From Thermoleophilia bacterium (GTDB taxonomy: Bacteria; Actinomycetota; Thermoleophilia; Gaiellales; SKUG01): a stretch of DNA of 64,000 nucleotides. A program made the translations under genes and the position numbers. Positions within the stretch are counted from its first letter, which is position 1; every line of letters starts with the position of its first letter. The stretch is from NCBI GenBank assembly GCA_025964435.1, contig JAOPYV010000167.1:1419-65418 (forward strand), written 5' to 3'. This document shows, piece after piece, positions 1-64,000 of this stretch. The notes beneath the pieces were generated by a model. The model was given only the letters and a program-made list of their open reading frames with translations. It ran no database searches and was not told the DNA's origin.

Positions 1-1455
1 CTGCTGTCGCTGCCGCTTGGGCTCTCGATCTTCGTCATGAACATCGCGTCGATGCTTGGCTTCGGTCTCGGCATCGACTACTCGCTGCTCGGCGTGTCGC
101 GGTTCCGCGAGGAGCTCGCTGCCGGGCGCACCGTGCACGAAGCGGTCGTCACCACTGTCACGACCTCGGGGCGGGCGGCCGCGATCAGCGGCATCGCCGT
201 GCTCGCAGGCGTCGCGGCATTGGCGGCGATCCCGCTGCCGGTCATGTTCGCGATCGCCGTCGGTGGCGTCGTCGTGGTCGCCGTCACCGTGCTCGCCTCG
301 CTGACGATGCTGCCTGCCGTGCTCGGGCTGCTCGGCCACCGCGTCGAGCGTTGGAAGGTGCGCACCGTGCGGCCCGCCGTCGACGTGGAGGCGAGCGGCT
401 GGTACCGGCTCGCGCATGCCGTGATGCGCAAGCCCGGCCTCGCGATCTTCGGCGGCCTGTCGCTGCTGATCGTGCTGGCGCTGCCGGCGCTCAGCGCCCG
501 CCTCGACGTGCCACACACCGAGGTGCTGGCCGATGATGCACCGTCGCTCGTGGCGCGCAGCACGCTCGAGGAGCGCTTCGGTGAGCTGGTCCAGTCCCCC
601 GTCGTGCTGATCGCCGACACCGCTGACGAGGCGAAGCTCGACCGCATCCAGCAGCAGCTGCTCGGCGTCGACCACGTGCGCCGCACCGAGGTGCTCAAGC
701 GCGACGAGGCGCGCGACCGGACCCTGCTCAACGCCTACGGCGACGCGGCGATGGGCACCGGCGGCGCGCTCTCGCGCCAGGTGACGCGCGACGTACAGCG
801 GCTCGACTTCGCCGTCGACGTCGATGTCAGCGGCCAGGGTGCCGGCGAGATGGAGTACCTCGGGGTCATTCGCAAGCACATGCCGCACACGCTGCTGCTC
901 ATGTTCGTCTCGACGATCATCATCCTGGCGATCGCCTTCCGCTCGCTGACGCTGCCGTTCAAGGCGATCGTGCTCGACACGCTCTCCATCCTCGCGTCGC
1001 TCGGCGCCGTCGTCGCGGTCTTCCAGAACGGCGTCGGCATCGAGCTGCTCGGCGCGTCGGCGCTCGGCTACACCGAGGCGACGATCCCGATCGTCCTGTT
1101 CTGCGTGCTGTTCGGGCTCTCCATGGACTACGAGGTCTTCATGCTCGCGAAGGTGACCGAGCTCTACCAGGCCGGCTACGACGATCGCGAGGCGACGGCG
1201 CGCGGGGTCGCCGCGACGGCGCCACTCGTCACGGGCGCGGCGCTGATCCTGATCGTGGTCGGCATCGCCTTCGCCACGACGCAGCTCGTGCTGGTCAAGC
1301 AGATCGGATTCGGCATGGCCGTCGCACTGCTGCTCGACGCGACGGTCGTGCGCGTGCTGCTGCTGCCGGCGACGATGCGCTGGTTGGGTCCGAGGAACTG
1401 GTGGATGCCGTCAGCCCTGCAGCGACGGGTGCCGCGGTCGGACTGGGCGCACTGA
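1..1455 (+). CDS. MMPL-family (RND superfamily) membrane transporter, C-terminal part; the 5' end lies outside the window
   Basis: Frame 1 is open from nt 1. The translation shows MMPL-type TM bundles (GFGLGIDYSLL, GLSMDYEVFML, LLLDATVVRVLLLPATMRWLGPRNWWMP) separated by a soluble loop. GC3 is high. Confidence 0.85.
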   Translation: MLSLPLGLSIFVMNIASMLGFGLGIDYSLLGVSRFREELAAGRTVHEAVVTTVTTSGRAAAISGIAVLAGVAALAAIPLPVMFAIAVGGVVVVAVTVLASLTMLPAVLGLLGHRVERWKVRTVRPAVDVEASGWYRLAHAVMRKPGLAIFGGLSLLIVLALPALSARLDVPHTEVLADDAPSLVARSTLEERFGELVQSPVVLIADTADEAKLDRIQQQLLGVDHVRRTEVLKRDEARDRTLLNAYGDAAMGTGGALSRQVTRDVQRLDFAVDVDVSGQGAGEMEYLGVIRKHMPHTLLLMFVSTIIILAIAFRSLTLPFKAIVLDTLSILASLGAVVAVFQNGVGIELLGASALGYTEATIPIVLFCVLFGLSMDYEVFMLAKVTELYQAGYDDREATARGVAATAPLVTGAALILIVVGIAFATTQLVLVKQIGFGMAVALLLDATVVRVLLLPATMRWLGPRNWWMPSALQRRVPRSDWAH

Positions 1456-1461
1456 CCGAGG

Positions 1462-2397
1462 TCAGGCGCCGACGGTGAGCGTGACCGGACCGATGCCGGG
1501 CAGGCTGATGGCAGCTGCCGCGGCGCGGGACAGGTCGATGACGCGGCCGCCGACGAACGGGCCGCGGTCGTTGATGCGCACGGCGATCGAGCCACCCGGT
1601 CCGCTGACGTTCACCCAGGTGCCGAAGGGCAGCGACGGGTGTGCGGCCGTGAAGGCGTTCGGGTCGTAGCGCTCACCGTTCGCGGTCAGCTCACCGGAGA
1701 AGGAGTCGGCGTAGAAGGATGCGGTGCCGGACTGGTTGAAGCCGACGGGCTGCGCGTTCGAGACGGAGCTACCCGTGGCCATCGCGATCGCCGTGTTCTC
1801 CGGATGCCCGACGCGCGGCAGCAGCGGGGAGTCGCGGATCGTCGCCATCTTCGCGGCGTCGTCGCGGGCAGCATCGGCGGCGGCCTGGGCGCGGCTCAGC
1901 GCGGCACGCCCCTTCTTGACGACGGCCTCGCCACGCTTGACGTCCGCCTCCAGCTTGGCGCGCTTGGCGGCCAGCTTCGTCAGCTCTGCGCCGAGTCGCT
2001 GGAAGCGCCGCAGGGCTCGCGCCTCGTGACGGGTGACGATGTCGAGCGTGTCGATCGACGTGCCGACCTCACCCATCGAGCCACCGGTCGCGACGGTGGC
2101 GAGCGCCTCGGTCGTGCTGCCGTACTTGTAGATCGCGACGAGGCGCGCTTCGACCTGGCCGCGCAGCGCTCGGTGCGCACGACGCGCTGCAACCTGTCGC
2201 CGCTTGGTGGCGGCAAGGCTGGTGCGCGCGGTTGCGAGGCGCTGCGTATCGGCTGCGAGCTTGGTCGAGACCTGCGCTACGTTCTGAGCCGAGGCTTCCG
2301 GTGCGATCGCCACGAAGGAGGCGAGGAGCACCATCAGCATGCATCCCATGGTCGCTACAACACGACGCCGGGAGGATGTCCACGAGGGAAGTCCCAT
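1462..2397 (-). CDS. Secreted RlpA-like protein: coiled-coil region plus a C-terminal double-psi beta-barrel (lytic transglycosylase-like)
   Basis: C-terminus reads [38 protein letters not shown]...[17 protein letters not shown], typical of the RlpA/DPBB fold. N-terminus has SRRRVV followed by a hydrophobic signal ending ASA. The start is ambiguous (2433, 2397 or 2349). Confidence 0.8.
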
Positions 2398-2686
2398 GAG
2401 GTAAGGAGGAGACGATAGGTACCCGTGAAGCATTCGGTCAAGGGGAGTCGTGGCCTACCATCCCGGCCAGCAGGGTGTCGTGGACCGTCGTTTTTTCAGT
2501 ATTCGACGGTTTGGCGTCGAAAAACCTGATCGGACGCACGGCCGTTGCGATGGCCGTCGGGATTTTGCATCCGGTCCAGCTTGATCGAAGGTACGACCAT
2601 CGATCGTGGATACGCGCCCTTCGCTGCCGGTTCGTGGTTTCATGCACGGTATGCATTCTCGCCCGCAGATCGACTCGATCACCTCC

Positions 2687-4486
2687 ATGCGCCAGACCAT
2701 TCGACGACCAATTGCTTCTCGCGCGCGCGCACGCACGAGGGCCATCACCGCTGTCGTGCTGCTGATCGGCGCACTGCTCGCCGCCGCCAGCAGCAGCTCT
2801 GCGGGCGCCGCAGCGGCGACGACGACACCCCGCGCTGGAGTGCCCAGCGATGGCGCCACATGGTTCGCGCTGGGTGCCAGCGTTCCCTACGTCTCCTGGC
2901 GCTGCGACTTCGGCTGTGGAGCCGGCGGCGGGGTGCGCGGCAATCGCACGTCGGTCGACCTGATGCTCCGCGACATGTCGCGCCGCGGAGTCCGTGTCGT
3001 GCGCTGGTACCTCTTCTCCGACGACGCGTGGCAGGTGCAGCGCGGCGCCGATGGCATGCCGACGACCGTGACCGATGGCGCCCTCGCGGACCTCGACGAG
3101 GCCGTGCACCTCGCCGAGAAGCATGACCTCGCGCTGCTTCCAGTCGTGCTGCCGGATCCGGGTCGCGTCCCCACCACGTGGTTCACCGACGCGGCGCAGG
3201 CCACCGCACTCGCCGAGGCGCTGCGTCCCGTCTTCGCGCGCTACCGCAGCAACCCACATGTCTATGGCTGGGAGGTCGCCACCGGCGCCGAGGCGCTCGT
3301 CGACGCCGGTCTCGTCGGCCCCGACCAGCTGCGTGCCCACGTGCGCCAGCTCGCGGCGACCGTGCACGTATCCAGCACCCGACTTGCGATCGCCAGTCCG
3401 CTCGACGTCTCGCGGATCGACGGCTACGTCGGCCTCGAGCTCGACGCCTACGCGCCGCAGGGAGTCTCCAGCCAGGAGGGCGAGCGCTGCGCGACCTGCC
3501 GCAGCGTCGCCGACCTGGTCGCGAACGAGGGCGCCGACCGACCCGTGCTGATCGGCGGGTTCGATGCAGCCACGACCGCGTCGGCCGCCTGGAAGCTCCA
3601 GCGCTTCGAGCAGCTCGGCTACGCCGGTGCGCTCGCCTGGTCGTGGCGGGGCATCGCCCATCCCCAGCAGCCGACGGTGCCGGCGACGGTGCCGCGCGCC
3701 GCGCTCTGGAACTACCTCTATGACAACGCCAATGCCGGTCCGCGCACGCGCGTGCTCAACCCCTGCCTCGGCCCGGACGCGGGGGCCTTCCGCTGCCCGA
3801 ACCTCAAGATGCGCACCCCCTTCAACCTCTCGATCGGCAAGCGCGGGACGCGGACGATCCTCTACAGCGCCAACTCGCTCGACAGCGTCGGTGCCGGACC
3901 CGCGTCGCTGCACGGCACGCGCAACGGGCGACTGACCATGGCGGCCAAGCAGGTCCTGCATCGCACGTTCGGCCGACCGATCCAGGTCGCGACCGGCGCC
4001 AAGCTGCTCTTCAAGGCGGTGCCCGGCCAGTACCGCTACTGGAAGTGGAACGGCGCGGCGCGCATGGAGCTGTGGCGCCTCGATTCGAGCGGTCGCGCCG
4101 TGCAGCGCACCCGCGTCGGGCCGAAGACGGTCTACTGCCTGCGCGACCTGCAGCGCACACGCGGCTCGTTGCCGCGCTCGCCCCGCGGCCGCGTCTACCC
4201 GGCCTGCAGCCAGCAGCTGTCGCAGCGGTCCGCCACGCTCGGCACCTCGGTCGGCTGGAGCGACGTGTACCCCGCCTCGTACAACGAGAACTGGATCGAC
4301 GTCACCGGCCTGCGCGGCTGCTTCGCGTACGTGCACATCGCCGACCCGACGAACGTCATCTACGAGTCGAACGAGGATGACAACCGCTCCAACGTCGTGG
4401 TGCGCCTGCCGTTCACGAAGTCCGGCAACCTCGGCTGCCCCGGCGCGAAGGCGCTCCCGACGACCGGCGCGACCGGGATCTATTGA
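2687..4486 (+). CDS. Secreted two-domain protein: GH5-like (beta/alpha)8 barrel plus a C-terminal lysyl-oxidase-like domain
   Basis: Signal/TM sequence RAITAVVLLIGALLAAASSSSAG. The N-terminal half resembles cellulase or mannanase barrels (RWYLFSDD, GWEVATGAE, PVLIGGFD). The C-terminal ~150 aa reads CLRDL...GWSDVYPASYNENWIDVTG...ADPTNVIYESNEDDN, like the LOX catalytic domain. The start is uncertain (2606-2687). Confidence 0.6.
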   Translation: MRQTIRRPIASRARARTRAITAVVLLIGALLAAASSSSAGAAAATTTPRAGVPSDGATWFALGASVPYVSWRCDFGCGAGGGVRGNRTSVDLMLRDMSRRGVRVVRWYLFSDDAWQVQRGADGMPTTVTDGALADLDEAVHLAEKHDLALLPVVLPDPGRVPTTWFTDAAQATALAEALRPVFARYRSNPHVYGWEVATGAEALVDAGLVGPDQLRAHVRQLAATVHVSSTRLAIASPLDVSRIDGYVGLELDAYAPQGVSSQEGERCATCRSVADLVANEGADRPVLIGGFDAATTASAAWKLQRFEQLGYAGALAWSWRGIAHPQQPTVPATVPRAALWNYLYDNANAGPRTRVLNPCLGPDAGAFRCPNLKMRTPFNLSIGKRGTRTILYSANSLDSVGAGPASLHGTRNGRLTMAAKQVLHRTFGRPIQVATGAKLLFKAVPGQYRYWKWNGAARMELWRLDSSGRAVQRTRVGPKTVYCLRDLQRTRGSLPRSPRGRVYPACSQQLSQRSATLGTSVGWSDVYPASYNENWIDVTGLRGCFAYVHIADPTNVIYESNEDDNRSNVVVRLPFTKSGNLGCPGAKALPTTGATGIY

Positions 4487-5427
4487 TGTCGGCGTCGGCC
4501 TCGCTTCGGCGCCTCTGCGCCACGCTCTTCGCGGTCGCGGCCTGCCTCGTGCCAGCCGCGCCGGCGTCAGCGAACCAGTTCCACGTCGAGTGCCCCAGCT
4601 CGCACGTCGCCTATGACGACCCGATCGTCTTCCCGGGCCAGCCGGGCGCCTCGCACCGACACGAGTTCTTCGGCGCCCGCACGGCGAATGCCGCGTCGAC
4701 CGCAGCCCAGCTCGAGGCGGGAACGACATCCTGTGGGCACCGCAGCGACACGGCCTCGTACTGGGTGCCGACGCTCGAGGTCAACGGGCGCTCGACGCGC
4801 GGGCACCTGACGGTCTACTACCAGCGTGCCGGCAAGCGCAGTGCTGCCGCGCCGCCGCGACGGCTCCGGCTCATCGCCGGTGACATGCGCGCGACCACCC
4901 GGCAGTCGATGCTCGTGACGCATTGGCAGTGCACCGGTCGACCGACGCGCTTCGCCGAACGCCCAGCCTGCCGACGCGGCGAGCGACTGGCCGCGTGGCT
5001 GCTCTTCCCCGACTGCTGGGACGGGCGCCGCATCGACAGCCCCGACCACAAGTCCCACCTGGCCTACGCCCGCGCAGCGCGTTGCCCGGCCACGCATCCG
5101 GTGGAGCTGATGCGCGTCGCCTACCGAGTGACGTGGCCGGTGCGACCGATCGCTGCCGCGACGGTGACGCTGGGCGGCGGCGTGCTCGGATCCACGGGGA
5201 TGCACGGCGACTTCTGGAACACGTGGCGCCAGTCGGCGCTCTACCAGCTGCGCTGGGACTGCCTCGAGGTCGCGCGACCCTGCGGGCTCGTCAGCGATCG
5301 ACCGGCGGCCGGCCGGCGTCTTCCGGCAGGTCCGCGTCCTGCGCAGCCTGCCGCCGTCGCAGTTCGTTCTGGGTCGCCCACGTCACGATCAGCGCCAGCG
5401 GGACACACTCCATCACGGCATACGTGA
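4486..5427 (+). CDS. Secreted DUF1996-family protein
   Basis: Signal peptide ending PASA. Conserved DUF1996-like blocks are present (DDPIVFPGQPGASHRHEFFG, SYWVPTL, LLFPDCWDG, HKSHLAY). TGATG start/stop overlap with the upstream gene. The last ~45 codons have low GC3 and overlap a convergent gene. Confidence 0.75.
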   Translation: MSASASLRRLCATLFAVAACLVPAAPASANQFHVECPSSHVAYDDPIVFPGQPGASHRHEFFGARTANAASTAAQLEAGTTSCGHRSDTASYWVPTLEVNGRSTRGHLTVYYQRAGKRSAAAPPRRLRLIAGDMRATTRQSMLVTHWQCTGRPTRFAERPACRRGERLAAWLLFPDCWDGRRIDSPDHKSHLAYARAARCPATHPVELMRVAYRVTWPVRPIAAATVTLGGGVLGSTGMHGDFWNTWRQSALYQLRWDCLEVARPCGLVSDRPAAGRRLPAGPRPAQPAAVAVRSGSPTSRSAPAGHTPSRHT

Positions 5428-5563
5428 GCGCCTTGCGCGAGCTGAGGAGCGGGAAGAAGAGGTCGTGCACGGCGTAGAGCAGCACGAGCATCACGGGGAT
5501 CGCGACCTGCAGCTGTCGCCGCGGCGCGAGGCCTTCCCACCATGCCAGCAGTCGTCGTCCCAT
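5291..5563 (-). CDS. Small two-TM membrane protein (hypothetical)
   Basis: 90-aa ORF with two hydrophobic helices. GC3 is high in this frame, whereas the overlapping plus frame has low GC3. Confidence 0.45.
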   Translation of the reverse strand: MGRRLLAWWEGLAPRRQLQVAIPVMLVLLYAVHDLFFPLLSSRKALTYAVMECVPLALIVTWATQNELRRRQAAQDADLPEDAGRPPVDR

Positions 5564-5598
5564 CGCCCGTAGTTTTGCACAGCCTGTAGGCTCGGCGC

Positions 5599-6498
5599 AT
5601 GAAGGACATCGGCATCATCGGCTTTCCCATGGACCTCGGCGGCAACAGTCGAGGTGTCGACATGGGCCCCTCCGCACTGCGCCTGACGAGGATGGTCAGC
5701 CGCCTCGAATCGCTCGGCCTCGACGTGGTCGAGCTCGGCAACGTGCTCGTCCACACGCGTGGCCTGATCAGCACGGGCACCTCCGATGCCCACTTCCTCG
5801 AGGAGATCCTGCGCGCCTGCGACGCGGCCGCGGAGATGACGGTCGATGCCGTCGAACGCGGCTTCACGCCGCTCATGCTCGGCGGCGACCACTCCGTCGC
5901 CATCGGCTCGCTCTGGGGCATGTCCAGCCTGCATGGACGCGGCGGTGCGATCTGGATCGACGCGCACGCCGACCTCAACACGCCTGAGACGAGCATCAGC
6001 GGCAACGTGCACGGCATGCCGCTCGCCGTCGCGCTCGGCCTCTGCAGCGACGACCCTCGGTTCGCCAACGATCGTTGGCCCGCGCAGGCGCTCGACCCGC
6101 AGCACACCGTGATCGTCGCGGCGCGCGACCTGGACAGCGCCGAGCAGGAGCTGCTGCGTTCGCCGAATGCACCGCGCGTCTTCTCGATGCAGGAGATCGA
6201 CCGCCGCGGCATCGCCGCCATCGCCGACGAGGCGCTGGCGATCGCGTCCGGCGCGGCCTTCCTCCATGTCTCACTCGACCTCGACGCGCTCGACCCGCGT
6301 GACGCCCCGGGCGTCGGCACCCCCGTGCGCGGCGGACTCGACTACCGTGAGGCGCACACGCTGCTCGAGATCATCGCCGCACATGGCGCCAGCAGCGTCG
6401 ATGTCGTCGAGGTCAATCCCGTGCTCGACGTGCGCAACCAGACTGCAGAGACGGCCGCGGAGCTGATCTGCTCGCTCTTCGGCGCCTCGATCATCTGA
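5599..6498 (+). CDS. rocF: Arginase (ureohydrolase family)
   Basis: Mn-binding ureohydrolase motifs GGDHSVAIGS, IWIDAHADLNTPETSISGNVHGMPLA, SLDLDALDP and EVNP. Confidence 0.9.
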   Translation: MKDIGIIGFPMDLGGNSRGVDMGPSALRLTRMVSRLESLGLDVVELGNVLVHTRGLISTGTSDAHFLEEILRACDAAAEMTVDAVERGFTPLMLGGDHSVAIGSLWGMSSLHGRGGAIWIDAHADLNTPETSISGNVHGMPLAVALGLCSDDPRFANDRWPAQALDPQHTVIVAARDLDSAEQELLRSPNAPRVFSMQEIDRRGIAAIADEALAIASGAAFLHVSLDLDALDPRDAPGVGTPVRGGLDYREAHTLLEIIAAHGASSVDVVEVNPVLDVRNQTAETAAELICSLFGASII

Positions 6499-6514
6499 TC
6501 CGGCGCGCAGCGGA

Positions 6515-7654
6515 TCAGTCCTCGTCGCAGGGCCCCGTCGAGACGGGCACGCGGCGTGCACCTTCGGCGATCGCGGCGAGCAGCTCGGCCCCGGGCACGC
6601 CATAGGCGGCGGCGATGCGCTGGTTGAGGCCCTTGGCCACGACCATGCCGAGCGCCGTGCCGTCGGCGGCGACGACGGGACCGCCCGAGTTGCCCGACTG
6701 CAGGTCGGCGCGGAAGGCGAGCACGCGCGTCATGCGCTCGGGACCGCCGCCCACCGGGACCGTCTCCCAGGACGCCGCGCGATCGATGCGTGCTGGCGTC
6801 GTCTGCTGCTCACCGCCGCGCGGAAAGCCGATCGCCGCGGCCGGCTCGCCGTGCAGCACGCGCGTGGAGATCGGGATCGCGGGCGGGAGCTGCGCACCAT
6901 CGAGCGCGAGGACGGCAACGTCGTTGTGGGCGTCGAACCAGGTCACCGTGGCCGCGCGCCCGGTGTAGGTCGGACCGCTGGCGAGGAACACCTGTCGCAT
7001 GCCGGCGACGACGTGGGCGTTCGTCAGCAGGAGGCCGGGCGCGGCGACCCACGCGGTGCCGGTGACCATGCGCGCGCATGCGCGGCCACGGACCTGCACC
7101 ACGCTGCCACGCGCCACCGCGACGGCCGTGAGGCCCGTGATCGACGGGTCGGGTGGATCGGCCAGGACCAGCGGACCGTTGAGCGAAGGGATGAGGCCCG
7201 AGCGAAGCACGATCGCACCCAGCGTTCCCGTCGGAGGCACCGATTCGACCAGTACCCCCATCGTGCTGGAGGTGCGCACCGCGGTCAGGCCGGGCGAGGT
7301 TGCCGGGACGATCGACGCGACCGCACCGACGAACCAGGCGAGGACGAGGCCCAGCGCGACGTTGAGCAGGGCGCCCGCGGCGCGGTCACCCGTGCGAGCA
7401 CGCCCGTCGCCGACGAGGGCGTCGACCGACGCCGTCACGTGGTCCAGTCGCAGTGCGACCGGCACGAGCCCCAACGCGCCGCCGAGCATGAATGCCAGCG
7501 CGGGCGGGGGCGAGCCGATGGCCACGGCGATCGCACCGGCGATCAGCCCTGCCATTGCGAACGCGCCCAGCGCGGTCGCCGAGACGAGGAATCCACGGCG
7601 GTAGCCGAGGTATGCCGCACCGCAGATCAGCGATACGAGGACCGCGTCGATCAT
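6515..7654 (-). CDS. MarP-like membrane serine protease (CvpA-like TM domain plus trypsin fold)
   Basis: Four N-terminal TM helices. C-terminal chymotrypsin triad context: TNAHVV (His), DVAVLAL (Asp), GNSGGPVV (Ser). ATGA overlap with the upstream kinase gene. Confidence 0.85.
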   Translation of the reverse strand: MIDAVLVSLICGAAYLGYRRGFLVSATALGAFAMAGLIAGAIAVAIGSPPPALAFMLGGALGLVPVALRLDHVTASVDALVGDGRARTGDRAAGALLNVALGLVLAWFVGAVASIVPATSPGLTAVRTSSTMGVLVESVPPTGTLGAIVLRSGLIPSLNGPLVLADPPDPSITGLTAVAVARGSVVQVRGRACARMVTGTAWVAAPGLLLTNAHVVAGMRQVFLASGPTYTGRAATVTWFDAHNDVAVLALDGAQLPPAIPISTRVLHGEPAAAIGFPRGGEQQTTPARIDRAASWETVPVGGGPERMTRVLAFRADLQSGNSGGPVVAADGTALGMVVAKGLNQRIAAAYGVPGAELLAAIAEGARRVPVSTGPCDED

Positions 7655-8835
7655 CCGCGCGCCGACCGCGGGAGCCGCAGCGTGAAGCGGCTGCCTTCGC
7701 CGGGCGCGCTCTCGACGCTCACGGAGCCACCATGCGCCTGGGCGACATGCTTGACGATGGAGAGGCCGATCCCGGTGCCGCCACGCGAGCGCGCACGGTC
7801 GGAGTCGACGCGATAGAAGCGCTCGAAGACGCGCTCGAGGTGCTCGCCCGAGATGCCCGCGCCGACGTCCAGGACCTCGACCTCGAGGAACGCCCCGCTG
7901 ACGCGCAGGCGCACCCGGACGACCGACCCCGCGTCGCTGTGCGCGATCGCGTTGTCGATGAGGTTGGAGAGCGCCTGACGGATCGCCTCCTCGTCGCCGA
8001 GGATCGGCTCGACGTCGGCGTCAGCCTCGATCTCCAGCGCGACCTCTGCGGTGCGCGAGGCGATGCCCGCCGTATCGATCACGTCGGCAGCGATCGCCCG
8101 GACGTCGACCGGCTCGCTGCGGAGCGCATCCGGGTCGTGCTGGAGGCGCGCCAACGCGAGCAGGTCCGTGACGAGCGCCGACAGGCGCAGCGCGTGGCGG
8201 TTCGCCCCGCCGACGAACTTCTCCAGCACCTCGCGCGGCATGTCAGGGTCGTCGGCGATCGTCTCCAGCGCACCCCGGATCACGGTGATCGGCGTCTTGA
8301 GCTCATGGCTGACGTTCGTGAAGAAGTCGCGGCGTGCCGCCTCGAGCCGACGCAGCTCGGTGACGTCCGTCACCACGGCGATCGCACCCTCGGGCTCGGC
8401 GTCGTCGCTGGCACCTGCAGGTCGCAGCGAGCGCACGGCGACCGCGAGCTGCAGTGGCTGTCCATCCTCGCCCTCGATCGTCAGCTCCCGCTCCAGGCGC
8501 GGCGCGTGCTCGTCGCGGCGCAGTACGAGCTCGAGCGCGTCGCACGCCTCGGGATGCGGCACGGCGACGTACATGTGGCTGCCCAGGCAGCTGTCTGCAT
8601 CAAGGCCGAGCATGGCGATCGCCGCCGGATTCGCGTGGACCACGATGCCCGCCCTGTCGACCGCCAGCACGCCCTCGCCGAGCCCACGCAGGATGCGGCG
8701 CAGGTCGGCCCGCTCGCGCTCGAGCTGCTCGATGCGCTGGCCCAGCTGCCACGCATTGTCGCGCATGGCACGCTCGACGGAGGCCGCGCTGCGCGGCCAG
8801 GGCGGCACGGAGAAATCATTGTGGTCGGGGCTCAT
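7651..8835 (-). CDS. Cytoplasmic PAS-domain sensor histidine kinase (SenX3/PhoR-like)
   Basis: H-box FFTNVSHELKTPITVIRG. ATPase boxes LIDNAIAHS and GTGIGLSIVKHV. PAS-like N-terminus and no TM segment. Confidence 0.9.
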   Translation of the reverse strand: MSPDHNDFSVPPWPRSAASVERAMRDNAWQLGQRIEQLERERADLRRILRGLGEGVLAVDRAGIVVHANPAAIAMLGLDADSCLGSHMYVAVPHPEACDALELVLRRDEHAPRLERELTIEGEDGQPLQLAVAVRSLRPAGASDDAEPEGAIAVVTDVTELRRLEAARRDFFTNVSHELKTPITVIRGALETIADDPDMPREVLEKFVGGANRHALRLSALVTDLLALARLQHDPDALRSEPVDVRAIAADVIDTAGIASRTAEVALEIEADADVEPILGDEEAIRQALSNLIDNAIAHSDAGSVVRVRLRVSGAFLEVEVLDVGAGISGEHLERVFERFYRVDSDRARSRGGTGIGLSIVKHVAQAHGGSVSVESAPGEGSRFTLRLPRSARG

Positions 8836-8853
8836 CGTGCTGGATGCTCCATG

Positions 8854-9612
8854 TCAGTCGCGCGGGTCGCGTGCTCGGTAGCCCACGCCGCGGATCGTCT
8901 CGACGACCTCGGCGTGCGTGTCCAGCTTGCGGCGCACTGCCCTGACATGCACGTCGATCGTGCGGTCCGTCACCCAGGCGTTGTCACCCATGACGCGCAC
9001 GACCAGCTGCTCCCGCGAGAACACCCGGCCCGGCGAACGCAGGAGCGCATGCAGCAGCCGCAGCTCGGTGCGTGTCAGACGGACATCGACACCATCCACG
9101 AGCACCTCATGGCGCGCGGGGTCGACGATCACGCCGCCCAGCTCGACGCGACGCTGGTCAGGATCGGCGGTGTCCTCCGGCTCGCTCGCGGCACCGTTCT
9201 CCTCGGCGGGAACGGACCCTCGATTGCGACGGAGCACCGCCTGCACGCGCGCGACGAGCTCCTTCGGCGAGAACGGCTTGCTGACGTAGTCGTCCGCGCC
9301 GACGCCGAGACCCAGGACTATGTCACTCTCGTCCCCCTTGGCGGTCAGCATGATGACGGGAATCTCGCGCATGGCAGCATCCGCACGCATCGCGCGGCAG
9401 ACGTCGAGTCCATCCAGCTCCGGCAGCATCAGGTCCAGTACGACGAGCTGCGGTGCGGCGCTCCGGACGAGGTCCAGCCCTGCTCGCCCGTCGCGGGCGG
9501 TCGACACGTCGAACCCCTCGCGTTGGAGGTTCCATTCGATGACGTCGCGAATCGCTTCTTCGTCCTCGATGACCACGATCGATCGATCTGCGGTGGCGAC
9601 AGTGTCGTTCAT
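8854..9612 (-). CDS. OmpR/PhoB-family response regulator
   Basis: Receiver motifs (VVIEDEE, VVLDLMLPELDG, LTAKG). Winged-helix C-terminus (LTRTELRLLHALL, VDVHVRAVRRKL, IETIRGVGYR). Unusually long acidic linker. Confidence 0.92.
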   Translation of the reverse strand: MNDTVATADRSIVVIEDEEAIRDVIEWNLQREGFDVSTARDGRAGLDLVRSAAPQLVVLDLMLPELDGLDVCRAMRADAAMREIPVIMLTAKGDESDIVLGLGVGADDYVSKPFSPKELVARVQAVLRRNRGSVPAEENGAASEPEDTADPDQRRVELGGVIVDPARHEVLVDGVDVRLTRTELRLLHALLRSPGRVFSREQLVVRVMGDNAWVTDRTIDVHVRAVRRKLDTHAEVVETIRGVGYRARDPRD

Positions 9613-9633
9613 GAAAGGAACGCTACCACGCGA

Positions 9634-10518
9634 CTAGACGACGTCGTGCAGGTGGAGCGTGCCATCCTCGTGGAGGTGGACCTGCACATAGCCGCGCTGG
9701 ATCCCCTCCTGGATGCGATCCGGCTGCGATGCCCATGCGCCGTGCACGTGGACCTGCAGCTGGGCGCCGGCGGCGTCGGCCAGGACGATCCATGCGCCTT
9801 CGCTGCGCGCAGGGGCCGCCGTCGGAAGTGCAGAAGCCATCACCGTGGCAATGGGTCCACCCGGCTGCGGCGTGCCCGCGAGGCGACGTGCGTCGAAGAC
9901 GGGAGCTGCCACGGGTGCAGCAGGTGCAGGAGCAGCGGCGGCCGGAGCGGCAGCTGGGCCGCCCGCCGTGACGGTGGATGTGCCACCGAGCAGGACGGAC
10001 TGTGCGGAAGCCGCAGGCTGCGCGGCGCCGCCACCGATCGTGGTGGTCATCGGGCTGCCCGTGGCGATCGACGCTGCTCCAACGATGGTCCAACCGGAGC
10101 CGGACGTGCCGCCACCTCCGACGACGCTGCCACCGAGGTCGCCACCCGACAGGATCGACTGGGCGCTCGGAGCCGCGCCGAGGCCGCCACCGCCGATGAC
10201 GAACGTCTGCGCGCTGCCGGCAAGTGCTGCCTGCGCGCCGCTGACGATGACCGGCTGCCCCGAGACGGGAGCAGCGAGCGCACCGCCACCACCACCGCCA
10301 CCGGCAACTGGCGCCAGGGAGGAACCCAGGAGCGCCGTGATGATCGACGTGAGGCTGGAATACAGGGTCTGGACCATCGCGTTGAGCTGCGGGTCCGGCT
10401 GTGCGCCACCACCGAGGACGGGCGTCGTCAGGGGCGTCGTCACGGGCAGCGTCGCAGCGCTTCCGGGCGGAAGTGGGGGCTGCGCGGCTGCGAGGAGGTC
10501 TGCCATCACTTCCAGCAC
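9634..10518 (-). CDS. Gly/Ala-rich hypothetical protein with a His-rich C-terminal tail
   Basis: GC3 is high in this frame. Contains repeated SAQ(S/T)xxxGG motifs and poly-Gly runs. The last 40 aa contain 7 His (HVHGAW, VQVHLHEDGTLHLHDVV). No signal peptide is seen. Confidence 0.5.
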   Translation of the reverse strand: MLEVMADLLAAAQPPLPPGSAATLPVTTPLTTPVLGGGAQPDPQLNAMVQTLYSSLTSIITALLGSSLAPVAGGGGGGGALAAPVSGQPVIVSGAQAALAGSAQTFVIGGGGLGAAPSAQSILSGGDLGGSVVGGGGTSGSGWTIVGAASIATGSPMTTTIGGGAAQPAASAQSVLLGGTSTVTAGGPAAAPAAAAPAPAAPVAAPVFDARRLAGTPQPGGPIATVMASALPTAAPARSEGAWIVLADAAGAQLQVHVHGAWASQPDRIQEGIQRGYVQVHLHEDGTLHLHDVV

Positions 10519-10556
10519 ACCACGGAATCAGGGAATCGGCAATGGCTCGCGCCAGG

Positions 10557-11255
10557 TCAGACCGGTCGCAGGTCGGTCCCCGCGCGCTCGACGAGCCGAT
10601 CGTCGATGGCCCGTTCCACGGCGAGGTCCAGTCGCTCCTGGATCGCGCCGCCGCGACGTGTCCATCCGAACACCTTCGCGACCTGCATCGTGATGTCGTC
10701 GACCGCGCCCCGCCCGACGCCCTGCGTGACGCGCCAGATCGCCAACGCGAGCTCGACGAGCGGGACATCCTCGGCGCCACGCCGCGTCGCCTCGTCGTCG
10801 GTCGGCACGCGCACCGACTCCAGCACGCGACCGGGCGTTGCCAGCGAGTCACCAGCGCGCTCGACGAGCCCGCGCGCGAGCAGCTGCCGCAGCGCCTGGT
10901 CGAAGGCCTCCTGGACCCGACCGCCGGCACGGCGGAGGCCCCACGCGCGCCGGATGCGGTCCAGCGCGAGTCGATCGGTCACGGGTCCTTCGAGCTCGAC
11001 GACCTGTCGGATGAGCCGCTGCAGCTGCGGGCGCGCCGACGGCTCATGGATCTCGATCCACGTCTCGGAGACCTCGACCTCAGCAACGGCGTAGGGCTGC
11101 GACCACCCGGCGACGCTCGCGACCTTCGCGGCTGGGCGGTCGCTCGAGCCGGTGCGCCCAGCGGCTGGACGCTTCGCGCCGCCCTCCAGCTGCGCGACCC
11201 GAGCCTCGAGCGCGGCAATGCGCGCCTCCAGCTTCGCGACGCTGGACTCAGGCAT
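10557..11255 (-). CDS. Stand-alone DUF3320-like protein (a domain normally at the C-terminus of large helicase/nuclease proteins)
   Basis: N-terminal coiled coil (KLEARIAALEARVAQLE), then tandem winged-helix-like segments (QVVELEGPVTDRLALDRIRRAWG; VAKVFGWTRRGGAIQERLDLAVERAI). Family assignment is from memory of DUF3320 tails. Start taken as MPESS (ORF track start is 11294). Confidence 0.55.
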   Translation of the reverse strand: MPESSVAKLEARIAALEARVAQLEGGAKRPAAGRTGSSDRPAAKVASVAGWSQPYAVAEVEVSETWIEIHEPSARPQLQRLIRQVVELEGPVTDRLALDRIRRAWGLRRAGGRVQEAFDQALRQLLARGLVERAGDSLATPGRVLESVRVPTDDEATRRGAEDVPLVELALAIWRVTQGVGRGAVDDITMQVAKVFGWTRRGGAIQERLDLAVERAIDDRLVERAGTDLRPV

Positions 11256-11964
11256 CCGCGGAACCCGCGGCAACCGTCGGAGCAGCGGCGCCACGCGCGG
11301 CGCGGCGCCGCCGCACGTCGACGAGGAACACCACCAGCATCACCAGCACGCCACCGACCATCAGCACGTACTCGCCATATCGACCGATCCAGGTCGAGCC
11401 GCCGATGTACTCGAGGCGGCCCGTCACGAGCACGTCCGTGTCGCCGTAGCGCATCGTCACCTTGAAGTCGTTCACCTTCTGCGTGTCGGGGTTCCCATCG
11501 TCGATGTTCGGCGGCAGCCGGCCACCCATCCAATGCGCGCGATGATCGTGGTAGGCGAAGAACGCCGGCGCTCGTCGCACGCGCTTCCACTCCGGTGCGC
11601 CAGTGCCCGCACCCTCCGGGATCTCGCCGAACTTCACCTCGTCGAGGTTGGCGAAGTAGGCCTTCGAGTTCCGGTTCTCGAAGACGCCGAGCGGCCCGAT
11701 CCGCACGTATGGCTCACAGCCGGCGACGTAGCCGCAGACGACCAGCTCCGCATCACCCTTGTTCTCGATGCGCAGCTGGTCACCGTCGGCGGACCGCACG
11801 TCGATCGGGATCCCCGCGGGCTCGATGTCCTCGATGATCGTCCGGAAGTCCGCGTCATCGCCGCCATGCGCGAGCGCGACGCTCGGGACCGCAGCGCAGG
11901 CAGCGACGCACAGCAGGACTGCGATGGCGCGGCGTACGGATCCCCGCTTGGTCAGTCGTGTCAT
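11248..11964 (-). CDS. Secreted, C-terminally membrane-anchored His-rich protein (hypothetical, copper-locus associated)
   Basis: Signal peptide ending ALAHGGDD. His clusters (FAYHDHRAHW). C-terminal TM followed by RRRR. ATGA overlap with the upstream CopC/CopD gene. Confidence 0.7.
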   Translation of the reverse strand: MTRLTKRGSVRRAIAVLLCVAACAAVPSVALAHGGDDADFRTIIEDIEPAGIPIDVRSADGDQLRIENKGDAELVVCGYVAGCEPYVRIGPLGVFENRNSKAYFANLDEVKFGEIPEGAGTGAPEWKRVRRAPAFFAYHDHRAHWMGGRLPPNIDDGNPDTQKVNDFKVTMRYGDTDVLVTGRLEYIGGSTWIGRYGEYVLMVGGVLVMLVVFLVDVRRRRAARGAAAPTVAAGSADA

Positions 11965-13634
11965 GTGTCGGCCTTTCCGATCGAGGTGGTGAAGCTGGCA
12001 GCCTGCGAGTCGAAGGTACCGCGCTCGACCTGCAGCGTGAACGTCCAGGAGCCTGCAAAGGGAATCGTCTTGGCTGGCGTGGTGAAGTGGCCCGGCCCGG
12101 AGGGCAGCAGCGGGATCTCGAGGCCTTCGATGCCCTTGCCCCCGCCCTTGCCGCGCATCGTGACGTTCGTCACCGTCTCATCCAGCCGACCGCGCTCGTT
12201 GCTGACGTAGACATGGATCTCGTTCGCGCCGACGCGGGCGGGATCCACCACGAGCTGCAGCTCACCGGTGCGCAGCGGGATCACCTTGTCGACGAGCTTC
12301 GGCTGGATCGAGGACTTCGCGGGCGGCGTCTGGATCAGCGCCGCAGTGACGCCGACGACGACGGCAAGGATCGCCAGCTCGCCCGCGACGTAGCGGCGCA
12401 GCCGACCGCGGCTCGCCGGATCGACGCTGTCTGCCGCCTCCGCCTCGAGTGCCGGCACGTTACGGCGCTGGTTGAGCCACGCGAGCGGCATCGTCGCCAG
12501 GAGCAGCAGCGCCTTGATGAGCACGAGGCGACCATAGGTCGTCTCGCTGAGCGCCTCCCAGGACAGGCCGATCTCGATGAACGATGCGTAGAGCCCTGTG
12601 GCCACGAGCGTCCCGACCGCAGCCATCGCCACACGCGACCAGCGACGCACCGTTGCGCCGTGCGCGCCCGGCGCCCGCATCAGGAGGATCAGCGCGACGA
12701 GTCCGCCGATCCACACCGCAGCGGCGACCATGTGGAGCATGTCGAGCGGCAGGCGAAGCCAGACGGGCTTGGTCGCGATGGCGTGGCCACCTGCCGACCA
12801 TGCGAGCAGCGGCGCCATGGCAGGGAGCGCGACGAGCGCGCCCTGCCGCCACGTGCGGACACGCGCCACGTCGATCATCCGGAGCCAGAGCGCGAGCACG
12901 GCGATCAGGCCCAGCTGCACGAGCGCGGAGCGACCCCATGTCGTCGAGGCTTCGGCCCGCACCACGTCCCATCGCAGCGTCTCGGCCAGCGAGAAGCCAG
13001 CAGCGTTCGCCGCATCGAGCAGGTACGAGACAACAACGCCCACGAATGCGAGCACGAGCGCGGGGACGACCCACCGAGGCGACGTGCCGGGTGCGATGCA
13101 GGCGGCGAACACGACCGCCCCTGCCAGGTACAGCAGCGCCGCGAGGGCAATGCCCCGCGCCACGCCGAACGCGACCTCCACCGATCGGTTCCCCGCCGAT
13201 GCCGCACGCGCCTTGTCCTCGCTCACGGTGTCGCCGGAGCGTGCGCCGACATGGAAGGTCGAGGCGCCCCGCACCGGATGGCCATCCCCCGACACGATTC
13301 GATACGACAGCGCATACGTGCCGCGAGCCGCCCCGTCGATCGGCACGACCAGCGTCCTTCCGCCTTCGACGGATGCATCGCCATCGTCGACGCGCGAGCC
13401 GTCGGGGCCCCAGACCTTGCTTCCCCCGAAGGCGACGACGATCGATTCGTTGAACTTGAGCCGCACCTCGCGGACCGATCCATCGACGGTCGCCTCGTCG
13501 CCCGGCTGGGAGTCGATGAGCACGGCGTGGGCACCAGCGCTCGGCACTGCGGCCGCGAAGACGACCACGAACAGCACGAGCACGCGGAGCAGCGCGGCTC
13601 GAAGCCCTGGCTGTGTTCGGTTCGGTCGTGGCAC
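11961..13634 (-). CDS. Copper resistance CopC-CopD fusion protein with a C-terminal YtkA/FixH-like domain
   Basis: CopC domain HAVLIDSQPGDEATV...YRIVSGDGHPVRGASTFHVG, followed by a multi-TM CopD-like region. Start taken as GTG 13634, which has AGGGAG 5 nt upstream. The ORF-track ATG at 13718 adds 28 low-GC3 codons. Confidence 0.85.
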   Translation of the reverse strand: MPRPNRTQPGLRAALLRVLVLFVVVFAAAVPSAGAHAVLIDSQPGDEATVDGSVREVRLKFNESIVVAFGGSKVWGPDGSRVDDGDASVEGGRTLVVPIDGAARGTYALSYRIVSGDGHPVRGASTFHVGARSGDTVSEDKARAASAGNRSVEVAFGVARGIALAALLYLAGAVVFAACIAPGTSPRWVVPALVLAFVGVVVSYLLDAANAAGFSLAETLRWDVVRAEASTTWGRSALVQLGLIAVLALWLRMIDVARVRTWRQGALVALPAMAPLLAWSAGGHAIATKPVWLRLPLDMLHMVAAAVWIGGLVALILLMRAPGAHGATVRRWSRVAMAAVGTLVATGLYASFIEIGLSWEALSETTYGRLVLIKALLLLATMPLAWLNQRRNVPALEAEAADSVDPASRGRLRRYVAGELAILAVVVGVTAALIQTPPAKSSIQPKLVDKVIPLRTGELQLVVDPARVGANEIHVYVSNERGRLDETVTNVTMRGKGGGKGIEGLEIPLLPSGPGHFTTPAKTIPFAGSWTFTLQVERGTFDSQAASFTTSIGKADT

Positions 13635-13787
13635 GCTGACTCCCTGTTGACCCCCGCGCTTCCGCGGGTTCGCGGGTTCGCTACCCGCGCCGGGGGTGGT
13701 CGACACGCACGGTGCCATCGTGGGGCCCTACGTTATACGGGCCCACTTCGTTTGGCATCCGCTGCAAAACGGTACGATTCCTGTGAC

Positions 13788-14408
13788 GTGACCGGACCCG
13801 ACACATCGGATGGCCAGATCGTTCGCGTTCGGCTTCGGGGCGACGAACGACGAGCAGTCATTCTCGCGGCCGCCCAGAAGGCGTTCGCCCGAGCGGGCTA
13901 CCATGGAGTCAGCACCGCCGCGATCGCGCGCGATGCCGGCTGCAGCGAGCCGATGCTCTACAAGCACTTCACCAGCAAGCAGGCCCTGTTCGCGGCCGCG
14001 CTGGAGGAAGCCAGCGGTCGCGTCGAGGGGCAGTGGGACCAGATGTTCTCCATGCCCGGCAACCTGCTCAGCAACTGGAAGCAGGCGCTGCCGATCATCA
14101 TGAACGACAGCGCGTACGTCGAGATGATGCAGCTGCGGAAGCTCGCCGTGACGATCGTCGATGATCCCGCGATCCGCGCAACGCTCGATGGCATGCACCA
14201 TCGCCTCGAGGAGCGGGTGGCGCTCTTCGTCGGCAACGCGAAGGCCGAGGGCTGGATGCGCGAGGACGTCGAGCCGGAGTTCGTCTCCTGGATGTGGCTC
14301 GGCCTGATCTGGGCTGGCTGCCTGCGCGAGGCTATGGAGCCCCGCGGATTCTCGAAGATGCTGCCGATCGCGGAGGCCTTCATCGACGGCCTGCGCCCGA
14401 CTGCCTGA
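13788..14408 (+). CDS. TetR-family transcriptional regulator
   Basis: This is the 3' 621 nt of track ORF 11958..14408. GTG start. HTH sequence VSTAAIARDAGCSEPMLYKHFTSKQALF. Divergent from the copper locus. Confidence 0.85.
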   Translation: MTGPDTSDGQIVRVRLRGDERRAVILAAAQKAFARAGYHGVSTAAIARDAGCSEPMLYKHFTSKQALFAAALEEASGRVEGQWDQMFSMPGNLLSNWKQALPIIMNDSAYVEMMQLRKLAVTIVDDPAIRATLDGMHHRLEERVALFVGNAKAEGWMREDVEPEFVSWMWLGLIWAGCLREAMEPRGFSKMLPIAEAFIDGLRPTA

Positions 14409-14535
14409 CCAGCGCGTCTGTTTCAGCCCGGCGATCCACTAGCGGGCAGATCTAGTTGCGACCGCAACAACCTTGTGGCATCGTTCTCGTCGTGGGGACT
14501 GGTAACCCAGTTCCACCGATCACAGAGGACATCCC

Positions 14536-16872
14536 ATGACTGAAGAACTGTTGCTGGTACCGGTCGATGAGACCGTCGTCTTTCCGGATACCACCGTCAC
14601 CCTGACCGTCGACATCGAGGTCGGCGATCGCGTTCTGCTCGTGCCCCGCGACGAGGACGGCGTCTACGCCAACGTCGGCACGATCGCGGTCGTTATCGAA
14701 CGCGCACGATTGCCGCGCGGCGCCCACGCCGTCGTCCTGACCGGCGAGAGCCGCGGCATCCCGGGTGTCGCCGCGCCGGGCCCTGACGGCAACCTCTACG
14801 TTCCCGTCGAGGCCCACCCCGACGTCGAGCCGCCACGCGCCAAGACGGCCGAGCTCGAGCGTGAGTACCGTGCGCTCGTCGAGGAGATCCTCGAGCTGCG
14901 CGGCACCGACAACCGCGTCGCTGGATTCCTCCGCTCGATCGCCGCCGCCGGCGCCCTCGCGGACACGGCCGGCTACTCGCCCGTGCTCTCGCACGAGCAG
15001 AAGGTCCGGCTGCTCGAGACGCTGGACGTCGTCGAGCGCCTCGAGCTCGCGATCGCGCTCCAGCGCGAGTCGCTGACCGAGCTCCAGGTCCGTCGTCGCA
15101 TCCGCGATGACATCGATTCCGACACGCAGAAGCAGCAGCGCGACTACTTCCTGCGCAAGCAGCTCGATTCGATCCGCAAGGAGCTCGGCGACGACGAGGC
15201 CTCGGTCACCGACGAGTACCGCGGCAAGCTCGCCGACGTCGGCGCCGGCATGCCCGAGGCGATCCGCGAGCAGTTCGAGCGCGAGCTGACACGGCTCGAG
15301 CGCATGGGCGAGGGGGGCATGGAGGCGCAGACGATCCGCTCCTACCTCGACTGGCTGCTGGCCGTGCCGTGGGGCGAGATGAGCGAGGACCAGCTGGACA
15401 TCCCGCACGCCCGCGGCGTGCTCGACGCTGAGCACTCCGGCCTCGACGACGTCAAGGAGCGCATCGTCGAGCACCTCGCGGTCCGCAAGCTGCGGCTGGA
15501 GCGCGAGATCGACCCGGACCCCCGCTCGGGCGCGATCCTGACGCTGATCGGACCGCCCGGAACGGGCAAGACGTCGATCGGCGAGTCGATCGCACACGCG
15601 CTCGGTCGCAAGTTCGTCCGGCTGTCACTCGGTGGCGTTCGCGACGAGGCGGAGATCCGCGGCCACCGACGCACGTATGTCGGAGCCCTGCCGGGTCGAC
15701 TCGTGCGTGCCCTGCGCGATGCCGGCACGATGAACCCGGTGATCCTGCTGGACGAGGTCGACAAGGTCGGCGCCGACTGGCGTGGCGATCCGTCGAGCGC
15801 GCTGCTCGAGGTGCTCGACCCCGCCCAGAACCACACCTTCCGCGACCACTACCTCGACGTCGACCTCGACCTGTCGAAGGTCATCTTCATCGCGACCGCG
15901 AACAGCGCGGACGGGATCCCCGGCCCGCTGCTCGACCGCATGGAGGTCATCGACTTCGACGGCTACACGACGGCCGAGAAGTTCGCCATCGCGAACGACC
16001 ACCTCTGGCCACGCCAGCGCGAGCGCGCCGGGCTCCGCGAGGAGGAGGTCACGCTGCAGCAGGATGGACTCCAGGCGCTGATCACGGAGTACACCCGCGA
16101 AGCAGGCGTGCGCCAGCTCGACCGGACGCTGGCGACCGTTGCCCGCAAGACGGCGACGAAGCTCGCCATCGACCAGGCGGAGGCGCCGTTCACGATCGAC
16201 GCCGATGCGGCGCGCAGCGCAGCCGGTCGACGGCGCGTCTGGCAGGAGAGCGCGGAACGCACCGCGGTTCCCGGCGTCGCGACGGGACTCGCCGTGACCG
16301 GGGCAGGCGGCGACGTGCTGTTCGTCGAGGCGACCTCGATGCCGAATCCCGGCGGTACCGGAGGCGCCGAGCTCGTGCTGACCGGCCAGCTCGGTGACGT
16401 CATGAAGGAGAGCGCACGCATCGCCCTGAGCCACGTCCGGGCCAATGCGGATCACTTCAACATCAGCGCCGAGGCGTTCGATGGGCGCACCTTCCACGTA
16501 CACGTCCCGGCAGGTGCGATCCCGAAGGACGGGCCGAGCGCCGGCATCACGATGGCCACGGCACTCGTGTCGCTCCTGACCGGCCGGCCCGTGCGACACA
16601 CCGTCGGCATGACGGGCGAGCTGACGCTCCAGGGCAAGGTGCTGCCGATCGGCGGCCTCAAGCAGAAGGTGCTCGCCGCACACGCCGCAGGACTGACAGA
16701 GGTGGTCATGCCCGATCGCAATCGAGGTGACCTGGAGGACGTGCCCGAGGACGTTCGCGCGGTGATGAGCTTCCGCCCGTCGCTCCAGCTCCGGGAAGTG
16801 ATCGACGTCGCGCTCGAACCGCTGCCGGCGACCGGCCATTCACTCGCTCGCGACGACGCTCGAACTGCCTGA
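14536..16872 (+). CDS. lon: ATP-dependent Lon protease
   Basis: Lon N-domain, Walker A GPPGTGKTS, and protease Ser motif PKDGPSAGITMATAL. SD AGAGGA lies upstream of the ATG. Confidence 0.97.
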   Translation: MTEELLLVPVDETVVFPDTTVTLTVDIEVGDRVLLVPRDEDGVYANVGTIAVVIERARLPRGAHAVVLTGESRGIPGVAAPGPDGNLYVPVEAHPDVEPPRAKTAELEREYRALVEEILELRGTDNRVAGFLRSIAAAGALADTAGYSPVLSHEQKVRLLETLDVVERLELAIALQRESLTELQVRRRIRDDIDSDTQKQQRDYFLRKQLDSIRKELGDDEASVTDEYRGKLADVGAGMPEAIREQFERELTRLERMGEGGMEAQTIRSYLDWLLAVPWGEMSEDQLDIPHARGVLDAEHSGLDDVKERIVEHLAVRKLRLEREIDPDPRSGAILTLIGPPGTGKTSIGESIAHALGRKFVRLSLGGVRDEAEIRGHRRTYVGALPGRLVRALRDAGTMNPVILLDEVDKVGADWRGDPSSALLEVLDPAQNHTFRDHYLDVDLDLSKVIFIATANSADGIPGPLLDRMEVIDFDGYTTAEKFAIANDHLWPRQRERAGLREEEVTLQQDGLQALITEYTREAGVRQLDRTLATVARKTATKLAIDQAEAPFTIDADAARSAAGRRRVWQESAERTAVPGVATGLAVTGAGGDVLFVEATSMPNPGGTGGAELVLTGQLGDVMKESARIALSHVRANADHFNISAEAFDGRTFHVHVPAGAIPKDGPSAGITMATALVSLLTGRPVRHTVGMTGELTLQGKVLPIGGLKQKVLAAHAAGLTEVVMPDRNRGDLEDVPEDVRAVMSFRPSLQLREVIDVALEPLPATGHSLARDDARTA

Positions 16873-16886
16873 AATTCGACGGCCTG

Positions 16887-16915
16887 CCCGGGGGTGGTGA
16901 TTCACCACTTCCGGG
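16887..16915 (+). terminator. GC-rich hairpin 15 nt after the lon stop (terminator or palindromic operator)
   Basis: CCCGG-GG-GTGGTGA-T-TCACCAC-TT-CCGGG is an almost perfect inverted repeat. It has no clear U-tract. Confidence 0.4.
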
Positions 16916-16978
16916 TATTGGCTGACGCAGCCGTCCGCGCCTGCGCGACGTCCTGACCGAATTTCCTGGAGCGCATCC

Positions 16979-19900
16979 ATGCGAAGCCTCGTCCGATGGT
17001 GTCTCGACCGCCGCCCCGTCGTCATCCTTGCCACTGCGCTCGTGCTGCTCGGTGGCGTGCTCGGCGCCACCCAGCTGCGTCAGCAGCTCTTCCCTGACTT
17101 CGACTTCCCGCTGGCAATCGCCACCATCGAGGCTCCCGGTCTCGATGCGACGAGCCTCGACAGCGACGTTGCCCAGCCGATCGAGCGCGCCGTCGAGCCG
17201 CTCGAGGAGGTCGTCGGTGTCAGCACCGTGGCATCCGACGGGCTGCTGCGGCTCTACATCGAGCTGGCGTACGGCAGTGAGAGTGACGCCGCGGAGGATG
17301 CGATCGCCAAGCAGATCGACGACCTCGACCTGCCGGCAGGCATCGACGGAGCAACCTTCGCCGGAGGCTTCCAGGAGCAGGCCGTCGTCATCGCCACGAT
17401 CACGCCGAAGGATGGCGACCTTGCGGGCGCCAGCGACGAGGCTGCCGAGCTGCGTCGCGACCTCGAGGCCACCGAGGGTGTCGGTCGCGTCGACCTGGCG
17501 GGCGGCAGCGATCCGCGCCTGCAGGTGACGCTCACCGGTGCAGCGCTTGCCCGCGGCGTGACCGCCCAGCAGGTCGCGACGACGATCGAGGCGGCGCAGA
17601 CCCGCACCAACGCCGGAGTCCTGCGTGATGCCGCCGGCATCCCGACGGGTGTGGTGCTCGAGGGTCCGGCGATCGGCGACGTCGCCGGCCTGCGTGCGCT
17701 CGCCATCCCGGGCGTCGGCACCGTCGGCTCCGTGGCCGAGATCCGCGAGGTGGATGCCGCCGACGCCGGCTTCGCCACGGCCAACGGCGTGCCAGCCCTC
17801 TCCCTCTCGGTGTTCCGTGAGACGGGCAAGGACGAGGTGGCGACCGTGGATGGCACGCTCGAGGTGCTCGACGCGGCGGAGAAGTCCTTCGGCGCCGGCT
17901 CGGTCGACGTGCTCTACGAGACCGCCTCCGACATTCGCGGCTCGATCCGCGGCCTGATCCTCGAAGGCACGCTCGGTGCGTTCTTCGCCGTCGTCGTGAT
18001 CTTCCTGTTCCTGCGCTCGATCCGTGGCACGCTCGTCGCCGCGATCTCGATCCCGACGTCGATCGTCTTCGGCATCCTCGTCGCGTGGCTGCTCGGCCTG
18101 ACGATCAACGTCATCACGCTCGCGGGCCTGACCATCGCCGTGGGCCGCGTGATCGATGACGGCATCGTCGTGCTCGAGAACATCCACAAGCACCTCGAGC
18201 GTGGCGTGCCACGACGCCAGGCGATGATCGACGGCACCGGCGAGGTCGCCACCGCGATCGCCTCGAGCTCGATCGCCACTGCGGCCGTGTTCCTGCCGAT
18301 CGGTCTCGTCGGCGGGCTGATCAGCGAGATCTTCCTCTCCTTCTCGATCATCGTCACCGCCGCGCTGCTGGCGTCGCTGCTCGTCGCCGTCACGATCATC
18401 CCGGTCGTCGGCGCCTACGTGCTGCGACCATCCGACACGCCCCACGACCCCGAGACGGATCGCCTCTCCGAGCTCGTCGTGCCCGCGACGCGCTTCGGCA
18501 TCAAGTGGCGCTGGATCGTCATCCCCACCGCATTCCTCACGATGATCGGCGTCTTCATCGCCGTCGCCATGGGTGCCGTCCCGACACAGTTCCTCCCGGA
18601 CGATGGGCGCAACCAGCTCTACGGCACGGCGCAGCTCGCGCCGGGCACGACGGCCGCGGAGGCGCGCACGCAGCTCAAGCCGCTCGAGGAGCGCTTCGCC
18701 GAGGTCGACGGGCTCGAGGACCTGCAGCTGACCTACGGCATCGCCAGCGGGAACGCCGCCTTCGACCCGACCGTCAGCTCGAGCACCGCGGAGTACTTCT
18801 TCTCGATCAAGGAAGGCTCGAAGCAGGACGCCGACGAGGTCGAGACAGCGTTGCGCGCCTTCGGTGAGCGTGAGTACGAGCTCGGCTTCGGCGTCCAGCG
18901 GATCTCCAACGGACCACCCAGCGGGACCTTCCAGGTCAACATCGACGGCGAGGACCAGGCGAAGATCGCCGCCGCGGCGCAGCAGATCACCGACGAGGTG
19001 CTCGAGCCGAACGCCACGAACTGGGGACTCGTCGAGATCGAGGCGCAGGCTGCGCAGGCCATCCCCCAGCTCGTGATCCGACGGCGCGCCGATGCGGACA
19101 TCACGCCCGAGGCGCTCCAGGCCGCGCTCGCGGGAATCTCGGGCACGGTCCCGGCCGGCACGAGCGGCGACGTGCCGATCACCGTGGCGGCGGACAGCTC
19201 GCTCGCGGCGGATCCAGCGGCGCTGCGCGCACTTCCGGTCGCCACGAGCGACGGGCGCGAGCTGCGCCTCGGTGACGTGGCCACCTTCGAGCGCGTCGAG
19301 AGTCCCGCCTTCGTCAATCGCGTCGAAGGGGAGCTGTCCGGCAGCATCACCGCGCGGCTGACCAAGGAAGACACGGCAGGGACGAACAAGGACATCCGCG
19401 CGGCGGTCGAGAAGCTCGACCTGGCTGGCGTCGAGCTCGACTGGGAGCAGGGCGACCAGGAGTTCACGAACCAGATGTTCGCGGACATGGGCCTGGCGAT
19501 GGCGGTCGCGATCGTCCTCGTGTTCTTCGTGCTCGTCCTGTTCTTCGGGTCGATCGCCCAGCCCTTCACGATCCTCGCGCCGATCATGTTTTCCTTCATC
19601 GGCTCGTTCGGCGCGCTCATCGTCACGGGCCGACCGCTCGGCCTGCCGGCCATGATCGGGCAGCTGCTGCTGATCGGCATCATCGTGTCCAACTCGATCC
19701 TGCTCGTCGACGCGACGATCCGACTGCGTCGCGCCGGCGTGCGGCGCGACGAGGCGATCATCCGAGCCGCGCGGCTGCGCGTGCGCCCGGTGCTGATGAC
19801 CGCGTCGGCAACGATCGCCGCGCTGCTGCCCCTCTCGCTCGGTATCTCGGGCGAGGGCGGCATCATCAGCCAGTCACTTGGTACCGTGGTGATCGGCGGA

Positions 19901-20050
19901 CTCCTCGTCGCGACGCTCCCGACACTCGTCATCGTCCCGGCCTTCTACCGGTTGTTCGACCGCGACCACGACCTCACCGACGAGGACATCCACCCCCGCG
20001 ATGTCCGCCCTGTCCCACCTACGGAGCACGTCCATGCACCCCTCGTCTGA
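16979..20050 (+). CDS. RND efflux permease (AcrB/HAE type, 1023 aa)
   Basis: Length and 12-TM topology with two large extracytoplasmic loops. AcrB-like N-terminus (RRPVVILATALVLLGG...FPDFDFP). Confidence 0.93.
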   Translation: MRSLVRWCLDRRPVVILATALVLLGGVLGATQLRQQLFPDFDFPLAIATIEAPGLDATSLDSDVAQPIERAVEPLEEVVGVSTVASDGLLRLYIELAYGSESDAAEDAIAKQIDDLDLPAGIDGATFAGGFQEQAVVIATITPKDGDLAGASDEAAELRRDLEATEGVGRVDLAGGSDPRLQVTLTGAALARGVTAQQVATTIEAAQTRTNAGVLRDAAGIPTGVVLEGPAIGDVAGLRALAIPGVGTVGSVAEIREVDAADAGFATANGVPALSLSVFRETGKDEVATVDGTLEVLDAAEKSFGAGSVDVLYETASDIRGSIRGLILEGTLGAFFAVVVIFLFLRSIRGTLVAAISIPTSIVFGILVAWLLGLTINVITLAGLTIAVGRVIDDGIVVLENIHKHLERGVPRRQAMIDGTGEVATAIASSSIATAAVFLPIGLVGGLISEIFLSFSIIVTAALLASLLVAVTIIPVVGAYVLRPSDTPHDPETDRLSELVVPATRFGIKWRWIVIPTAFLTMIGVFIAVAMGAVPTQFLPDDGRNQLYGTAQLAPGTTAAEARTQLKPLEERFAEVDGLEDLQLTYGIASGNAAFDPTVSSSTAEYFFSIKEGSKQDADEVETALRAFGEREYELGFGVQRISNGPPSGTFQVNIDGEDQAKIAAAAQQITDEVLEPNATNWGLVEIEAQAAQAIPQLVIRRRADADITPEALQAALAGISGTVPAGTSGDVPITVAADSSLAADPAALRALPVATSDGRELRLGDVATFERVESPAFVNRVEGELSGSITARLTKEDTAGTNKDIRAAVEKLDLAGVELDWEQGDQEFTNQMFADMGLAMAVAIVLVFFVLVLFFGSIAQPFTILAPIMFSFIGSFGALIVTGRPLGLPAMIGQLLLIGIIVSNSILLVDATIRLRRAGVRRDEAIIRAARLRVRPVLMTASATIAALLPLSLGISGEGGIISQSLGTVVIGGLLVATLPTLVIVPAFYRLFDRDHDLTDEDIHPRDVRPVPPTEHVHAPLV

Positions 20051-20753
20051 CGCCAGATCCCACCGCTCGAAGCGCCGTCGCCTCGTTCCCGCCCTGCTCC
20101 TGCTCGCGTGCGCGCTGCCGATCGCTGGCTGCGCGGAGGATTCGCCGGCGGCCAACTCGGGACCGGTCAAGGTCCGTGCCGTGACGGACCCCGCGACGAG
20201 CACGAAGCTCGCCGAGGAGCTGGGCGCGACGGCCACCACCCTCACCGATGCCGGCTGCGTGTTCGGCAAGTACGACGAGGAGGAGGCGAACCACGTCGAC
20301 AGCGACGACCAGCTCAAGTGGAAGTCCTTCCCGCCGACCTCCGGCAACCACTTCGAGGCCTGGGCCCCGTGGGGTGAGTACGAGGCGGAGGTGCCGGATG
20401 GCAACACCGTCCACAACCTGGAGCACGGCGGCGTCGTCGTCTGGTTCGGCACCAAGGTCCAGGACGAGACCCGGTCCGCCGTCGCGGACCTGCTCAAGGA
20501 CGGCGACAAGTGGCTGCTGGCCCCGCGACGCGACATCGAAGGCCTCTTCTCGGGCGCGTGGGGCGTCGGCCTCTCCTGCCCGCCGGAAGCGCTGACCGAG
20601 CTCGGTCCCGACGGCACCGCCGACGTGCTGGACACGTGGTACGACACCGTCAACAGCACGGGCTCCGAGGCGGAGAAGGACCTGCCCGCCTACCCCGGCC
20701 CGATGAAGGAGCCGACCCCCAAGCGGGACATCTCCGTGGAGGCTCCCTTCTGA
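20034..20753 (+). CDS. DUF3105-family lipoprotein
   Basis: Lipobox LLLACALPIAGC. DUF3105-like core PPTSGNHF...HNLEHGGVVVWF. GGAG lies 8 nt upstream of ATG 20034. Confidence 0.8.
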   Translation: MHPSSDARSHRSKRRRLVPALLLLACALPIAGCAEDSPAANSGPVKVRAVTDPATSTKLAEELGATATTLTDAGCVFGKYDEEEANHVDSDDQLKWKSFPPTSGNHFEAWAPWGEYEAEVPDGNTVHNLEHGGVVVWFGTKVQDETRSAVADLLKDGDKWLLAPRRDIEGLFSGAWGVGLSCPPEALTELGPDGTADVLDTWYDTVNSTGSEAEKDLPAYPGPMKEPTPKRDISVEAPF

Positions 20754-21694
20754 TGGCGACTGCACAGTTCGGACGTGAGACCGGGAGCGACGGCTCCTGG
20801 AAGCGACAGCAGAGCGCCTTCCGTGACGGAGTGCGTGCCGACGGCTCGACGGGCTTCGCACCTGCCGCGGGGCGCTACCACCTCTACGTCTGCGCGGCCT
20901 GCCCCTGGGCGCATCGCGCGATCATCGTGCGCAAGCTCAAGGGGCTCGAAGATGCCATCGCGATGACCGTCGTCGACCCGCTCCGCGACGAGCACGGCTG
21001 GCGCTTCGGCCATGACGACGCCGAGACCGGCGATCGCGATCCGCTCCACGGCTGGACCTACCTCGCCGAGGCCTACCAGGCGAGCGACCCGACGTTCGAG
21101 GGTCGCGTGACGGTGCCGACGCTCTGGGACACGCAGACGGGCCGGATCGTCAACAACGAGTCGAGCGACGTCATTCGCATCCTGGGCTCCGAGTTCGATG
21201 AGTTCGCGACGAATCCCGAGCTCGACCTGTACCCCGCAGACCTGCGCGCGGAGATCGATGCCGTCAACGAGTGGGTCTACGCCGATATCAACAACGTCGT
21301 CTACCGCTGCGGCTTCGCCGTGACCCAGGAGGCCTACGACGACGCCTTCGACCGGCTCTTCGCTGGTCTCGACCGGGTCGAGGAGCTGCTGGGAACGCAG
21401 CGGTACCTGGCAGGCGATCGCATCACCGAGGCCGACTGGCGCCTGTTCACCACGCTCGTCCGCTTCGATGCCGTCTACGTCGGCCACTTCAAGTGCAACC
21501 TGCGGCGCATCGTCGACTACCCGAACACGTGGGCGTACGCGCGCGAGCTCTTCCAGGTCCCCGGCGTGGCGGAGACGGTCAACTTCGACCACATCAAGCG
21601 CCACTACTACGTCACGCATGACCAGATCAACCCGACCGGGATCGTGCCCAAGGGCCCCGCCATGGACTGGTCGACCCCGCACGGCCGTGGCTAG
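20753..21694 (+). CDS. yqjG: Glutathionyl-hydroquinone reductase (Xi/omega-like GST, YqjG/ECM4 type)
   Basis: CPWAHR active-site motif. GST C-terminal fold. TGATG overlap with the upstream gene. The first 81 codons of the track ORF are a spurious extension. Confidence 0.9.
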   Translation: MATAQFGRETGSDGSWKRQQSAFRDGVRADGSTGFAPAAGRYHLYVCAACPWAHRAIIVRKLKGLEDAIAMTVVDPLRDEHGWRFGHDDAETGDRDPLHGWTYLAEAYQASDPTFEGRVTVPTLWDTQTGRIVNNESSDVIRILGSEFDEFATNPELDLYPADLRAEIDAVNEWVYADINNVVYRCGFAVTQEAYDDAFDRLFAGLDRVEELLGTQRYLAGDRITEADWRLFTTLVRFDAVYVGHFKCNLRRIVDYPNTWAYARELFQVPGVAETVNFDHIKRHYYVTHDQINPTGIVPKGPAMDWSTPHGRG

Positions 21695-21764
21695 AGGACG
21701 TGGCCACGACCTGGGGCGTCGCTCACCTGCAGCACATCCAATGCACACATGCGACTCAGGAATT

Positions 21765-21774
21765 TTCGTACGAA
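21765..21774. promoter_or_regulatory. Perfect 10-bp palindrome TTCGTACGAA in the A/T-enriched leader of the giant gene
   Basis: Read directly from the sequence, ~40 nt upstream of ATG 21812. Confidence 0.3.
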
Positions 21775-21811
21775 CTCCGATGAAACTTCGGTGAGGATGA
21801 TCAGGGGAAGC

Positions 21812-24800
21812 ATGCGACACCGTCGTTCGACGGGTCGATGGGTGATGGGTGCCATTGGCGCTGCGCTCATGCTGCTCCTGATTTCCATCCCCGTCCTCGC
21901 CAACGGTGCCGGTTCCAAGGCGAAGCCCGCGAGCCCTGCCAAGGCCACGAAGCCCGCTGCGTGCAGCACGAAGTCGGCTGCCTATCGCGCCGCGAAGCCG
22001 GTGAAGCGTGGCTCGAAGGCCAAGCCCGTCAAGCCGCCGCGCGTCTGCCGCACGCCGCTGCCGCCGTCCGCGAAGTTCCTGCCCTCCTTCGTGCCGAGCA
22101 CCGTCGCCGCCGAGCTCGGCAAGCGCGAGAAGAACGGTGGCCAGCATGGCTGGGCCAAGCTCGGCGCGTCGCTCGGCTCGACCTCTTCCTTCACCGGTCC
22201 CAAGGGCAAGGTCGGCGTTCGACTGCTCGGCGCGCCGAGCGCGACCCGCACGGACTTCGAGAACGGCGCCGCCTACGTCACGAAGTCCTACACCGCGGTG
22301 CAGGTCTTCGAGGGCACCTCATTCAAGGAATCGATCGTCGTTCCCAAGCGGCTCGGCGCCCGCAACTGGAGCTGGAAGCTGACGCTCCCGAAGGGCCGCG
22401 TGCCCACGGTGCTGGCCAACGGCGGCGTCGACCTCGGCGTCGGCCTGTTCATCCCCGCCCCGGTCATCACCCGTGCCGACGGAACGACGATCAAGACGGG
22501 CTCGGCCTGGGCCGTGCGGGCGGACGGAACGCTGACGCTCCGCCTCAACGACAAGTCCTTCCCGACGCCGTACATCATCGATCCCGGCGTCGTGCCGGAG
22601 GTCGCCTTCACCGGCTTCTCCGGCGTGTCGGCCAACACCTACATCGATCCGGCGTACGCGTTGACCCGGATCTACTACAACGCCAGCCAGAGCGGCACCT
22701 TCACCGCCAACGCAGCGGTCCACGATCCCGACACGGCCACCCCCGTCGACGTCTGCTACCCGGCCTACGGTGCCGGCTGGACCTCCGATGGCGGCTGCGT
22801 CCCGGGCTCGGCCGGTGTCCCCCAGGGCGGCATCCTCGCCACGTACTACTCGGGAAGCACGAGCGGGTCGACCTACCCGGGCAGCGCCTTCACGACCAAC
22901 AACAACGGCGCCAACTGCGCCAACAACTCGGCGGGGGCCGTTGGTCCGTTCAGCCGCATCGAGCAGGGCATCAACTCCTACTCGAACTGGGGCACCGCTG
23001 GCGTCAACGACGACGCGCCGTATGCCGAGCTCTGCGCAGACAGCTTCTCGGGCAGGTGGCGTGGCGCGATCCGGACCGGTGCGACTGGCGGCATGCACCT
23101 GTTCGGCGCGATCTCCGACGATGGCATCCGCGTGACGATCAATGGCACGAGGATCCTGTCTGAGTGGAGCGAGCACACGCCTGCGTGGCACACCTCCTGC
23201 CCGATCACGCTGACAGCCAATACGACGTATCCGATCGAAGTCGAGTACTTCGAGAACAACAGCTCGAATCGCGCGCAGCTCCGATGGTGGACCCTTGGTT
23301 CCGGCAACGGCCCCGGTGGCACGGCCAACTGCCTGAATCCGGGTGACCCGATTCGCACGTGGATCCGGACCACGGCGGCTGGTTCCACCCCGTGGGCCCC
23401 GATCAACGAGACCGGCGTCAACGCGACGAATGGTACTGCTCCGACCAACTGGCCCATCATCCCGGCGGGGTCGACGACCACCCCCGGCCTGCACATGCCG
23501 TCCAACACGTTCGCACGAACGTACAGCTGGACTCCGACCGCGGCGGCGCCGAGCCCTGTGACACAGAACATCGTCGCCCGTGACGAGGACCCGGATCCCG
23601 ATCCGGGCACGACACCATTCACGGCCATCGCCGATGGCGTGGGTCCGACCGGCGGCACGATCTCGATCAGCGCGCCGCTGAACGGTGGTACGTACGCGGC
23701 CACGACGGGCGTCACGCTGAACTTCAATGCGAACGGCACGACGGACGGGACACCGGGGCTCGTGTCCGGCATGAAGCCCCAGAACGGCGAGATCCACCGA
23801 CAGGAGACGACCTACGCCAATGGTGCCTGTGGGGCATGGCCGACCACGTGGACGATCGGACCCGGCGTGACGAGCGCCGGCTCATCCATCGCGCCGACCG
23901 CGAACGTCTCGAACGATGCGACGCGTGTCGGTGGGCTCAGCAATGGCAAGTGCTATCGCTGGGCCGTCTCGTTCGAGGACAACGTCAGCAACTGGGGCGC
24001 CTCGACGCCGACGCCCGCGCTCATGATCGACACCGTCGCCCCGCCCGTGGCACCGGTCACCTTCACGGAGGTGACCAACCCTGCATGGATGCACGTCAGC
24101 GGCTCGACCCTCTACTACAACGGCAACACCGGCAACACGGGCACCTTCACCGTGGACGTCGCTGCCTCCGATCCAGTCTCCGGCGTCGAGAGCGTGACCT
24201 ACCCCGGATTCGCGACCTGGCCGACAGGCACGGCGGCAGCGGCTGACGCCGTGGCGCCGTACAGCCGGACCTACGGCTGGAATGACGCGTCGAGCGAGCC
24301 CGGTACCGGACTCAAGACCGTCGTTCAAGATGTTGCCACCAATGTCAGGGACAGCAACCTGTTCTCCGTCGTGCGTGACGTGACCGCCCCAGCAGCGGCG
24401 ACGATCACGTACACCAACGGCATGTACGGCTCGTCGTCCCACACTGTCGGCTTCAATCGCGGCAACGACGGCACCGGCTCGGGCCTGGCCACGTGGCACG
24501 TCGAGCGGCGGTCGACCCCGATGGTGGCCGGCGGCGTCTGCGACCCGTACAGCACCCCGTGGGCGCTCGATGGCGTCGTGGACCCAACCGGTACCAGCTA
24601 CGTCTCGACGGGCATGGTTGCCGGCAACTGCTACCAGTGGCAGGTCGTGTCCACCGACAACGTCGGCAACGTGACCACCGTCGCGAGCGCCAACGAGCTG
24701 AAGTACGACGATGTCGCGCCGGCTGCGTCCTTCGCTGGCATCGTCGGCGTGACCGGCAACGCCTGGCGTCAGCCGCTGACGAACACCATCTGGTTCAATA

Positions 24801-27800
24801 ACTCCACTGCCGGCGGATTCCGAGCCCAGGTCGTCGCCACGGATTCGCTCGGGGTCTCGGGCGTGAACTTCCCGGCCACCGGCGCTGCCGGCTGGGCAGG
24901 CCCAACTCCGACCTTCGATGCCACCGGCGTCGCGAACGTCTTCGAGAGCGCGCCGTACACCTGGGCCGCCGGAGCGGCTGACCCCGCCACCATCACGTCG
25001 GTCGCAACCGATGCCGCTGGCAACGCCGCGAACGTCACCTGGGACATCAACCTGGATACGACGGCACCCGCCGGCGGCACGCTGACGCTGCCGTCGCCGA
25101 TCCAGCAGTCGCTCACCATCCCGATCACGATCACCGTTCCCACCGACGCCGGATCCGGAATTGCCACATGGATCGTGGAGATGCAGTCCGGCACGCTCAG
25201 CAATGGCGCCTGCTCCGCGTACGGCGGCTACACGACCGTGCAGTCCGGAACCGGCACTCCGCCGACCTCGCTGAACATGGTCGTGGCGGGGTCCGGCTGC
25301 TACCTCGCGCGGCTCGTCACGACGGACAACGTCGGCAACGTCAACCCGGCGGGAGCAGCCTCCCCGACGCCAGCACGCGTCGACCAGTCCGCTCCCACGG
25401 TCGCCGTCACCGGCCCACCGGACAACTCCGCGCAGGGCGGCACCTTCACCATCTCCGGCACGGGCTCTGAGCCGCACTCTGCGCTCACCAACGTGTCGGT
25501 CACCTACACGGGTGCATCGACGGGCACCGCCTGCGCCAGCGCCACGCTGACGCCCGGCGCCCCGGGTGCATGGACCTGGACCTGCGCGTGGACCACGCCA
25601 CCCACCGATGGCATCTACACGCTGACGGTGACCGGAACCGACTCCGCCGGCAACGCGAGCACCGCGACGTGGCACTACCTCATCGACAACGTCGCACCGC
25701 TCGCGTCATTCACCTCGTGGACCGAGACATCGGCGTACCTGCACGCTCCGGGCGGTGCCGACAGCGACCTGCTCTGGTACAACCCGAGCGCTCCCGCCGC
25801 GGGCTCCGGCACGGTCACGGCGACGGTCACGGCGACTGACGCCGGCGCCGGCATGGACCGGGTCGACTTCCCCGGTCTGGGTGCTGCCGGCTGGTCGGGC
25901 AGCGGCTCGGACACCACCGTCGCGGCAGGCGACCTGTGGAGCTGGAACTACGCCTTCACCGGCGGTGGCGCAATCGGCAACCCGGCGCCGAACAACGCCG
26001 TCGCACGCGACCTTGCCGGCGCAACCACGGGCTCGCCCGCGCTCGACTTCCGGATCGAGCCGGATTCGACGCCGCCGGTCGGCTCGACGCACAGCGCATT
26101 CGGCGGGTTGCAGAGCGCCACCACGCTCACCTCGACGCTGGCGGTCGGCACGGACGCAGCATCCGGCGTCGCGCGCTACGCCTTCGAGCTCAACTTCGCT
26201 CCGCTCGAAGACGGCGTCTGCGGCGCGTGGGATGGCTGGGCACCAGGAGGCGGCAGCTACGCGAGCACGGCCAACGACGGTGACGTCATCACGTTCACGC
26301 ACACCATCAACGACCCCAACGGCGACGGCATTCCCGACTGGCGGGATTCGTTCTGCATGCAGGCGCGGGTCAACGTCTTCGACAACGTCGGGAACGTCGT
26401 CCAGGTCCCGCCGAACGGCATCGTCCGGATCGACCTGGCGGACCCGACGGTGGCCATCACGACGCCGGCGAGCGGCACGTCCCAGAGCGGCACCTTCAAC
26501 GTCGCCGGCACGGCGGACGACGACTACGTCGGCACCGCGCCGGAGTACCCGCTCACGGGCAGCGGCATCGATTACGTCACGGTCACGTACAGCGGACCCG
26601 CGACGGGCACGATCTGCGCGACCGCGCCAGTGACCGGACCCTGGACGGGCCATGGCTGGTCCTGCCCATGGGTGACCAGCGCACTCCCCGACGGCCTCTA
26701 CACCGTGACGGCCCGATCCCGCGACCGATCCGGCCGGCTGAGCACGATCAGCACGTCGACCTACACGCTCGACAACCAGGCGCCGATCATCAACTTCCAC
26801 TCGTGGCTCGAGGGTCTGGGCGGCGGGCAGATGCACGCAGTCGGCAACGTCGCCTGGATCAACCCGAGCGCACCTGCCGCGTCGTACGAGCTCGATGCGC
26901 GCGTGACGGCGACCGACGCCGGCAGCGGCGTGGCCAGCGTCAGCTTCCCGGCCTTCGGCGCCGGCTGGACGCCCAGCACGGCGGGGAACGCCACGCTGAC
27001 CTCACCCCTCCCCGTCGCCAACGCCTACACGCGCCCCTTCACCTTCAGCTCCGGCGGCAGCCTTGCAACTCCCGGGTCGCTCGTCGCCACGGCGACGGAC
27101 GGCGCGGGAAACACGGCGACGACGCCGTTCGAGGTGCGCTTCGACGGCGCCGCTCCGACCGGCGCGGCCACCAGCGTCGTGTCGGGCCTGCAGAACACGG
27201 CATCCGTCGCCGTGACCATCTCGCCCGGCGTCGAGGGCGCGCTGGAGTCCGGCCTCGCCACGTGGATGCTGCAGTACGACATGGCGCCGCTGGCCAATGA
27301 CACCTGTGGCGCGTTCGCCAACAGCTGGGGCGTCGTCGCCAACGGCGTCGGTATCGCTCCCGCGGCAATCAACCACGACGTGACGCTCCTCGGGAGTCAG
27401 TGCTACCGCTACCGCCTGCGCGTCGTGGACAACGTCGGGAATGGCGTCGACAGCGCCCCCTCGACCAACGCGCGGCGCGTCGACCTCGTCGCACCGACGG
27501 TGGCCACGCTGAACCCGGTCTCCGGCAGCGCGCACAGCGGCACCTTCACGGTCAGTGGCACGGCCACCGATGCGCACAGCGGCATCGACCACGTCCGGCT
27601 CACTTACCTGGGTGGCGGCGGCGGAACGATCTGCGATCCGGCAACCCTCGCCGGCACGTCGCCGAATTGGACCTTCAGCTGCAGCTGGAACACGTCCGCG
27701 CTCCCCGATGGCCCCTACACGATCCGCGCCGTCTCCTTCGACCGCGCCGGCACTCCGAGCGCACCGGTCGACATCGTCGTGAACCTCGACAACCAGCCAC

Positions 27801-30800
27801 CGTTCATCGGCTTCTACTCCTTCACCGAAACGAGCCCCTACACGCACTGGGCGGGACCTGTCGGCACCAACCAGCAGATCTGGTTCAACCCGGGCGCGCC
27901 CGCGGGCAGCCACTCCTTCGACGTCAATGTCACCGCCACCGACCTGGGCAGCGGCGTCGACCGCGTCGAGTTCGATGGTGCGGGCACCGGCTGGACCCCG
28001 GGGGCCGTCGTCGCCAGCGACGCCAGCTCGGCAGCGACGCCCGTGGCGGACAGCTACACGGCGACCTACACCTTCGACACGACGGTGCCCGGTCTCGTGG
28101 ATCCACCCACGCTCAAGGCGACGGCGTTCGATCCTGCCGGCAATCCCGGCGTCTCGACCTTCGAGGTCGTGGCTGACACCACCGCCCCGACCGCAGGATC
28201 CATCGGCTACTCCAACGGCTTCGTGCCGAGCACGAACGTCTCGGTCAGCATCGACACGGGCGGCGACGGCGCTGGATCCGGCATCAAGTCCTGGCAGCTC
28301 CTGCGCAGCGACGGCACCCTCTCCGCGTCGAGCTGCATCGGCTGGGGAGCGTTCACCACCTCGGTGGCGACCGGCACCGGCGCCTACGTGGGCTCGCAGT
28401 CCGACACGGTCACCGATCCCGGCTGCTTCCGCTACGAGCTCCGCGTGTGGGACAACGTCCACAACCTCGTGACGTGGACATCCCCCAACGAGATCATGGT
28501 GGACCTCGCGCCCCCGACCGGCACGATCGTCCTGGCACCCGCGACCTCACCCGCGAACCAGTACCTGGCAACGCCGACACGGCTGTACGTGAACACGAGC
28601 GCGGGCCACTCCGGCACCTTCACCGCCTCGGTCAACGCGAGCGCCGCCTCCGGCGTGCTCGACGTGAACTTCCCCGCACTGGCCGCCGGCTTCAGCGGTG
28701 ATGGCACGATGCCCGGACCCGGCCCGAACTTCGTACGTACCTACACCTGGGTCGCGGGCGCCAGCAACCCGCCTGCCGGCACCGTGGCCACCGTACAGTC
28801 CAACAGCCTCGGCTCCACGGGCCTGCCGTTCGACGTCGTCGCGGATCCGACGGCCCCGAGTGGCGGCACGACGACGTACACGAGCGGCTTCACCGCTGCG
28901 ACGACGGCGTCGATCAGCTACACGATCGGCACCGATGCCGGCGCCGGCATCGCAGGACACCAGCTCCAGCGCGAGGCAGGCACGCTCGCCGCAGGCGTCT
29001 GCACGTGGTCCAACACCTGGACGAACGCCGGTGCCGCGAATGGTCCGCTGACCTACAACGACCCCGTGCTGGCCCATGCGAGCTGCTACCGCTATCGCGT
29101 CGAGGTCACCGACCGCGTCGGCAACGTCGGCACCACCACGCCCGGCCTGCCGATCATGGTCGACACGACCGCCCCGACCGGTGCGACGCTGGTCTTCGTC
29201 GAGGATGCCACCGACTTCGCCTCGACGCACGTGCCGAGCGGATCCACGATCTACTACCGCAACGGTGCGGGCACGGTCGGCTCGCCCGAGAACTTCTGGA
29301 TGGAAGTGCGCGCGATCGACGCCGAATCCGGCACCGGCACCGTCAGCTTCCCCGTCCTCGCGGGCAACTGGTCCGCCAGCGCCGCCACGCCGGTCGCCGG
29401 CGGCTCGCGCGTCTCGTACGGACGCTGGACGACTGCGCTCGAGCCGGGTGTCGTCACGGCGATCGTGCCGAACGGCTCCGGCCTGACCACGACCATCACC
29501 GGCAACATCCTCGCGGACACGAGCGTCTCCAGCGCTGCCAACTGGTCGATCGACTACACCCACGGCTTCAACACGTCGACGAGCATCGTCGTCAACTGGG
29601 TCGATGACCTGACCGACGACCGCAGCGGCTTCGCCACGACGACGCTCCATCGCCGCGCCTATCCCTTCAACGTCGGCACCACCCTCTGTGACCAGTCGGG
29701 CTTCACCGACAGCTCGCTCGGCCTCGTGACGGGCACGACGCTCACGGATGCGTCGCTCGTGCGCCCCACGTGCTACCGCTACTGGCTGGCGATCACCGAC
29801 AACGTCGGCAACACCGCCGCGATCCATCCGACGACCGGCGGCACGACCCCGCCCCTGTTCGACACGGCGTGGCCGACCTGGGATTGGAAGACGACCGCTG
29901 CGGTCGACGACATCTACCCGCCCGCTGCCTTCGCCCTGACCCTGCCGACCAACCCGGTGCTGCCCGTGATCACCACGGCAGCAGCTGCCCCGTCGTGTGA
30001 GACCGTGCCGACCTTCGGCAGCTCGACGCCCGGTTTCGGCTGGAGCGCCTCGAGCGACGCGCAGTCCGGCCTTGATCGCTACGACGTGTACGTCGACGGC
30101 ACCGGCACGGTCGATGCTGCGGTCGCCGCCCCCGGAACGAGCTGGACGCCACCGGTGCTGGGCGACGGCGCCCACACGCTGGGCGTGCGAGCACTCGACG
30201 TGCAGGGCAACTTCACGAACGCCGGGCCGGCCTTCCCCGCCAACATCCGGATCGACGCGGCGGCACCGACGGCGACGCTGTCGACCCCTGCCAACGGCGG
30301 CTGGACGAGCGACACGACACCGACCCTGACGTGGTCGGCGGCCGACGCGAACTGCCTCGCCCGCGTGGAGGTCTACGTCGACAACCTCGTCACGCCCGTC
30401 GCGATCGCCAGCGGCAGCGAGACGTCGTGGACGCCGACCGGCGCGCTCGCCGAGGGCCTGCACAGCTGGCGCGTCGAGGCTGTCGATGCCTTCGGTCGAC
30501 GCACGAGCTCGCCCACCTCCAGCTTCGGCGTCGACACGATCGCCCCCGCTGCCTTCACGCTGGTCGCGCCGACCGCGGGCACCACGGTGCGCGGATTCAT
30601 CGACGTCACCTGGACCGCGTCGAGCGACGGTGGCAGCGGGCTGTCGGGCACCTCCGCATACCAGGTGCTCATCGACGGCATCGTGCGCACGACCGTGGGC
30701 TCCGCCATCACCACCGCGAACATCGCCGGCATCACCAGCGGCATCCATTCGGTCGAGGTGCGAGCGGTCGACCTCGTCGGCAACGCGACCCTGACCGCGA

Positions 30801-33304
30801 CCGAGAGCTTCACCGGCTACGGCGTCATTCCGCCGCCGACGCTCGTCTCGCCGGCGAACAACGCGCGCATCAACACCGTTCCGCCGCTCGACTGGAACTG
30901 GCCGAGCGACGGCGGACCCGCCCCGACCGACTACGACCTCCTCGTCGACGGCATCGTGGTGACCAACGTCACCCACCCGACCTCCGTCTTCACGATCCTG
31001 GATCCGGGCGACGGCGTCCACACCTGGCAGGTCGTGCAGCACGATCCCTACACGGGTACCGTCAGCAGCGTCACGCGGACGTTCACCCTGGATCGCACGG
31101 CGCCGACCAACACCGGCCCGCTGACCCGCGTCGTCACCACCATCTCGTGGCCCGCCGTGAGCGACCCGGTCGTGCCCGTGGCCACCGGCATCGACCGCCA
31201 GGAGTTCTGGATCGACAACGGCGGCGGCCCGACCCTCGCCGCGACCCTCGGCGCCGCTGCGACGTCGTACGACTACGGCGTGCTGCCCGATGGCATCTAC
31301 ACGATGTTCGTGCGCGCCTTCGACAACGCTGGCAACTCGACCGACACCGCGCCGATCGTCATCACGAATGACTCGGTGCCGCCGACGGCGTTCACGCTCA
31401 CGGCGCCCGGCGCGCTGCCCGCGCTGCCGGCGATCACCGTCGGCCCGAACACGCCGCCCAGCTGCGAGACCACACCGACCTACCTGTCGGCGACGCCGAC
31501 CTTCGCCTGGTCCGCATCGAGCGACGCCACCAGTGGCCTCGCGGGCTACGACATCTACATCGACGGCGGGCTCGTCACCACGGTCGGCGCCGGCGTGACC
31601 AGCTACGTGGTCGCCACGCCGCTGTCGGCAGGCGCCCACACCTGGCACGTCGAAGCTCGCGACAACTTCGGCCTCTCCCGCAGCTCCACACCTGCCCCGA
31701 TGAACGTTCGGATCGATGCCGCATCGCCCACCGCGACGCAGGTCGCCCCGGCGAACGCATCCTTCACCGGCAACGCCACGCCGAGCCTGTCGTGGACCGC
31801 GGGTGACGACAACTGTGCAGCCCGGACCGAGCTGACCGTCGATGGCACGGTCATCGGAACCTTCGCGCCGACGACGAACTCCTGGTCGCCGACCGTTGCG
31901 CTCGCCGATGGCGCGCACACGTGGTCGATCCGCGTGTTCGACAGCGCCGGCAACATCACATCGAGCGGTGCGGCACGCACCTTCACCGTCGACACGACGC
32001 CGCCGTCCGCCATCACCGCCGTCTCGCCCGTCAACGCAGGCAGCATCAACGAGGGCATGCTGACCTTCGACTGGACCGACGGGACCGACACCGGTTCGGG
32101 CGTCAGTCGCTACGACATCGCCGTCGACGGCGTGCCCGTCCAGTCGAACCTGAGCGCCTCGACGCATGGCACGGTCGCCATCCACGCCGGCGTGCACACG
32201 TGGAGCATCCGCGCCTACGACGCCGTCGGGAACTTCGCCGACTTCACGTTCAGCTTCACGGCGCTGGCGGTTCCCGATGTCACGGCCCCGAACGCCTTCG
32301 ACCTGCTGACCCCGACCAATGGCGCCGCGATCACCGCCGGCACGGCGCTCTCATGGTCGCCTGCCTGGGACTTCTACGGAATCGCGAGCTACCGCATCTA
32401 CATCGACGGCCAGCTCTCCGGCACCGTGGCTGGCAACGTCACGAGCTTCACGCCGACCGTCGGCGTGGGCTCGCCGATCTGCTCCGTCGACTACGACCCG
32501 AGCGTCACGGCCGCCTGCATCACGGGCCAGACCTTCACCAACGGTGAGGTCGCCGGCGGACTGTCGACGCCGCCCGCCGTACCGTCCTCGAGCTGGAATG
32601 CCGCCGCCCAGGCCGGCTGGAGCGCCGCCGGCAACGCCTATGGCGTCGGCGATGCGGCCGTCACGCCCATCACCGCGGCAGCCGCTGGCTTCGATGGCGA
32701 CCGCATGTGGACCGCAATGGAGTACACCTCCAGCGTTCCCGCTGGTGGCGCCGACCTGCGCTTCGAACATCGCTACCGCTTCCACCGCCAGGGCGAGACG
32801 GTCCATGATGGCGGCACCGTCGAGCTGATGATCGATGACGCGGGCGACGGCTTCGGCAACGATACGTGGGAGACGACCTGCACCTACGGCGCACACGATA
32901 CGTACGGCGCTTCGGTGGCGTGTGACCACGAGGTCGTCGAGGCGGACGGCGGCTACGACGCAGTCTTCGCCGGGCCGGCAGCCAACCATCCGCTCGCGCA
33001 CCAGAACGGCTTCTCCGGCAGCCCCACCACGACGCAGCAGACCAAGATCCGGCTCTCGGAGTTCGCGGGCAAGGATATCCGCTTCCGCTTCCGCATCGGC
33101 ATGGATTCCTGCTACTCGGGCCAGGCGGCGTTCCGTGACGCGTACTGTCAGCCGCCGTTCGGCCGTGCCGTCTGGCGCATCGACAACGTGACGATGGCGA
33201 ACCCGTCGCTGCTGCCGGGCGCGCACACCTGGAACGTGCAGGCCGTCGACCCGTCGGGCAACGCGAGGACCTCGAACCAGACCTGGAACTTCAACCTGTC
33301 GTGA
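21812..33304 (+). CDS. Giant secreted multi-domain surface or adhesin-like protein (~3,830 aa)
   Basis: An uninterrupted 11.5-kb ORF with high GC3. Layout: signal peptide (MRHRRSTGRWVMGAIGAALMLLLISIPVLA), Lys/Pro/Ala-rich linker, PA14 domain, more than 25 Ig/FN3-like modules, and a C-terminal jelly-roll-like domain. Start is uncertain (21749-21845). Confidence 0.9.
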   Translation: MRHRRSTGRWVMGAIGAALMLLLISIPVLANGAGSKAKPASPAKATKPAACSTKSAAYRAAKPVKRGSKAKPVKPPRVCRTPLPPSAKFLPSFVPSTVAAELGKREKNGGQHGWAKLGASLGSTSSFTGPKGKVGVRLLGAPSATRTDFENGAAYVTKSYTAVQVFEGTSFKESIVVPKRLGARNWSWKLTLPKGRVPTVLANGGVDLGVGLFIPAPVITRADGTTIKTGSAWAVRADGTLTLRLNDKSFPTPYIIDPGVVPEVAFTGFSGVSANTYIDPAYALTRIYYNASQSGTFTANAAVHDPDTATPVDVCYPAYGAGWTSDGGCVPGSAGVPQGGILATYYSGSTSGSTYPGSAFTTNNNGANCANNSAGAVGPFSRIEQGINSYSNWGTAGVNDDAPYAELCADSFSGRWRGAIRTGATGGMHLFGAISDDGIRVTINGTRILSEWSEHTPAWHTSCPITLTANTTYPIEVEYFENNSSNRAQLRWWTLGSGNGPGGTANCLNPGDPIRTWIRTTAAGSTPWAPINETGVNATNGTAPTNWPIIPAGSTTTPGLHMPSNTFARTYSWTPTAAAPSPVTQNIVARDEDPDPDPGTTPFTAIADGVGPTGGTISISAPLNGGTYAATTGVTLNFNANGTTDGTPGLVSGMKPQNGEIHRQETTYANGACGAWPTTWTIGPGVTSAGSSIAPTANVSNDATRVGGLSNGKCYRWAVSFEDNVSNWGASTPTPALMIDTVAPPVAPVTFTEVTNPAWMHVSGSTLYYNGNTGNTGTFTVDVAASDPVSGVESVTYPGFATWPTGTAAAADAVAPYSRTYGWNDASSEPGTGLKTVVQDVATNVRDSNLFSVVRDVTAPAAATITYTNGMYGSSSHTVGFNRGNDGTGSGLATWHVERRSTPMVAGGVCDPYSTPWALDGVVDPTGTSYVSTGMVAGNCYQWQVVSTDNVGNVTTVASANELKYDDVAPAASFAGIVGVTGNAWRQPLTNTIWFNNSTAGGFRAQVVATDSLGVSGVNFPATGAAGWAGPTPTFDATGVANVFESAPYTWAAGAADPATITSVATDAAGNAANVTWDINLDTTAPAGGTLTLPSPIQQSLTIPITITVPTDAGSGIATWIVEMQSGTLSNGACSAYGGYTTVQSGTGTPPTSLNMVVAGSGCYLARLVTTDNVGNVNPAGAASPTPARVDQSAPTVAVTGPPDNSAQGGTFTISGTGSEPHSALTNVSVTYTGASTGTACASATLTPGAPGAWTWTCAWTTPPTDGIYTLTVTGTDSAGNASTATWHYLIDNVAPLASFTSWTETSAYLHAPGGADSDLLWYNPSAPAAGSGTVTATVTATDAGAGMDRVDFPGLGAAGWSGSGSDTTVAAGDLWSWNYAFTGGGAIGNPAPNNAVARDLAGATTGSPALDFRIEPDSTPPVGSTHSAFGGLQSATTLTSTLAVGTDAASGVARYAFELNFAPLEDGVCGAWDGWAPGGGSYASTANDGDVITFTHTINDPNGDGIPDWRDSFCMQARVNVFDNVGNVVQVPPNGIVRIDLADPTVAITTPASGTSQSGTFNVAGTADDDYVGTAPEYPLTGSGIDYVTVTYSGPATGTICATAPVTGPWTGHGWSCPWVTSALPDGLYTVTARSRDRSGRLSTISTSTYTLDNQAPIINFHSWLEGLGGGQMHAVGNVAWINPSAPAASYELDARVTATDAGSGVASVSFPAFGAGWTPSTAGNATLTSPLPVANAYTRPFTFSSGGSLATPGSLVATATDGAGNTATTPFEVRFDGAAPTGAATSVVSGLQNTASVAVTISPGVEGALESGLATWMLQYDMAPLANDTCGAFANSWGVVANGVGIAPAAINHDVTLLGSQCYRYRLRVVDNVGNGVDSAPSTNARRVDLVAPTVATLNPVSGSAHSGTFTVSGTATDAHSGIDHVRLTYLGGGGGTICDPATLAGTSPNWTFSCSWNTSALPDGPYTIRAVSFDRAGTPSAPVDIVVNLDNQPPFIGFYSFTETSPYTHWAGPVGTNQQIWFNPGAPAGSHSFDVNVTATDLGSGVDRVEFDGAGTGWTPGAVVASDASSAATPVADSYTATYTFDTTVPGLVDPPTLKATAFDPAGNPGVSTFEVVADTTAPTAGSIGYSNGFVPSTNVSVSIDTGGDGAGSGIKSWQLLRSDGTLSASSCIGWGAFTTSVATGTGAYVGSQSDTVTDPGCFRYELRVWDNVHNLVTWTSPNEIMVDLAPPTGTIVLAPATSPANQYLATPTRLYVNTSAGHSGTFTASVNASAASGVLDVNFPALAAGFSGDGTMPGPGPNFVRTYTWVAGASNPPAGTVATVQSNSLGSTGLPFDVVADPTAPSGGTTTYTSGFTAATTASISYTIGTDAGAGIAGHQLQREAGTLAAGVCTWSNTWTNAGAANGPLTYNDPVLAHASCYRYRVEVTDRVGNVGTTTPGLPIMVDTTAPTGATLVFVEDATDFASTHVPSGSTIYYRNGAGTVGSPENFWMEVRAIDAESGTGTVSFPVLAGNWSASAATPVAGGSRVSYGRWTTALEPGVVTAIVPNGSGLTTTITGNILADTSVSSAANWSIDYTHGFNTSTSIVVNWVDDLTDDRSGFATTTLHRRAYPFNVGTTLCDQSGFTDSSLGLVTGTTLTDASLVRPTCYRYWLAITDNVGNTAAIHPTTGGTTPPLFDTAWPTWDWKTTAAVDDIYPPAAFALTLPTNPVLPVITTAAAAPSCETVPTFGSSTPGFGWSASSDAQSGLDRYDVYVDGTGTVDAAVAAPGTSWTPPVLGDGAHTLGVRALDVQGNFTNAGPAFPANIRIDAAAPTATLSTPANGGWTSDTTPTLTWSAADANCLARVEVYVDNLVTPVAIASGSETSWTPTGALAEGLHSWRVEAVDAFGRRTSSPTSSFGVDTIAPAAFTLVAPTAGTTVRGFIDVTWTASSDGGSGLSGTSAYQVLIDGIVRTTVGSAITTANIAGITSGIHSVEVRAVDLVGNATLTATESFTGYGVIPPPTLVSPANNARINTVPPLDWNWPSDGGPAPTDYDLLVDGIVVTNVTHPTSVFTILDPGDGVHTWQVVQHDPYTGTVSSVTRTFTLDRTAPTNTGPLTRVVTTISWPAVSDPVVPVATGIDRQEFWIDNGGGPTLAATLGAAATSYDYGVLPDGIYTMFVRAFDNAGNSTDTAPIVITNDSVPPTAFTLTAPGALPALPAITVGPNTPPSCETTPTYLSATPTFAWSASSDATSGLAGYDIYIDGGLVTTVGAGVTSYVVATPLSAGAHTWHVEARDNFGLSRSSTPAPMNVRIDAASPTATQVAPANASFTGNATPSLSWTAGDDNCAARTELTVDGTVIGTFAPTTNSWSPTVALADGAHTWSIRVFDSAGNITSSGAARTFTVDTTPPSAITAVSPVNAGSINEGMLTFDWTDGTDTGSGVSRYDIAVDGVPVQSNLSASTHGTVAIHAGVHTWSIRAYDAVGNFADFTFSFTALAVPDVTAPNAFDLLTPTNGAAITAGTALSWSPAWDFYGIASYRIYIDGQLSGTVAGNVTSFTPTVGVGSPICSVDYDPSVTAACITGQTFTNGEVAGGLSTPPAVPSSSWNAAAQAGWSAAGNAYGVGDAAVTPITAAAAGFDGDRMWTAMEYTSSVPAGGADLRFEHRYRFHRQGETVHDGGTVELMIDDAGDGFGNDTWETTCTYGAHDTYGASVACDHEVVEADGGYDAVFAGPAANHPLAHQNGFSGSPTTTQQTKIRLSEFAGKDIRFRFRIGMDSCYSGQAAFRDAYCQPPFGRAVWRIDNVTMANPSLLPGAHTWNVQAVDPSGNARTSNQTWNFNLS
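22826..23294 (+). other. PA14 domain within the giant protein
   Basis: GILATYYSGS...FSGRWRGAIRTGATGGMHLFGAISDDGIRVTINGTRIL...TYPIEVEYFENNSSNRAQLRWW matches the PA14 pattern (YY, F..RW.G, DDG.rv.ing, Y.i.veY.e). Confidence 0.8.
24029..29900 (+). repeat. Divergent protein-level super-repeats inside the giant gene (A-B and A-B-C domain units)
   Basis: Units begin with D-x-x-A/P-P at nt 24029, 24707, 25685, 26771, 27788, 28502 and 29162. Three full A-B-C triads lie at 24707-25684, 25685-26770 and 26771-27787. A is xWxNPSAPA...VTATDxGSGVxxVxFP, B is SGxAxW...CGAW...DNVGNV, and C is APTVA...SGTFxxxGTAxD...WxCxWxTSALPDGxYT. Confidence 0.75.
29905..32270 (+). repeat. Two paralogous ~0.9-kb three-domain blocks in the giant gene (29905-30830 and 31370-32270)
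   Basis: The blocks are collinear at roughly 40-50% identity by eye. Examples: PSCETVPTFGSSTPGFGWSASSDAQSGLDRYDVYVDG vs PSCETTPTYLSATPTFAWSASSDATSGLAGYDIYIDG; IDAAAPTATLSTPANGGWTSDTTPTLTWSAADANC vs IDAASPTATQVAPANASFTGNATPSLSWTAGDDNC. Confidence 0.75.
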
Positions 33305-34832
33305 CGTGGTCCTCGGCGATGATGTGTCGGCCGAGCTGCGTGAAGACCGGGTCGTGGACCGGGGCGATGACGCCCCAGTAAAGCCCGCTCCAGATCGAGT
33401 CGTTCTCCAGCGTCGCGAGCTGGTGCAGTCGCGAACCGCCGGGCCGGGGTTCGATCCGGAAGTCGAGCCGCGCCGCACCCGGCACGCGCATCTCCGCCAC
33501 GAGCCGGAGCTGTCGTTCCGGCACGAGTCGCTCCACCCGCCAGAAGTCGAGCGCATCGCCGACGTGCAGCTGATCGCCGGGCGGTCGGCCACGTCGCAGG
33601 CCCGGCCCACCGGTCACGCGGTCGAACAGCCCGCGCAGCCGCCAGAGCGGGTCGACGTGTCGCCCGTAGCCGTTGCTCCCGCCGATCTCCACGACCCGGC
33701 GGTACAGCTCCGCGGGCGTCAGGCTCGTATCGAAGGTGCGGTAGTCGCGGAACTCCTCGCGCTGCGGCCAGAATCGAACGCGTGTGCGCAGGCGCGGGCC
33801 GGGTTCCCGCCCGACGCTCGACGGCGGGCGGATGCCCTGGCGCTGCGCGTCGGCCCACCGTGATTCGCGCAGGTCCGCAGCGGCGATCTTGTCGAGCGCG
33901 CGACGCACCGAGAGACGGTAGGAGCTCAGCTCGCGCGGCATCCACTCGCGGATGCGCAGGTCGTCGCAGACGACGTCGTTGCGCAGGCCCTCCACGAGCG
34001 GACGGGCGACGTCCATGTCGACGCTTGTCACGAGGTGGAGCCAGTAGGACGAGAGCCGCGGGGAGATCAGCGGCACCGTCACGTTGCGGAACGGCAGACC
34101 AAGCTCTTCTGCGCAGATCCGGATCAGGTCGACGTAGCGATGCACGTCACCCGACCCGATCTCGAGCACTTCGCCGATCGTGCGCGGCTCGTCGAGCACG
34201 CCGACGAGGTACCACGTGACATCGCGGATCGCGATCGGCTCACACTGGCTGTCCACCCAGCGCGGCGTCAGCATCGCGGGGAGTCGACGCGCGAGGTCAT
34301 GGATCATGTCGAACGATGCACTTCCGGAGCCCACGATCACCGCTGCGCGCAGCTCCGTGACCGGCACGCCGGCCTCAGCCAGCGCCTCGCCGGTGTCGTG
34401 ACGACTACGCAGGTGCATCGACAGGTCGTCGGTGTCACGCCCCAGGCCGCTCAGGTAGATGATCCGTTGCACGCCCGCCGCGGCGCAGGCTGCACCGAAG
34501 TTGCGCGCCGCGGTGATGTCAGCCGTCGCGAACCCGCCCGACTTGTTCGGATGGCCGCCACCCATCGAGTGCACGAGGTAATAGGCGGCGTCGACGCCGA
34601 CCAGCGCGCGCTCGAGGCTCGCTGGATCGAAGACGTCACCCTGCACCACCTCGAGGCCCGCGTCGTCGCGGAAGGCGCGACTGGCCAGCTTGGCGGGCGT
34701 GCGGGCCAGCGCGCGCACGCGTCGACCGGATTCCAGCAGCTCGGGGATGAGCCGCCCGCCGACGTAACCCGTGGCTCCCGCGACCAGCACGACCTGGGTC
34801 GATTCGTCACGTGGTGCTGCGGCTTCGTCCAT
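33291..34832 (-). CDS. NAD(P)-binding SDR-family protein with a C-terminal DUF2867-like domain
   Basis: Rossmann motif VLVAGATGYVGGRL. The C-terminal half resembles DUF2867/SRPBCC-like tails. 14-nt convergent overlap with the end of the giant gene. Confidence 0.85.
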   Translation of the reverse strand: MDEAAAPRDESTQVVLVAGATGYVGGRLIPELLESGRRVRALARTPAKLASRAFRDDAGLEVVQGDVFDPASLERALVGVDAAYYLVHSMGGGHPNKSGGFATADITAARNFGAACAAAGVQRIIYLSGLGRDTDDLSMHLRSRHDTGEALAEAGVPVTELRAAVIVGSGSASFDMIHDLARRLPAMLTPRWVDSQCEPIAIRDVTWYLVGVLDEPRTIGEVLEIGSGDVHRYVDLIRICAEELGLPFRNVTVPLISPRLSSYWLHLVTSVDMDVARPLVEGLRNDVVCDDLRIREWMPRELSSYRLSVRRALDKIAAADLRESRWADAQRQGIRPPSSVGREPGPRLRTRVRFWPQREEFRDYRTFDTSLTPAELYRRVVEIGGSNGYGRHVDPLWRLRGLFDRVTGGPGLRRGRPPGDQLHVGDALDFWRVERLVPERQLRLVAEMRVPGAARLDFRIEPRPGGSRLHQLATLENDSIWSGLYWGVIAPVHDPVFTQLGRHIIAEDHVTTG

Positions 34833-34932
34833 CGATGATTCCTACCCATCGGGCGGCGGGTTGATCGGCGGCGTGCGATGATCCGGGTGTGATCCGCAGC
34901 GCCCATAGACCCAGCCAGCAGGAGCCGACCCG

Positions 34933-35919
34933 ATGAAGCGCGGCGGTGGCATGCCGAACTGGCTGCTCGCGCTCATCACCCTGTCGCTGCTGGGAGGAGC
35001 TGCGGCGCTGTTCCTCCAGCCCGGCGGAGATCCCGCGCCACCCGTCCAGGGTTCGCCGGACGTCGAGGGCGAGGATTCCGGCGGCGACATGGGCGAGCTG
35101 CGACTGCCGTCCAAGGACGGAGCCACCGATACGCGACGTCGCGGCACGACCGGCCGGGAGCGCGCAAGCGCCGACGCCGCCGAAGAGGACGCGGATGCAG
35201 ATTCCGACGCCGAGGATTCCGGTGACGATCCTGACACCGCTGCAGAACGTCCGGCGACGTTCCGCAACCTCGACGGGGTCACGATTGCACTCGCGCCAGC
35301 ATCGGCGACCGCTGCTGCCACCACTGGCACGGCCGGGGCCGCAGCGACCTCGGCAGGCAGTCGCGTACGCGTCGGCCCGCTGCGGACGACGTGCGCCGGG
35401 GAGCGCGTCATCGCAGCCCTTGCCGTGGAGATCGCCCTGCTCGACCGCCTCGATCGCATCCTGACCACCGCCGGCGCCAAGGTCACGCGACTCGATGATC
35501 CCGCCACGCGGCGGGTGGCGTGTCGCGACGCCCGCGCAGCGGCGCTGGGCGCGGCAGACTGGTTCCTCGTGGTCGCGGCAGTGCAGCCCACCGCCGACCC
35601 CAGCCGCGTGGTCGCGGCACGCACCGCTGGCACGCTTCCGGCCGTCGAGCAGCAGCGATCCGCACTCCTGGCGCAGGAGCTCGCCGCGGCGTTGCAGCTC
35701 CCGCGCGCACGCACGACGGCGAAGCAGTCTGCCACGGATGCGGTCGCCGCACTGACCGCGGGTGCGCTCGACCTGCCGGGCGGCGGCGCGGGAGCGCTCT
35801 ACCTGCTGACGGCCGAGCGCAGGTCCGGAACGGACCTGGATACGCTCGCCACCCAGCTCGCCACGGGCTTCGCTGGTGTCGTCACGCGGGGCACGGCCGC
35901 CGACCCCGCCACCGACTAG
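34933..35919 (+). CDS. Membrane-anchored hypothetical protein with an acidic linker
   Basis: N-terminal TM (WLLALITLSLLGGAAALFL), a Asp/Glu-rich spacer, then a ~190-aa alpha/beta-looking domain. GC3 is high throughout. Confidence 0.65.
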   Translation: MKRGGGMPNWLLALITLSLLGGAAALFLQPGGDPAPPVQGSPDVEGEDSGGDMGELRLPSKDGATDTRRRGTTGRERASADAAEEDADADSDAEDSGDDPDTAAERPATFRNLDGVTIALAPASATAAATTGTAGAAATSAGSRVRVGPLRTTCAGERVIAALAVEIALLDRLDRILTTAGAKVTRLDDPATRRVACRDARAAALGAADWFLVVAAVQPTADPSRVVAARTAGTLPAVEQQRSALLAQELAAALQLPRARTTAKQSATDAVAALTAGALDLPGGGAGALYLLTAERRSGTDLDTLATQLATGFAGVVTRGTAADPATD

Positions 35920-35937
35920 AGGATTCGGCCACAGCCG

Positions 35938-37926
35938 CTAGCGACGGTGCGCGGCACTCGAATCGCGATCACGGGATGCAGCACGCATCGACCCGGTCCA
36001 GGTCGCCAGCTCGATCGCGAAGCACGTCACGCCCTCCAGCTCGCCGTCGGCTTCGGCGCCGGCAACTGCAGCGTTCAGCTCGATCCGGCCGCCCATCGCC
36101 TCGACCAGACGCCGCGCCGAGTACAGGCCCATTCCGGCGCCGCCGACCGCACTGCGCATCTCCGGGTCGAGACGGTGGAAGGGCTCGAAGATCGCATCCT
36201 GCTGCTGGACCGGGATGCCGGGTCCGTGGTCGCTCACTGAGATGCGCGCGTTGGCGCCCTCGGTGCGCACCGCGACCTCCACCGGCGCGTGTCCATACTT
36301 GATCGCGTTGTCGATGAGCGCGCAGAGCGCGCGGACCAGCGCCCGCCGGTCAGCACGCAGCACGACGCCATGGTCCGGGGCATCGACGATGACCTCGTTG
36401 CCGGCATCGCCGAGCGATTCGAGTGCTGATGCGATCGCGTCCACGGCCTCGACCGGCTCCGGTGTCACCGACACCTTGTCGCGCGCCAACAGCGAGCTCT
36501 CGAAGAGCGAGTCCACGACGTCGTCGAGCCGCTGCGCATCCAGCAGGAGCTGCTCGATCGACTGGCGCCGCAGCTCATCCGACAGCGGGAGCGTGGGATC
36601 AGCGAGCGTGGAGGCGAATCCGAGGATCGATGTCAGTGGCGTGCGCAGCTCGTGCGCTGCGGTGACCAGGAAGTTGGTGCGTGCCTGCTCGATCGACAGC
36701 GAGGGCGCGGCGTCGCGGAAGACCTGGAGGATGCCGCCGCCCTTCATCCGACGGACCGACAGGTCGACGGCAAGGTGCGCGGTGCCACCGGCGAGCGGCA
36801 GCAGGATGCGGCGACGCCCCGGTCGGCGCTGGGATGCCAGCAGCTCCGCCGTCGGCGCCCCGGACCTCGCGTCCGCGATGTCGACGCCGGTGATCCGTGC
36901 CGCGCCGGCGTTCCACGTCGCTATCCGGCCCGATTCGTCCCACGCACACACGCCATCGTCGATCGACGAGAGGGTTCGGTCGAGTTGATCGACGGCGCGC
37001 TCGAGGGTGCCGATCCGAACCTGCAGCTCGCCCGCGAGGTCATTGAGGCTCGTCGCGACGCGCGCGCCGGCATCCGAGCCGGCGACCGGCATGCGAATGT
37101 CGAAGTCGCCGCTCGACATGCGTTCCGCGCTCGCCGCGAAGGTGCGCAGCATCCGATTCATGATGAGCGCCACCGCGACACCGCCGAGCATCCCGGCGGC
37201 CAGCAGGAACAGCACGGCGAGCCGCAGCTCGCCGCCTCGTCCGTGCAGCAGCAGCGCCATGGGGGTCCCGTCCATCGCTGCGACCAGCTGGATCTGGCGG
37301 GACGAGTCGATCGTCACCGTCCGCCACCGCGTCGGCGCTTCGGGCGTGAATCGTGGGGCCGACCCGGCAAGCTGCGCCGACCAGTCGCCGGCGACGTCGC
37401 CCCCGACCGGACGCGTCGTCATGTCGGGCCGGAGCACCGCAAGTCCCACGCCGAGGTCGCGTGCGGCCCGCCCGAGCAGCTCGTTGGTGGCACCCGGCTG
37501 CTGCACGGCGATCTCCATGCCAGCCTCCGGGTCACGAAGCTCGAGGTAGCCCGAGATCGGGTCGTCGCCCGTGCGATCCGCACCGAGCTCGCGGACCTCG
37601 ACGTCGAGCTCGTCGTCGCCTTCGCCTCCGGCGTCCGCCCAGGCACGCTGCACCAGCTCGACCAGCTCCACGTCGTCGGCCCCTGAACGCGCCGCAGTGC
37701 GTGCCTCCGCTGCGCTGCTGGCAAGCGCGAACTCGATGGTCGCGCGCCGCGACTGCACCTGCGCCGAGGCCCGGGCGAGCGCCTGGTCGAGGTCCGGGTC
37801 CACCTGCCGGGCAGCGATCCGCTCCGGCACGGCAAGGAGGATCGCCCCGCCCACGATGAAGGGGAGGAGGGCACTTGCCACGCCGGCGAGGGCGAGGCGC
37901 GAGGTCAGGCCAAGTCGAATCTTCAC
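35938..37926 (-). CDS. Membrane sensor histidine kinase (TM-HAMP-PAS-HisKA-HATPase), orphan
   Basis: H-box TAAHELRTPLTSILGF. ATPase boxes LIDNAIKYG and GAGMGLYSARRLV. Two TM segments. Start set to GTG 37926 (VKIRLG); the 39 codons upstream in the track ORF are low-complexity. Confidence 0.85.
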   Translation of the reverse strand: MKIRLGLTSRLALAGVASALLPFIVGGAILLAVPERIAARQVDPDLDQALARASAQVQSRRATIEFALASSAAEARTAARSGADDVELVELVQRAWADAGGEGDDELDVEVRELGADRTGDDPISGYLELRDPEAGMEIAVQQPGATNELLGRAARDLGVGLAVLRPDMTTRPVGGDVAGDWSAQLAGSAPRFTPEAPTRWRTVTIDSSRQIQLVAAMDGTPMALLLHGRGGELRLAVLFLLAAGMLGGVAVALIMNRMLRTFAASAERMSSGDFDIRMPVAGSDAGARVATSLNDLAGELQVRIGTLERAVDQLDRTLSSIDDGVCAWDESGRIATWNAGAARITGVDIADARSGAPTAELLASQRRPGRRRILLPLAGGTAHLAVDLSVRRMKGGGILQVFRDAAPSLSIEQARTNFLVTAAHELRTPLTSILGFASTLADPTLPLSDELRRQSIEQLLLDAQRLDDVVDSLFESSLLARDKVSVTPEPVEAVDAIASALESLGDAGNEVIVDAPDHGVVLRADRRALVRALCALIDNAIKYGHAPVEVAVRTEGANARISVSDHGPGIPVQQQDAIFEPFHRLDPEMRSAVGGAGMGLYSARRLVEAMGGRIELNAAVAGAEADGELEGVTCFAIELATWTGSMRAASRDRDSSAAHRR

Positions 37927-37942
37927 GTCAGTGGCACCTGGC

Positions 37943-38713
37943 TCAGGGCCCTGCACCTGACACGCTGAGCAGGTCACCGACACCGGGAACCGACACGGTG
38001 ACGCTGTGCTCGCCGACGATGACCTGGGCCGTGAGCTCGCCACTGGTGAGTGGATCCAGCAGGGGCACGGTCACGAGCGGACGCGACGTCGCGCTGAACA
38101 CGCTGATCGACGTGCCGTCCCCGAGCGTCGCGCTGGCGCTCCCCGGTGCAACGGCGACGCTGCCGAGCGGCGACGCCACGGTCGCCGCAGGCGGGCGGAC
38201 GGTGACCACGCTGCCGGTCGGCGGGGTGACCGCGGGCGGCTTGGGCGTGACGACGGTTCCAGTGCCACCGGTCGGCGGCTGGACCACGGGATTCGTCGGG
38301 GTCGGAGCCGTCGGCGTCGGCTGGGGAGTTCCGCGACCTGAGCTTCCGGTCGTTCCGGTGTTCCGAGTGCCGCTCGTCGACGGGATGGGCGACGTGGGAC
38401 GGGCGGGGGTTGCCGCCGGCGCGACGGGGTCGGCCGACACGATGGTCTTGGCGATGCGGCCGAACACGGTGTCATCGGCGGACGCGTCCTCGGGCGAGCC
38501 GAGCTCCAGGCCACGGACGATCGACTGGCCGGGCGCACCCGGGCTCGAGGTCGGCGGTCGCCACGCGAGCAGGATGATCGCAGCAGCAGCACAGGCCATG
38601 GCAACGCCGAGCAGGGCGAGCCATGAACGACCCGCCACTACCGATCCAAGTCGCATGCGCACCGCGCCGACCACTGCCCGCTCCCCCCAACTCCTCCTCA
38701 TACGTACGCGCAC
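37943..38713 (-). CDS. Membrane-anchored Pro/Thr-rich hypothetical protein
   Basis: One TM (WLALLGVAMACAAAAIILLAW) followed by a PT-rich extended region. It ends 16 nt upstream of the kinase start. Confidence 0.55.
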   Translation of the reverse strand: MRVRMRRSWGERAVVGAVRMRLGSVVAGRSWLALLGVAMACAAAAIILLAWRPPTSSPGAPGQSIVRGLELGSPEDASADDTVFGRIAKTIVSADPVAPAATPARPTSPIPSTSGTRNTGTTGSSGRGTPQPTPTAPTPTNPVVQPPTGGTGTVVTPKPPAVTPPTGSVVTVRPPAATVASPLGSVAVAPGSASATLGDGTSISVFSATSRPLVTVPLLDPLTSGELTAQVIVGEHSVTVSVPGVGDLLSVSGAGP

Positions 38714-38844
38714 GCACGAGGCGTGCTGCTGGTCATTCTGCCGCGAGTCGGCAGCGCATGTGCGCCGACGGTCGGATTAGCCGGTAGTTGTCGGCAGTTT
38801 CCCAGCGGCTCGCAGGGCCCGCCTCCATATGGCAGAGTAGGCGC

Positions 38845-40335
38845 ATGACACACACTGAATCGGCTCCGCAGTCCCACGCAACTTCCGGCACCGCCGTGCC
38901 GATCACGGTCATCCGAGGCGATGGGATCGGCCCGGAGGTCATCGGCGCCGCCCTTCGCCTGATGGAGGAGGCCGGCGCGAGCATCGATGTCGAGGAATGC
39001 GTCGCAGGAGCGAAGGTCTTCGAGGCCGGCGACCAGACCGGCGTGCCGCAGGAGACGATCGCGTCGATCCAGCGCACCGGCGTCGCGCTCAAGGGCCCGC
39101 TCGCCACACCGATCGGCTACGGCGAGAAGAGCGCCAACGTCACGCTCCGCAAGCTGTTCGAGACGTACGGCAACATCCGTCCCGCCCGCGAGATCCCGGG
39201 CGTCGCCACCCCATACAGCGGTCGCAACATCGACCTGGTGATCGTGCGCGAGAACCTCGAGGACCTGTACGCGGGCATCGAGCACATGCAGACGCCGGGC
39301 GTCGCGCTCTCACTCAAGGTGATCACCCGCCACGGCTCCGAGAAGATCGCGCGCCTCGCCTTCGAGTTCGCCCGCTCGGAGGGTCGCCGTTCCGTGACGT
39401 GCGCCACCAAGGCGAACATCATGAAGCTGGGCGAGGGCATGTTCCAGCGCACCTTCGACGAGGTCGCCCGCGAGTACCCCGACATCGAGTCGCGCCAGAT
39501 CCTGGTCGACAACTGCGCGCACCAGCTCGTGATGCGTCCGGAGCAGTTCGACGTCATCGTGACGACGAACATGAATGGCGACATCCTCTCCGACCTCACC
39601 TCCGGGCTCGTCGGTGGCCTCGGCTTCGCGCCCAGCGCCAACGTCGGCTCCGACACTGCGATGTTCGAGGCGGTCCACGGCTCCGCGCCTGACATCGCCG
39701 GGCGCGACCTGGCGAACCCGAGCGCGATCATGCTCAGCTCCGTGATGATGCTCCGCCACATCGGCCAGCCGGCCGTGGCGAGCGCGATCGAGGATGCCGT
39801 GCTCGTCACGCTCGAGGATGGCAAGTTCCTCACCGGCGACATCGCCAAGGAGCACCCGCCGGTCGGCACCATCGCGTTCACGGATGCAGTGATCAGCAAC
39901 CTGGGCCGCGTCCCGAAGATCGGCGAGCGCCGTGAGACCCGCGCGCTCGTCATGCCCCCCTCCAGCTGGCGCCCCAAGGTGATCGAGGTCACCAAGCGCG
40001 AGGTCGTGGGCATGGACGTGCTCATCGAGGAATCGCACATGACCGCCGCGCAGGTCGGCACTGCCGTCGAGGACTGCACCCAGGGCGGACCGCTCCGGCT
40101 GCAGATCATCTCGAGCCGTGGCAACAAGGTGTGGCCGGGCGATACCGATGACACCGAGATGATCGACACGTGGCGTTGTCGGTTCATCCGGCGCGATGAG
40201 TCGGTCGAGATCACCGACGACCAGATCTATCACCTGCTGAGCTGTATCGGCGCGAAGTTCCGGTGGGCCAACGTGCAGAAGCTGCAGGTGTTCGACGGCG
40301 TTGCTGGGTTCACGAAGTCGCAAGGCGAAGAGTAG
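38845..40335 (+). CDS. icd: NAD-dependent isocitrate dehydrogenase (long form with C-terminal extension)
   Basis: Isocitrate/isopropylmalate dehydrogenase motifs (VIRGDGIGPEV, NLEDLYAGIEH, NMNGDILSDL, HGSAPDIAG) plus a ~140-aa C-terminal domain. Confidence 0.9.
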   Translation: MTHTESAPQSHATSGTAVPITVIRGDGIGPEVIGAALRLMEEAGASIDVEECVAGAKVFEAGDQTGVPQETIASIQRTGVALKGPLATPIGYGEKSANVTLRKLFETYGNIRPAREIPGVATPYSGRNIDLVIVRENLEDLYAGIEHMQTPGVALSLKVITRHGSEKIARLAFEFARSEGRRSVTCATKANIMKLGEGMFQRTFDEVAREYPDIESRQILVDNCAHQLVMRPEQFDVIVTTNMNGDILSDLTSGLVGGLGFAPSANVGSDTAMFEAVHGSAPDIAGRDLANPSAIMLSSVMMLRHIGQPAVASAIEDAVLVTLEDGKFLTGDIAKEHPPVGTIAFTDAVISNLGRVPKIGERRETRALVMPPSSWRPKVIEVTKREVVGMDVLIEESHMTAAQVGTAVEDCTQGGPLRLQIISSRGNKVWPGDTDDTEMIDTWRCRFIRRDESVEITDDQIYHLLSCIGAKFRWANVQKLQVFDGVAGFTKSQGEE

Positions 40336-40357
40336 CGAATAGCGACGATCCGCCGGT

Positions 40358-40466
40358 GGCCGTGAGCTGGGGTTCTGCGGGCCGCTCGGCCTTCGCATCC
40401 AGCTCAGGCTCGCCTCGCTTGGGTTCCGCTCCGGGCGGAACAGCCCGCGTCACCCCAGCTCACGCC
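40358..40466. repeat. Long imperfect inverted repeat (about 21 bp of pairing) enclosing an inner 7-bp hairpin
   Basis: Arms are GGCCGTGAGCTGGGGTTCTGCGGGC (40358-40382) and GCCCGCGTCACCCCAGCTCACGCC (40443-40466). Inner hairpin is GTTCCGC-tccgg-GCGGAAC (40423-40441). Confidence 0.6.
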
Positions 40467-40502
40467 CACCGACTCGCACACCGACTCGACCATCGACTCG
40501 AC
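40467..40502. repeat. 3 x 12-nt tandem repeat
   Basis: CACCGACTCGCA / CACCGACTCGAC / CATCGACTCGAC. Confidence 0.7.
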
Positions 40503-40515
40503 CCATCCCCATGCA

Positions 40516-40560
40516 GGTGTGGCGGCTGAGTCGCATATGGAGCTACTCAGCCGCCACACC
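40516..40560. terminator. Perfect 16-bp stem hairpin between convergent icd and pepF (putative bidirectional terminator)
   Basis: GGTGTGGCGGCTGAGT - 13-nt loop - ACTCAGCCGCCACACC, ending 10 nt before the pepF stop codon. Confidence 0.6.
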
Positions 40561-40569
40561 TCGGTTGTG

Positions 40570-42294
40570 TCAATCGAGCTGCAGGTGGGTGCGCAGGCGG
40601 GACATCGTTCGTTCGATGACGGCCTCGTCGAAGGGGTCGCCGAGGCCGGCTTCCTGGACCATGGCTCGGAAGGGGCGCGAGCCGCCGAGGCTGCAGAGCT
40701 TGAGGTAGCTGGTGATGGCCGCGTCGCGGTCCTCGAGCGAGTTGAGCCACAGCTCCCAGCTGACGAGGCGGGCGAGCGCATAGTCGAGGTAGTAGAAGGG
40801 GTACTGGAAGACGTGGAGCTGGAAGAGCCAGCGGCCGCCGCCGTACCACTCGTCGGCATCCCAGTCGGTGGCCGGCTGGTAGCGCCGCGAGATCTCGCGC
40901 CATGCCGCGGTGCGGCCGTCGGCGTCGAGGTCGTTGTCGTAGATGCGGTGCTGGAACTCGTCGATCGCGGCCATGTACGGCACCGTCACGAGCGTCGAGC
41001 GCAGGTGGTCGAGCGTGTACGTCTCGAGGTCCTCGCCGAAGAACGGCTGCAGGTGCGGGTGCACGAGCAGCTCGAGCGTCATCGAGTGGATCTCACAGGC
41101 TTCCATCGTCGGGTGCTGCAGGTCGACCGGCTCGATGTCGCGGCTGCGCCAGCCCTGCAGCGCATGGCCGAACTCGTGGACGAGCGTCGTGACGTCATCG
41201 TGCGAGCCGACGCTGTTGCAGAAGATGAAGGGGACGCGCTCGAACGGGAAGCCCGCGCAGAACGCGCCGGTGCCCTTGCCAGCCCGGGCCGGCAGGTCGA
41301 TCAGGTCCTCGTCGACGAGCATCCGCCATGGCTCGGCGAACTCCGGGCCCATCGCGTCGAACACCGTCGTCGCAGCTTCGAGCTGGCCGTCGATGTCGAC
41401 TGACAGTCGTGGTGCGGCGGTCGGCTGGATCTCGCGGTCGGCCGGATGCAGCAGCTCGGTGCCGAGCGCCGCGGCCTGGCGTCGCTCGAGCTCGGCGGCG
41501 ACCGGAACGAGGTGCTTCTCGATCGCGCCGCGGACGCGCGCGGCATCCTCGGGCGTCCAGTCGAAGCGGCACATCTCGAGGTAGCGCAGGCCCACGTACG
41601 AGGGCTGCTCGAGGTTGTCAGCCATCCGGCTGCGCAGCTCGCGCGCCGAATCGAAGATCTCCTGGAGCTCCTGCTCGTGCTCGCGGACGTAGGCGACCAT
41701 CGACTGCCACGCCGCGTGACGCTCGTCGCGATCGGTGTCGAGCGCCGACTTGCGCGCGAAGCTGAACGGGTGCGTCTCGCCGCGCCACTGGATCGTGCCC
41801 TTGCCGAAGATCCGCGTGTGCTGCATGAGCACGTCACTCAGCTCGGTGCGCAGCGCGGTGTTGACGGGTGCGTGGGCGCGACATGCCGCCTCGGTCAGCT
41901 TGAGGAACTGCGGACCGAACTCCGTCTCGAGCTCGGCCGACCGCGGTGAGCCGACGATGCGGCGCGCGACCTCCACCGATGCGTCACCGACGACCGGCGA
42001 GACCTCGCGGTTCCAGCGCTCCATCTCCGCCGTCGAATCCGCGTCGTCGGTCTGCTGCCGATAGCCGACGCCGATCCGCGTCCCGTGGCTGCCGATGAAG
42101 GACTCCAGCTCGCTCGTGCGATGTACGACATCGATCCATGCCGCAGCGTCGTCGCCGGCGGCGTCGCAGGCCGCGAGGATCTCGTCGTAGCGGGCCCGCG
42201 CCCAGTCGGGCTCGATCGTCGCCGGCAGGTCGGCGTCGAGCCAACGCGGCTTGATGGATCGATGGGAGAGGTCAGGCAGGTAGGTCGTGGTCAT
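40570..42294 (-). CDS. pepF: M3B-family oligoendopeptidase (PepF-like)
   Basis: Zinc motif HEFGHALQG. 574 aa starting at MTTTYLPD. The upstream 116 codons of the track ORF are spurious. ATGA overlap with the upstream gene. Confidence 0.9.
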   Translation of the reverse strand: MTTTYLPDLSHRSIKPRWLDADLPATIEPDWARARYDEILAACDAAGDDAAAWIDVVHRTSELESFIGSHGTRIGVGYRQQTDDADSTAEMERWNREVSPVVGDASVEVARRIVGSPRSAELETEFGPQFLKLTEAACRAHAPVNTALRTELSDVLMQHTRIFGKGTIQWRGETHPFSFARKSALDTDRDERHAAWQSMVAYVREHEQELQEIFDSARELRSRMADNLEQPSYVGLRYLEMCRFDWTPEDAARVRGAIEKHLVPVAAELERRQAAALGTELLHPADREIQPTAAPRLSVDIDGQLEAATTVFDAMGPEFAEPWRMLVDEDLIDLPARAGKGTGAFCAGFPFERVPFIFCNSVGSHDDVTTLVHEFGHALQGWRSRDIEPVDLQHPTMEACEIHSMTLELLVHPHLQPFFGEDLETYTLDHLRSTLVTVPYMAAIDEFQHRIYDNDLDADGRTAAWREISRRYQPATDWDADEWYGGGRWLFQLHVFQYPFYYLDYALARLVSWELWLNSLEDRDAAITSYLKLCSLGGSRPFRAMVQEAGLGDPFDEAVIERTMSRLRTHLQLD

Positions 42295-42932
42295 TCCTGC
42301 GGGGTTCCCGCAGCAGCGGGTCCCCGAACATCGCTCGCGCGAGGACCTGCCACAAGCACCGCCATCGCGACTCCGACGACGCTCCCGACGAGGCCCCACC
42401 CGAGGTCGGACAGCGTGTCGGCGAGCGTCAGCCCGAGCTCGTCCGCCCGGAAGCGCACCAGCAGCCAGTACTCGATGAGCTCCCAGAGGATGTGCCCGGT
42501 GCTGCCGACGCCGATGGCGAGCAGCCACACGATCCAGGAGGACACGGCCAGCGTCGCGAAGAGCAGCGTCACCGCTGCCACGAAGAGTGCGGGACTCCCC
42601 GCATGGACCCAGTCGTCGAAGTGCTCGAAGTCGTGGTACCAACCGGCGGCGTTGCCGAGCAGGTCGACGAGGAACGGCACCGTCACGAGCAGGCCGATGC
42701 CATGCGGGTACGGGCGCGGCCCATGGCGACCCCGCAGCAGCCAGGCAAGCACCGGCACGAGCAGCACCGCGATGGGGAAGCAGATGAGGCGCGCCGTCAT
42801 CGCCTTGCCCTGGAACTGCGGCTCGTCGGCGTGGACGAGGCTCCAGGCGAGCAGGGCGAAGACACCGATGCCCGCCAGGATGTCAGCGATCGCGACGAGC
42901 CGGTCGCGCTGCGCGACGCCTCGGTCAGGCAC
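42291..42932 (-). CDS. Multi-TM membrane protein (hypothetical)
   Basis: 5-6 hydrophobic helices. GTG start at 42932 overlaps the stop of the upstream CDO-like gene by 8 nt. Confidence 0.65.
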   Translation of the reverse strand: MPDRGVAQRDRLVAIADILAGIGVFALLAWSLVHADEPQFQGKAMTARLICFPIAVLLVPVLAWLLRGRHGPRPYPHGIGLLVTVPFLVDLLGNAAGWYHDFEHFDDWVHAGSPALFVAAVTLLFATLAVSSWIVWLLAIGVGSTGHILWELIEYWLLVRFRADELGLTLADTLSDLGWGLVGSVVGVAMAVLVAGPRASDVRGPAAAGTPQE

Positions 42933-43542
42933 GTTCGGGATCGATGGCCGCGATGCTGACGTCGAGCAGCTCCTGGCGACCATGCTCCACCGCGCGCCGG
43001 AGGATGCCGTCGCCGTCGACGTGATACTGGCCGACGCGCTCGAGCGGCGGCGAGTAGGCATGGATCGTGACTGCAGGCGCGCCGTCCAGGTGCGCGACCG
43101 AGTGGATGTAGCCCGGAGCGCCCTGACGCGAATCGCCCGCGCCGAGCGTCACGGTCGTCGCACCGCTCGGCAACAGCATCTGCTTCTCGATGACCTCGCC
43201 CGCCGCGCAGGCGAAGCCGACGCCGGAGACGTCGTGGTCGTGGAATCCGGTTCCCTGCCCGGGCATCCAGCTCAGCACCCAGACGTCGATGCGATCGTCT
43301 TCGTAGAGGAGCCGGTAGCGGCGCCGGTCGGCGTCGACGATGACCATCGGTTCCCAGATCGTGGGATCTGCGGCCAGCTGCTGGACGAGCGTCTCGAGCT
43401 CCTCGATGCCCAGCGTGCCGGTGTGCTCGATCAGCGCGGCGCAGCGCGCGGCGAGATCAGCCGGCGGCGCCGTGACTTCCCACCACTGCTGCGGCGTGAC
43501 CGTCGGATCAAGTCCGGGTGTGCTGGTCGGCTGGCTCGTCAT
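42925..43542 (-). CDS. Cysteine dioxygenase type I-like cupin
   Basis: Cupin metal motif GTGFHDHDVS...GYIHSVAHL. ~200 aa. Confidence 0.8.
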   Translation of the reverse strand: MTSQPTSTPGLDPTVTPQQWWEVTAPPADLAARCAALIEHTGTLGIEELETLVQQLAADPTIWEPMVIVDADRRRYRLLYEDDRIDVWVLSWMPGQGTGFHDHDVSGVGFACAAGEVIEKQMLLPSGATTVTLGAGDSRQGAPGYIHSVAHLDGAPAVTIHAYSPPLERVGQYHVDGDGILRRAVEHGRQELLDVSIAAIDPERA

Positions 43543-43565
43543 GTCCCCATCCTACCCGGGGGCGA

Positions 43566-44063
43566 TCAGCCGGCGGCGAGCTCCCGACGAGCAACGGGCG
43601 ACGCGAGGATGAGGGATGTCGTCGTTTTGCCGAACAGTGAAAGCGACGTGGTCAATCGTTCCAGGTCCTGCATGCTCGCGACCTGCACGCGCAGGAGGAA
43701 GCTGTCCTCCCCGGTCAGGCCGTGGCACTCGATCACCTCGGGCTGCTCGACCGCGAACGTCGTGAGCCGCTCCCCCCGTGCGAGGGATTCCGTCGCGATC
43801 CGGACGAAGGCGCCGATCGGGCGTCCGAGCAGCGCTGCGTCGACCGACGCATGCCACCCGGTCAACACGCCCGTGCGCTCGAGCCGGCGCACTCGCTCAC
43901 GCACGGCAGGTGAGGAGAGGGCAACACGTCGTCCCAGCTCGGCCCACGGCATGCGCGCATCGCGCTCGAGCTCACGCAGGATCTCGCGATCGGTGGGATC
44001 GAGGTTCACGGGGCGCGGCGGAGGGGTGCCGATGGCGGGGGAAGCATGCTGCATGGAACGCAC
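43566..44063 (-). CDS. Lrp/AsnC-family transcriptional regulator
   Basis: HTH LDPTDREILRELERDARMPWAELGRRVALSSPAVRERVRRLERTGV, plus a C-terminal AsnC ligand-binding domain. Confidence 0.9.
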   Translation of the reverse strand: MRSMQHASPAIGTPPPRPVNLDPTDREILRELERDARMPWAELGRRVALSSPAVRERVRRLERTGVLTGWHASVDAALLGRPIGAFVRIATESLARGERLTTFAVEQPEVIECHGLTGEDSFLLRVQVASMQDLERLTTSLSLFGKTTTSLILASPVARRELAAG

Positions 44064-44134
44064 GGTAGCGCATCAAGATGAAAACCATGTGAATCGGGGT
44101 ATTCCTGACCGAAATTATTCGGCATACAGGCCGA

Positions 44135-44207
44135 TCGAAGCACATTCGTGCGAAATGCCTTCGAATCGAAGGCGATCCGTTCGGGACGCCTTCGATCCTC
44201 CCTTCGA
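44135..44207. promoter_or_regulatory. Cluster of CCTTCGA/TCGAAGG half-sites in the Lrp/EamA divergent region
   Basis: Perfect 7-1-7 palindrome CCTTCGA-A-TCGAAGG (44158-44172). Additional CCTTCGA at 44189 and 44201 (12-nt spacing) and TCGAAG at 44135. This is the most A/T-rich part of the window. Confidence 0.45.
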
Positions 44208-44238
44208 GATCGAGCGCGCACCACCTACCGTGGTAGGT

Positions 44239-45378
44239 ATGAACTTCGAAGCCTCCGCACCACGTCGATCCCAGCTCGTCACGGCCCTCCTTGCCACGTG
44301 GCTGATCTGGGGCTCCACCTTCCTCGCGATCCACCTCGCCGTAGAATCCATTCCGCCCCTGCTCATGATGGGAAGCCGCTTCGTCGCGGCCGGCCTCCTG
44401 GCCACACTCGTGGGGCTCTACTTCGCGCACCGCACGCCGGACAAGTCACTGCCGACCCGGCGCGACTGGGGCCAGGCGACGATCGTCGGCATCGGTCTCG
44501 TCACGATCGGCATGGGTGTCACCGGCTGGGCTGCGACGCGCATGCCGACGGGCATCGCGGCGCTCCTCGTCGCCTCCGCACCGCTCTGGGTCGCCGGGAT
44601 CGGCGCCGTCGCCTACCGCACGCGGCTCTCCGCCCTCGCCGTGCTCGGCCTGCTCGTCGGCATGGCTGGCGTCGGCCTGCTCGTGCTGCCGACCGGTGAC
44701 GCGAGCAGCACCGGAGCGATCGATCCCATCGCCGCACTCGTCCTCGTGCTGGCGAACGCAGCGTGGGCCGCAGCATCCCTGTATTCCGCGCGCACGCCGT
44801 CGCGGCACGGCCTGTTGCTCGGCTGCGGCATGCAGCTGCTGACAGGCGGCGTCCTGCTCATGGGCGTCGGCGTCGCGGTGGGTGAGCTCGGCCGGCTCGA
44901 CCTGTCGGCGGTCGCGCCGAGCGCATCACTCTCCTGGGTCTACCTCGTGACGTTCGGGTCGATCATCGGCTTCCTCGCCTATGGCTGGCTGCTGGAGCGC
45001 ACCTCGACGAGCGTTGCATCGACCCACGCCTTCGTGAACCCCTTGGTCGCAGTCGCCCTCGGCGCCATCGTGCTCAACGAGCAGGTCGGCGAGCGCACAT
45101 TGCTCGCCGCAGCGGGCGTCGTCGTGGCGGTCATCCTGCTGCTCGCGGCCGAGCGGTCCGTGCCCGAGCCGGCGCTCAGCGCGATCCCGGATGCAGTGCC
45201 GCCGCGCGGCCTTCCGGCTCGCACCGTGTCGCTCGGTCGACCACGACCCGGCCGCGGTTGGACGCCCACGCCGACGCCGGAGTTCGCCTTCGCAGCACGT
45301 CGCGCGGCACGACCGGATCGCGCGACCGACGGCATGGACGCGCTCGAGATCGATGCGGCGCTCGACTGGGGCACCTGA
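44239..45378 (+). CDS. EamA/DMT-family transporter with a long C-terminal tail
   Basis: Ten TM helices forming two EamA repeats. This is the 3' 1.14 kb of track ORF 42085..45378. Confidence 0.9.
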   Translation: MNFEASAPRRSQLVTALLATWLIWGSTFLAIHLAVESIPPLLMMGSRFVAAGLLATLVGLYFAHRTPDKSLPTRRDWGQATIVGIGLVTIGMGVTGWAATRMPTGIAALLVASAPLWVAGIGAVAYRTRLSALAVLGLLVGMAGVGLLVLPTGDASSTGAIDPIAALVLVLANAAWAAASLYSARTPSRHGLLLGCGMQLLTGGVLLMGVGVAVGELGRLDLSAVAPSASLSWVYLVTFGSIIGFLAYGWLLERTSTSVASTHAFVNPLVAVALGAIVLNEQVGERTLLAAAGVVVAVILLLAAERSVPEPALSAIPDAVPPRGLPARTVSLGRPRPGRGWTPTPTPEFAFAARRAARPDRATDGMDALEIDAALDWGT

Positions 45379-45420
45379 GCTCGCGGTTAGGCGGCGAGCA
45401 CGGGCGAGGGGTGCCCCGTG

Positions 45421-45951
45421 CTAGGCGGGCTTCGCTGGCCGATCGAGGCGCTCGAAGGCGTCGAACTGGTTCGCCGCCACGGCGCCCAGCACGCCAGCCG
45501 CAGCAAGCTGCGTGGCGGGTGTCGGCACGAGCAGGAGCACGCCACCCACGGTGCCGAGCACCGCGCCGCGACCCTGCTTGGACGTGATGAGTGCGTCGGC
45601 GCCCTGGCTTTGCACGATGCTGGCGCCGGCAAAGGCACCGGCGCCGATCGTCACGATCGGCAGGGCCTTGGAGAGGAAGTTCGCGGTACCCAGAAGCAGC
45701 GAGCTGCGCTGCACCCCTGCGGCGACGGCCTTGATCGGCTTCTCGACCAGGGCGAGGTTGCTGGCGAGCTGCGCCGTGCCCTGCGCGCCGGCAGTCACGA
45801 CCTGCGCGCCACCGCCGACGACCTGCGGCACCATCGCCGGCACTGCCTGGGCGGCGTGCAGTGCGCTCGCGCCCAGCGCCTGCGCGGCCGAGCCGACTGA
45901 CACGGCGGCGGCCATGGCGCTCGTTGAAATCGCTGTCCAGGAAAGGTCCAT
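45421..45951 (-). CDS. Ala/Gly-rich hypothetical protein (176 aa)
   Basis: ATG at 45951 (MDLSWTAIS). The rest of track ORF 45421..46482 upstream is Arg-rich and judged noise. The function is not recognised. Confidence 0.45.
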   Translation of the reverse strand: MDLSWTAISTSAMAAAVSVGSAAQALGASALHAAQAVPAMVPQVVGGGAQVVTAGAQGTAQLASNLALVEKPIKAVAAGVQRSSLLLGTANFLSKALPIVTIGAGAFAGASIVQSQGADALITSKQGRGAVLGTVGGVLLLVPTPATQLAAAGVLGAVAANQFDAFERLDRPAKPA

Positions 45952-46044
45952 CTGCCTGTCTCTCGGCTTGGGGAGCAGGGAAGTTGCACCAATGCGGCCA
46001 GATCGTGGCCGCGCGGCCACTGCCCACCTGCGAGGATTCGCCGC

Positions 46045-46989
46045 ATGCCGGCGACCGGACATGTGGGGAGGTATGCACCCAGCCCGACGGGCGACCTGCA
46101 CCTGGGCAACCTGCGTACGGCGTTGGCTGCCTGGCTTGCGGCACGCTCCAGCCTCGGCTCGCTCCTGCTGCGCATGGATGACCTCGACCCCGACCGCGTG
46201 CGCCCCGAATCTGCAGCGGCGCAGATGAAGGACCTCCGCGCGCTCGGCATCGACTGGGACGGCGCACCCATCTGGCAGGGGACGCGCTTCGCGCGCTACG
46301 ACGCTGCGCTCCGGCGCCTGGCGGAGCTCGGCCGGACCTATCCCTGCTTCTGCTCTCGTGCGGAGGTGCGCGCGGCCGCCAGCGCACCGCACGGCCCCGG
46401 CGAGGAAGGGGCCTATCCGGGAACCTGCGCGCGACTGGCACCTGCGGAGGGGGACCGCCGGGTCGCCGCAGGCGAGCCGCACTGCATCCGCGTACGTGCG
46501 AACGGCGCGACACGAAGCTTCGTCGACCAGTCGCTCGGGTCGGTGTCAGCCATCGTCGATGACTTCGTGGTGCGGCGCCGCGACGGCGTGCCCGCCTACA
46601 ACCTCGCCACGGTCGTCGACGATGCCGAGATGGGCGTGACCGAGGTCGTGCGCGGCGCCGACCTCGCCAGCACCACGCCCCGACAGCTGTGGCTCGCCGA
46701 CACGCTCGACCTCCCCGCGCCCAGCTTCCTCCACGTCTCCCTCGTGCTCGGCGCCGACGGCAGCCGCCTTGCGAAACGACATGGCGCGGTCACGCTCGCC
46801 GATCTCGCCGCAGCCGGCCTGGGAGCGGTCGACGTGCGCGACCTGCTCGCTCGGTCGCTGGGCGTCGAAGCAGCCGACGGCGCACCGCCGGCGGCGCTCG
46901 TCGCGGCCTTCGACCGAGCTGCGATCCCGCACGCGGACCTACGCTACGAAGCCATCGGCGACACCGTACGACTTACGCCGATCTCCTGA
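46045..46989 (+). CDS. gluQ: Glutamyl-Q tRNA(Asp) synthetase
   Basis: Truncated GluRS-like catalytic domain: HIGH-like PSPTGDLHLGN and KMSKS-like SRLAKRHG. ~310 aa with no anticodon-binding domain. Confidence 0.88.
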   Translation: MPATGHVGRYAPSPTGDLHLGNLRTALAAWLAARSSLGSLLLRMDDLDPDRVRPESAAAQMKDLRALGIDWDGAPIWQGTRFARYDAALRRLAELGRTYPCFCSRAEVRAAASAPHGPGEEGAYPGTCARLAPAEGDRRVAAGEPHCIRVRANGATRSFVDQSLGSVSAIVDDFVVRRRDGVPAYNLATVVDDAEMGVTEVVRGADLASTTPRQLWLADTLDLPAPSFLHVSLVLGADGSRLAKRHGAVTLADLAAAGLGAVDVRDLLARSLGVEAADGAPPAALVAAFDRAAIPHADLRYEAIGDTVRLTPIS

Positions 46990-47080
46990 TCGTGGAACCT
47001 GCTCGATGGGCCGATATAGTGCCTGACAGCCGGCTGGCCAGCCTGGCTCGCACGCCCGCCTCTCCCACGAAAGTCCTTCC

Positions 47081-48637
47081 ATGAACCGTTTGCTCCGTGC
47101 TGCCGCCGTTGCCGTGCTGCTCGTCGCCAGTACCAGCATCGCCGTCGCGACCCCGGGCGCGTCTGCCCGACCGGTGCCGAGCCCCGAAACCCCGGCCGTC
47201 GTGAACGGCTCGATCGTGTCCGCCACCGACTACGCCGCGAAGTGGTCCTTCATCGTCGCGCTCGTGGACCCGAGCGGCGACTCGCAGTTCGACGGCCAGT
47301 TCTGCGGCGGCTCGCTGATCGACGACCAGCACGTGCTGACCGCCGCGCACTGCATGACCGCCAAGCCCGGGCTGATCTACAACCCCCGCAGCGTCGGCAT
47401 CGTCGCGAAGCAGCGCGTGCTCGACGATCGCACGATGGGCTCGGGCGAGTCCGCCGTGCGCAAGGTCACCGACATCTTCGTGCACCCCGGCTTCGAGGAG
47501 AACTCCGGCGAGGGCTACCGCAACGACGTCGCCATCCTGCGCCTCGCCGCGCCGATCGCCGGCGCCTCCACGATCCGTCTGGTGCAGCCGGGCGACGAGC
47601 CGCTCTGGGGCGGCGGCGGTGGCGGCGGCACCGCCTTCATCGCCGGGTGGGGCAACACCGACCCGGCCGGGCAGCGCAATCCCAACCTCGCCTTCCCGAC
47701 CGTGCTCGAGCAGACGACCGTTCCGCTCCGCTCCGACGCCGCGTGCTCGGCAACCGTCGGGGGCGGCTACGGCACCGCCTTCGAGCGTGGGACCAACATG
47801 TGTGCCGGCACGCTCCAGACGTCCCCCAAGCAGCTCGGCACCGATGCCTGCCAAGGCGACAGCGGCGGCCCGCTCATCGTCGACGCAGGCGCGGGCACCT
47901 ACAAGCTCGCGGGCGTGACCTCGTGGGGCGAAGGCTGCGCGCAGAAGAACTTCGGCGCCTACAGCCGACTCGACGCCCTGCGTGCGTGGATCGACTCGAT
48001 CCCGGGCGCGACCGATGGCGGTGCGGCATTCGGCGGCCCCGGCGGACTGCAGCCCGTGACCAACCCCGCTCGAGCCGCTGCCGGCTACGAGAAGGTCACG
48101 CTCACCTGGGATGCGCCGACCGCTGGCCCGATCCCGGAGCGCTACGCCGTCTGGAAGCGCACCATGACCGACGGCGCCAGCACCGACCAGCTGGTCGGGA
48201 TCACGCCCGGCCGGAGCTTCGTCGCACCCGTCGCGGCCTCGCGCCGCGCCGGAAGCGTCATCTGGAACGTCCGCCCCGTCGACCCCACAGGCGCGAACGG
48301 CCCGTCGAACCTGTTCGCGGCCGGCGGGCTGCCGGATACCCGCAAGCCGGGGCGCACCAGCCCCGCCGTCCTGACGCGCAGGGCGCGCACCTACGTCATC
48401 GTGCGCTGGTCAGCCGCCGTCGATCGCCAGTCCGGGATCAGCAGCTACCAGGTGCAGCGACGCATCGTCGGCCGGGCCCAGTGGGGCACCATCCCGGGCA
48501 TCGCGCCCAGCAGGCGCTCGATCCGGCTCGGGGGAATCCCCGCGGGCGGAGGCGTGCTCGTTCGCATCCGGGCAATCGATGACGCGGGCAACGCTGGCCT
48601 GTGGTCAGCGCCGCGCGCCTTCACGACCACGCGCTAG
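47081..48637 (+). CDS. Secreted trypsin-like (S1) serine protease with two C-terminal FN3-like domains
   Basis: Signal peptide. Triad contexts TAAHC, NDVAILRL and DACQGDSGGPL. C-terminal modules include ...VRWSAAVDRQSGISSYQVQRR...IRAIDDAGNAG. Confidence 0.9.
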   Translation: MNRLLRAAAVAVLLVASTSIAVATPGASARPVPSPETPAVVNGSIVSATDYAAKWSFIVALVDPSGDSQFDGQFCGGSLIDDQHVLTAAHCMTAKPGLIYNPRSVGIVAKQRVLDDRTMGSGESAVRKVTDIFVHPGFEENSGEGYRNDVAILRLAAPIAGASTIRLVQPGDEPLWGGGGGGGTAFIAGWGNTDPAGQRNPNLAFPTVLEQTTVPLRSDAACSATVGGGYGTAFERGTNMCAGTLQTSPKQLGTDACQGDSGGPLIVDAGAGTYKLAGVTSWGEGCAQKNFGAYSRLDALRAWIDSIPGATDGGAAFGGPGGLQPVTNPARAAAGYEKVTLTWDAPTAGPIPERYAVWKRTMTDGASTDQLVGITPGRSFVAPVAASRRAGSVIWNVRPVDPTGANGPSNLFAAGGLPDTRKPGRTSPAVLTRRARTYVIVRWSAAVDRQSGISSYQVQRRIVGRAQWGTIPGIAPSRRSIRLGGIPAGGGVLVRIRAIDDAGNAGLWSAPRAFTTTR

Positions 48638-48675
48638 GAGTTGCGGCCGCGGCTCGGACCGCCTGAAGCGCTGGC

Positions 48676-49140
48676 TCAGGCTTCGAGGCGGATGATCTCG
48701 AGGCGCATGACGCCGCGCGGGAGCTGCACTTCGACGACCTCGCCGGGCGTCTTGTCCATCAGGGCGGACCCGATCGGCGACTCGTAGGAGACGCGCTGGA
48801 GCATCGGGTCGGCTTCCTCGACGCCGGTGATCGTCCAGGTCTCCTCATCGCCGCTGTCGAGCTCCTTGACGATGACGCGCGTGCCGACCGACACGCGATC
48901 GGTGCTGGCCTGCTCGATCACGACCGCCGTGCGTAGCTGGCGCTCGATCTGGAGGATGCGCGTCTCCAGGAAGCCCTGCTCGTCCTTCGCGGCGTGATAC
49001 TCCGCGTTCTCCTTGAGGTCACCCAGCTCCCGGGCGGACTTGATCCGCGCCGCCAGCGCAGGGCGCTGGGCGATGAGCGTGTCGACTTCGGCCTGGAGTG
49101 CGGCCCGGCCTTCGGATGTCATGAGCGTGTCGTTCTGCAT
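48676..49140 (-). CDS. greA: Transcription elongation factor GreA
   Basis: GreA signature GDLKENAEYHAAKDEQ and a C-terminal FKBP-like domain. Confidence 0.95.
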   Translation of the reverse strand: MQNDTLMTSEGRAALQAEVDTLIAQRPALAARIKSARELGDLKENAEYHAAKDEQGFLETRILQIERQLRTAVVIEQASTDRVSVGTRVIVKELDSGDEETWTITGVEEADPMLQRVSYESPIGSALMDKTPGEVVEVQLPRGVMRLEIIRLEA

Positions 49141-49236
49141 CCATGGTCTCTACCGGTTGCGGGGCATGGCAAAACACGCGACACGGCGGGAGTGATCGAA
49201 TTCAAGGTCGACCCCTCGACCAGCCGATAGCGACGC

Positions 49237-51564
49237 ATGCTCTCGCGCCCCCTTCTTCCTGCCTGCCTCGCCATCATCGCGTTGCTCGCCATCGCACCGG
49301 CCGCGCATGCCGCCTACACGCTCAAGACGTCGCCTTCCTACGTCGCCAGCAACCTGCCGACCGGCACCAACCACCAGCTCGGGCAGGCCGACCAGAACGG
49401 CGTCTTCTACACGATGGCCGGGAACACCATCTTCCGCTACGACAAGAACGGTGTCCGGCTCGCGAACATCCCGCTGACCGGGCTCGGCGTTGCCAACGCC
49501 CGCGACATCGCGCCCTCCCCGGACGGCGCCTACCTCTACCTGAGCCAGGGCGGAAACACCCCGGTCCGCCTCAACCGCGTCGGCGCCGTCGGCAGCACCA
49601 CGTACGCGAAGGACGCGACCTGGAAGCTCCAGCAGTTCTCCGTCTGGAACGTGAAGTGGACGCCGGTCGGTCACGCAATCGCAACCGACGGGCGCGGCGA
49701 CATCTACGTCTCCAACAGCTCCTGGTGGGTCAACAACACGCAGAATTCCGTGGCGAAGTTCGCGCCCGACGGAACCTCGATCACCGCGTTCGGCGACTAT
49801 GGCAAGGAGGCGGGCAACTGGATCACCAACCAGGACATCGCCGTCAGCCGTGATGGTCGCCGCGTCTACGTCGGCGAGAACTGCGGCAAGTCCTGCATCT
49901 ACACGAGCCCCGACTACCAGGGCTCGCGCGTCACGCGCTACGACTACGTGCCGGGCGGCAAGTACCGCTACTCACGCGTCGTGAGCGCGCAGGGTCCGAT
50001 GGACGGCAACGCCTTCCCGCGCTGCGAGAGCGCCGGAGCGACGCACAGCGCCTACACGCTCGCGATGGACGCTTGGGACAACCTTTACGCCTCCAGCACG
50101 ACCTGCGGCCGCATCCAGAAGTTCGCCACCTTCGCCGATCCGGCCAAGGACAAGTTCATCGAGTCGATCGCCGTCTACACCGACCCCGCGACCGCCGACG
50201 GCATCGACGGTGCCCGCAACCACTACCTGGCGAGCGACTGGGCTGGTCGCATCTACGCCGACGAGTGGGACCGCGTGCTGACGCCGACCACGATCCGCAT
50301 TCCGCAGACGCCGCTCCCCGCGCTTGCCCCGCTGCCCCTGCCCGACGTCACGGCGCCCGTGCTGGCGAACGTGGTGACCCCCGCGACGACCACCACCCGT
50401 GACGTGACGGTGGCGATCACCGCCACCGACGACCAGGCGGTCGGCGAGATGCGCCTGGCCAACGAGGATGGCGCGTGGGGCCCGTGGCAGCCGTTCGCCA
50501 CACCCGTGACGCACCAGCTGAGCGCCAACTTTGCGGTCAAGGGCATCTACGTCCAGGTGCGCGACTTCGGTGGCAATCTCTCGGCAACCGTCTACCGTAC
50601 GCTGCGCTACGAGGCCGCGCCGGTCATCATCCCCGGCGAGCCCGTCCAGCCAGCCCCGCCCGCCGGCGTCGACGTCGCGGATCCGATCATCACCAAGGTG
50701 ACCGTCCCCGCACTGACCGCCACGCGGGAGATCAACATCGGCATCGAGGCCACCGACGACGTCGCCCTGCGCCGCGTCCGCTTCGCGAACGAGGACGGTA
50801 CGTGGGCCGCCTGGGAAGCGTTCGCCAACTCCAAGCCCTGGACCCTGAGCGCCGGCTTCACCAACAAGGTCGTCTACGTCCAGGTCAGTGACACGTCGGG
50901 TCGAACCTCGAACGTCGTCACCGCCAAGAGCAAGATCGCGGCCGACGCGCCCGTCGCACCGCCCGCCGGTGGGGGCGAAGGCGCGCCCGCAGCTCCCGAC
51001 ACCACGGCTCCGGTCCTCGTGAAGGTGACTCTGCCGAAGGAGACGACGACCCAGGCGGTCGCCGTCGCGATCGACGCGACCGACGCAGTCGGCGTGGCGC
51101 AGGTCCGCTTCGCCAATGAAGACGGAACGTGGACGGCCTGGCAGCCGTTCACAAACCCGAAGACGTGGACCCTGACCGCGGGATACACGCCGAAGCTCGT
51201 CTACGTCCAGGTGCGTGACGCCGTGGGGAATGAATCACTCGTGCTGACGTCGACCACCAAGTACGTCAAGACGGTTGCCGGCCCGGTCGACAATGCCGCG
51301 CCGGTCCTGACCGCGATCACCATCGCGAACCCGACGCCGACCGCCGCCGTGACCGTGAAGCTGACAGCCACCGACGACGTCGCCGTGACGCAGGTCAGGT
51401 TCGCCAACGAGGACGGCAACTGGGGCGCCTGGGGTGCATTCGCAGCCGAGGTTCCGCACACGCTGACCGTGGGCAACACGAACAAGGTCGTCTATGGGCA
51501 GGTGCGCGACGCCGCCGGCCGGGAATCCGCAGTGCTGTTCACGAAGACATTGGTGAAGCCATGA
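49237..51564 (+). CDS. Secreted beta-propeller (NHL/SMP-30-like) protein with four C-terminal Ig-like repeats
   Basis: Signal peptide ending AHA. Propeller-like blades (DGAYLYLSQ, GRGDIYVSN, DGRRVYVGE, WDNLYASS, AGRIYADE). These are followed by four ~100-aa repeats. Confidence 0.85.
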   Translation: MLSRPLLPACLAIIALLAIAPAAHAAYTLKTSPSYVASNLPTGTNHQLGQADQNGVFYTMAGNTIFRYDKNGVRLANIPLTGLGVANARDIAPSPDGAYLYLSQGGNTPVRLNRVGAVGSTTYAKDATWKLQQFSVWNVKWTPVGHAIATDGRGDIYVSNSSWWVNNTQNSVAKFAPDGTSITAFGDYGKEAGNWITNQDIAVSRDGRRVYVGENCGKSCIYTSPDYQGSRVTRYDYVPGGKYRYSRVVSAQGPMDGNAFPRCESAGATHSAYTLAMDAWDNLYASSTTCGRIQKFATFADPAKDKFIESIAVYTDPATADGIDGARNHYLASDWAGRIYADEWDRVLTPTTIRIPQTPLPALAPLPLPDVTAPVLANVVTPATTTTRDVTVAITATDDQAVGEMRLANEDGAWGPWQPFATPVTHQLSANFAVKGIYVQVRDFGGNLSATVYRTLRYEAAPVIIPGEPVQPAPPAGVDVADPIITKVTVPALTATREINIGIEATDDVALRRVRFANEDGTWAAWEAFANSKPWTLSAGFTNKVVYVQVSDTSGRTSNVVTAKSKIAADAPVAPPAGGGEGAPAAPDTTAPVLVKVTLPKETTTQAVAVAIDATDAVGVAQVRFANEDGTWTAWQPFTNPKTWTLTAGYTPKLVYVQVRDAVGNESLVLTSTTKYVKTVAGPVDNAAPVLTAITIANPTPTAAVTVKLTATDDVAVTQVRFANEDGNWGAWGAFAAEVPHTLTVGNTNKVVYGQVRDAAGRESAVLFTKTLVKP
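50344..51561 (+). repeat. Four tandem ~100-aa domain repeats (nt periods 327, 327, 291)
   Basis: Repeats start at 50344, 50671, 50998 and 51289. Consensus is D-x-x-A-P-V-L...(A/I)TDD-x-(A/V)V...VRFANEDG-x-W-x-x-W...(V/I)YVQVRD. Confidence 0.85.
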
Positions 51565-52097
51565 TCCGCAATGGAAAGAGCCGAGCCATCTCGCTGCTGC
51601 TCGTGCTGGGCATCGCAGCTCTGGGCGCACAGGTCGCAGGCGTCGGCGCGAGCCGCCCGGGAAGCCGACCGCCGGTGCCGAAGCGTCTCGCCTCGCTGCC
51701 CGGCGCCTCGATCCCGGATGTCGGATCGACCACGCTGGGATCGACGCTGATCCAGGCTGCAGAAGGTGAGACGATCCAGCTCAAGGCGAAGGCGATGGTC
51801 GCCGCCGCCACGCTCCCGCGTGCTGCCGGCGCGGCCGTCGTGTGTGGCATCCGCTACTCGCGCGCCGGCGATGCGTCCTGGACGCTCGGCACCCCGTACG
51901 AGAACGTCGTGCTGGCCAAGCGCGGCGCGCGCGACACGGTCTCGATCGATCGCTCCTTCACCGCCCCCGCCAAGGACACCTATCGCGCGTCGATGGCGTG
52001 CCACGTCTCCTCACCGGCGAGCGCGAAGGTCACGGCGACCGGCTCGATCACCACGGTGCGCGGACTTCCCGCCGGCGCCGCAACGCCCATCACCTGA
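51561..52097 (+). CDS. Secreted hypothetical protein (178 aa)
   Basis: Signal peptide (SLLLVLGIAALGAQVAGVGA). High GC3. ATGA overlap with the upstream gene. Confidence 0.65.
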   Translation: MIRNGKSRAISLLLVLGIAALGAQVAGVGASRPGSRPPVPKRLASLPGASIPDVGSTTLGSTLIQAAEGETIQLKAKAMVAAATLPRAAGAAVVCGIRYSRAGDASWTLGTPYENVVLAKRGARDTVSIDRSFTAPAKDTYRASMACHVSSPASAKVTATGSITTVRGLPAGAATPIT

Positions 52098-52120
52098 TCC
52101 AACTCCGTGAGCCGAGGGGC

Positions 52121-53038
52121 TCAGGCTGCAACGGCAGCAGGAGCGGCAGCGGGCAGCGCCGCGTCGAGCCCCGTCGTTCGCAGCGCCGCGATCATCGCGG
52201 CCGGCGCCGTGCCACCCATCGCGGCTGCAGCTCGCGTCAGTGCGCTCGCGAGCGTTGCCCACGTTCCGCCCTGGCGCCACGCCGTCGCATCGCGGATGAC
52301 TCGCCACAGCAGCGCCTCGGCCTGGTCTCGGCCCAGCGTGCGGCGCAGCAGGATGAAGGTCTCGGAGACGACGCCGCCTGCTGCGTGCACCTCGGCGCCC
52401 TTGGCGCTGGCTTCACGGTAGCGGCGGATCGTCGGTCCCAGCGGCATGCCGCTGATACGCGGCGAGCCGAGCTCGCGGATCGCGCCCTGGTGCCGTCCGT
52501 CTGGACCCAACGCGAAGAACTCTTCACCGAGCGTGTCGTCATTCGTGGCGAGCAGGGCAGCCGCATCGGCGATGCCCTCGAGGATCGCGCCGTTCGGCTT
52601 CGCGTTGGTCGCCATCCTGCCGAACTGGACGACGTGGACGAGCTCGTGGATCGCGGAGTCGACGGTGAGCAGGATCCCGGCGCGCCCACGGCTGCCTGCG
52701 TCCTTGGCAAGTGCATTCCTCGTACCGACCGCCAGCGAGCCGGTCGTGGCCCATGGGCCGTTCGCCGTCGCGTCGGAGTCGCGCAGGATGAGCTTCACGG
52801 CGGTGCCGGCGTCATCGATCCCGGCCAGCCCGACCCGCTCGCGCAGGAGCTGGACCGCGCGCACCAGCGCATCGATCGCCGCGCGCTCCGCCATCGTCAG
52901 GCGCACACTGGCGCGTGCCGCGCCGGCGGTGCCGAGATGGACGTCCGCTGCGCCGTTGCGGCCACGCAGCACGACCTGGATGCGTCGCGCATCGAGCGTC
53001 GAGCCGACGGGCAGTGCGGATGAGACGGGGGCAGTCAC
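52121..53038 (-). CDS. Compact thermolysin-like (M4-type) metallopeptidase with no signal peptide or propeptide
   Basis: HELVHVV (HExxH), GAILEGIADAAA (third-ligand Glu motif GxxNEaxSD), LGEEF, and VHAAGGVVSETF (thermolysin VHxNSGIxNkAf). Only ~135 aa precede the HExxH. Confidence 0.65.
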   Translation of the reverse strand: MTAPVSSALPVGSTLDARRIQVVLRGRNGAADVHLGTAGAARASVRLTMAERAAIDALVRAVQLLRERVGLAGIDDAGTAVKLILRDSDATANGPWATTGSLAVGTRNALAKDAGSRGRAGILLTVDSAIHELVHVVQFGRMATNAKPNGAILEGIADAAALLATNDDTLGEEFFALGPDGRHQGAIRELGSPRISGMPLGPTIRRYREASAKGAEVHAAGGVVSETFILLRRTLGRDQAEALLWRVIRDATAWRQGGTWATLASALTRAAAAMGGTAPAAMIAALRTTGLDAALPAAAPAAVAA

Positions 53039-53147
53039 GGTATGACCGCATCGGCATTCCCGCGTGCTTCGCTTGAGCTGGGCGGAGCATGCTGGCTCAC
53101 TGCAACCAACGCGGGTATCCGCGTGGTTCCGCTAGCCTTGTCCGATC

Positions 53148-53825
53148 ATGTCGTCCGACCTTGCCATCTCTGCCACCGGCCTCAGCCGAACGTTCCGCGT
53201 CCCTGTGCGCGAGGCGGGCCTGCGCGCGTCGCTTCGCTCCGTGGTGCGCCGCACGTATCGCGACGTCCACGCGGTCCGAGGCATCGACCTCGCGATCGCA
53301 CCGGGCGAGATCGTCGGCTTCCTCGGTCCGAACGGCGCCGGCAAGACGACGACCCTCAAGATGCTCAGCGGATTGATGCATCCCACGAGCGGCACGGCCC
53401 GCGTCCTGGGCGTCGACCCGGCTCGCCGCTCACGCGACTTCCTGACCAGCATCTCCTTCGTCATGGGCCAGCGCCAGCAGCTGACGAGCGAGCTGCCAGC
53501 AGCCGACTCGCTCGAGGTGCTGCGAGCGACGTATCGGATCTCGCGGCCGGCGTTCCGTGAGCAGCTCGACGAGTTGACCGAGCTCCTTGACCTCGCCCCC
53601 TTGCTCGACAAGCCGGTCCGCCAGCTCTCGCTCGGCGAGCGCATGAAGTGCGAGCTGGCCGCCGCGCTGATCCATCGGCCGACCATGCTCTTCCTCGATG
53701 AGCCGACCCTCGGACTCGACGTCCAGGCCCAGCGGCGCGTGCGCGAGTTCGTCGCCAGCTACGCGAAGCGCAGCGGTGCGACGGTGCTGCTGCAGGTCAG
53801 ACCCCCCAGCCGTGGCGCCTGCTGA
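53148..53825 (+). pseudogene. ABC transporter ATPase truncated before the H-loop (COG4586-like)
   Basis: Walker [10 protein letters not shown], signature LSLGERMK and Walker B MLFLDEPTLGLD are intact. After SGATVLL (nt ~53794) the frame reads QVRPPSRGAC-stop instead of the expected TSH... H-loop and C-terminal ~90 aa. Confidence 0.7.
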
Positions 53826-54262
53826 ACCTCGCCGCCGGGCTGACGCTCATTGCGATCGGGGTGTCCAACCAAGGCTTCGACGAGGTCTCGGGCGGGGCTG
53901 TCGGTGCACTGCTCGCCGCCGTCACGATGCTCGCCTGCTCGATCTGCATCGTCACCGGCTTCTGGGCGCTGATGGCCAGCATCACCTTCTGGACGATCGA
54001 GGGCGAGGGCATCCTCTGGGCCCTCGATGACATGTACGACCACCTGCGTTGGCCGCTCCAGATCTTCCCACCGGGCCTGCGGATGGCGCTCTCGACGGTC
54101 TACCCCGCCGGGTTCGCCATCACGGTGCCCGCATCAGCGCTGACCGGCCGCCTCGGACTGTCGACGGCGCTCATCGCGTGCGCCACGGCAGCAGCGTTCC
54201 TCATCGCGGCACGACTGGTGTGGCGGGTTGCGATCCGTCGCTACGAGGGCGCGAACAGCTGA
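53810..54262 (+). pseudogene. C-terminal fragment of an ABC-2-type permease (partner of the truncated ATPase)
   Basis: The frame of track ORF 53861..54262 is already permease-like from ~53810 (PWRLLNLAAGLTLIAIG...FWTIEGEGILW...YPAGFAITVPASALTG...RRYEGANS). No N-terminal TM helices and no plausible start context. Confidence 0.6.
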
Positions 54263-54266
54263 CGAG

Positions 54267-55415
54267 TCAGGCAGCAGCTGAGCGGTCACTGCAGCGCGGG
54301 CACTCGACGTGGCAGCCGGGCTCCATCCACTCGCTCTCCATCGTGCGGATGTCGAGCTCGAACTCGCGGCCGAGCATGGAGGACTGATGGATGCCGGCGA
54401 GCAGGCCGATCGCCTGGCCAGCGCACATCGATGCCGCAGTGACGTCGGCCCAGCCGACAGCCGGAAGCGCGGGTGGCTCCTCGTTGCGGCGGATGCCGAC
54501 CTCCGCCTCGAGCTCCTCGGAGCCGGGTGCGATACGACTCGCGTAGAAGCATGCGTAGCAGCTCGTCACGCCGGGAACGAGCAGCGGCCCCGCGTAGGCA
54601 AAGGGTGGGCGGGAGCCGCCGTGAAGCACCGGGACGCCGAGCGCGAAGGCACCCGCGTCGACCCACTCCTTGATCGCCAGTGGCGGGCGGTCGGCGGCAC
54701 AGACCACGAGGTCCGGCTGGACACGCCGCACGAGCTTGGCGACGTCCTCCGCGCAGGTGATCTCCTGGTCGATCGCGGTGAAGTTCGAATCCGGCGCGAT
54801 CTGCTCGAGATGCATCGCTGCAGCGAACACCTTGCGGACACCGATGTCACGATCGGTGTACAGCAGCTGGCGCGGCAGGTTCTGCTCCTCGACGCGATCG
54901 AAGTCGGTCAGCGCGATGCTGCCGACACCCGCACGCGCGAGCAGCTCGGCGAAGGGCGCGCCAAAGCCTCCGACGCCGAGCATGAGCACGGTCGACATGG
55001 CGAGGCGACGCTGGGCAGCGGGACCGTCGACGCCCTCCTGTGCAAACCAACGGACCTGGCGATCGAAGCGCTCGACGTCGACCGCTGCGACCTGGTCGGC
55101 CGGCAGCAGCACGCGACGGACCGCGAGGTAGCGGATCGTCTCGTCGAAGGTGGGGCGATCGAGCGGCGTGACGCACTGCTCGACCGGGACCCCCCGCACG
55201 ACAACGTCATGCACCATGCGCCCCCAGGGGCTGTCGACCTGCAGCTGCTCACGCCCGCGTACCGGGATCAGCAGGAGCGTCCCGTCGTCGAGCAACACGG
55301 ATTCCGTGGAAGGGCAGGTGACATAGCTGGGACCAGCGCCGGGAACCTCCGTGGGGAAGGCGGCGCGGCGAGGCAGGGACATGTCCGTGTGTCGTGCGGT
55401 GGGCGTATCCGGCAT
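54267..55415 (-). CDS. ThiF/E1-superfamily adenylyltransferase with an N-terminal ~130-aa extension (MccB/PaaA-like architecture)
   Basis: Nucleotide-binding signature LMLGVGGFGAPFAELLARAGVGSIALTDFDRVEEQNLPRQ. VVCAADRPP. Two CxxC pairs (CYAC and CPRC) ~80 aa apart, as in the MccB Zn site. 382 aa. Confidence 0.85.
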   Translation of the reverse strand: MPDTPTARHTDMSLPRRAAFPTEVPGAGPSYVTCPSTESVLLDDGTLLLIPVRGREQLQVDSPWGRMVHDVVVRGVPVEQCVTPLDRPTFDETIRYLAVRRVLLPADQVAAVDVERFDRQVRWFAQEGVDGPAAQRRLAMSTVLMLGVGGFGAPFAELLARAGVGSIALTDFDRVEEQNLPRQLLYTDRDIGVRKVFAAAMHLEQIAPDSNFTAIDQEITCAEDVAKLVRRVQPDLVVCAADRPPLAIKEWVDAGAFALGVPVLHGGSRPPFAYAGPLLVPGVTSCYACFYASRIAPGSEELEAEVGIRRNEEPPALPAVGWADVTAASMCAGQAIGLLAGIHQSSMLGREFELDIRTMESEWMEPGCHVECPRCSDRSAAA

Positions 55416-55418
55416 GAC

Positions 55419-55496
55419 TTAGGCCTTGCTGATCGGCTGGACGGGTGTACGGACCGGACCAACCGGAATTCCTGATCGCGCTGCGCCTCGCACCAT
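55419..55496 (-). CDS. Candidate small peptide gene (25 aa MVRGAARSGIPVGPVRTPVQPISKA; an in-frame upstream ATG at 55571 would give 50 aa)
   Basis: Not in the supplied track (below the size cutoff). GGGGG lies 5 nt upstream of ATG 55496. The TAA stop is 3 nt before the E1 ATG. GC3 is only moderate, so the coding status is unproven. Confidence 0.3.
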   Translation of the reverse strand: MVRGAARSGIPVGPVRTPVQPISKA

Positions 55497-55593
55497 GCTT
55501 GCCCCCTGCTCACTCGAGTGCCCGCATTGGAGATAGGACGGCGGGCACGCCCACAGCCTCGGAGAGGCCATGTTGAGGGGGTCGGCGCAGCGC

Positions 55594-55630
55594 CTGTCAG
55601 TAACCTGTCACCGCGTGATCGACAGTGATC
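55594..55630 (-). promoter_or_regulatory. Four helically phased hexamers (GATCAC, GATCAC, TGACAG, TGACAG; spacing 10/10/11 nt) upstream of the small ORF-E1 operon
   Basis: The minus strand reads cctGATCACtgtcGATCACgcggTGACAGgttacTGACAGgcg. It overlaps the stop codon of the SARP gene. Confidence 0.5.
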
Positions 55631-57773
55631 AGGTGCCGGGTTCGACGAGCTCGGCGTGCCGGCGCACGAGGGCCAGCGAGGGCGTCAGACCAACGGCGCT
55701 CTGCAGCGCTTCACGGTAGCGATGGAAGGCTGTGGAGCCGTCGGCGAGCCGACCAGCTCGGACGTGCAGCTCGATCTCGCAGGCAGCGACCTGCTCGTCG
55801 AGCGGGTCGAGCCGGACCAGCGCCGCTGCCAGCGTGAGCAGCACCTGGGGGACGTCGACGTGCGCCTCGCTGGACGGGGCTGCCGCCGCGATCCATGCGC
55901 GAAGGACCGCCAACGACGTCTCGACGATCTCGTCGCGCAGGCGACGCTGCCACGTCACGATGATCTCGTCGCCACCGAGGCCTGCCAGGGGAATGCCATC
56001 GGCGAGCGGCACCAGTCGCGTGGCACACGCGACGCTGCCCGCTGCATTGCGAGGATCAAGGGCTGCGACATCTGCCGCGATCCTGCGCAGGTCGCCCACG
56101 TCCGAGCTGTCGCCCTCCGCGAGCACCAGCTCGACCATCAGGTCGCGCGCAGCAACGCTGCGCAGCTCCGTCCCGTCGCCAGCATCGGCACCCAGCACCG
56201 TACGCACGACGCTCAGCACGGTCGAGAGCCGCGCCGAGGCCTGGGCCTGGGTCATGTCGATGCCGTACCAGAGACCTTCGACGAGCACGCCGCGCTCGAT
56301 GCGCCCGCCGCTGGCGACGAGGACGGCCAACACCACGCGCGCCTTGCGCCGCTTGCTCCACAGCGCAGGATCGACGGGCTCGCCGTCGACCAGCACGCGC
56401 AGTCCGCCCAGCACCTCGATACGCACCGACGGAACACGCACCGGCGCCGCGCCTCGCGTGGTCTCGTCCAGGATCTGCCACGGATCCGCGTCCTGGGCAC
56501 CCAGCTCGAACCCCTGCTCCAGGAGCTCGGCACGCGAACGTTCGAGCACGGCCGCCTCACCGAGCACGTGCCCCACGAGCAGCCCACCAAGCGCGGCATA
56601 GACCGGCAGCGCCGCGCGATGTTCCATCGTCAGGGTCGCCAGCTCCGCCGCGAGCTCCCGAGCCCGCGGGACGTTCCCGGCCAGCTGCATGCCCAACACG
56701 GCGAAGTAGATCCAGATCAGTCGCTGCTCCGCATCGGGGGTTCGCTCCCCGAGCAACACTCGCCCGCGCCGGATCGCCGCTTCGACGGCAGGCGTGTCGG
56801 CAGCGATCGCCTCGACGAGCATCAGTGCTGGAAGCGTTGCGCTCAGCTCCAGCGACGACGTGTCGGATTCGGCGCGGGTGGCCAGGGCGAGCTCGGCTCG
56901 GGCGGCGTCGACGCTGCCCAGCACGGCGTGGGCGAGTCCTTCCACGCCATGGAGCCATGCCTCGTACTCGGCCGAGACGACGAGCTGGCCGCGCGTGCGT
57001 GCGATCACGTCGAGTGCAGCCTGTGGTCGGCCGATCAGGATCTGGAAGAAGGCGAGCTCGAGCGTCACGTCGATGAGCAGCAGGCGGCCCACGGAACCGC
57101 GCATCGCTGCGATGCCCGCATGGACCCGCTCCAGCACGAACACCGCTCGACCGGGCTGTCCACCCGACAGCATGAGGTAGCTCCGGGCCCACTGGAACTC
57201 GACGAGCCATCGGGTCTGCGCGGACGTGACGACATCCGGATGTTCAAGCGCGCGCGCCCAGAGCAGGCCCGCCTCAGCCAGCTCGCCGGCTCGCTCTGCC
57301 ATCGTCGCGAAGGTGGCCAGCAGCCTGGGTGGCGCAGGCACATCCGCGTGCCGCTGCAGGATGATGCGCGCCGCATGCCAACCCTTCGCGGCCTCGGACT
57401 CATGCAGCACCCAGGCATTCCACAGTGCGGCGGACTGGTCCGCCCACAGCAGGTTGCCGCGGTGCATGCACGCATCGAGGGCCTCGAGGAAGTTCGCACC
57501 GAGATCCGGTGCCAGCCCGTCGTGCTGCACCTGTCGCGCCACGGCGTGCAGGCAGAGTCGGATCGGGTGCGCGCCGGCCTCGATCATCGGCCGCGGCGTA
57601 TCCGCCAACAGTCGCGCCAAGGGTGGGTCCGTGGCCTGCGCGAGCAGCTCGGTCGCGATGTCCTCGTCCAGCTCGAATGCCGCGATCGCTGCATCGTCGC
57701 CGGTGAGGACGGCCGCGAACGGACCATCCAGTGGCGGGACTGACACGACATCGGTGGCGGGGTTCGGGGTCAT
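55629..57773 (-). CDS. SARP-type regulator with inverted domain order (N-terminal helical/TPR-like region; C-terminal OmpR-type wHTH plus BTAD)
   Basis: The C-terminal ~260 aa read IEVLGGLRVLVDGEPVDPALWSKRRKARVVLAVLVASGG...LSTVLSVVRTVLG (wHTH), then ...LDPLDEQVAACEIELHVRAGRLADGSTAFHRYREALQSAVGLTPS (BTAD). The N-terminal ~450 aa are Leu/Ala-rich helical repeats. No P-loop was seen. Confidence 0.8.
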   Translation of the reverse strand: MTPNPATDVVSVPPLDGPFAAVLTGDDAAIAAFELDEDIATELLAQATDPPLARLLADTPRPMIEAGAHPIRLCLHAVARQVQHDGLAPDLGANFLEALDACMHRGNLLWADQSAALWNAWVLHESEAAKGWHAARIILQRHADVPAPPRLLATFATMAERAGELAEAGLLWARALEHPDVVTSAQTRWLVEFQWARSYLMLSGGQPGRAVFVLERVHAGIAAMRGSVGRLLLIDVTLELAFFQILIGRPQAALDVIARTRGQLVVSAEYEAWLHGVEGLAHAVLGSVDAARAELALATRAESDTSSLELSATLPALMLVEAIAADTPAVEAAIRRGRVLLGERTPDAEQRLIWIYFAVLGMQLAGNVPRARELAAELATLTMEHRAALPVYAALGGLLVGHVLGEAAVLERSRAELLEQGFELGAQDADPWQILDETTRGAAPVRVPSVRIEVLGGLRVLVDGEPVDPALWSKRRKARVVLAVLVASGGRIERGVLVEGLWYGIDMTQAQASARLSTVLSVVRTVLGADAGDGTELRSVAARDLMVELVLAEGDSSDVGDLRRIAADVAALDPRNAAGSVACATRLVPLADGIPLAGLGGDEIIVTWQRRLRDEIVETSLAVLRAWIAAAAPSSEAHVDVPQVLLTLAAALVRLDPLDEQVAACEIELHVRAGRLADGSTAFHRYREALQSAVGLTPSLALVRRHAELVEPGT

Positions 57774-57873
57774 GGAGATACCTGCACGTCGGCGAGACTG
57801 CTACATAAGGGTACGATATGGAGTCCCGTCGGGCGGCGTGGCGCAGCCGATGGCCCCCTCCGGCCCGCGCCGC

Positions 57874-57900
57874 TGACAGACACTGACAGGTTAGTGACAG
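57874..57900 (+). promoter_or_regulatory. Three phased TGACAG direct repeats (spacing 10 and 11 nt) in the divergent region upstream of 57923
   Basis: cgcTGACAGacacTGACAGgttagTGACAGcac. The core TGACAGGTTA(C/G)TGACAG is shared with the site at 55594-55610. Confidence 0.5.
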
Positions 57901-57922
57901 CACGCTCGCCCACGCTGGGTCC

Positions 57923-58195
57923 ATGAGTGATCGCGAGCGACATACCTTCGTGGCCCCCGCCAGCGACGACGGCGAGCACACGGGCATGTCGGCCGAGGAG
58001 TGGCAGACCTGCTCCAAGATCTTCACCGAGGGCCGGCGCATGCGCACGCTCGCTGCGGAGCTTCGCGGACTCGAGGGCCCGCGACTCAACCCCACGGCAC
58101 GCATCGCGCTCGACGAGTACATCCGTGGGATGGAGCGCGCTGGCGCGCTGGGCGACATCGCCGCCGAGGCCCTGGTCGCACGGGGCAGCCGCTGA
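57923..58195 (+). CDS. Hypothetical 90-aa helical protein
   Basis: High GC3. No recognisable motif. First gene of a plus-strand run downstream of the TGACAG repeats. Confidence 0.65.
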   Translation: MSDRERHTFVAPASDDGEHTGMSAEEWQTCSKIFTEGRRMRTLAAELRGLEGPRLNPTARIALDEYIRGMERAGALGDIAAEALVARGSR

Positions 58196-58234
58196 CGCAC
58201 GCATGGGAGCGCGGCACACGGGGAACGCTCCAGT

Positions 58235-58729
58235 GTGGCCGCAGCTCCCGACAACGACGACTTCTTCCAGCAGCCCGCAGATGCGGGCACCGTCGACGCG
58301 ACCCACTCCGAGGTCGCCACCGCGCCGCCGCGGCTCGGCGTGCTGGCGGAGCTGTCGGTCGAGGAGTTCGATTCCGTGGCCCGCTCGGCGCAGCTGACCT
58401 TCGTCGTGCCCGGCGGCACGATCTGCAGCCAGGGCGACCAGGCCGACCGCTTCTTCATCGTCGTCGACGGGACGGTCGAGGTCGAGCGCGATGGCGAGCT
58501 GCTGGCCACGCTGGCCGATGGCGCCTTCTTCGGGGAGAGCGCGTTGCTCGTCGGCGGGCGCCGCTCGGCGACGGTCCGGGCCCTCACGCCCTGCTCGATC
58601 TGGTCGATCGACTACGCCGCCTTCGACGCGGCGGTCGCCCACCACCTGCTCGCCGACGACGAGCACGGGCCCGAGGCCGCACGCCGTATCGATGCGACGC
58701 CGCCGACCGCCTTCGACGAACCCACCTAG
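58235..58729 (+). CDS. Stand-alone cyclic-nucleotide-binding (cNMP/Crp effector) domain protein
   Basis: FFIVVDGTVEVERDGELLATLADGAFFGESALLVGGRRSATVRA matches the cNMP phosphate-binding cassette (FGE..ll....R.ATv.A). No DNA-binding or other output domain. GTG start. Confidence 0.8.
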   Translation: MAAAPDNDDFFQQPADAGTVDATHSEVATAPPRLGVLAELSVEEFDSVARSAQLTFVVPGGTICSQGDQADRFFIVVDGTVEVERDGELLATLADGAFFGESALLVGGRRSATVRALTPCSIWSIDYAAFDAAVAHHLLADDEHGPEAARRIDATPPTAFDEPT

Positions 58730-58777
58730 GCCGCTGGCCGCTTTCGGCCGAAGTGCCTGCGTGCTGCAACAGCCGGG

Positions 58778-59383
58778 GTGCGTGGCCCGATGCAGCAGGC
58801 GATGAGCAGAATCCCCCGCCGCCACCGTCCATCCGCCCTGGATGGCTATAGCCGCCTCGCCCGCACCGGCACTGTCGTGGCCAGCTCGAGCGAACCGTCG
58901 ACACCCGACCTGCGCGATTCGGTCGCCCAGCGTCGCCGTCGCCGTGGTGGCTGGCGCTTTGCCGGCGGCCTGCGCTTCCTCGGGCTCGCAGCCGTCCTGG
59001 TGCTGATCGTCGGCGCCTCTGTCGGCCTGGCCAGCGCCGATCCGCGCGGCGCGCGCACGTCGACCGCAGCGGCAACGCACGAGAAGACGACGCCCGTCGT
59101 TCGCGACGCGGTCGATGCGATCGATTCGATCGAGACACGGGCGGCGGCCGAGAAGCCGAAGGACCCGACGGCGACCGAGCGGGTCGCATCGACGACCGTC
59201 GCTTCTGCCGTGCCCGAGGCTGATGCCATCGTCGCACCAGCCAACGCGCAGCTGCCGGTCACCGGCGACCGGACGATCGAGATGTTCGTCCTCGCAGGAG
59301 CGACGCTGGTCCTGATGGGCATGGCGCTGCAGATCGCCGGGCAGCCGCTGCCCGCACGCGCACGAGCGCGCCGCTCTGCCTGA
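58778..59383 (+). CDS. LPXTG-anchored surface protein (hypothetical)
   Basis: The C-terminus has LPVTGD, a hydrophobic stretch (MFVLAGATLVLMGMAL) and a basic tail (RARARRSA). The N-terminus has RRRRR plus a TM/signal. The start is uncertain. Confidence 0.7.
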   Translation: MRGPMQQAMSRIPRRHRPSALDGYSRLARTGTVVASSSEPSTPDLRDSVAQRRRRRGGWRFAGGLRFLGLAAVLVLIVGASVGLASADPRGARTSTAAATHEKTTPVVRDAVDAIDSIETRAAAEKPKDPTATERVASTTVASAVPEADAIVAPANAQLPVTGDRTIEMFVLAGATLVLMGMALQIAGQPLPARARARRSA

Positions 59384-59460
59384 GCCAGCTGCCCTGAACC
59401 GGATGCGCGCGCCTGCTCGATAGTCCGGTGGACGCGCGAACGGGACGAAGGGCGGACACG

Positions 59461-59766
59461 ATGCAGGCAGGATCACTCGCGAGCTGGGGCCAGCGCGCCG
59501 CCTTCCTCGGTGGCGCAACCGTCGTCGGCGGCCTCGCGCTGCCGGTCTCCGCGGCATTCCTCGACGGCCCGTCGACGGAGCACCTGATCAAGCCCGTGCA
59601 GTTCGGCGCGACCACGGCCATCGGCATCGGCGTCGGCGCTGCTGTCACCGGCATCGGCCTCGGCGGCGCTCACGCGCGAGCCAGCGCAATGGCGATCGGT
59701 GGAGCACTCGGCCTCGCCGGCGCCGCGATCGCCAACCAGGTCTGGGAGAACGTGCTGCTCGGCTAG
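59461..59766 (+). CDS. Small Gly-zipper membrane protein (hypothetical)
   Basis: GAAGGG lies 8 nt upstream of ATG 59461. Three Gly/Ala-rich hydrophobic segments. Its stop shares the CTAG tetranucleotide with the convergent HNH gene stop. Confidence 0.5.
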   Translation: MQAGSLASWGQRAAFLGGATVVGGLALPVSAAFLDGPSTEHLIKPVQFGATTAIGIGVGAAVTGIGLGGAHARASAMAIGGALGLAGAAIANQVWENVLLG

Positions 59767-60164
59767 CGAGCAGGCTCGATCAGCTCGCGCACGCGCTTGG
59801 CCTCGCGCGTCACGTAGTCGCGGATCTTGCGCATGCCGCCATCACGGGCGATCGCGTCGTTGAGGCGGTCGAGCTGGTCAGCGACGAGCTCGGCGTTGGG
59901 GTCCAGGCCTCGGTCGCGACGACTCGACTCGATGTACTGCGACGGCGAATCGTTCCCGCGCTTGCCGTTGCACGAGCCGCACGATGCGACCTCGTTCTCC
60001 AGCCGCGTCGGCCCACCCTTGACCTTCGGCACGATGTGGTCGCGCGTCGGCCGGGCGTTCGGCTTGCTCAGGTCGAAGCCGCACCAGGCGCAGTTGCCGT
60101 CGCCCAGCTCCAGGAGGTGCTCCAGTCGCGCGGCTGGTGACATCTGTCGTGGATCGATTCCCAT
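59763..60164 (-). CDS. HNH endonuclease (133 aa)
   Basis: CAWCG...RPTRDHIVPKVKGGPTRLENEVASCGSCNGKRGN (a CxxC...DH...N...CxxC HNH zinc-finger core). Start at MGIDPRQ. Confidence 0.85.
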   Translation of the reverse strand: MGIDPRQMSPAARLEHLLELGDGNCAWCGFDLSKPNARPTRDHIVPKVKGGPTRLENEVASCGSCNGKRGNDSPSQYIESSRRDRGLDPNAELVADQLDRLNDAIARDGGMRKIRDYVTREAKRVRELIEPAR

Positions 60165-60174
60165 GCGTGTGGTC

Positions 60175-60696
60175 CTACTCGTCTTCGTCGTCGGCTTCGA
60201 TGCGTTCGTCGCCGAACGCGTGGCGGTCGTGGCGACCTTGGTCGTCACCCGCCTCATCATCGCCTACTCCGCGGATCGCCGCGAGCGGGTCGGTCGCGGG
60301 GATGTCCTCGCGCGCCGGTGCCGGCGTCGTCCGCTCGATCGGCGAGGCCTGGCCCGAGCCGGCGACCGCGGCCGCGCCACCAAGCTGCTGCGCCCGATTG
60401 GTCGGGTCGGCCGATCGCGCGCGCTCGATCGCCGCAGCGATCGCGTTGCCGTGCGCCGCAGCGTCGTGCACCGTGGCGCGCATCTGCATGCCGGGCGGCC
60501 CCTGCACGGGATGCTCCAGCTGCGCGTGGACCGCGGCAGCGCCGACGCGTTCGCCGATGTCGACGATCGGCGGGCGCCCGGTCAGCGGTGGGGCGGGCGA
60601 CGCCTGCGGCACGGGTCGTGGAGGCACGACGGGTTCGACCGGGTCACTTCCGATAGCGCCGACTGGTGGGATGGGATCGTCTGGTGCCATGCCCAT
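60175..60696 (-). CDS. Pro-rich, acidic-tailed hypothetical protein
   Basis: Good GC3. It ends 10 nt upstream of the HNH start. There is no recognisable domain. Confidence 0.4.
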   Translation of the reverse strand: MGMAPDDPIPPVGAIGSDPVEPVVPPRPVPQASPAPPLTGRPPIVDIGERVGAAAVHAQLEHPVQGPPGMQMRATVHDAAAHGNAIAAAIERARSADPTNRAQQLGGAAAVAGSGQASPIERTTPAPAREDIPATDPLAAIRGVGDDEAGDDQGRHDRHAFGDERIEADDEDE

Positions 60697-60734
60697 GGTC
60701 TACCCGATGTCGGGCGGGTCGATAGGTTGCCTGC

Positions 60735-61424
60735 ATGCAGATGTGGTGCTTCCAGCATTCCGAGCGTGTCCGTCCCCTCGACGTCGAGCGGTGGGCGACC
60801 GACCGCGGCGTCGAGCTCCAGGTCGTGCGCGTCGACCTCGAGCCGCTGCCCGATCCTGCCGTCGTCGAGCAGCTGATCGTGCTCGGCGGCCAGATGAACA
60901 CCGACCAGGTCGAGCAGCACCCGTGGCTCGATGCCGAACGCGACTTCCTGCGCGCGCTCGTCGCGCGACCGACGCCGCGCATCGTCGGCATCTGCCTCGG
61001 CGCGCAGCTGCTGGCCGAGGTGCTCGGTGGCAGCGTCGGGCGAGCGGAGCATCCCGAGATCGGCTGGCATCGCCTCGAGCTCACCCCTGCCGGGCAGCGC
61101 TCACCCGTCTTCGGCACGCTCGAGCCGAGCTTCGACGCGTTCGAGTGGCACGGCGACGCCTGGACGTTGCCGCCCGGCGCAGAGCTCACCGTCACGGGCG
61201 CGACGTGCGCCACCCAGGCGTTCTCCTGGGACGGTCGCGTGCACGGCGTGCAGTTCCATCCGGAGTTCACTTTCGCGCGCACGACCGAGCTCGCGGCGAC
61301 CACCGCCGACGACCTCACGCGCGGCGGCGCGGTCCAGGCTGCGCATCAGTTCCTCGCCGACCCGACCCGCTTCGACCAGCTCACGTCGAAGCTCGACACG
61401 GTGCTCGACGCTGCGTTCAGCTAG
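60735..61424 (+). CDS. Class I glutamine amidotransferase-like protein
   Basis: Nucleophile elbow GICLGAQLL. The QFHPEF His-Glu pair is typical of GATase1. Confidence 0.85.
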   Translation: MQMWCFQHSERVRPLDVERWATDRGVELQVVRVDLEPLPDPAVVEQLIVLGGQMNTDQVEQHPWLDAERDFLRALVARPTPRIVGICLGAQLLAEVLGGSVGRAEHPEIGWHRLELTPAGQRSPVFGTLEPSFDAFEWHGDAWTLPPGAELTVTGATCATQAFSWDGRVHGVQFHPEFTFARTTELAATTADDLTRGGAVQAAHQFLADPTRFDQLTSKLDTVLDAAFS

Positions 61425-61690
61425 CCGCCGAAGACGACGTTCCACTCGCGGAGCGCGAGCTCGGTGACGACGCCTTCGCGGAAGTACGGGTCCGCCTCGA
61501 CGTAGCTACGTGCGGTCGCCTCGTCGGGCGCGTCGTAGACGAGCAGCGCGCCATCGCCGCTGCCCCACGGCCCGGACATGCGCAGCGCGCCCTGGTCGAG
61601 CAGCACCTGCAGGTGCTCGCGGTGTTCGGGTCGAACGGCCTGGACCGCATCGACGTCGGGGAAGCTGATCTCTCGTGCCCACAAAGCCAT
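61421..61690 (-). CDS. YciI-family protein
   Basis: An 89-aa ORF with YciI-like pattern (RPEHREHL...GPW...GALLVYDA...EADPYF). Confidence 0.75.
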   Translation of the reverse strand: MALWAREISFPDVDAVQAVRPEHREHLQVLLDQGALRMSGPWGSGDGALLVYDAPDEATARSYVEADPYFREGVVTELALREWNVVFGG

Positions 61691-61711
61691 GGCGCGAGCA
61701 TACCCGCGAGC

Positions 61712-62515
61712 TCAGGAGGTGATGTCGCGCCGGTCGAACCACCACCACGCCGCAGCGAGGAACGCGACGACGTAGCAGGTCGATTGCAGCGTGCCGGAGG
61801 CGAGCATCGTCGGGTCGGGTGGGTCGACGAACAGGTCGAGCCACGCATAGGCGTAGTGCGTCGGCAGGAAGTTGCGGGCGTCGCCGAGCGTGGGCACTAC
61901 GTCCAGGATCTGCGAGAGCAGCGCGACGCCGACCGAGCCCGCCACGGCGGCGAGCGGCGCATCGAGCAGCGTCGAGAGCAGCAGGGCGATCGCCGCGAAT
62001 GGCACGAGCGTGACGAACACGTAGAGGGTCGCGAGGGCGAGCCGCCCGGCACCTGCCGCGGCGGGGATCGTGCCCCCGACCGGCGTCTCCAGGTCGTGCC
62101 AGCCGAAGGCGACGAGCCCGCACGCGAGCGACATGCCGACCAGCAGCACGACGGTGATCGCGACGAGCGTCGCCGCGGCGAGCGCCTTGCGCACGAGCAG
62201 CTGTCGCCGTGTCAGCGGCGCCGTCAGCAGGTAGCGCAGCGTTCCCCACGAGGCCTCGCTCGCGATCGCGTCGCCGGCGAACAGCGCTGCGATCGCGACG
62301 AGCAGGAGCGGCGCTGCGAGGTACGTGACGTAGAGCGCGAAGGCGAGCGCGGAGTCGCTGGCGAGGTGCATGAGCTGTGGACTTGCGCCGGGTGTCAGCT
62401 CTGGCGCGCCGCGCACGACGTAGATGAGCGTCAGCAGCAGGGGCACTGCCGCGACGAGCGCGAGCACGACCTGGGTGCGACGACGCACGAGTTGTCGAAT
62501 GAGCTCGTCACGCAT
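61712..62515 (-). CDS. ABC-2-type transporter permease
   Basis: Six TM helices. 8-nt overlap with the upstream ATPase gene. Confidence 0.8.
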   Translation of the reverse strand: MRDELIRQLVRRRTQVVLALVAAVPLLLTLIYVVRGAPELTPGASPQLMHLASDSALAFALYVTYLAAPLLLVAIAALFAGDAIASEASWGTLRYLLTAPLTRRQLLVRKALAAATLVAITVVLLVGMSLACGLVAFGWHDLETPVGGTIPAAAGAGRLALATLYVFVTLVPFAAIALLLSTLLDAPLAAVAGSVGVALLSQILDVVPTLGDARNFLPTHYAYAWLDLFVDPPDPTMLASGTLQSTCYVVAFLAAAWWWFDRRDITS

Positions 62516-64000
62516 CGGAGCCCTCCGTCACGGCGAGGAAGGCGTCTTCGAGGTCGGCGTGGTCGGCGACGACCTCCTCGAGCGTGCCGGCTGCGAGCAC
62601 GCGGCCGCGTGCGATCAGCACGACGTGGGTGCAGACGCGCTCGAGCTCACCGAGCAGGTGGCTGGAGACGAGCACGGTGCGCCCGGATGCGGCGATCGAG
62701 CGGATGATCTGGCGCAGGTGGCGGATCTGCGCCGGGTCGAGCCCATTCGTCGGCTCATCGAGCACGACGAGGTCCGGCTCGCCCAACAGCGCCTGCGCGA
62801 TGCCGAGCCGCTGGCGCATGCCCTGCGACCACGTGCCGACCCGGCGGTCGGCATCGGCCAGCAGGTCGACCGTCGCCAGCGCCGCGTCGACGCTGGCGGC
62901 GTCGCCGGGTCGTCCAGTTGCGGAGGCGTAGCGGTGCAGGTGCTGGCGTCCGGTGCGATGCGGCAGCAGCCCCGGCCCTTCCACGAGCACGCCCGTGCGG
63001 CGCAGCATCGGGATGCCGGGGCGAACGCGCTGGCCATACAGGTGCGCCACGCCCTGCGTCGGGCGAACCAGCCCGAGCAGCATGCGCAGCACCGTGGTCT
63101 TGCCTGCGCCGTTGGGCCCGACGAGCCCGACGATCGTGCCGGCGTCGACGCGGAAGCTGACATCCTCGACGGCCTGGAAGCCGCCGCGGTAGCGCTTGGC
63201 CAGATCCGCAGCGCGGACGGGTACCTTGCGCCAGACCGGCTCCTGGATCCGATCACGGCTGCGGTGACGCCCGACCGACATGAGGATCGCCGCGAGCACC
63301 GCGGCCCCGAAGACGGCAGCGGCGGTCCAGAGCAGGGTCGTCCACGACGCACCCGATTCGAAGGTGTCGCTGGTGCGCGTGGGGTCGCGCGCCACCGGGA
63401 CCTGCAGCGCGTGGTCGGGCTCGGCGATCGACACGGCCCACTCGGCCGGGATCGGATCAGGCGCGTAGCCCGCGTCGGTGCTGCCGACCTCGATCCCGAT
63501 CCTGTGTCCGGGCGCGAGGCGCCACGCCACCGGTGTCAGCCGGACCTCGAAGCGCGCGCCCTGCCCCGAATCGAGCGCCGGCACCTCTTCCACGCGCAGC
63601 GGCGTGACCAGTCCGCGCGGCACCTGCACCTGCCCGCCCGGTGACACGTCGACCAGCCGCACGAAGAGCGTGCCGGTCGGGCGCGTGCCAGCCACGACGA
63701 GCGACACCTTCGTGGCGCCGATGATCTCCAGCCCCTCCGAGGCCGGGTCGGAGACGAAGCGCGCGCGCTGCCCCTCCGGCACCTGCAAGGCCAGCTCGCT
63801 CCGCGTCAGGTCACCGAGGCCCGGCAGCGTCGTGACAGCGCTCGGTCGGCCACTCGGCGGGTTCGCGAATCGAATGCGATCCGCCGCATCCACGTCCACG
63901 TCCGGGTGCAGCCGCAGCAGTCGCGACGTCGTCTCCAGCGGAACGGTCGGCGCATGCGCATGGCCACGGCGCGCGCCCAGCTCGATCGCCAGTCGCGGTC
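62508..64000 (-). CDS. Fusion protein: CocE/NonD-type hydrolase C-terminal beta-sandwich - TM helix - ABC ATPase; the 5' end lies outside the window
   Basis: The frame stays open to nt 64000. N-terminal part: [27 protein letters not shown]...[16 protein letters not shown], resembling the PepX_C/CocE C-domain. TM: [21 protein letters not shown] followed by basic residues. ABC motifs: [33 protein letters not shown]. Confidence 0.8.

What the first reader, a model, noticed from the sequence alone, without database searches (positions are those of the whole stretch)
21812..33304. An 11.5-kb single gene for a ~3,830-aa secreted PA14/Ig-repeat protein with no recognisable anchor
One uninterrupted ORF occupies 18% of the window. 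Its layout is:
1. Signal peptide.
2. KPA-rich spacer.
3. ~300 aa of unknown fold.
4. PA14 domain.
5. More than 25 Ig/FN3-like modules.
6. A ~240-aa C-terminal Cys-containing jelly-roll-like domain (...RFEHRYRFHRQGETVHDGGTVELMIDD...IRFRFRIGMDSCY...WRIDNV).

The same window encodes an LPXTG protein, yet the giant protein has no LPXTG motif, no C-terminal TM, no SLH domain and no choline-binding-like anchor. How it is retained or exported is therefore open.

The gene is translationally isolated, with its own 117-nt A/T-enriched leader.
Basis: partly seen in the sequence, partly recalled or inferred. Interest (0 to 1): 0.55.

Follow-up and report, generated by a model that had tools for sequence, protein, structure and literature searches.

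The report
Giant anchorless Ig-repeat surface protein
This is a real, intact 3,830-residue secreted stalk-like adhesin-type protein of a soil actinobacterial lineage (Thermoleophilia); it carries no known cell-wall anchor, which is common for such proteins, but its conserved positively charged head and an unusual domain-within-a-domain tail are candidate attachment ends.

Summary
Window 21812-33304 (+) is one uninterrupted, coding-biased ORF of 3,830 aa (391 kDa, pI 4.6).

Its layout is:
- a cleavable Sec-type signal peptide;
- a Lys/Pro/Ala-rich segment of net charge +16;
- a 170-aa domain with no Pfam, NCBIfam or PDB sequence match;
- an Ig-like module, then PA14;
- 19 Ig-like modules in D-C(-Big_7) super-repeats;
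- 9 Big_13/OmpL47-type modules.

- The "~300 aa unknown" region is a 170-aa domain plus one Ig module.
- The Cys-containing "jelly roll" is not terminal. It is a divergent InhA-like MAM domain inserted inside the last Ig module.

No LPXTG, C-terminal TM, SLH, LysM, choline-binding or RTX element was found.

Colinear orthologues (48-55% identity) occur in other Thermoleophilia and Gaiellales assemblies, where the flanks are held at the same chromosomal position. Its repeats are diverged at DNA level. It is therefore neither a pseudogene nor a collapsed repeat.

It is a new member of the fibrillar-adhesin kind, of which nearly half lack a known anchor. My best guess, at modest confidence, is non-covalent retention through the conserved cationic disulfide-loop head. 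Which end holds the cell is unresolved. Interest is modest.

The parts
21695..21811 (+). 117-nt leader. It contains the conserved motif GACTCAGGA[AT]-N13/14-CCGAT-N8-GGTGAG (21753-21796) and an SD-like GGGGAA stretch (21803-21808).
   Evidence: 56% GC. The motif is unique in the window (0.04 expected). It recurs once in front of the orthologous genes in L004 and L005. No Rfam family matches.
21812..21901 (+). Sec-type signal peptide, residues 1-30, with predicted cleavage VLA|NG.
   Evidence: It is the only segment with 19-residue hydropathy >1.6. AXA-like sites are conserved in the relatives: VFA|G, AVA|Q, ADA|R. This is a heuristic reading; no SignalP tool was available.
21902..22093 (+). 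Cationic Lys/Pro/Ala-rich segment, residues 31-94, with a Cys51...Cys79 loop ending in RVCRT.
   Evidence: Net charge +16, pI 11.3, while the rest of the protein is -152. A Cys-bounded basic loop is found in all five relatives. The flanking segment has net charge +11 to +23 in 4 of 5.
22094..22606 (+). Conserved N-terminal domain of unknown fold, residues 95-265 (motifs KESI, W.W, PY[IV][IV]DP).
   Evidence: Alignment A3 of five relatives. No Pfam hit at E<=10. No meaningful PDB sequence hit. No paralogue in the window.
22607..22954 (+). First Ig-like module (D type), residues 266-381.
   Evidence: Self-profile D, E 3e-23.
22955..23311 (+). PA14 domain, residues about 382-500. The DDG motif is retained.
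   Evidence: PF07691, E 2.8e-11 and 4.6e-12, above the gathering score. It is absent from relatives P0012 and P0014.
23297..29854 (+). Stalk part 1, residues 496-2681: 19 Ig-like modules arranged as D-C pairs, three of them with an extra Big_7 module. Most C and Big_7 modules carry one Cys pair.
   Evidence: Self-profiles and Pfam Big_7 / Big_3_3. It is colinear in P0013 and L003.
29978..32290 (+). Stalk part 2, residues 2723-3493: eight Big_13 / OmpL47-type Ig-like modules in two homologous blocks.
   Evidence: Pfam Big_13 2.6e-41, NCBIfam barrel_OmpL47 3.3e-27. Module alignment.
32285..32461 (+). N-terminal part (strands A-E) of the last Ig-like module, residues 3492-3550.
   Evidence: It matches E-module profile positions 6-61.
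32462..33199 (+). Inserted InhA-like MAM jelly-roll domain with three Cys pairs, residues 3551-3796.
   Evidence: hhalign probability 99.9% to a set of domains, of which the five proteins scanned score as PF20773. AF2 pLDDT 83.7. Foldseek hits to reelin, neuropilin MAM, InhA2 and CBMs.
33200..33304 (+). C-terminal part (strands F-G) of the last Ig-like module, residues 3797-3830, plus the stop codon. It overlaps the convergent NmrA/DUF2867 gene by 14 nt.
   Evidence: It matches E-module profile positions 63-89. The spliced module scores 50.9 bits end to end. The ...NQTW.FNL end is conserved.

Best explanation
Identity (about 0.85 confidence).
The gene encodes a functional giant extracellular protein of the fibrillar-adhesin kind, specific to the Thermoleophilia lineage. 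It is exported by Sec and its signal peptide is cut by signal peptidase I. It folds outside the cell into a stalk of about 29 Ig-like modules, roughly 100-130 nm long if extended. That length is inferred from about 4 nm per Ig domain. Many modules carry a Cys pair that could form a disulfide.

The stalk is strongly acidic: pI 4.4, net charge about -150. It has two conserved ends:
- An N-terminal head: a polycationic Cys-bounded loop, then a 170-aa beta-rich domain of unknown fold. In this lineage an Ig module and a PA14 lectin-type domain follow.
- A C-terminal block of Big_13 modules. The last module carries an inserted MAM-like jelly-roll domain.

Retention (inferred, about 0.4 confidence).
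There is no covalent or membrane anchor. The cationic head is the first part to leave the translocon. I propose that it sticks electrostatically to the anionic membrane and wall polymers. The adjacent domain and the PA14 lectin may help by binding wall glycans. The polyanionic stalk is then repelled outwards and presents the MAM domain as the distal binding or self-association tip.
For: Real gene:
- The ORF is intact and GC3 is high throughout.
- Colinear orthologues exist: L003 at 53% identity over 3,738 aligned positions as a single ORF, P0013/L004 of 3,800 aa, L005 at 48% identity, and P0014.
- Upstream synteny Lon-RND-DUF3105-GST-giant is kept in L005 and in part in L004; the convergent downstream NmrA/DUF2867 gene is kept in L001 and L002.

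Domains:
- PA14, Big_13, Big_7 and OmpL47-type modules.
- Self-profiles give about 29 modules.
- The MAM insert is nested in the last module.

Export:
- There is a single N-terminal hydrophobic segment.
- AXA-like cleavage sites are conserved in the relatives.
- The 40 Cys sit mostly as two per module.

Charge dipole:
- The first 200 aa carry +29, and every later 200-aa bin up to residue 3800 is negative.
- The segment containing the Cys-bounded loop has net charge +11 to +23 in 4 of 5 relatives. Its sequence is not conserved: it is K/P/A-rich here and R-rich elsewhere. That pattern is what non-specific electrostatic binding predicts.

Conserved ends:
- Relatives P0012, P0014 and L005 replace some or all of the region after the N-domain with different modules but keep the head. 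P0012 and P0014 also keep the tail; L005 is cut before its C-terminus.
Against: - Nothing here shows localisation. The retention step rests on charge arithmetic and analogy.
[quoted passage not shown] That would argue for the opposite orientation.
- The cassette that varies between relatives (PA14 or another module set) lies next to the N-head, as expected for a ligand-binding tip.
- Lys/Pro/Ala-rich tails in mycobacterial HBHA and Hlp are ligand-binding rather than anchoring (my own knowledge, not tested here).
- In P0014 the segment around the loop is only about +1 net, and its N-domain is not basic.
- Neither end occurs in any other protein of the window or the fetched loci, whereas true anchor modules are usually shared by many proteins.
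Confidence: 0.45

Rival explanations
1. Opposite orientation, the usual Gram-positive layout. The conserved C-terminal block is a non-covalent cell-wall-binding module that works like a carbohydrate-binding module on a wall glycopolymer; it consists of the Big_13 modules and the MAM-in-Ig domain. The N-terminal head, made of the cationic loop, the N-domain and PA14, is then the distal adhesive tip for anionic or glycan ligands.
For: - The C-terminal third is the most conserved part among orthologues, at 55-76% identity. It is kept even in P0012, which shares little else.
- The fold resembles CBM61, CBM11 and other beta-sandwich CBMs as well as MAM domains.
- The variable cassette (PA14 or other) is N-proximal.
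- The survey of fibrillar adhesins finds N-terminal adhesive domains in Actinobacteria and Firmicutes even when no sortase motif is present (PMC8286594).
Against: - No known wall-binding family matches the C-terminus.
- The MAM domain is acidic, pI 4.65.
- MAM domains are known for protein-protein rather than wall binding (own knowledge).
- A segment of +16 charge would have to escape an anionic envelope to reach the tip.
Confidence: 0.25
2. The protein is not retained at all. It is released and acts as an extracellular matrix or bridging protein. Its two different binding ends cross-link cells, polymers or particles into a biofilm or aggregate.
For: - No anchor of any known type was found.
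- The signal peptide looks cleavable.
- There are two conserved, dissimilar end modules separated by a long spacer.
- Two other secreted Ig/fn3-containing proteins in the window also end without anchors.
Against: - A 391-kDa protein is costly to release freely.
- The strict conservation of length and module number across 48-55% identical orthologues suggests a defined reach from a surface. This is an argument from plausibility only.
Confidence: 0.2
3. The N-terminal hydrophobic segment is an uncleaved signal-anchor, so the protein is a type II membrane protein. The K/P/A-rich segment then serves as a wall-spanning spacer.
For: - The h-region is long, 21 residues, enough to span a membrane.
- Pro/Ala/Lys-rich wall-spanning segments are known next to anchors in Gram-positive surface proteins (own knowledge).
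Against: - Good -3/-1 cleavage sites with a helix-breaking Pro or Ser in the c-region are present here and in three relatives.
- The spacer is not K/P/A-rich in the relatives. There it is an Arg-rich Cys-bounded loop.
Confidence: 0.08
4. The ORF is an assembly artefact (collapsed or mis-joined repeats) or a decaying pseudogene.
For: - A closely related MAG (GCA_027247695.1) breaks its contig about 1.9 kb into the gene.
- One metagenomic homologue (L001) has a frame change near its 3' end.
Against: - There are no near-identical DNA repeats. The best repeat families are 60-74% identical over about 50 nt.
- The frame is uninterrupted and GC3 is uniform.
- L003, L004/P0013 and L005 carry colinear, intact genes of the same module order.
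Confidence: 0.02

Closest known systems
Fibrillar adhesin-like proteins as defined by Monzon et al. 2021 (PMC8286594), e.g. S. aureus SdrG/Cna-type proteins and the 7,651-aa Mobiluncus mulieris giant adhesin (PMC10619420)
   Same: A single huge secreted polypeptide. It has a long stalk of tandem Ig-like domains (Big_13 and Big_7 types), an adhesive-type domain (PA14 is named in that survey among adhesive domains that form tandem repeats), a signal peptide, and internal cross-links (Cys pairs here).
   Different: There is no LPXTG or other known anchor. The head and the MAM-in-Ig tail are not described for those proteins. It comes from an uncultured environmental Thermoleophilia lineage, not a host-associated bacterium. 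No isopeptide, ester or thioester domains were detected by Pfam.
RTX giant adhesins of Gram-negative bacteria (MpIBP of Marinomonas primoryensis, LapA)
   Same: The overall logic is shared: a retention module at the N-terminus, a very long Ig-like spacer, and ligand-binding domains (a PA14-like sugar-binding domain in MpIBP) on a stalk hundreds of kDa in size. This is the same polarity as my preferred model.
   Different: Those proteins are exported by a type I system with a C-terminal signal and RTX repeats, and they plug an outer-membrane pore. Here there is a Sec signal peptide, no RTX/HemolysinCabind match, a host presumed monoderm because it encodes a sortase substrate, and diverged rather than near-identical repeats.
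InhA-like MAM domain (Pfam PF20773; Bacillus immune inhibitor A2, PDB 4YU5) and eukaryotic MAM / reelin subrepeat B jelly rolls
   Same: The inserted domain shares the motif pattern L.F.H.Y...DGG.VE...GGY...NPLA...F.G.S.G....L..FAGK.I..RFR.G.D...W.IDN. A profile-profile match gives 99.9% probability. Structural hits include 4yu5, 5l73, 7lyu and 6a48.
   Different: The window sequence itself does not reach the Pfam threshold. It has extra Cys-bounded loops. It is inserted into the E-F loop region of an Ig-like module instead of standing alone or following a protease domain.
Lys/Ala/Pro-rich polycationic tails of mycobacterial HBHA and Hlp/LBP (from my own knowledge, not tested here)
   Same: A short, extremely basic K/A/P-rich segment on a surface-exposed actinobacterial protein that could bind polyanions.
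   Different: Those tails are C-terminal, repeat-based and bind host sulphated glycans. Here the segment is N-terminal and bounded by two conserved Cys. In the relatives it is replaced by Arg-rich sequence.

Membership tests
Fibrillar adhesin-like protein (Monzon et al. 2021 definition) | Tandem stalk domains forming a long extracellular polypeptide | tested here: met
   About 29 Ig-like modules. Pfam Big_13 2.6e-41, Big_7 1.2e-27; NCBIfam OmpL47-type barrel; self-profiles.
Fibrillar adhesin-like protein (Monzon et al. 2021 definition) | At least one recognised adhesive domain | tested here: met
   PA14 PF07691 at 43.9-46.4 bits, above the cut-off of 24. PA14 is named among adhesive domains in PMC8286594. 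Binding itself was not tested.
Fibrillar adhesin-like protein (Monzon et al. 2021 definition) | Attachment to the cell surface by an anchor | tested here: not met
   No known anchor family or motif was found. The survey itself found nearly half of such proteins without a known anchor. Actual localisation cannot be tested here.
Sortase-anchored (LPXTG/LAXTG) surface proteins | Sorting motif within the last ~50 residues, followed by a hydrophobic segment and a basic tail | tested here: not met
   The protein ends ...SNQTWNFNLS. The nearest P-containing motif lies 184 residues from the end. Maximum hydropathy outside the signal peptide is 1.45. As a positive control, an LPVTG protein was detected at 58730-59383.
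PA14 domain (PF07691) | Score above the Pfam gathering threshold | tested here: met
   43.9 bits in the whole protein and 46.4 bits in the segment, against a cut-off of 24.
PA14 domain (PF07691) | Calcium/carbohydrate site (Asp-cis-Asp loop of lectin-type PA14 domains) | tested here: inconclusive
   A DDG motif is present (AISDDGIRV). The second loop could not be mapped without a structure.
InhA-like MAM domain (PF20773) | Score above the Pfam gathering threshold (26.9 bits) | tested here: not met
   No hit for the window sequence at E<=10. One of four close homologues reached only E 0.014.
InhA-like MAM domain (PF20773) | Homology by profile-profile comparison and jelly-roll fold | tested here: met
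   An exhaustive profile search reaches proteins; in the five scanned, the matched stretch is PF20773 at 51-97 bits in four and 31.7 bits in P0029. hhalign gives probability 99.9%, E 7e-32. The AF2 model has pLDDT 83.7, and Foldseek hits 4yu5, 5l73, 7lyu and 6a48. Caveat: the remote set was selected by matching the query profile.
RTX / type I-secreted giant adhesins | RTX nonapeptide repeats and a C-terminal T1SS signal, with no Sec signal peptide | tested here: not met
   No HemolysinCabind or related hit at E<=0.1. An N-terminal Sec-type signal peptide is present.
Non-covalent wall-binding families (SLH, LysM, GW, choline-binding, PG_binding, WxL) | Presence of the corresponding domain | tested here: not met
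   None was reported by Pfam or NCBIfam at E<=0.1 on the whole protein or at E<=10 on N-terminal segments.

The most novel reading that the evidence does not exclude
One of the two conserved ends is a previously unrecognised non-covalent cell-envelope anchor. It would let Thermoleophilia display giant stalk proteins without sortase, SLH or a membrane anchor. The candidates are the N-terminal polycationic disulfide loop with its 170-aa domain, and the C-terminal MAM-inside-Ig module. Because nearly half of fibrillar adhesin-like proteins lack a known anchor, this would supply one concrete new solution to that gap.
Probability: 0.3. Interest if true: 0.55.

Novelty: new member of a known kind. 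Interest (0 to 1): 0.33.

Why it matters
Giant Ig-repeat surface proteins are the main way many bacteria reach out to surfaces and to each other. For nearly half of those predicted (PMC8286594), nobody knows how they stay on the cell.

This family gives a clean, testable case in a barely studied, mostly uncultured soil actinobacterial class. It has two conserved and separable end modules, a charge dipole, and natural variants in which the middle is swapped. It also documents a domain-in-domain arrangement, MAM inside an Ig module, and a 170-aa domain without any database match.

Beyond that it is an ordinary representative of a well-known kind of protein. No new mechanism is demonstrated.

Tried and rejected
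- **Shallow structure prediction.** AF2 on the C-terminal 341 aa with a 4-sequence alignment gave pLDDT 39, which is unusable. It was repeated with 37 sequences.
- **PDB sequence searches.** The MAM profile found nothing. The N-domain profile found only spurious hits to designed propellers, with per-domain scores of 1-2 bits.
- **Word-indexed protein searches.** They found only 3-5 relatives. The exhaustive search was needed.
- **Genome-collection scans.** The scan with the C-terminal profile found nothing. The scan with the N-domain found two MAGs.
- **Riboswitch or leader RNA.** No Rfam family matches around the leader. No sigma-70-like promoter or terminator was found, though this is uninformative for this phylum.
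- **Tat export.** Rejected. The RR in MRHRRS is not followed by the Tat consensus and is absent from the relatives.
- **Functional link to the neighbours.** The neighbours are Lon, an RND pump, DUF3105, a GST and NmrA. The synteny is conserved, but I found no basis for a role in export or anchoring.
- **Exact look-up.** The full protein is not on record in the assembly collection.
- **Literature.** No paper was found on InhA MAM domains or on Thermoleophilia adhesins.
Full report
**1. Is it there?**

Yes. The + strand carries a single open frame from 21749 to 33304. The ATG at 21812 is preceded by GGGGAA and starts MRHRRSTGRW..., giving 3,830 codons without a stop.

Third-position GC is 0.85-0.93 in every 900-nt block of the gene, so the frame is coding throughout. 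The 1,216-codon antisense ORF inside it is a high-GC by-product.

The gene is 11,493 nt, 18% of the window. The upstream gene is a YqjG-type GST that ends at 21694. This leaves a 117-nt leader of 56% GC in a 68-73% GC window. The downstream gene (NmrA + DUF2867) is convergent and overlaps the 3' end by 14 nt.

**2. Is it an artefact or a pseudogene?**

No.
- Tandem Repeats Finder sees only two trivial arrays. The best dispersed repeat families are about 50 nt at 60-74% identity. Nothing here would make an assembler collapse.
- Metagenome contig Ga0105047_10005335 (L003) holds one ORF colinear with residues 168-3830, at 53% identity over 3,738 aligned positions.
- P0013 (3,800 aa) is encoded in Thermoleophilia MAG RYN_238 (L004). 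It is colinear module by module with few gaps.
- A Gaiellales MAG (L005) and P0014 are colinear over about 2,500 residues.
- Module number is therefore stable across 48-55% identical orthologues.
- Where the flanks are held, the locus is syntenic: Lon, RND pump, DUF3105 and GST upstream of the giant gene in L005 and in part L004, and the convergent NmrA gene downstream in L001 and L002.

A nearly identical MAG contig (GCA_027247695.1, 10 mismatches in 2,876 nt) simply ends 1.9 kb into the gene. It is annotated there as a partial hypothetical protein of a Thermoleophilia bacterium. One homologue (L001) has a frame change near its 3' end.

**3. Anatomy (residue numbers from Met at 21812)**

| Residues | Feature | Evidence |
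|---|---|---|
| 1-30 | Signal peptide | Basic n-region, 21-residue h-region, Pro at -4, V-L-A at -3 to -1. It is the only hydrophobic segment in the protein. |
| 31-94 | A/P/K-rich segment | Net +16, pI 11.3, with Cys51 and Cys79. |
| 95-265 | Domain of unknown fold | No Pfam hit even at E<=10 and no real PDB sequence match. Conserved in all relatives (KESI, W.W, PY[IV][IV]DP). |
| 266-381 | Ig-like module | Self-profile. |
| about 382-500 | PA14 |. |
| 496-2681 | 19 Ig-like modules of three subtypes | Arranged as D-C pairs, three of them with an extra Big_7 module. |
| 2723-3830 | Nine Big_13 / OmpL47-type modules | Two homologous blocks. |

- The 40 cysteines sit mostly as two per module, as expected for an exported, disulfide-bonded protein.
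- The whole protein is 391 kDa with pI 4.6.

**4. The C-terminal "jelly roll"**

It is real, but it is not the terminus.
- A profile of the eight preceding modules matches residues 3492-3550 over profile positions 6-61, and residues 3797-3830 over positions 63-89.
- The two pieces spliced together match end to end (50.9 bits, E 3e-17).
- So residues 3551-3796 are an insertion into the last Ig-like module.

Identity of the insert:
- Pfam does not recognise the insert directly. The best result is InhA-like_MAM at E 0.014 in one homologue.
- An exhaustive profile search found 332 proteins. In the five remote hits scanned, the matched stretch lies in a PF20773 InhA-like MAM domain (51-97 bits in four, 31.7 bits in P0029), often alongside reelin subrepeat-B matches.
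- A profile-profile comparison of the close family against that set gives 99.9% probability, E 7e-32. The set was selected by similarity to the query, so the independent evidence is its Pfam annotation.
- With a 37-sequence alignment, AlphaFold2 gives pLDDT 83.7 and pTM 0.80.
- Foldseek finds reelin repeats, the neuropilin-1 MAM domain, InhA2 and several beta-sandwich carbohydrate-binding modules. TM-scores are modest, up to about 0.47 on the target, as expected for a two-domain query.
- Five Cys of the insert are invariant among the four aligned close homologues, and a sixth is kept in three of them.

**5. The family**

Full-length relatives are 3,564-3,800 aa. L005 encodes more than 3,590 residues before its locus ends. 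P0012, P0013 and P0014 end about 32-35 residues after the MAM insert with ...QTW.F..., and none has a sorting signal; L005 is cut before its C-terminus.

All share the head:
- a signal peptide with an AXA-like site (except P0014, whose called N-terminus shows none);
- a Cys...Cys loop of 27-48 residues (ending RVC[RT] here, in P0013 and in L005; Cys followed by basic residues in P0012 and P0014);
- the 170-aa domain.

The loop's sequence is not conserved: it is K/P/A-rich here and Arg-rich and helix-like elsewhere. The positive charge of the surrounding segment is conserved (+11 to +23 in four of five, about +1 in P0014). The rest of each protein carries -121 to -206.

The region after the head is swappable.
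- P0012, P0014 and L005 replace some or all of the region after the N-domain with different modules; Pfam finds no PA14 in P0012 or P0014.
- P0012 shares only the head and the last ~460 residues. It lies in a 57% GC contig with a quite different neighbourhood.

No relative of the C-terminal domain was found in the 185,579 GTDB species representatives. The N-domain was found in just two Thermoleophilia-class MAGs. No paralogue of either end exists in the window or the fetched loci.

**6. Anchor question**

Every test was negative.
- There is no LPXTG or LAXTG-like motif near the end, and no second hydrophobic segment.
- Pfam and NCBIfam report no Gram_pos_anchor, SLH, LysM, GW, choline-binding, PG-binding, WxL or RTX family.
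- The organism does use sortase substrates: an LPVTG protein lies at 58730-59383.

Export is not mysterious. The signal peptides are ordinary Sec type, and the single RR is not a Tat motif and is not conserved.

The absence of an anchor is also not unusual. In the survey of fibrillar adhesin-like proteins, nearly half had none of the known anchors, and only 20% of those had a predicted transmembrane helix (PMC8286594).

**7. Mechanism**

Shown:
- a real, conserved gene for a Sec-exported, acidic stalk protein of 29 Ig-like modules;
- a PA14 domain;
- two conserved, distinct ends.

Inferred:
- It works as a fibrillar adhesin or cell-surface fibre of roughly 100-130 nm.
- My preferred retention model (about 0.4) is electrostatic. 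The polycationic head leaves the translocon first and binds the anionic membrane and wall. The neighbouring domain and the PA14 lectin possibly bind wall glycans. The polyanionic stalk is repelled outwards, and the MAM domain forms the tip. Conservation of charge without conservation of sequence fits this.
- The main rival (about 0.25) is the usual Gram-positive polarity. There the conserved C-terminal block binds the wall like a carbohydrate-binding module, and the head with its variable cassette is the adhesive tip.
- A third possibility (about 0.2) is that the protein is released and bridges cells or particles by its two ends.
- An uncleaved signal-anchor (about 0.08) and an artefact (about 0.02) are unlikely.
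- Sequence alone cannot decide the polarity.

**8. Comparison and verdict**

The closest known kind is the fibrillar adhesin, for example sortase-anchored Ig-repeat adhesins and the actinobacterial Mobiluncus giant adhesin (PMC10619420).

My preferred polarity resembles RTX adhesins such as MpIBP. The defining features of that family were tested and are absent: type I secretion and RTX repeats.

The protein is best filed as a new, uncharacterised member of the fibrillar-adhesin kind. It is restricted to Thermoleophilia-class bacteria. It has three noteworthy details: the MAM-inside-Ig tail, an unmatched N-terminal domain, and a conserved cationic disulfide loop.

Interest is modest (0.33). It would rise if one of the ends proved to be a new anchor type.

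Noticed in passing
window 21753-21796; L004 1747-1772; L005 9530-9556: The leader contains the motif GACTCAGGA[AT]-N13/14-CCGAT-N8-GGTGAG. The same motif lies in front of the orthologous giant genes of a Thermoleophilia MAG and a Gaiellales MAG, while the surrounding intergenic DNA has diverged. It occurs once in the 64-kb window (0.04 expected). It could be a promoter, possibly for an alternative or ECF-type sigma factor, or a regulator site. No Rfam family matches.
   Followed up: partly
L007 8001-19220 (Logan SRR10178536 contig, 57% GC): Relative P0012 (3,739 aa) keeps only the N-terminal head and the last ~460 residues. Its stalk is made of about 100-aa fn3-like repeats. It sits among DNA methylases and Macro, DNA_pol_A_exo1 and DUF4326 genes. 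This is a different neighbourhood, possibly a mobile element, in a lower-GC organism.
   Followed up: partly
window 14536-21694 and 33291-34832; L005 544-7756; L004 3-1634; L001, L002: The gene order Lon protease, AcrB-type RND pump, DUF3105, YqjG-type GST, giant gene is kept in L005 and in part in L004. The convergent NmrA+DUF2867 gene downstream is kept in L001 and L002, with the 14-nt 3' overlap reproduced in both. No functional link could be inferred.
   Followed up: partly
window 20827-23702 (= GCA_027247695.1 contig JAPYUZ010000015.1): A public MAG of a near-identical strain (10 mismatches in 2,876 nt) breaks inside the gene. Its annotation starts the protein at Met20 (window 21869), which cuts off most of the signal peptide. 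Public annotation therefore hides both the size and the secretion signal.
   Followed up: yes
window 47027-48637 and 49231-51564: Two further secreted proteins have signal peptides and C-terminal fn3/Ig-like domains but no anchor: a trypsin-like protease with an fn3 domain, and a 777-aa protein with a Big_7 module. Neither has the cationic Cys loop.
   Followed up: partly
window 58196-59383: An LPVTG-anchored protein of about 150-217 aa with no Pfam domain lies directly after a cyclic-nucleotide-binding protein. No sortase gene was seen in the ORFs I scanned.
   Followed up: no
window 28547-32197 (-): A 1,216-codon antisense ORF lies inside the giant gene. Codon-position GC favours the + strand, so it is a high-GC artefact.
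   Followed up: yes

Follow-up and report, generated by a model that had tools for sequence, protein, structure and literature searches.

We found that a pair of TGACAG hexamers, lying between the gene for a 714-aa regulator and a small peptide-ThiF operon in a Thermoleophilia genome, is very probably the core of a conserved 22-bp tandem-repeat box that acts as a functional cis-element in the promoter. To judge from the sequence, the protein that binds the box is most likely (probability about 0.7) the adjacent SARP-like regulator; it would thereby activate the peptide-ThiF operon and, through a second copy of the box (box B), a unit that begins with a 90-aa gene. The window, that is, the whole stretch of 64,000 nucleotides (64 kb) that was analysed, contains the following elements in and around the two boxes:

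55629-57773, minus strand: gene for the 714-aa regulator, with a TPR-like alpha-solenoid (aa ~18-419), a linker and a C-terminal SARP module (wHTH + BTAD, aa ~446-714)
55630-55625 and 55620-55615, minus strand: the two GATCAC copies, an n4-spaced pair spanning 55615-55630, present here and not conserved
55610-55605 and 55599-55594, minus strand: the two TGACAG copies of box A, n5-spaced
55600-55610, minus strand: distal 11-bp unit of box A (TGACAGGTTAC), kept in the orthologous loci in the anchored alignment
55589-55599, minus strand: proximal 11-bp unit of box A (TGACAGGCGCT), from the anchored alignment
57874-57905, plus strand: box B, made up of TGACAGacac (a 10-nt third unit), TGACAGGTTAG and TGACAGCACGC, pointing toward the 90-aa gene; the same arrangement occurs in locus L004

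Housekeeping genes, e.g. those for Lon, isocitrate dehydrogenase and GreA, surround the locus.

The motif TGACAG-n5-TGACAG has exactly two perfect matches in the 64 kb, and both adjoin the regulator gene. The 17-mer of box A, TGACAGGTTA(C/G)TGACAG, recurs once, as TGACAGGTTAGTGACAG at 57884-57900 on the plus strand, with 16 of 17 positions identical, where the number of near-matches (<=1 mismatch) expected by chance is ~0. Both boxes read 5'-TGACAGGT-3' toward their downstream gene. Box B is sited in the divergent region upstream of the regulator start codon (57773), carries its extra TGACAG 10 nt further up (57874) and ends 22 nt before ATG 57923 of the 90-aa gene, the same distance as separates box A from ATG 55571. 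Two other interpretations of the repeats were discarded: boxes A and B are not the inverted terminal repeats of a mobile element around the regulator, as their similarity ends at 17-18 nt and synteny is conserved, nor are they a CRP-type palindrome for the neighbouring cNMP-binding protein, since the repeats are direct and that protein lacks a DNA-binding domain.

A preliminary description of this DNA had reported four helically phased hexamers, and its letters and hexamer spacing proved exact when the minus strand was re-read: 55630-55594 is GATCAC-tgtc-GATCAC-gcgg-TGACAG-gttac-TGACAG, with hexamer starts 10, 10 and 11 nt apart. The TGA stop codon of the regulator (55631-55629) shares bases with the first GATCAC; from the end of the last TGACAG it is 22 nt to ATG 55571 and 98 nt to ATG 55496. 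The four-hexamer pattern alone is not significant, since the X-X-Y-Y arrangement, which is unique to this array in the window, is expected 0.31 times per 64 kb and was seen in 20% of simulations; exact hexamer repeats at a 10- or 11-nt offset number 50 in the 64-kb window against ~94 in first-order Markov simulations. Matches to GATCAC-n4-GATCAC (<=2 mismatches) showed no excess over shuffles (7 against 8.6 expected). The GATCAC pair is missing in all nine relatives whose sequence covers the position (the contig of L007 starts inside the box), and the 24 nt upstream of the distal repeat, comprising the second GATCAC and part of the first, show no conservation in an anchored alignment of 12 sites. 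We regard the GATCAC pair as probably incidental and outside the conserved element; given its absence from the relatives, the site is better described as a two-unit box, with three units in some sites, than as the single array of four that had been proposed.

Conservation of the TGACAG pair was followed through ten further distinct loci, retrieved by exact-protein look-ups of ThiF homologs, making 11 loci with the window, all of them metagenome-derived. The regulator lies directly upstream of ThiF in each of the ten, and a tandem repeat of 11-bp period stands between the regulator stop codon and the peptide/ThiF gene in 11 of 11 loci, over ThiF identities to the window from 93% down to 46%:

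Window: two units TGACAGGTnnn
L007 (ThiF identity 93%): hexamer TGACAG
L092 (67%): TGACAGgtgggTGGCAT, hexamer TGACAG
L003 (66%): TGAGACgttatTGGAAC, degenerate TGAGAC/TGGAAC
L004 (62%): TGACAGgtcgcTGACAG, hexamer TGACAG
L088 (62%): cGCAAGgttccTGAAAG, TGAAAG-type
L089 (61%): TGACAGcatcgTGACAGgtcacTGACAG, three units, hexamer TGACAG
L095 (56%): TGAAAGgcaacTGAAAG, TGAAAG-type
L090 (48%): TGCAAGgtcgcTGCAAG, TGCAAG-type
L093 and L094 (both 46%): TGCAAC-n5-TGCAAC

In each locus the locus-specific repeat pair (<=1 mismatch) is confined to these promoters, and L004 resembles the window in having a second box, placed 22 nt ahead of the ATG of the 90-aa homolog. The TGA stop codon of the regulator is at the same time the TGA of the distal repeat in L004 and L095. 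Within the unit, T1, G2 and A5 are most conserved over the 12 aligned sites and G7-T8 mainly in the distal unit; the 3' end is unconstrained (the last ~3 bases, with positions 9-10 free), so that direct repeats 11 bp apart are built of ~8 conserved and then ~3 free bases, as in SARP boxes. The preliminary description had named conservation of the repeats alongside the gene pair as a check on them; the TGACAG-type tandem repeat withstands it in all 11 loci and the GATCAC pair does not. L088 has a further candidate, TGCAAC-n5-TGCAAC, some 240 nt ahead of a gene for a membrane protein, but it lacks the -10 geometry described below and was left uncounted. One additional locus, kept outside the DNA-level counts, has the same regulator-ThiF gene pair. 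A contig scan of genomes with the ThiF protein gave one distant Prevotella match only, and a metagenome contig scan with the ThiF alignment, whose patterns were too generic, returned only relatives of <=49% identity over short segments.

Comparison of the sites also revealed the probable layout of the promoter and the leader, for which we list the following elements:

55578-55583, minus strand: -10-like hexamer of box A, GACCCC, weak, with no T at -7; A 55582 is the invariant A
57911-57916, plus strand: -10-like hexamer of box B, CACGCT (CAAGCT in L004)
55571, minus strand: predicted (unmapped) start of transcription, which falls on the A of ATG 55571, the 23rd nt past the box
55553-55571, minus strand: first leader hairpin, an 8-bp stem with a 3-nt loop (AUGGCCUC-ucc-GAGGCUGU), at the predicted mRNA 5' end
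55518-55548, minus strand: second leader hairpin (GUGCCCGC...GCGGGCAC), present in seven of eight leaders with compensatory changes

Ten nucleotides after the proximal hexamer, every one of the 12 sites has a -10-like hexamer whose second base is an invariant A, 12 nt past the box. The preliminary description had seen no convincing -10 here: the copy in the window, GACCCC, is indeed poor, but the element becomes recognisable by comparison across the relatives, where it takes the form GAnnnT (GACACT, GACAGT, GATGCT, GATCAT and GATGAT). Three genes, namely the 90-aa gene in the window, its counterpart in L004 and ThiF in L095, have their ATG exactly 23 nt after the box and no Shine-Dalgarno sequence, and in the other loci the leader hairpin begins at that same nucleotide. 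From the fixed distance of the three ATGs and the onset of the hairpin we infer that transcription starts at nt 23, and the 90-aa gene, given the position of its ATG and its lack of a Shine-Dalgarno sequence, is probably leaderless. Counted from this predicted start, the box would span about -39 to -18 and overlap the -35 region, and 8 bp separate the end of the 8-bp core TGACAGGT from the -10-like hexamer, both -10 and start being placed by conservation and the fixed-distance ATGs. The earlier suggestion that ATG 55571 may be excluded from the transcript is probably not correct, as this ATG most likely provides the first transcribed base and is buried in the conserved 5' hairpin.

Scanning 55300-58000 for sigma-70-type promoter and terminator consensus sequences and searching the same segment against Rfam found nothing; a missing sigma-70-type -35/-10 is what would be expected of an activator-dependent promoter. 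A reading of TGACA itself as a -35 hexamer (TTGACA-like) was discarded: it would put a spacer of 11 or 22 nt in front of the conserved -10, and the likeness is lost in the TGCAAC and TGAAAG variants. An ECF-type promoter (GGAAC...CGT) was dropped as well, its spacing of 9 or 20 nt being wrong.

An 8-bp stem with a 3-5-nt loop starts from the predicted +1 in eight loci. In the seven loci compared in register, 56 of 56 stem cells are paired, a percentage biased upward because the stems were chosen by hairpin search (the counts were scripted in register, as MAFFT misaligned the hairpins). Each position shows 2-5 pair types, with many compensatory changes, and when an arm of one locus is set against that of another, only 4.4 of 8 positions pair. 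By chance one would not expect every locus to have a perfect 8-bp stem at the same fixed position, and our preferred reading of the first hairpin is a putative 5' stabilising stem-loop.

The genes downstream of the two boxes are as follows:

55419-55496, minus strand: gene of the 25-aa peptide (MVRGAARSGIPVGPVRTPVQPISKA); a GGGGG ribosome-binding site stands 6-7 nt before it; 24-25 aa across orthologs
54267-55415, minus strand: ThiF-family adenylyltransferase, MccB-like, 382 aa, starting 3 nt after the peptide stop codon (PF00899, E = 4e-40)
57923-58195, plus strand: 90-aa gene whose ATG falls on nt 23 after box B; its homolog in L004 (45% identity) starts at an equal distance from the box
58235-58729, plus strand: cNMP-binding protein, 164 aa, no HTH, downstream in the box-B unit
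58778-59383, plus strand: membrane protein, 201 aa, with an LPVTG-like tail, downstream in the box-B unit

A 595-aa open reading frame on the minus strand upstream of the regulator was dismissed as a gene, being a shadow of plus-strand genes by GC3 and Pfam. As for the small gene before ThiF, the preliminary description had suggested that a 25-aa reading might be favoured, and this reading proved to be the conserved one. The motif R-x-P-x-Q-P-x-x-K-(A/T)-stop is kept in ten peptide orthologs, changes in the gene are concentrated at third codon positions, and synonymous/non-synonymous codon differences are 160/295 in frame versus 3/471 and 98/383 in the other frames. The 50-aa reading from ATG 55571 is not conserved, since in L007 the ATG is in another frame than the peptide, and in L004, L089 and others it is missing. 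On this pattern of conservation, the real small gene is that of the 25-aa peptide and not the 50-aa frame. No peptide gene was seen on the contig of L095.

The closest solved relatives of the ThiF enzyme are MccB structures (PDB 6om4, 3h5a and 3h5n; E ~ 1e-35), ahead of MoeB, ThiF and PaaA, and the enzyme falls under every NCBIfam equivalog cut-off. The operon thus described looks like a minimal ThiF-type RiPP cluster, in which the peptide would be the precursor for the MccB-like enzyme. Described TLAT RiPP clusters comprise the microcin C (MccA/MccB), pantocin A, GRC and enterofaecin types (PMC12250964); as in these, a short precursor gene is paired with a ThiF enzyme and exporter genes stand alongside, the minimal architecture being that of the enterofaecin clusters. 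The exporter genes beside the peptide-ThiF operon are of the ABC type. As in microcin C systems, an MccB-like adenylyltransferase is encoded beside a short precursor, but ten of ten precursors end in Lys-Ala or Lys-Thr and none in the Asn required by microcin C chemistry, so the operon is not a microcin C system. The motif R-x-P-x-Q-P-x-x-K-A matches none of the described TLAT classes (PMC12250964).

The regulator was already suspected of having a C-terminal wHTH-BTAD module, and several comparisons bear this out. The 714-aa sequence is found unchanged in NCBI as a hypothetical protein of a Thermoleophilia bacterium. Pfam finds BTAD at 24 bits, just over the 22.1-bit cut-off, and gives no match to Trans_reg_C even at E <= 5; a word-indexed search with the regulator alone retrieved only itself. 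A profile of seven regulator orthologs, however, matches EmbR (PDB 2fez) across wHTH and BTAD with E = 1.7e-11 and also picks up proteins whose annotation is SARP-family activator. For aa 446-714 the AlphaFold model (pLDDT 90.7, pTM 0.87) has the OmpR-type order beta-alpha-beta-alpha-alpha-wing followed by helices, and its best six PDB matches in Foldseek are EmbR and the AfsR SARP domain in initiation complexes (E ~ 1e-9, TM 0.67-0.72). In the full-length model (pLDDT 86.8) an N-terminal TPR-like alpha-solenoid and a disordered linker precede the SARP module, and an NB-ARC/ATPase domain is absent from the protein. By profile and predicted fold, then, the C-terminal part of the regulator is a genuine SARP module. 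This module is always N-terminal in the small, medium, large and SARP-LAL classes (PMC10972967); with its own at the C-terminus, the regulator is predicted to work like a SARP yet fits no named size class. The full-length family is small, with 19 representatives at E < 1e-30 among 1.84 billion, and other uncharacterised architectures also have C-terminal SARP modules. The recognition helix varies with the box: xT(V/L)LS goes with TGA-type hexamers and xP(L/V)(C/L)(A/S) with TGCAA-type hexamers, L088 being mixed in both. This correlation is suggestive only, since phylogeny confounds it, three of the TGCAA-type loci forming one clade of mutual closest relatives.

Could the tandem repeat be real and yet be bound by another protein, such as an OmpR/PhoB-type response regulator encoded elsewhere? 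A direct-repeat periodicity of 11 bp is a known trait of OmpR/PhoB-type wHTH proteins in general, and the window contains histidine kinase genes at 7651-8835 and 35938-38043. Against such a binder, the gene for the 714-aa regulator abuts the box in 11 of 11 loci, to the point that its stop codon lies inside the distal repeat in L004 and L095; in the loci examined, no response-regulator gene is conserved beside the cluster; and the variants of the box change together with the recognition helix of the regulator. We therefore consider binding by another protein unlikely, though it is the most credible of the alternatives. A SARP site made up of all four hexamers (GATCAC twice and TGACAG twice) on one face of the helix is a weaker candidate still. 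It would account for the exact 10/10/11-nt phasing, some SARP sites do have at least three repeats (PMC10972967), and where the second GATCAC would stand, box B and L089 have one more TGACAG unit, their third; yet GATCAC agrees with TGACAG in register at only 2 of 6 bases and occurs in no other locus that covers the position, one in five random 64-kb sequences contains such a four-hexamer pattern, and the first GATCAC falls partly within coding sequence and the stop codon.

The conserved features might instead belong to the 3' end of the regulator gene, with the hairpin at 55571-55553 serving as a terminator without a U-tract and the peptide-ThiF genes being expressed by read-through or from another start. 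There is indeed a GC-rich hairpin of 8-11 bp 57 nt after the regulator stop codon, and the scan detected no canonical promoter. We nevertheless hold this to be very improbable. It is the distance to the box, and not that to the stop codon, which stays constant: the hairpin begins 19-27 nt past the box, with its stem core at nt 22-23, while the stop codon lies at distances that vary by tens of nucleotides. The stem has no T-tract and the scan found no terminator-like site; a terminator here would moreover hit transcripts from the box promoter. In L095 the ATG of ThiF sits at the hairpin position, and a box without a hairpin precedes the 90-aa gene, where no upstream gene ends. Lastly, a chance similarity devoid of function could appeal to how often hexamer pairs occur at 10-11-nt offsets in this GC-rich DNA, but the recurrence of the 17-mer where ~0 is expected and the position-specific conservation in 11 loci, down to 46% ThiF identity, effectively refute chance, which we find scarcely credible.

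Binding by the adjacent SARP-like regulator, which we prefer, suggests the following mechanism. The C-terminal SARP modules of two molecules of the 714-aa protein would bind side by side, one per 11-bp unit, and would recruit or adapt RNA polymerase to a promoter with a weak -10 and no usable -35, in the mode solved for AfsR. Transcription would begin ~23 nt after the box, at 55571, to give a bicistronic mRNA that opens with the conserved hairpin and continues with a 75-nt leader, then the genes for the 25-aa peptide and ThiF. Box B (57874-57905, plus strand) would drive the probably leaderless 90-aa gene and the genes downstream, so that, given this second copy, the regulator would control at least two promoters flanking its own gene.

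The closest parallel is the afs box of afsS, the target of AfsR in Streptomyces coelicolor (PDB 8hvr, 8k60). In SARP targets the direct repeats recur at 11 or 22 bp, and 8 bp separate the 3' repeat from the -10; the afs box is built from two 11-bp repeats (22 bp, -40 to -19) overlapping a poor -35, each AfsR protomer contacts the first 8 bp of its unit and not the last 3, and the afsS -10, CACTGT, is suboptimal (PMC10936776). The box described here likewise has two 11-bp repeats of 8 conserved and 3 free bases, overlaps the -35 region and the spacer (about -39 to -18 from the predicted start, against -40 to -19 at afsS) and is combined with a weak -10 and no usable -35, and the DNA-binding module of the regulator has the fold of that of AfsR in the predicted model (TM about 0.7). 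The proposal of the preliminary description that SARP-like repeats of ~11 nt stand at the -35 of their target is thus in keeping with the period of the TGACAG pair, its conservation pattern and its promoter position, the latter judged from a predicted start. Unlike the afs box, the repeat has a different sequence, its start is inferred and one of its targets is probably leaderless; unlike AfsR, the regulator has its SARP module C-terminal, behind a TPR-like solenoid, and no NOD/ATPase domain, and its host is a Thermoleophilia MAG rather than Streptomyces.

The footprinted heptamers of PimR, SanG and PolR (TGGCAAG, CGGCAGG and CGGCAAG; PMC3367932) form 7+4 = 11-bp units in two or three copies, with extra units spaced at 10 bp (cf. 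box B), and their cores CGGCAAG/CGGCAGG are akin to cTGCAAG in L090, TGGCATG in L092 and TGACAGG in the window. The PimR site, however, lies 93 nt upstream of the transcription start and off the -35 (PMC3367932), whereas the box here abuts the -10; geometry alone is therefore not diagnostic of a SARP site. PimR, SanG and PolR are also N-terminal SARP-LAL proteins, unlike the regulator with its C-terminal module.

It is tempting to go further and to see in the box, the regulator of reversed architecture, the leader hairpins and the peptide-ThiF genes a self-contained, chromosomally syntenic signalling or antibiotic module of Thermoleophilia. Such a module would make an undescribed class of ThiF-dependent RiPP (precursor ...R-x-P-x-Q-P-x-x-K-A), and the solenoid would sense the peptide or its product in a feed-forward or quorum-like loop. 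We put this forward tentatively and consider it rather doubtful.

The arrangement itself is of the standard SARP-box kind, textbook for the control of actinobacterial secondary metabolites, and to that extent the surprise is modest. The novelty lies in the lineage, an uncultured actinobacterial one, in a regulator whose domain order is reversed, and in the uncharacterised pair of peptide and ThiF genes under its predicted control. The annotation is corrected in that the 25-aa peptide is recognised as a small gene, and an uncharacterised ThiF-type RiPP family is flagged. Our data further suggest that the afs-box geometry solved for AfsR may extend to a deeply divergent regulator with reversed domain order. 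They amount to a precise prediction of the regulon of a SARP-like activator that belongs not to Streptomyces but to a class of which almost all knowledge comes from metagenomes. The prediction specifies the box sequence, two target promoters, their predicted start sites and natural variants of the box paired with variants of the recognition helix.

Within the window, a conserved peptide gene is separated by 3 nt from the downstream gene for an MccB-like ThiF-family adenylyltransferase, and both lie in a region with the following features:

55629-57773 (-), regulator, with a predicted N-terminal solenoid at aa 18-419
55553-55571 (-), leader hairpin 1
55518-55548 (-), leader hairpin 2
55419-55496 (-), conserved peptide gene, 24-25 aa
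54267-55415 (-), MccB-like ThiF enzyme gene
53160-54259 (+), ABC exporter adjoining ThiF, internally deleted
52121-53038 (-), gene for a 305-aa protein that weakly matches the thermolysin-like Peptidase_M4_C

Both leader hairpins are preserved by compensatory changes across the orthologous loci, and neither matched any Rfam family. Hairpin 1 starts at what is predicted to be the first transcribed base, and it sequesters ATG 55571. In L095 (1797-1840), an orthologous locus on a 3.4-kb contig from which the peptide gene is absent, the ThiF start codon lies exactly 23 nt past the repeat box, the tandem 11-bp direct repeats that form a putative SARP site; together these suggest that the ThiF mRNA is leaderless there and that the precursor is lost or encoded elsewhere. 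An additional repeat box could be represented by TGCAACtcatcTGCAAC in another such locus, L088 (~470-501, minus strand), although the -10 geometry is missing at this site. It lies ~240 nt 5' of a gene for a membrane protein of the DG(F/Y)RRLERTR family, to which window 58778-59383 also belongs.

The first 420 residues of the regulator, modelled as a TPR-like alpha-solenoid, contain neither a Pfam match nor an ATPase domain. This sensor-like repeat comes first and the SARP module last, whereas all named SARP classes have the opposite domain order. The 595-aa ORF apparently preceding the regulator (57770-59557, minus strand; GC3 0.71, no Pfam hit) was rejected as a shadow ORF; opposite it, the plus strand carries real genes for proteins of 90, 164 and 201 aa, of which the 164-aa protein is cNMP-binding and devoid of a DNA-binding domain and the 201-aa protein ends in an LPVTG-like sorting signal. 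Elsewhere, a 3851-aa ORF with a PA14 domain (21749-33304, plus strand) shows unusual codon-position GC (GC3 0.89, GC1 0.58) and probably encodes a very large surface protein.

Relative to the orthologous locus L004, the window exporter has lost ~1.5 kb internally: ATPase residues 9-219 directly adjoin permease residues 110-266, and one entire permease gene is gone; probably it is inactive or the assembly collapsed here. The 305-aa protein, whose gene is kept alongside the ABC genes in L004 and in a further orthologous locus (L003), is a candidate for the leader peptidase that acts on the peptide.

The peptide C-terminus carries an invariant R-x-P-x-Q-P-x-x-K-A/T. A microcin C-like identity is ruled out because terminal Asn is absent, and the peptide and ThiF enzyme probably represent a family of ThiF-type RiPPs in Thermoleophilia that has not been described before.

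Follow-up and report, generated by a model that had tools for sequence, protein, structure and literature searches.

Phased TGACAG repeats on both sides of a SARP-type regulator gene in a Gaiellales genome: the likely operator of a small regulon

In the 64,000-nt stretch of Thermoleophilia (Gaiellales) DNA analyzed here, referred to below as the window, the gene for a 714-aa regulator has clustered direct repeats of the hexamer TGACAG on both sides. This raises the question of which protein reads the repeats, and what its binding does to the genes that follow them. Based on comparison with related loci, it is very probable that the adjoining regulator, an activator of the SARP type, docks at the repeats. 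We also consider it likely that they form a TPR-SARP operator by which both transcription units are activated together as one small regulon.

Two clusters of phased repeats

On the + strand, TGACAG occurs three times ahead of the gene for a 90-aa protein (p90), at 57874-57879, 57884-57889 and 57895-57900, with start-to-start distances of 10 and 11 nt, as a prior sequence-only reading had described. On the - strand, two copies lie at 55594-55599 and 55605-55610, ahead of the genes for a short peptide and a ThiF-like enzyme. The hexamer is not enriched overall in the 64-kb window (16 copies vs 26.8 ± 5.5 in shuffles). The phased arrangement TGACAG-N4/5-TGACAG is enriched, with three matches vs 0.01 expected and 0 of 100 shuffles reaching three, and all three matches in the 64 kb scanned fall in the two sites flanking the regulator gene. 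The remaining 11 copies in the window are isolated, in agreement with the manual scan made earlier; the sole near-miss, a pair at 51350 with one mismatch and 12-nt spacing, is within a gene. The 18-nt cores of the two sites, CTGACAGGTTAGTGACAG (57883-57900, + strand) and GTGACAGGTTACTGACAG (55611-55594, - strand), are identical at 16 of 18 positions. The near-identity reported before thus stands, and the range then given for the - strand core, 55594-55612, was one base too long.

57874..57879, + strand: distal (third) TGACAG copy, 10 nt from the middle copy
57883..57904, + strand: 22-bp box of two 11-bp direct-repeat units, CTGACAGGTTA and GTGACAGCACG, with hexamers identical in the related loci L001 and L004 (p90-side box)
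55590..55611, - strand: second 22-bp box, GTGACAGGTTA and CTGACAGGCGC, 18 nt past the regulator stop codon (ThiF-side box)

Both clusters are intergenic and are also kept in independent assemblies of other samples. Given this, and the excess over the expected count, it is scarcely credible that chance produced them, or that they are a side effect of coding sequence or assembly. The distal copy has no counterpart in L004, and the L001 sequence ends before reaching that position.

The arrangement is shared by all 15 aligned sites, each with two TG..A. hexamers at an 11-nt period, followed after 10 nt by a (C/G)A... hexamer. Both hexamer copies change in concert between lineages, reading TGACAG, TGACAT, TGAAAG, TGCAAG or TGCAAC. 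Orthologous ThiF-side boxes, with lineage-specific hexamers, are present in every relative covering this position. The box always adjoins the regulator gene, directly after its stop codon and sometimes overlapping it. The order regulator, peptide and ThiF recurs in L003, L004-6, L007, L008, L009/10, L011/12, L013, L016 and L017, and, among genes with a DNA-binding domain, the regulator alone occurs in all related loci that extend far enough upstream of ThiF.

These patterns bear on the identity of the binding protein. Direct repeats with a period of 10-11 bp are also bound by response regulators of the OmpR family, and the window encodes an OmpR-type response regulator at 8854-9612. PhoP, moreover, overlaps the AfsR site at afsS (PMC10972967). 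Such a protein could be the reader of the repeats, e.g., a factor of the OmpR/PhoB type, with the proximity of the SARP-like gene being incidental. We regard this as very unlikely, given that in every relative the box directly follows the stop of the SARP-like gene, that its sequence varies with the lineage of that gene and that no other DNA-binding gene is constant in the neighborhood.

Domain architecture of the regulator

The adjoining SARP-like gene, our preferred source of the reader, is the following:

55629..57773, - strand: 714-aa regulator with a C-terminal SARP module, assigned by profile and fold matches

A word-indexed homologue search with the regulator returned the query itself alone, and an exhaustive search gave ~15 full-length clusters. 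The AF2 model (pLDDT 86) predicts a TPR-like helical solenoid at residues 18-419, a linker, a winged helix at 450-550 (strands 450-462, helices 476-527, wing 539-550) and a BTAD at 558-710. The latter is matched by PF03704 at 24-27 bits (cut-off 22.1) over residues 592-709, and the model places its helices at 558-710. A family profile (A1) matches the whole module of AfsR (8hvr_I, residues 38-285, E 8e-26) and of EmbR (2fez, residues 6-256, E 6e-25). The best Foldseek matches are the AfsR SARP chains in complexes with promoter DNA and RNA polymerase (TM 0.70); EmbR was matched too. Pfam Trans_reg_C matches 13 of 23 relatives and did not match the window regulator itself, and phmmer searches of PDB sequences with the whole protein and with its C-terminus gave no match. 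The winged helix is therefore assigned from the family profile and the predicted fold. Neither Pfam nor the model shows an NB-ARC domain.

Judged by profile and model, the regulator is a SARP-type DNA-binding and activation module behind a TPR-like solenoid. It has the OmpR-type winged-helix DNA-binding domain (profile, AF2 fold) with a BTAD directly after it, and direct repeats that overlap -35, with the 3' repeat near -10, are found in the 15 sites at the predicted starts. In all described classes (small, medium, large and SARP-LAL) the SARP module is N-terminal (PMC10972967); the order in this protein differs from these, and order is not part of the module definition. Comparison of the recognition helix with the hexamer revealed no residue-level co-variation, the helix differing even between lineages with the same hexamer.

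Predicted starts and the genes behind each box

57911..57916, + strand: putative -10-like hexamer CACGCT, exactly 10 nt past the last TGACAG
57923..58195, + strand: p90, 90-aa gene (GC3 0.86), whose ATG is the predicted transcription start

If +1 is 57923, the A of the ATG and the predicted start, the p90-side box covers -40 to -19, a position and size that match the afs box (compared with PMC10936776), and CACGCT lies at -12 to -7, which makes it most likely that the mRNA of the p90 operon is leaderless. The 22 nt counted earlier between the end of the repeats and this ATG are correct, and the exact distance is kept in the p90 homologues of L001 (82% identity) and L004 (45%). The -10-like hexamer is CACGCT in L001 and CAAGCT in L004, and the 10-nt spacer diverges. 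Because the 22-nt distance and CA(C/A)GCT are conserved while the spacer between them diverges, a leaderless mRNA is favored among the three options that the sequence-only reading had left, the others being a misplaced start codon and a repressing site. ATG 57923 is the first possible start past an in-frame TGA at 57884, and has no Shine-Dalgarno sequence. In Streptomyces coelicolor, ~21% of transcripts are leaderless, with AUG preferred (PMC4895711).

We propose that two protomers of the C-terminal SARP module would bind head-to-tail to the proximal 11-bp repeats (57883-57904), which would stand in for the -35 element, and would recruit RNA polymerase to the weak -10 element at 57911-57916. 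Transcription would begin at or beside the A of ATG 57923 and would give a leaderless polycistronic mRNA for the 90-aa protein, a cNMP-binding protein, an LPXTG-type protein and a small membrane protein. We presume that a signal acts on the N-terminal solenoid, which would then gate the SARP module. SARPs activate transcription by binding to direct repeats spaced one helical turn apart over the -35 region (PMC10936776; PMC10972967), and the earlier prediction from repeat orientation, activation of the + strand genes, fits this behavior. Weighing against the proposal, the -10-like hexamers are poor: none begins with T, and GACCCC on the ThiF side also lacks the final T. A simple sigma-70 scan found no promoter here, the p90-side box is limited to three lineages, and the cNMP orthologue of L007 has no box.

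The same regulator might instead bind and repress, blocking a promoter that RNA polymerase can use unaided. The box does overlap core promoter positions, and a negative action has been reported for one medium SARP (PMC10972967). Repression is nevertheless quite unlikely. The promoter scan, based on a simple sigma-70 consensus and including terminators, found no site in 54000-60400 and thus no -35/-10 pair usable without an activator, and xTGACA lies at a distance of 11 or 22 nt, instead of 16-19 nt, from the -10-like hexamer. Furthermore, characterized SARPs with this geometry activate, and the BTAD activation domain is retained here.

The spacing also bears on whether a dedicated regulator is needed at all. 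TGACAG is similar to TTGACA and to NTGACC, the -35 motif of Streptomyces (PMC4895711), and L004 reads TTGACAG, so the hexamers could be ordinary -35-like elements repeated by chance or duplication. We find this highly improbable given the 11 or 22 nt to the -10-like hexamer, the strict 11-nt phase and fixed 10-nt offset in 15 sites, and the paired change to TGCAAG, TGCAAC and TGAAAG, which is unexpected for a sigma-factor element. We therefore retain activation by the adjoining SARP-type regulator as the preferred reading for both boxes.

On the opposite side of the regulator gene, the second box precedes the following elements:

55578..55583, - strand: -10-like hexamer GACCCC, a weak match, 10 nt past the last hexamer
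55494..55571, - strand: predicted 5' leader of the peptide mRNA, about 75 nt, with two hairpins
55419..55496, - strand: gene for a 25-aa peptide, MVRGAARSGIPVGPVRTPVQPISKA, with an upstream GGGGG ribosome-binding site
54267..55415, - strand: 382-aa ThiF-like (E1-like) adenylating enzyme (PF00899, 138 bits)

With +1 at 55571, the predicted start, the ThiF-side box likewise covers -40 to -19. With the same hexamers, it would drive the peptide and ThiF genes by way of the 75-nt leader. Hexamers at the same offset in relatives are GAACTC, GACGAC, GATGAC, GACACT, GATGCT, GATCAT, GATGAT, GACAGT and GAGATA. The first leader hairpin (55571-55553) begins at the first base of the leader; when the opening 24 nt are folded at minimum energy, base 1 is paired in 11 of 11 lineages. 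The second hairpin (55548-55518; inverted repeat I4) has compensatory changes at three of six pairs. No credible Rfam match was found in 55300-60000.

The predicted start coincides with an ATG (55571) that has the same 22-nt distance to its box as ATG 57923. A 50-aa ORF from this codon, the peptide length given in the sequence-only reading, was rejected, as the frame is lost in L002 and L004 has no ATG; the peptide conserved in relatives sets the length at 25 aa. A second leaderless gene at ATG 55571 was rejected on similar grounds, as this codon is missing from L004 and does not share the reading frame of the peptide in L002, and also because it is buried in the 5' hairpin.

A conserved peptide of 24-26 aa lies directly upstream of the ThiF gene in all covering loci but L018, and the C-terminus PxQPx(S/G/T)K(A/T/G)* is found in every related locus covering the interval, with the same exception. 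In L018 it is the ATG of ThiF itself that lies 22 nt past the last hexamer, as for a leaderless ThiF gene. This ATG and the 11 of 11 leader hairpins are independent pointers to one start position. The ThiF-like enzyme bears a 115-aa N-terminal extension, for which Pfam, including RRE, gave no match at E up to 10. Exporter and peptidase genes lie near the peptide/ThiF pair, with the transporter truncated in this genome.

Behind p90, the + strand operon would continue with three further genes:

58235..58729, + strand: 164-aa stand-alone cyclic-nucleotide-binding protein (PF00027, 76 bits, residues 58-136)
58790..59383, + strand: LPXTG-type membrane/surface protein (alternative starts 58778, 58802)
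59428..59766, + strand: small Gly/Ala-rich membrane protein, 112 aa (GTG 59428, with ATG 59461 the likelier start; GC3 0.85)

All four + strand ORFs have coding-type composition (GC3 0.81-0.93, GC2 0.50-0.61). The p90 product is modeled as a disordered N-terminus followed by a two-helix hairpin (AF2 pLDDT 80) and has no Pfam, NCBIfam or significant fold match. In the cNMP-binding protein, the stretch FGESAL...RRSA, read by eye, is what we take to be the phosphate-binding cassette. Searches of this protein gave no HTH family match, and the NCBIfam CRP and FtrB models scored far below their cut-offs. Orthologues of its gene are present in L001 and in L007, where it is divergent from the regulator gene.

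The LPXTG-type protein opens with a conserved N-terminal motif, a single TM segment or signal and a stretch of low complexity, followed by LPVTG, a hydrophobic segment and a RARARR tail; LP(V/F)TG and the tail are retained by the homologues in L001, L003 and L004. On isolated C-termini, TIGR01167 reaches 16.7 bits (the window protein) and 18.0 bits against a cut-off of 15.9, whereas the full window protein reaches 12.5. Pfam Gram_pos_anchor stays under its cut-off of 20, with scores of 13.7 for the isolated C-terminus and 8 for the full protein. No sortase was found in the window by a TLxTC scan of GC3-filtered ORFs or by Pfam searches of ~30 proteins, part of its genes. The small Gly/Ala-rich membrane protein has no Pfam or NCBIfam match; a 98-aa homologue sharing LPVSAA(F/L)LD follows the LPXTG-type gene in L003.

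Both p90 and the cNMP-binding protein were considered as readers of the repeats and rejected, as they have no DNA-binding domain and are absent from lineages that retain the box. The latter has no HTH and is therefore not the reader.

The genes on the right-hand side vary between relatives. L004 has no cNMP gene, L003 has neither the 90-aa nor the cNMP gene, in L007 the cNMP gene stands alone and lacks a box, and L009, L011 and L013 have other genes. The p90 gene is absent from five box-bearing lineages, most of which also have no cNMP gene. A p90-side box was found solely where the p90 gene exists, in three lineages, one of them a close relative; none was found in L003, L007, L009, L011 or L013 with their own hexamers or with the general pattern. 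A first scan of genome contigs with the regulator sequence gave no match, and a scan with alignment A2 added solely L013 and a duplicate of L009. Metagenome scans gave no match with the p90 alignment and one truncated locus, L015, with the regulator alignment.

Based on these comparisons, the conserved core is the regulator, the 25-aa peptide and the ThiF-like enzyme, and the right-hand genes are a mosaic accessory set. The earlier proposal of one regulon is supported by L004-L006, in which the two sites again share a motif; the right-hand four genes are not a fixed unit. Since the same box precedes both units, we infer that both would be switched on together.

Relation to known systems and implications

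The closest parallel is the SARP/afs box, as for AfsR at afsS, ActII-ORF4, DnrI and PimR. Shared features are the OmpR-type winged helix and BTAD of the regulator, direct repeats with an 11-bp period, a box that would replace the -35 element at -40 to -19, a weak -10 element (CACGCT here vs CACTGT at afsS) and a regulator gene adjoining a small biosynthetic cluster. The single 10-bp interval resembles the PimR secondary site; three-repeat sites and 10-bp units have been described for other SARPs (PMC10972967). In contrast to these systems, the module here is C-terminal, behind a ~400-residue TPR-like solenoid without NB-ARC, the host belongs to Thermoleophilia/Gaiellales rather than Streptomyces, the repeat core has the form TG..A. 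and is not of the TCGAG type, and small non-enzymatic proteins are encoded by one predicted target, a leaderless operon. The regulatory device is thus a known mechanism, the SARP box, with a new order of parts and uncharacterized targets. The sequence-only reading had not recognized the combination as a described system, which holds for the targets and does not hold for the device.

Two of the right-hand proteins recall other families. The cNMP-binding protein shares with CRP/FNR factors its domain and the FGE...RSA-type cassette (read by eye), whereas it has 164 aa and none of the C-terminal HTH that follows the domain in those factors, and the repeats are direct rather than a TGTGA-N6-TCACA palindrome. 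The LPVTG motif, hydrophobic segment and Arg-rich tail, conserved in three lineages, resemble those of sortase-anchored LPXTG proteins, from which this protein differs in the unusual conservation of its N-terminal cytoplasmic motif and C-terminal hydrophobic segment.

ThiF-like RiPP clusters have a ThiF adenylation domain beside a short precursor peptide, as is found here. The locus resembles minimal clusters of this kind (IndF/IndA; MccB, PaaA, GrcB) in its short peptide, N-extended ThiF-like enzyme, peptidase and transporter (PMC12596934), and differs in that the peptide ends in PxQPxSKA, not in an Asn, Cys or Trp motif.

The layout also recalls that of peptide-sensing cassettes. In RRNPP cassettes (Rgg/SHP, ComR/ComS, PlcR/PapR), a regulator with an N-terminal XRE-type HTH and a C-terminal TPR receptor binds its own exported peptide. 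The likeness is in layout only: a TPR-type repeat joined to a DNA-binding domain, a short peptide gene that follows the regulator gene directly and bears the box of that regulator, and an exporter and peptidase nearby. Domain order and DNA-binding fold both differ, with a C-terminal SARP module here in place of the N-terminal XRE-type HTH, and the peptide, which lacks a signal sequence, has a ThiF-like enzyme as its partner. In the literature searched, we found no paper linking RRNPP with SARP.

It is conceivable, if unlikely, that the locus is a peptide-autoinduction circuit of a kind new to Actinomycetota, in which a ThiF-modified, exported and trimmed peptide is sensed by the TPR solenoid. 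Were this so, sensing would free the SARP module, giving positive feedback on the peptide and ThiF genes together with a p90/cNMP/LPXTG output operon. RRNPP-like logic would then have arisen from unrelated parts, possibly with a cyclic-nucleotide signal entering through the cNMP protein.

At the level of the SARP box itself, the analysis provides a testable prediction, for a deep-branching and uncultured lineage of actinobacteria, of one activator with two boxes and of two start sites given to the base. It would extend the SARP paradigm beyond the antibiotic clusters of Streptomyces, to a solenoid-first order, a TG..A. repeat, a leaderless target and a ThiF-type peptide cluster. The lineage-specific boxes (TGACAG, TGCAAG, TGCAAC, TGAAAG, TGACAT) may serve as a natural series for the specificity of SARP-DNA recognition, and the regulator with its box could be a means of turning the peptide cluster on in a heterologous host.

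Phased repeats on either side of the regulator gene

The window (G+C 70%) holds 16 TGACAG copies against 26.8 expected, with no overall excess. In contrast to this total, the phased arrangement TGACAG-N4/5-TGACAG was observed three times against 0.01 expected and is confined to two sites, whose 18-nt cores are identical at 16 of 18 positions:

57874, 57884 and 57895, plus strand: TGACAG copies of the right-hand site
55594 and 55605, minus strand: TGACAG copies of the left-hand site

Allowing one mismatch added a single phased pair at 51350, intragenic and with 12-nt spacing. The four plus-strand ORFs downstream have GC3 values of 0.81-0.93, the coding pattern typical of such genomes. Thus, the phased clusters proposed in the sequence-only reading are real, and its claim that no others occur in the 64 kb holds for the exact pattern. 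A general pattern with identical hexamers matched at the expected sites only in ~190 kb scanned (expectation 0.015 per 64 kb), a result that speaks to specificity only, since the pattern was built from these same sites.

The order regulator (714 aa, 55629-57773, minus strand), short peptide gene, ThiF-like gene is conserved in related loci down to 46% ThiF identity (syntenic loci L003, L004-6, L007, L008, L009/10, L011/12, L013, L016 and L017). Directly 3' of the regulator stop, every syntenic locus carries two hexamers with an 11-nt period (the box), then 10 nt and a (C/G)A... hexamer. The regulator TGA stop codon lies within the first hexamer in L004 and L018; in the latter, the overlap of box and stop falls within 1797-1841.

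Hexamer pairs of the left-hand box
TGACAG, both copies: window, L002, L004, L008
TGACAG / TGGCAT: L016
TGACAT, both copies: L017
TGAAAG, both copies: L018
CGCAAG / TGAAAG: L007
TGAGAC / TGGAAC: L003
TGCAAG, both copies: L009, L013
TGCAAC, both copies: L011

A sigma-factor -35 element is improbable as the identity of the hexamers, because both copies change in concert by lineage; such two-copy change would fit a site co-evolving with its own regulator. Two products of the right-hand genes, the 90-aa protein p90 and the cNMP-binding protein, were also considered as readers of the repeats. They are missing from five and from most box-bearing lineages, respectively, so neither can read them. The motif is real and non-random, conserved in position and lineage-variable in sequence.

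A regulator with a predicted C-terminal SARP module

In a Thermoleophilia MAG, the regulator carries the annotation hypothetical protein. Pfam detects BTAD alone (residues 592-709), and direct sequence searches of the PDB gave no match. An exhaustive search found ~15 full-length relatives, and hundreds of proteins match residues 445-710 alone. A module profile built from the regulator and 22 relatives matches both AfsR (8hvr_I, E 8e-26) and EmbR (2fez, E 6e-25), each across the entire SARP module (OmpR-type winged helix plus BTAD). Trans_reg_C is detected in 13 of the 23 profile members and BTAD in 22. The AlphaFold model (10 sequences, pLDDT 86) predicts:

residues 18-419: all-helical solenoid
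between solenoid and winged helix: disordered linker
residues 450-550: winged helix
residues 558-710: BTAD helices

The top PDB fold matches (TM 0.70) are SARP chains of AfsR from complexes of RNA polymerase with promoter DNA; EmbR ranks next, and the N-terminal part matches TPR-type solenoids. Together, the profile and fold matches identify a SARP-type regulator with its module at the C-terminus. In the small, medium, large and SARP-LAL classes as described, the SARP module is always N-terminal (PMC10972967), whereas here the order is inverted, with the TPR-like solenoid first and the SARP module last. Many long metagenomic proteins (750-1100 aa; P0142, P0173, P0181, P0204, P0209 and others) carry a C-terminal SARP-like module, so the inverted order may be widespread outside Streptomyces, though undescribed in reviews.

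A GATAT(C) core is common to the window, L003, L009 and L011, within the half of the divergent intergenic region nearest the regulator. Read on the regulator strand, it is TATCGT in the window (57813-57818, minus strand) and TATCAT in L009 and L011. It fits TANNNT and is thus a good candidate -10 element for a promoter of the regulator gene itself, whose ATG 57773 lies ~40 nt downstream. The SARP box would lie ~60-100 bp upstream of this candidate, which makes autoregulation possible.

Predicted promoter geometry at the two boxes

SARPs recognise direct repeats spaced by 11 or 22 bp, the 3' copy lying ~8 bp from the -10 element; the afs box comprises two 11-bp units at -40 to -19, overlapping a poor -35, with a weak -10, CACTGT (PMC10936776). 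Three-repeat sites have also been described, as have 10-bp units (PMC10972967). At the right-hand box, promoter coordinates rest on a predicted +1 at the A of ATG 57923, the first start codon past an in-frame stop at 57884. With this +1, the units CTGACAGGTTA and GTGACAGCACG span -40 to -19, and a -10-like hexamer follows:

57911-57916, plus strand: CACGCT, at -12 to -7

No Shine-Dalgarno sequence precedes ATG 57923. In Streptomyces coelicolor, ~21% of mRNAs lack a leader, with AUG as their preferred start (PMC4895711). The 22 nt between repeats and ATG had been read as a sign of a leaderless mRNA, a mis-set start or repression; the leaderless option is favoured, as it matches SARP-dependent promoter geometry. 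With the repeats at -40 to -19 and the -10-like hexamer, a leaderless promoter under SARP control would be expected to have its box end 22 nt upstream of the ATG, as observed.

This geometry recurs in relatives. p90 has one called homologue in 5.8 billion proteins searched, on a 1.1-kb contig (L001) that begins gtgCTGACAGGTTAGTGACAGcgaactggccCACGCTggggccATG. This contig retains the hexamers, CACGCT and the spacing of 22 nt to the ATG; the bases preceding the box differ, as do 5 of the initial 8 in the spacer. L004-L006, a more distant genome with a 43%-identical regulator, has an uncalled p90 homologue with 45% identity, preceded by CTGACAGGTCACTGACAGgtcgatggggCAAGCTggtcacATG, with hexamers, offset and ATG distance unchanged. 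Within each genome, the bases after the first hexamer match between the two sites (GTT in the window, GTC in L004). The right-hand box was found only where p90 heads the operon.

On the left, L018 has no peptide gene separating regulator and ThiF, and its 3.4-kb contig yielded no peptide of the 25-aa family; the ThiF ATG lies exactly 22 nt past the last hexamer, so that ThiF would be leaderless there. In the window, the peptide gene intervenes:

55419-55496, minus strand: 25-aa peptide MVRGAARSGIPVGPVRTPVQPISKA, ATG 55496, ribosome-binding site present
55494-55571, minus strand: predicted 5' leader of the peptide mRNA, hairpin at predicted +1

The peptide C-terminus, PxQPx(S/G/T)K(A/T/G) up to the stop, is kept in every related locus covering the interval except L018. 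A 50-aa ORF from ATG 55571 is abandoned, because L004 lacks this upstream ATG and in L002 it is out of frame. Each of the 11 peptide leaders has, as the minimum-energy fold of its first 24 nt, a hairpin that starts at the predicted +1 base (6-8 bp; 7-8 bp in 9 of 11). Leader sequences are unrelated from one lineage to the next; taken singly, they give z-scores between -0.9 and -3.9. Compensatory changes occur in 3 of 6 pairs of a second hairpin (55548-55518, CCCGC...GCGGG). The leader hairpins had no match in Rfam; they may form a 5' stem-loop that stabilises the mRNA, or a leader with a regulatory role. The hairpins at +1 and the L018 ThiF spacing are independent pointers to the predicted start position.

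Gene content and proposed regulation

p90 is predicted to have a disordered N-terminus and a two-helix hairpin (pLDDT 80), with no family or fold match. The second protein (58235-58729) is a cNMP-binding domain on its own (76 bits), lacking an HTH; a CRP-type factor was rejected for this reason. The third (58790-59383) has LPVTG, a hydrophobic segment and a RARARR tail, all conserved in L003 and L004; the LPXTG-anchor model scored above its cut-off with the isolated C-terminus alone, not the full protein. Its N-terminal motif PSA(L/M/I)DG(Y/F)xRLxRT, before the first hydrophobic segment, is conserved (58790-58870; L003, L004), and its C-terminal hydrophobic segment unusually so (GMxxQIAGxPLPAR; window, L003, L004), which seems odd for parts removed by secretion and sorting. 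Scans of parts of the window turned up neither a sortase nor a nucleotide cyclase. The fourth (59428-59766), a small membrane protein rich in Gly and Ala, has a homologue in L003.

Genes divergent from the regulator
Window: all four
L001: at least three of four
L004: p90 and LPXTG-type
L003: LPXTG-type and small membrane
L007: cNMP alone, no box
L009, L011, L013: unrelated genes

The four-gene run stands as coding-type sequence but not as a fixed unit, its content being mosaic across relatives. This mosaic makes the right-hand genes accessory partners of a conserved regulator-peptide-ThiF core. In L007 (1377-1901), a clear cNMP-protein orthologue lies divergent from the regulator (~70% identity by eye, N- and C-terminal tails included), and the 30-80-nt intergenic gap contains no box. 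The cNMP protein may have a functional link to the regulator rather than being its target.

Synteny with L003 and L004 extends to HNH, GATase, GreA, trypsin-fn3 and other neighbours, indicating a chromosomal locus and no obvious island. The HNH endonuclease gene (59763-60260, minus strand) is convergent with the operon, and there is a 4-nt overlap between it and the last operon gene. Elsewhere in the window, a single 3851-aa ORF (21749-33304, plus strand) has coding-type composition (GC3 0.89).

The left-hand unit resembles minimal ThiF-like RiPP clusters (PMC12596934) in its peptide, ThiF-like enzyme, M4-like peptidase and ABC exporter:

54267-55415, minus strand: ThiF-like gene
53148-54262, plus strand: ABC exporter, convergent with the ThiF gene
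52121-53038: M4-like peptidase

The exporter is broken in the window genome: ATPase residues 9-219 (53160-53792) and second-permease residues 110-266 (53789-54259) are in different frames, and no first permease is present, a shortfall of ~1.55 kb. L003, L004 and L008 each have an intact transporter, and L002 (93% identical) has a longer one than the window; the break reflects either a genuine deletion or a collapsed assembly.

In our best reading, which we consider likely, the SARP-type regulator would activate the right-hand box promoter, driving a leaderless accessory operon, and the left-hand box would co-regulate the peptide/ThiF unit with it. We are more confident that the element is functional and tied to the regulator than of the whole chain. 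Peptide autoinduction through an RRNPP-like circuit that uses a SARP module seems improbable, and we found no literature connecting RRNPP and SARP. The SARP-type activation that we favour would be a mechanism of known kind; what is new is the inverted order of TPR and SARP parts, the sequence of the repeats, the setting at phylum level and the set of uncharacterised targets.
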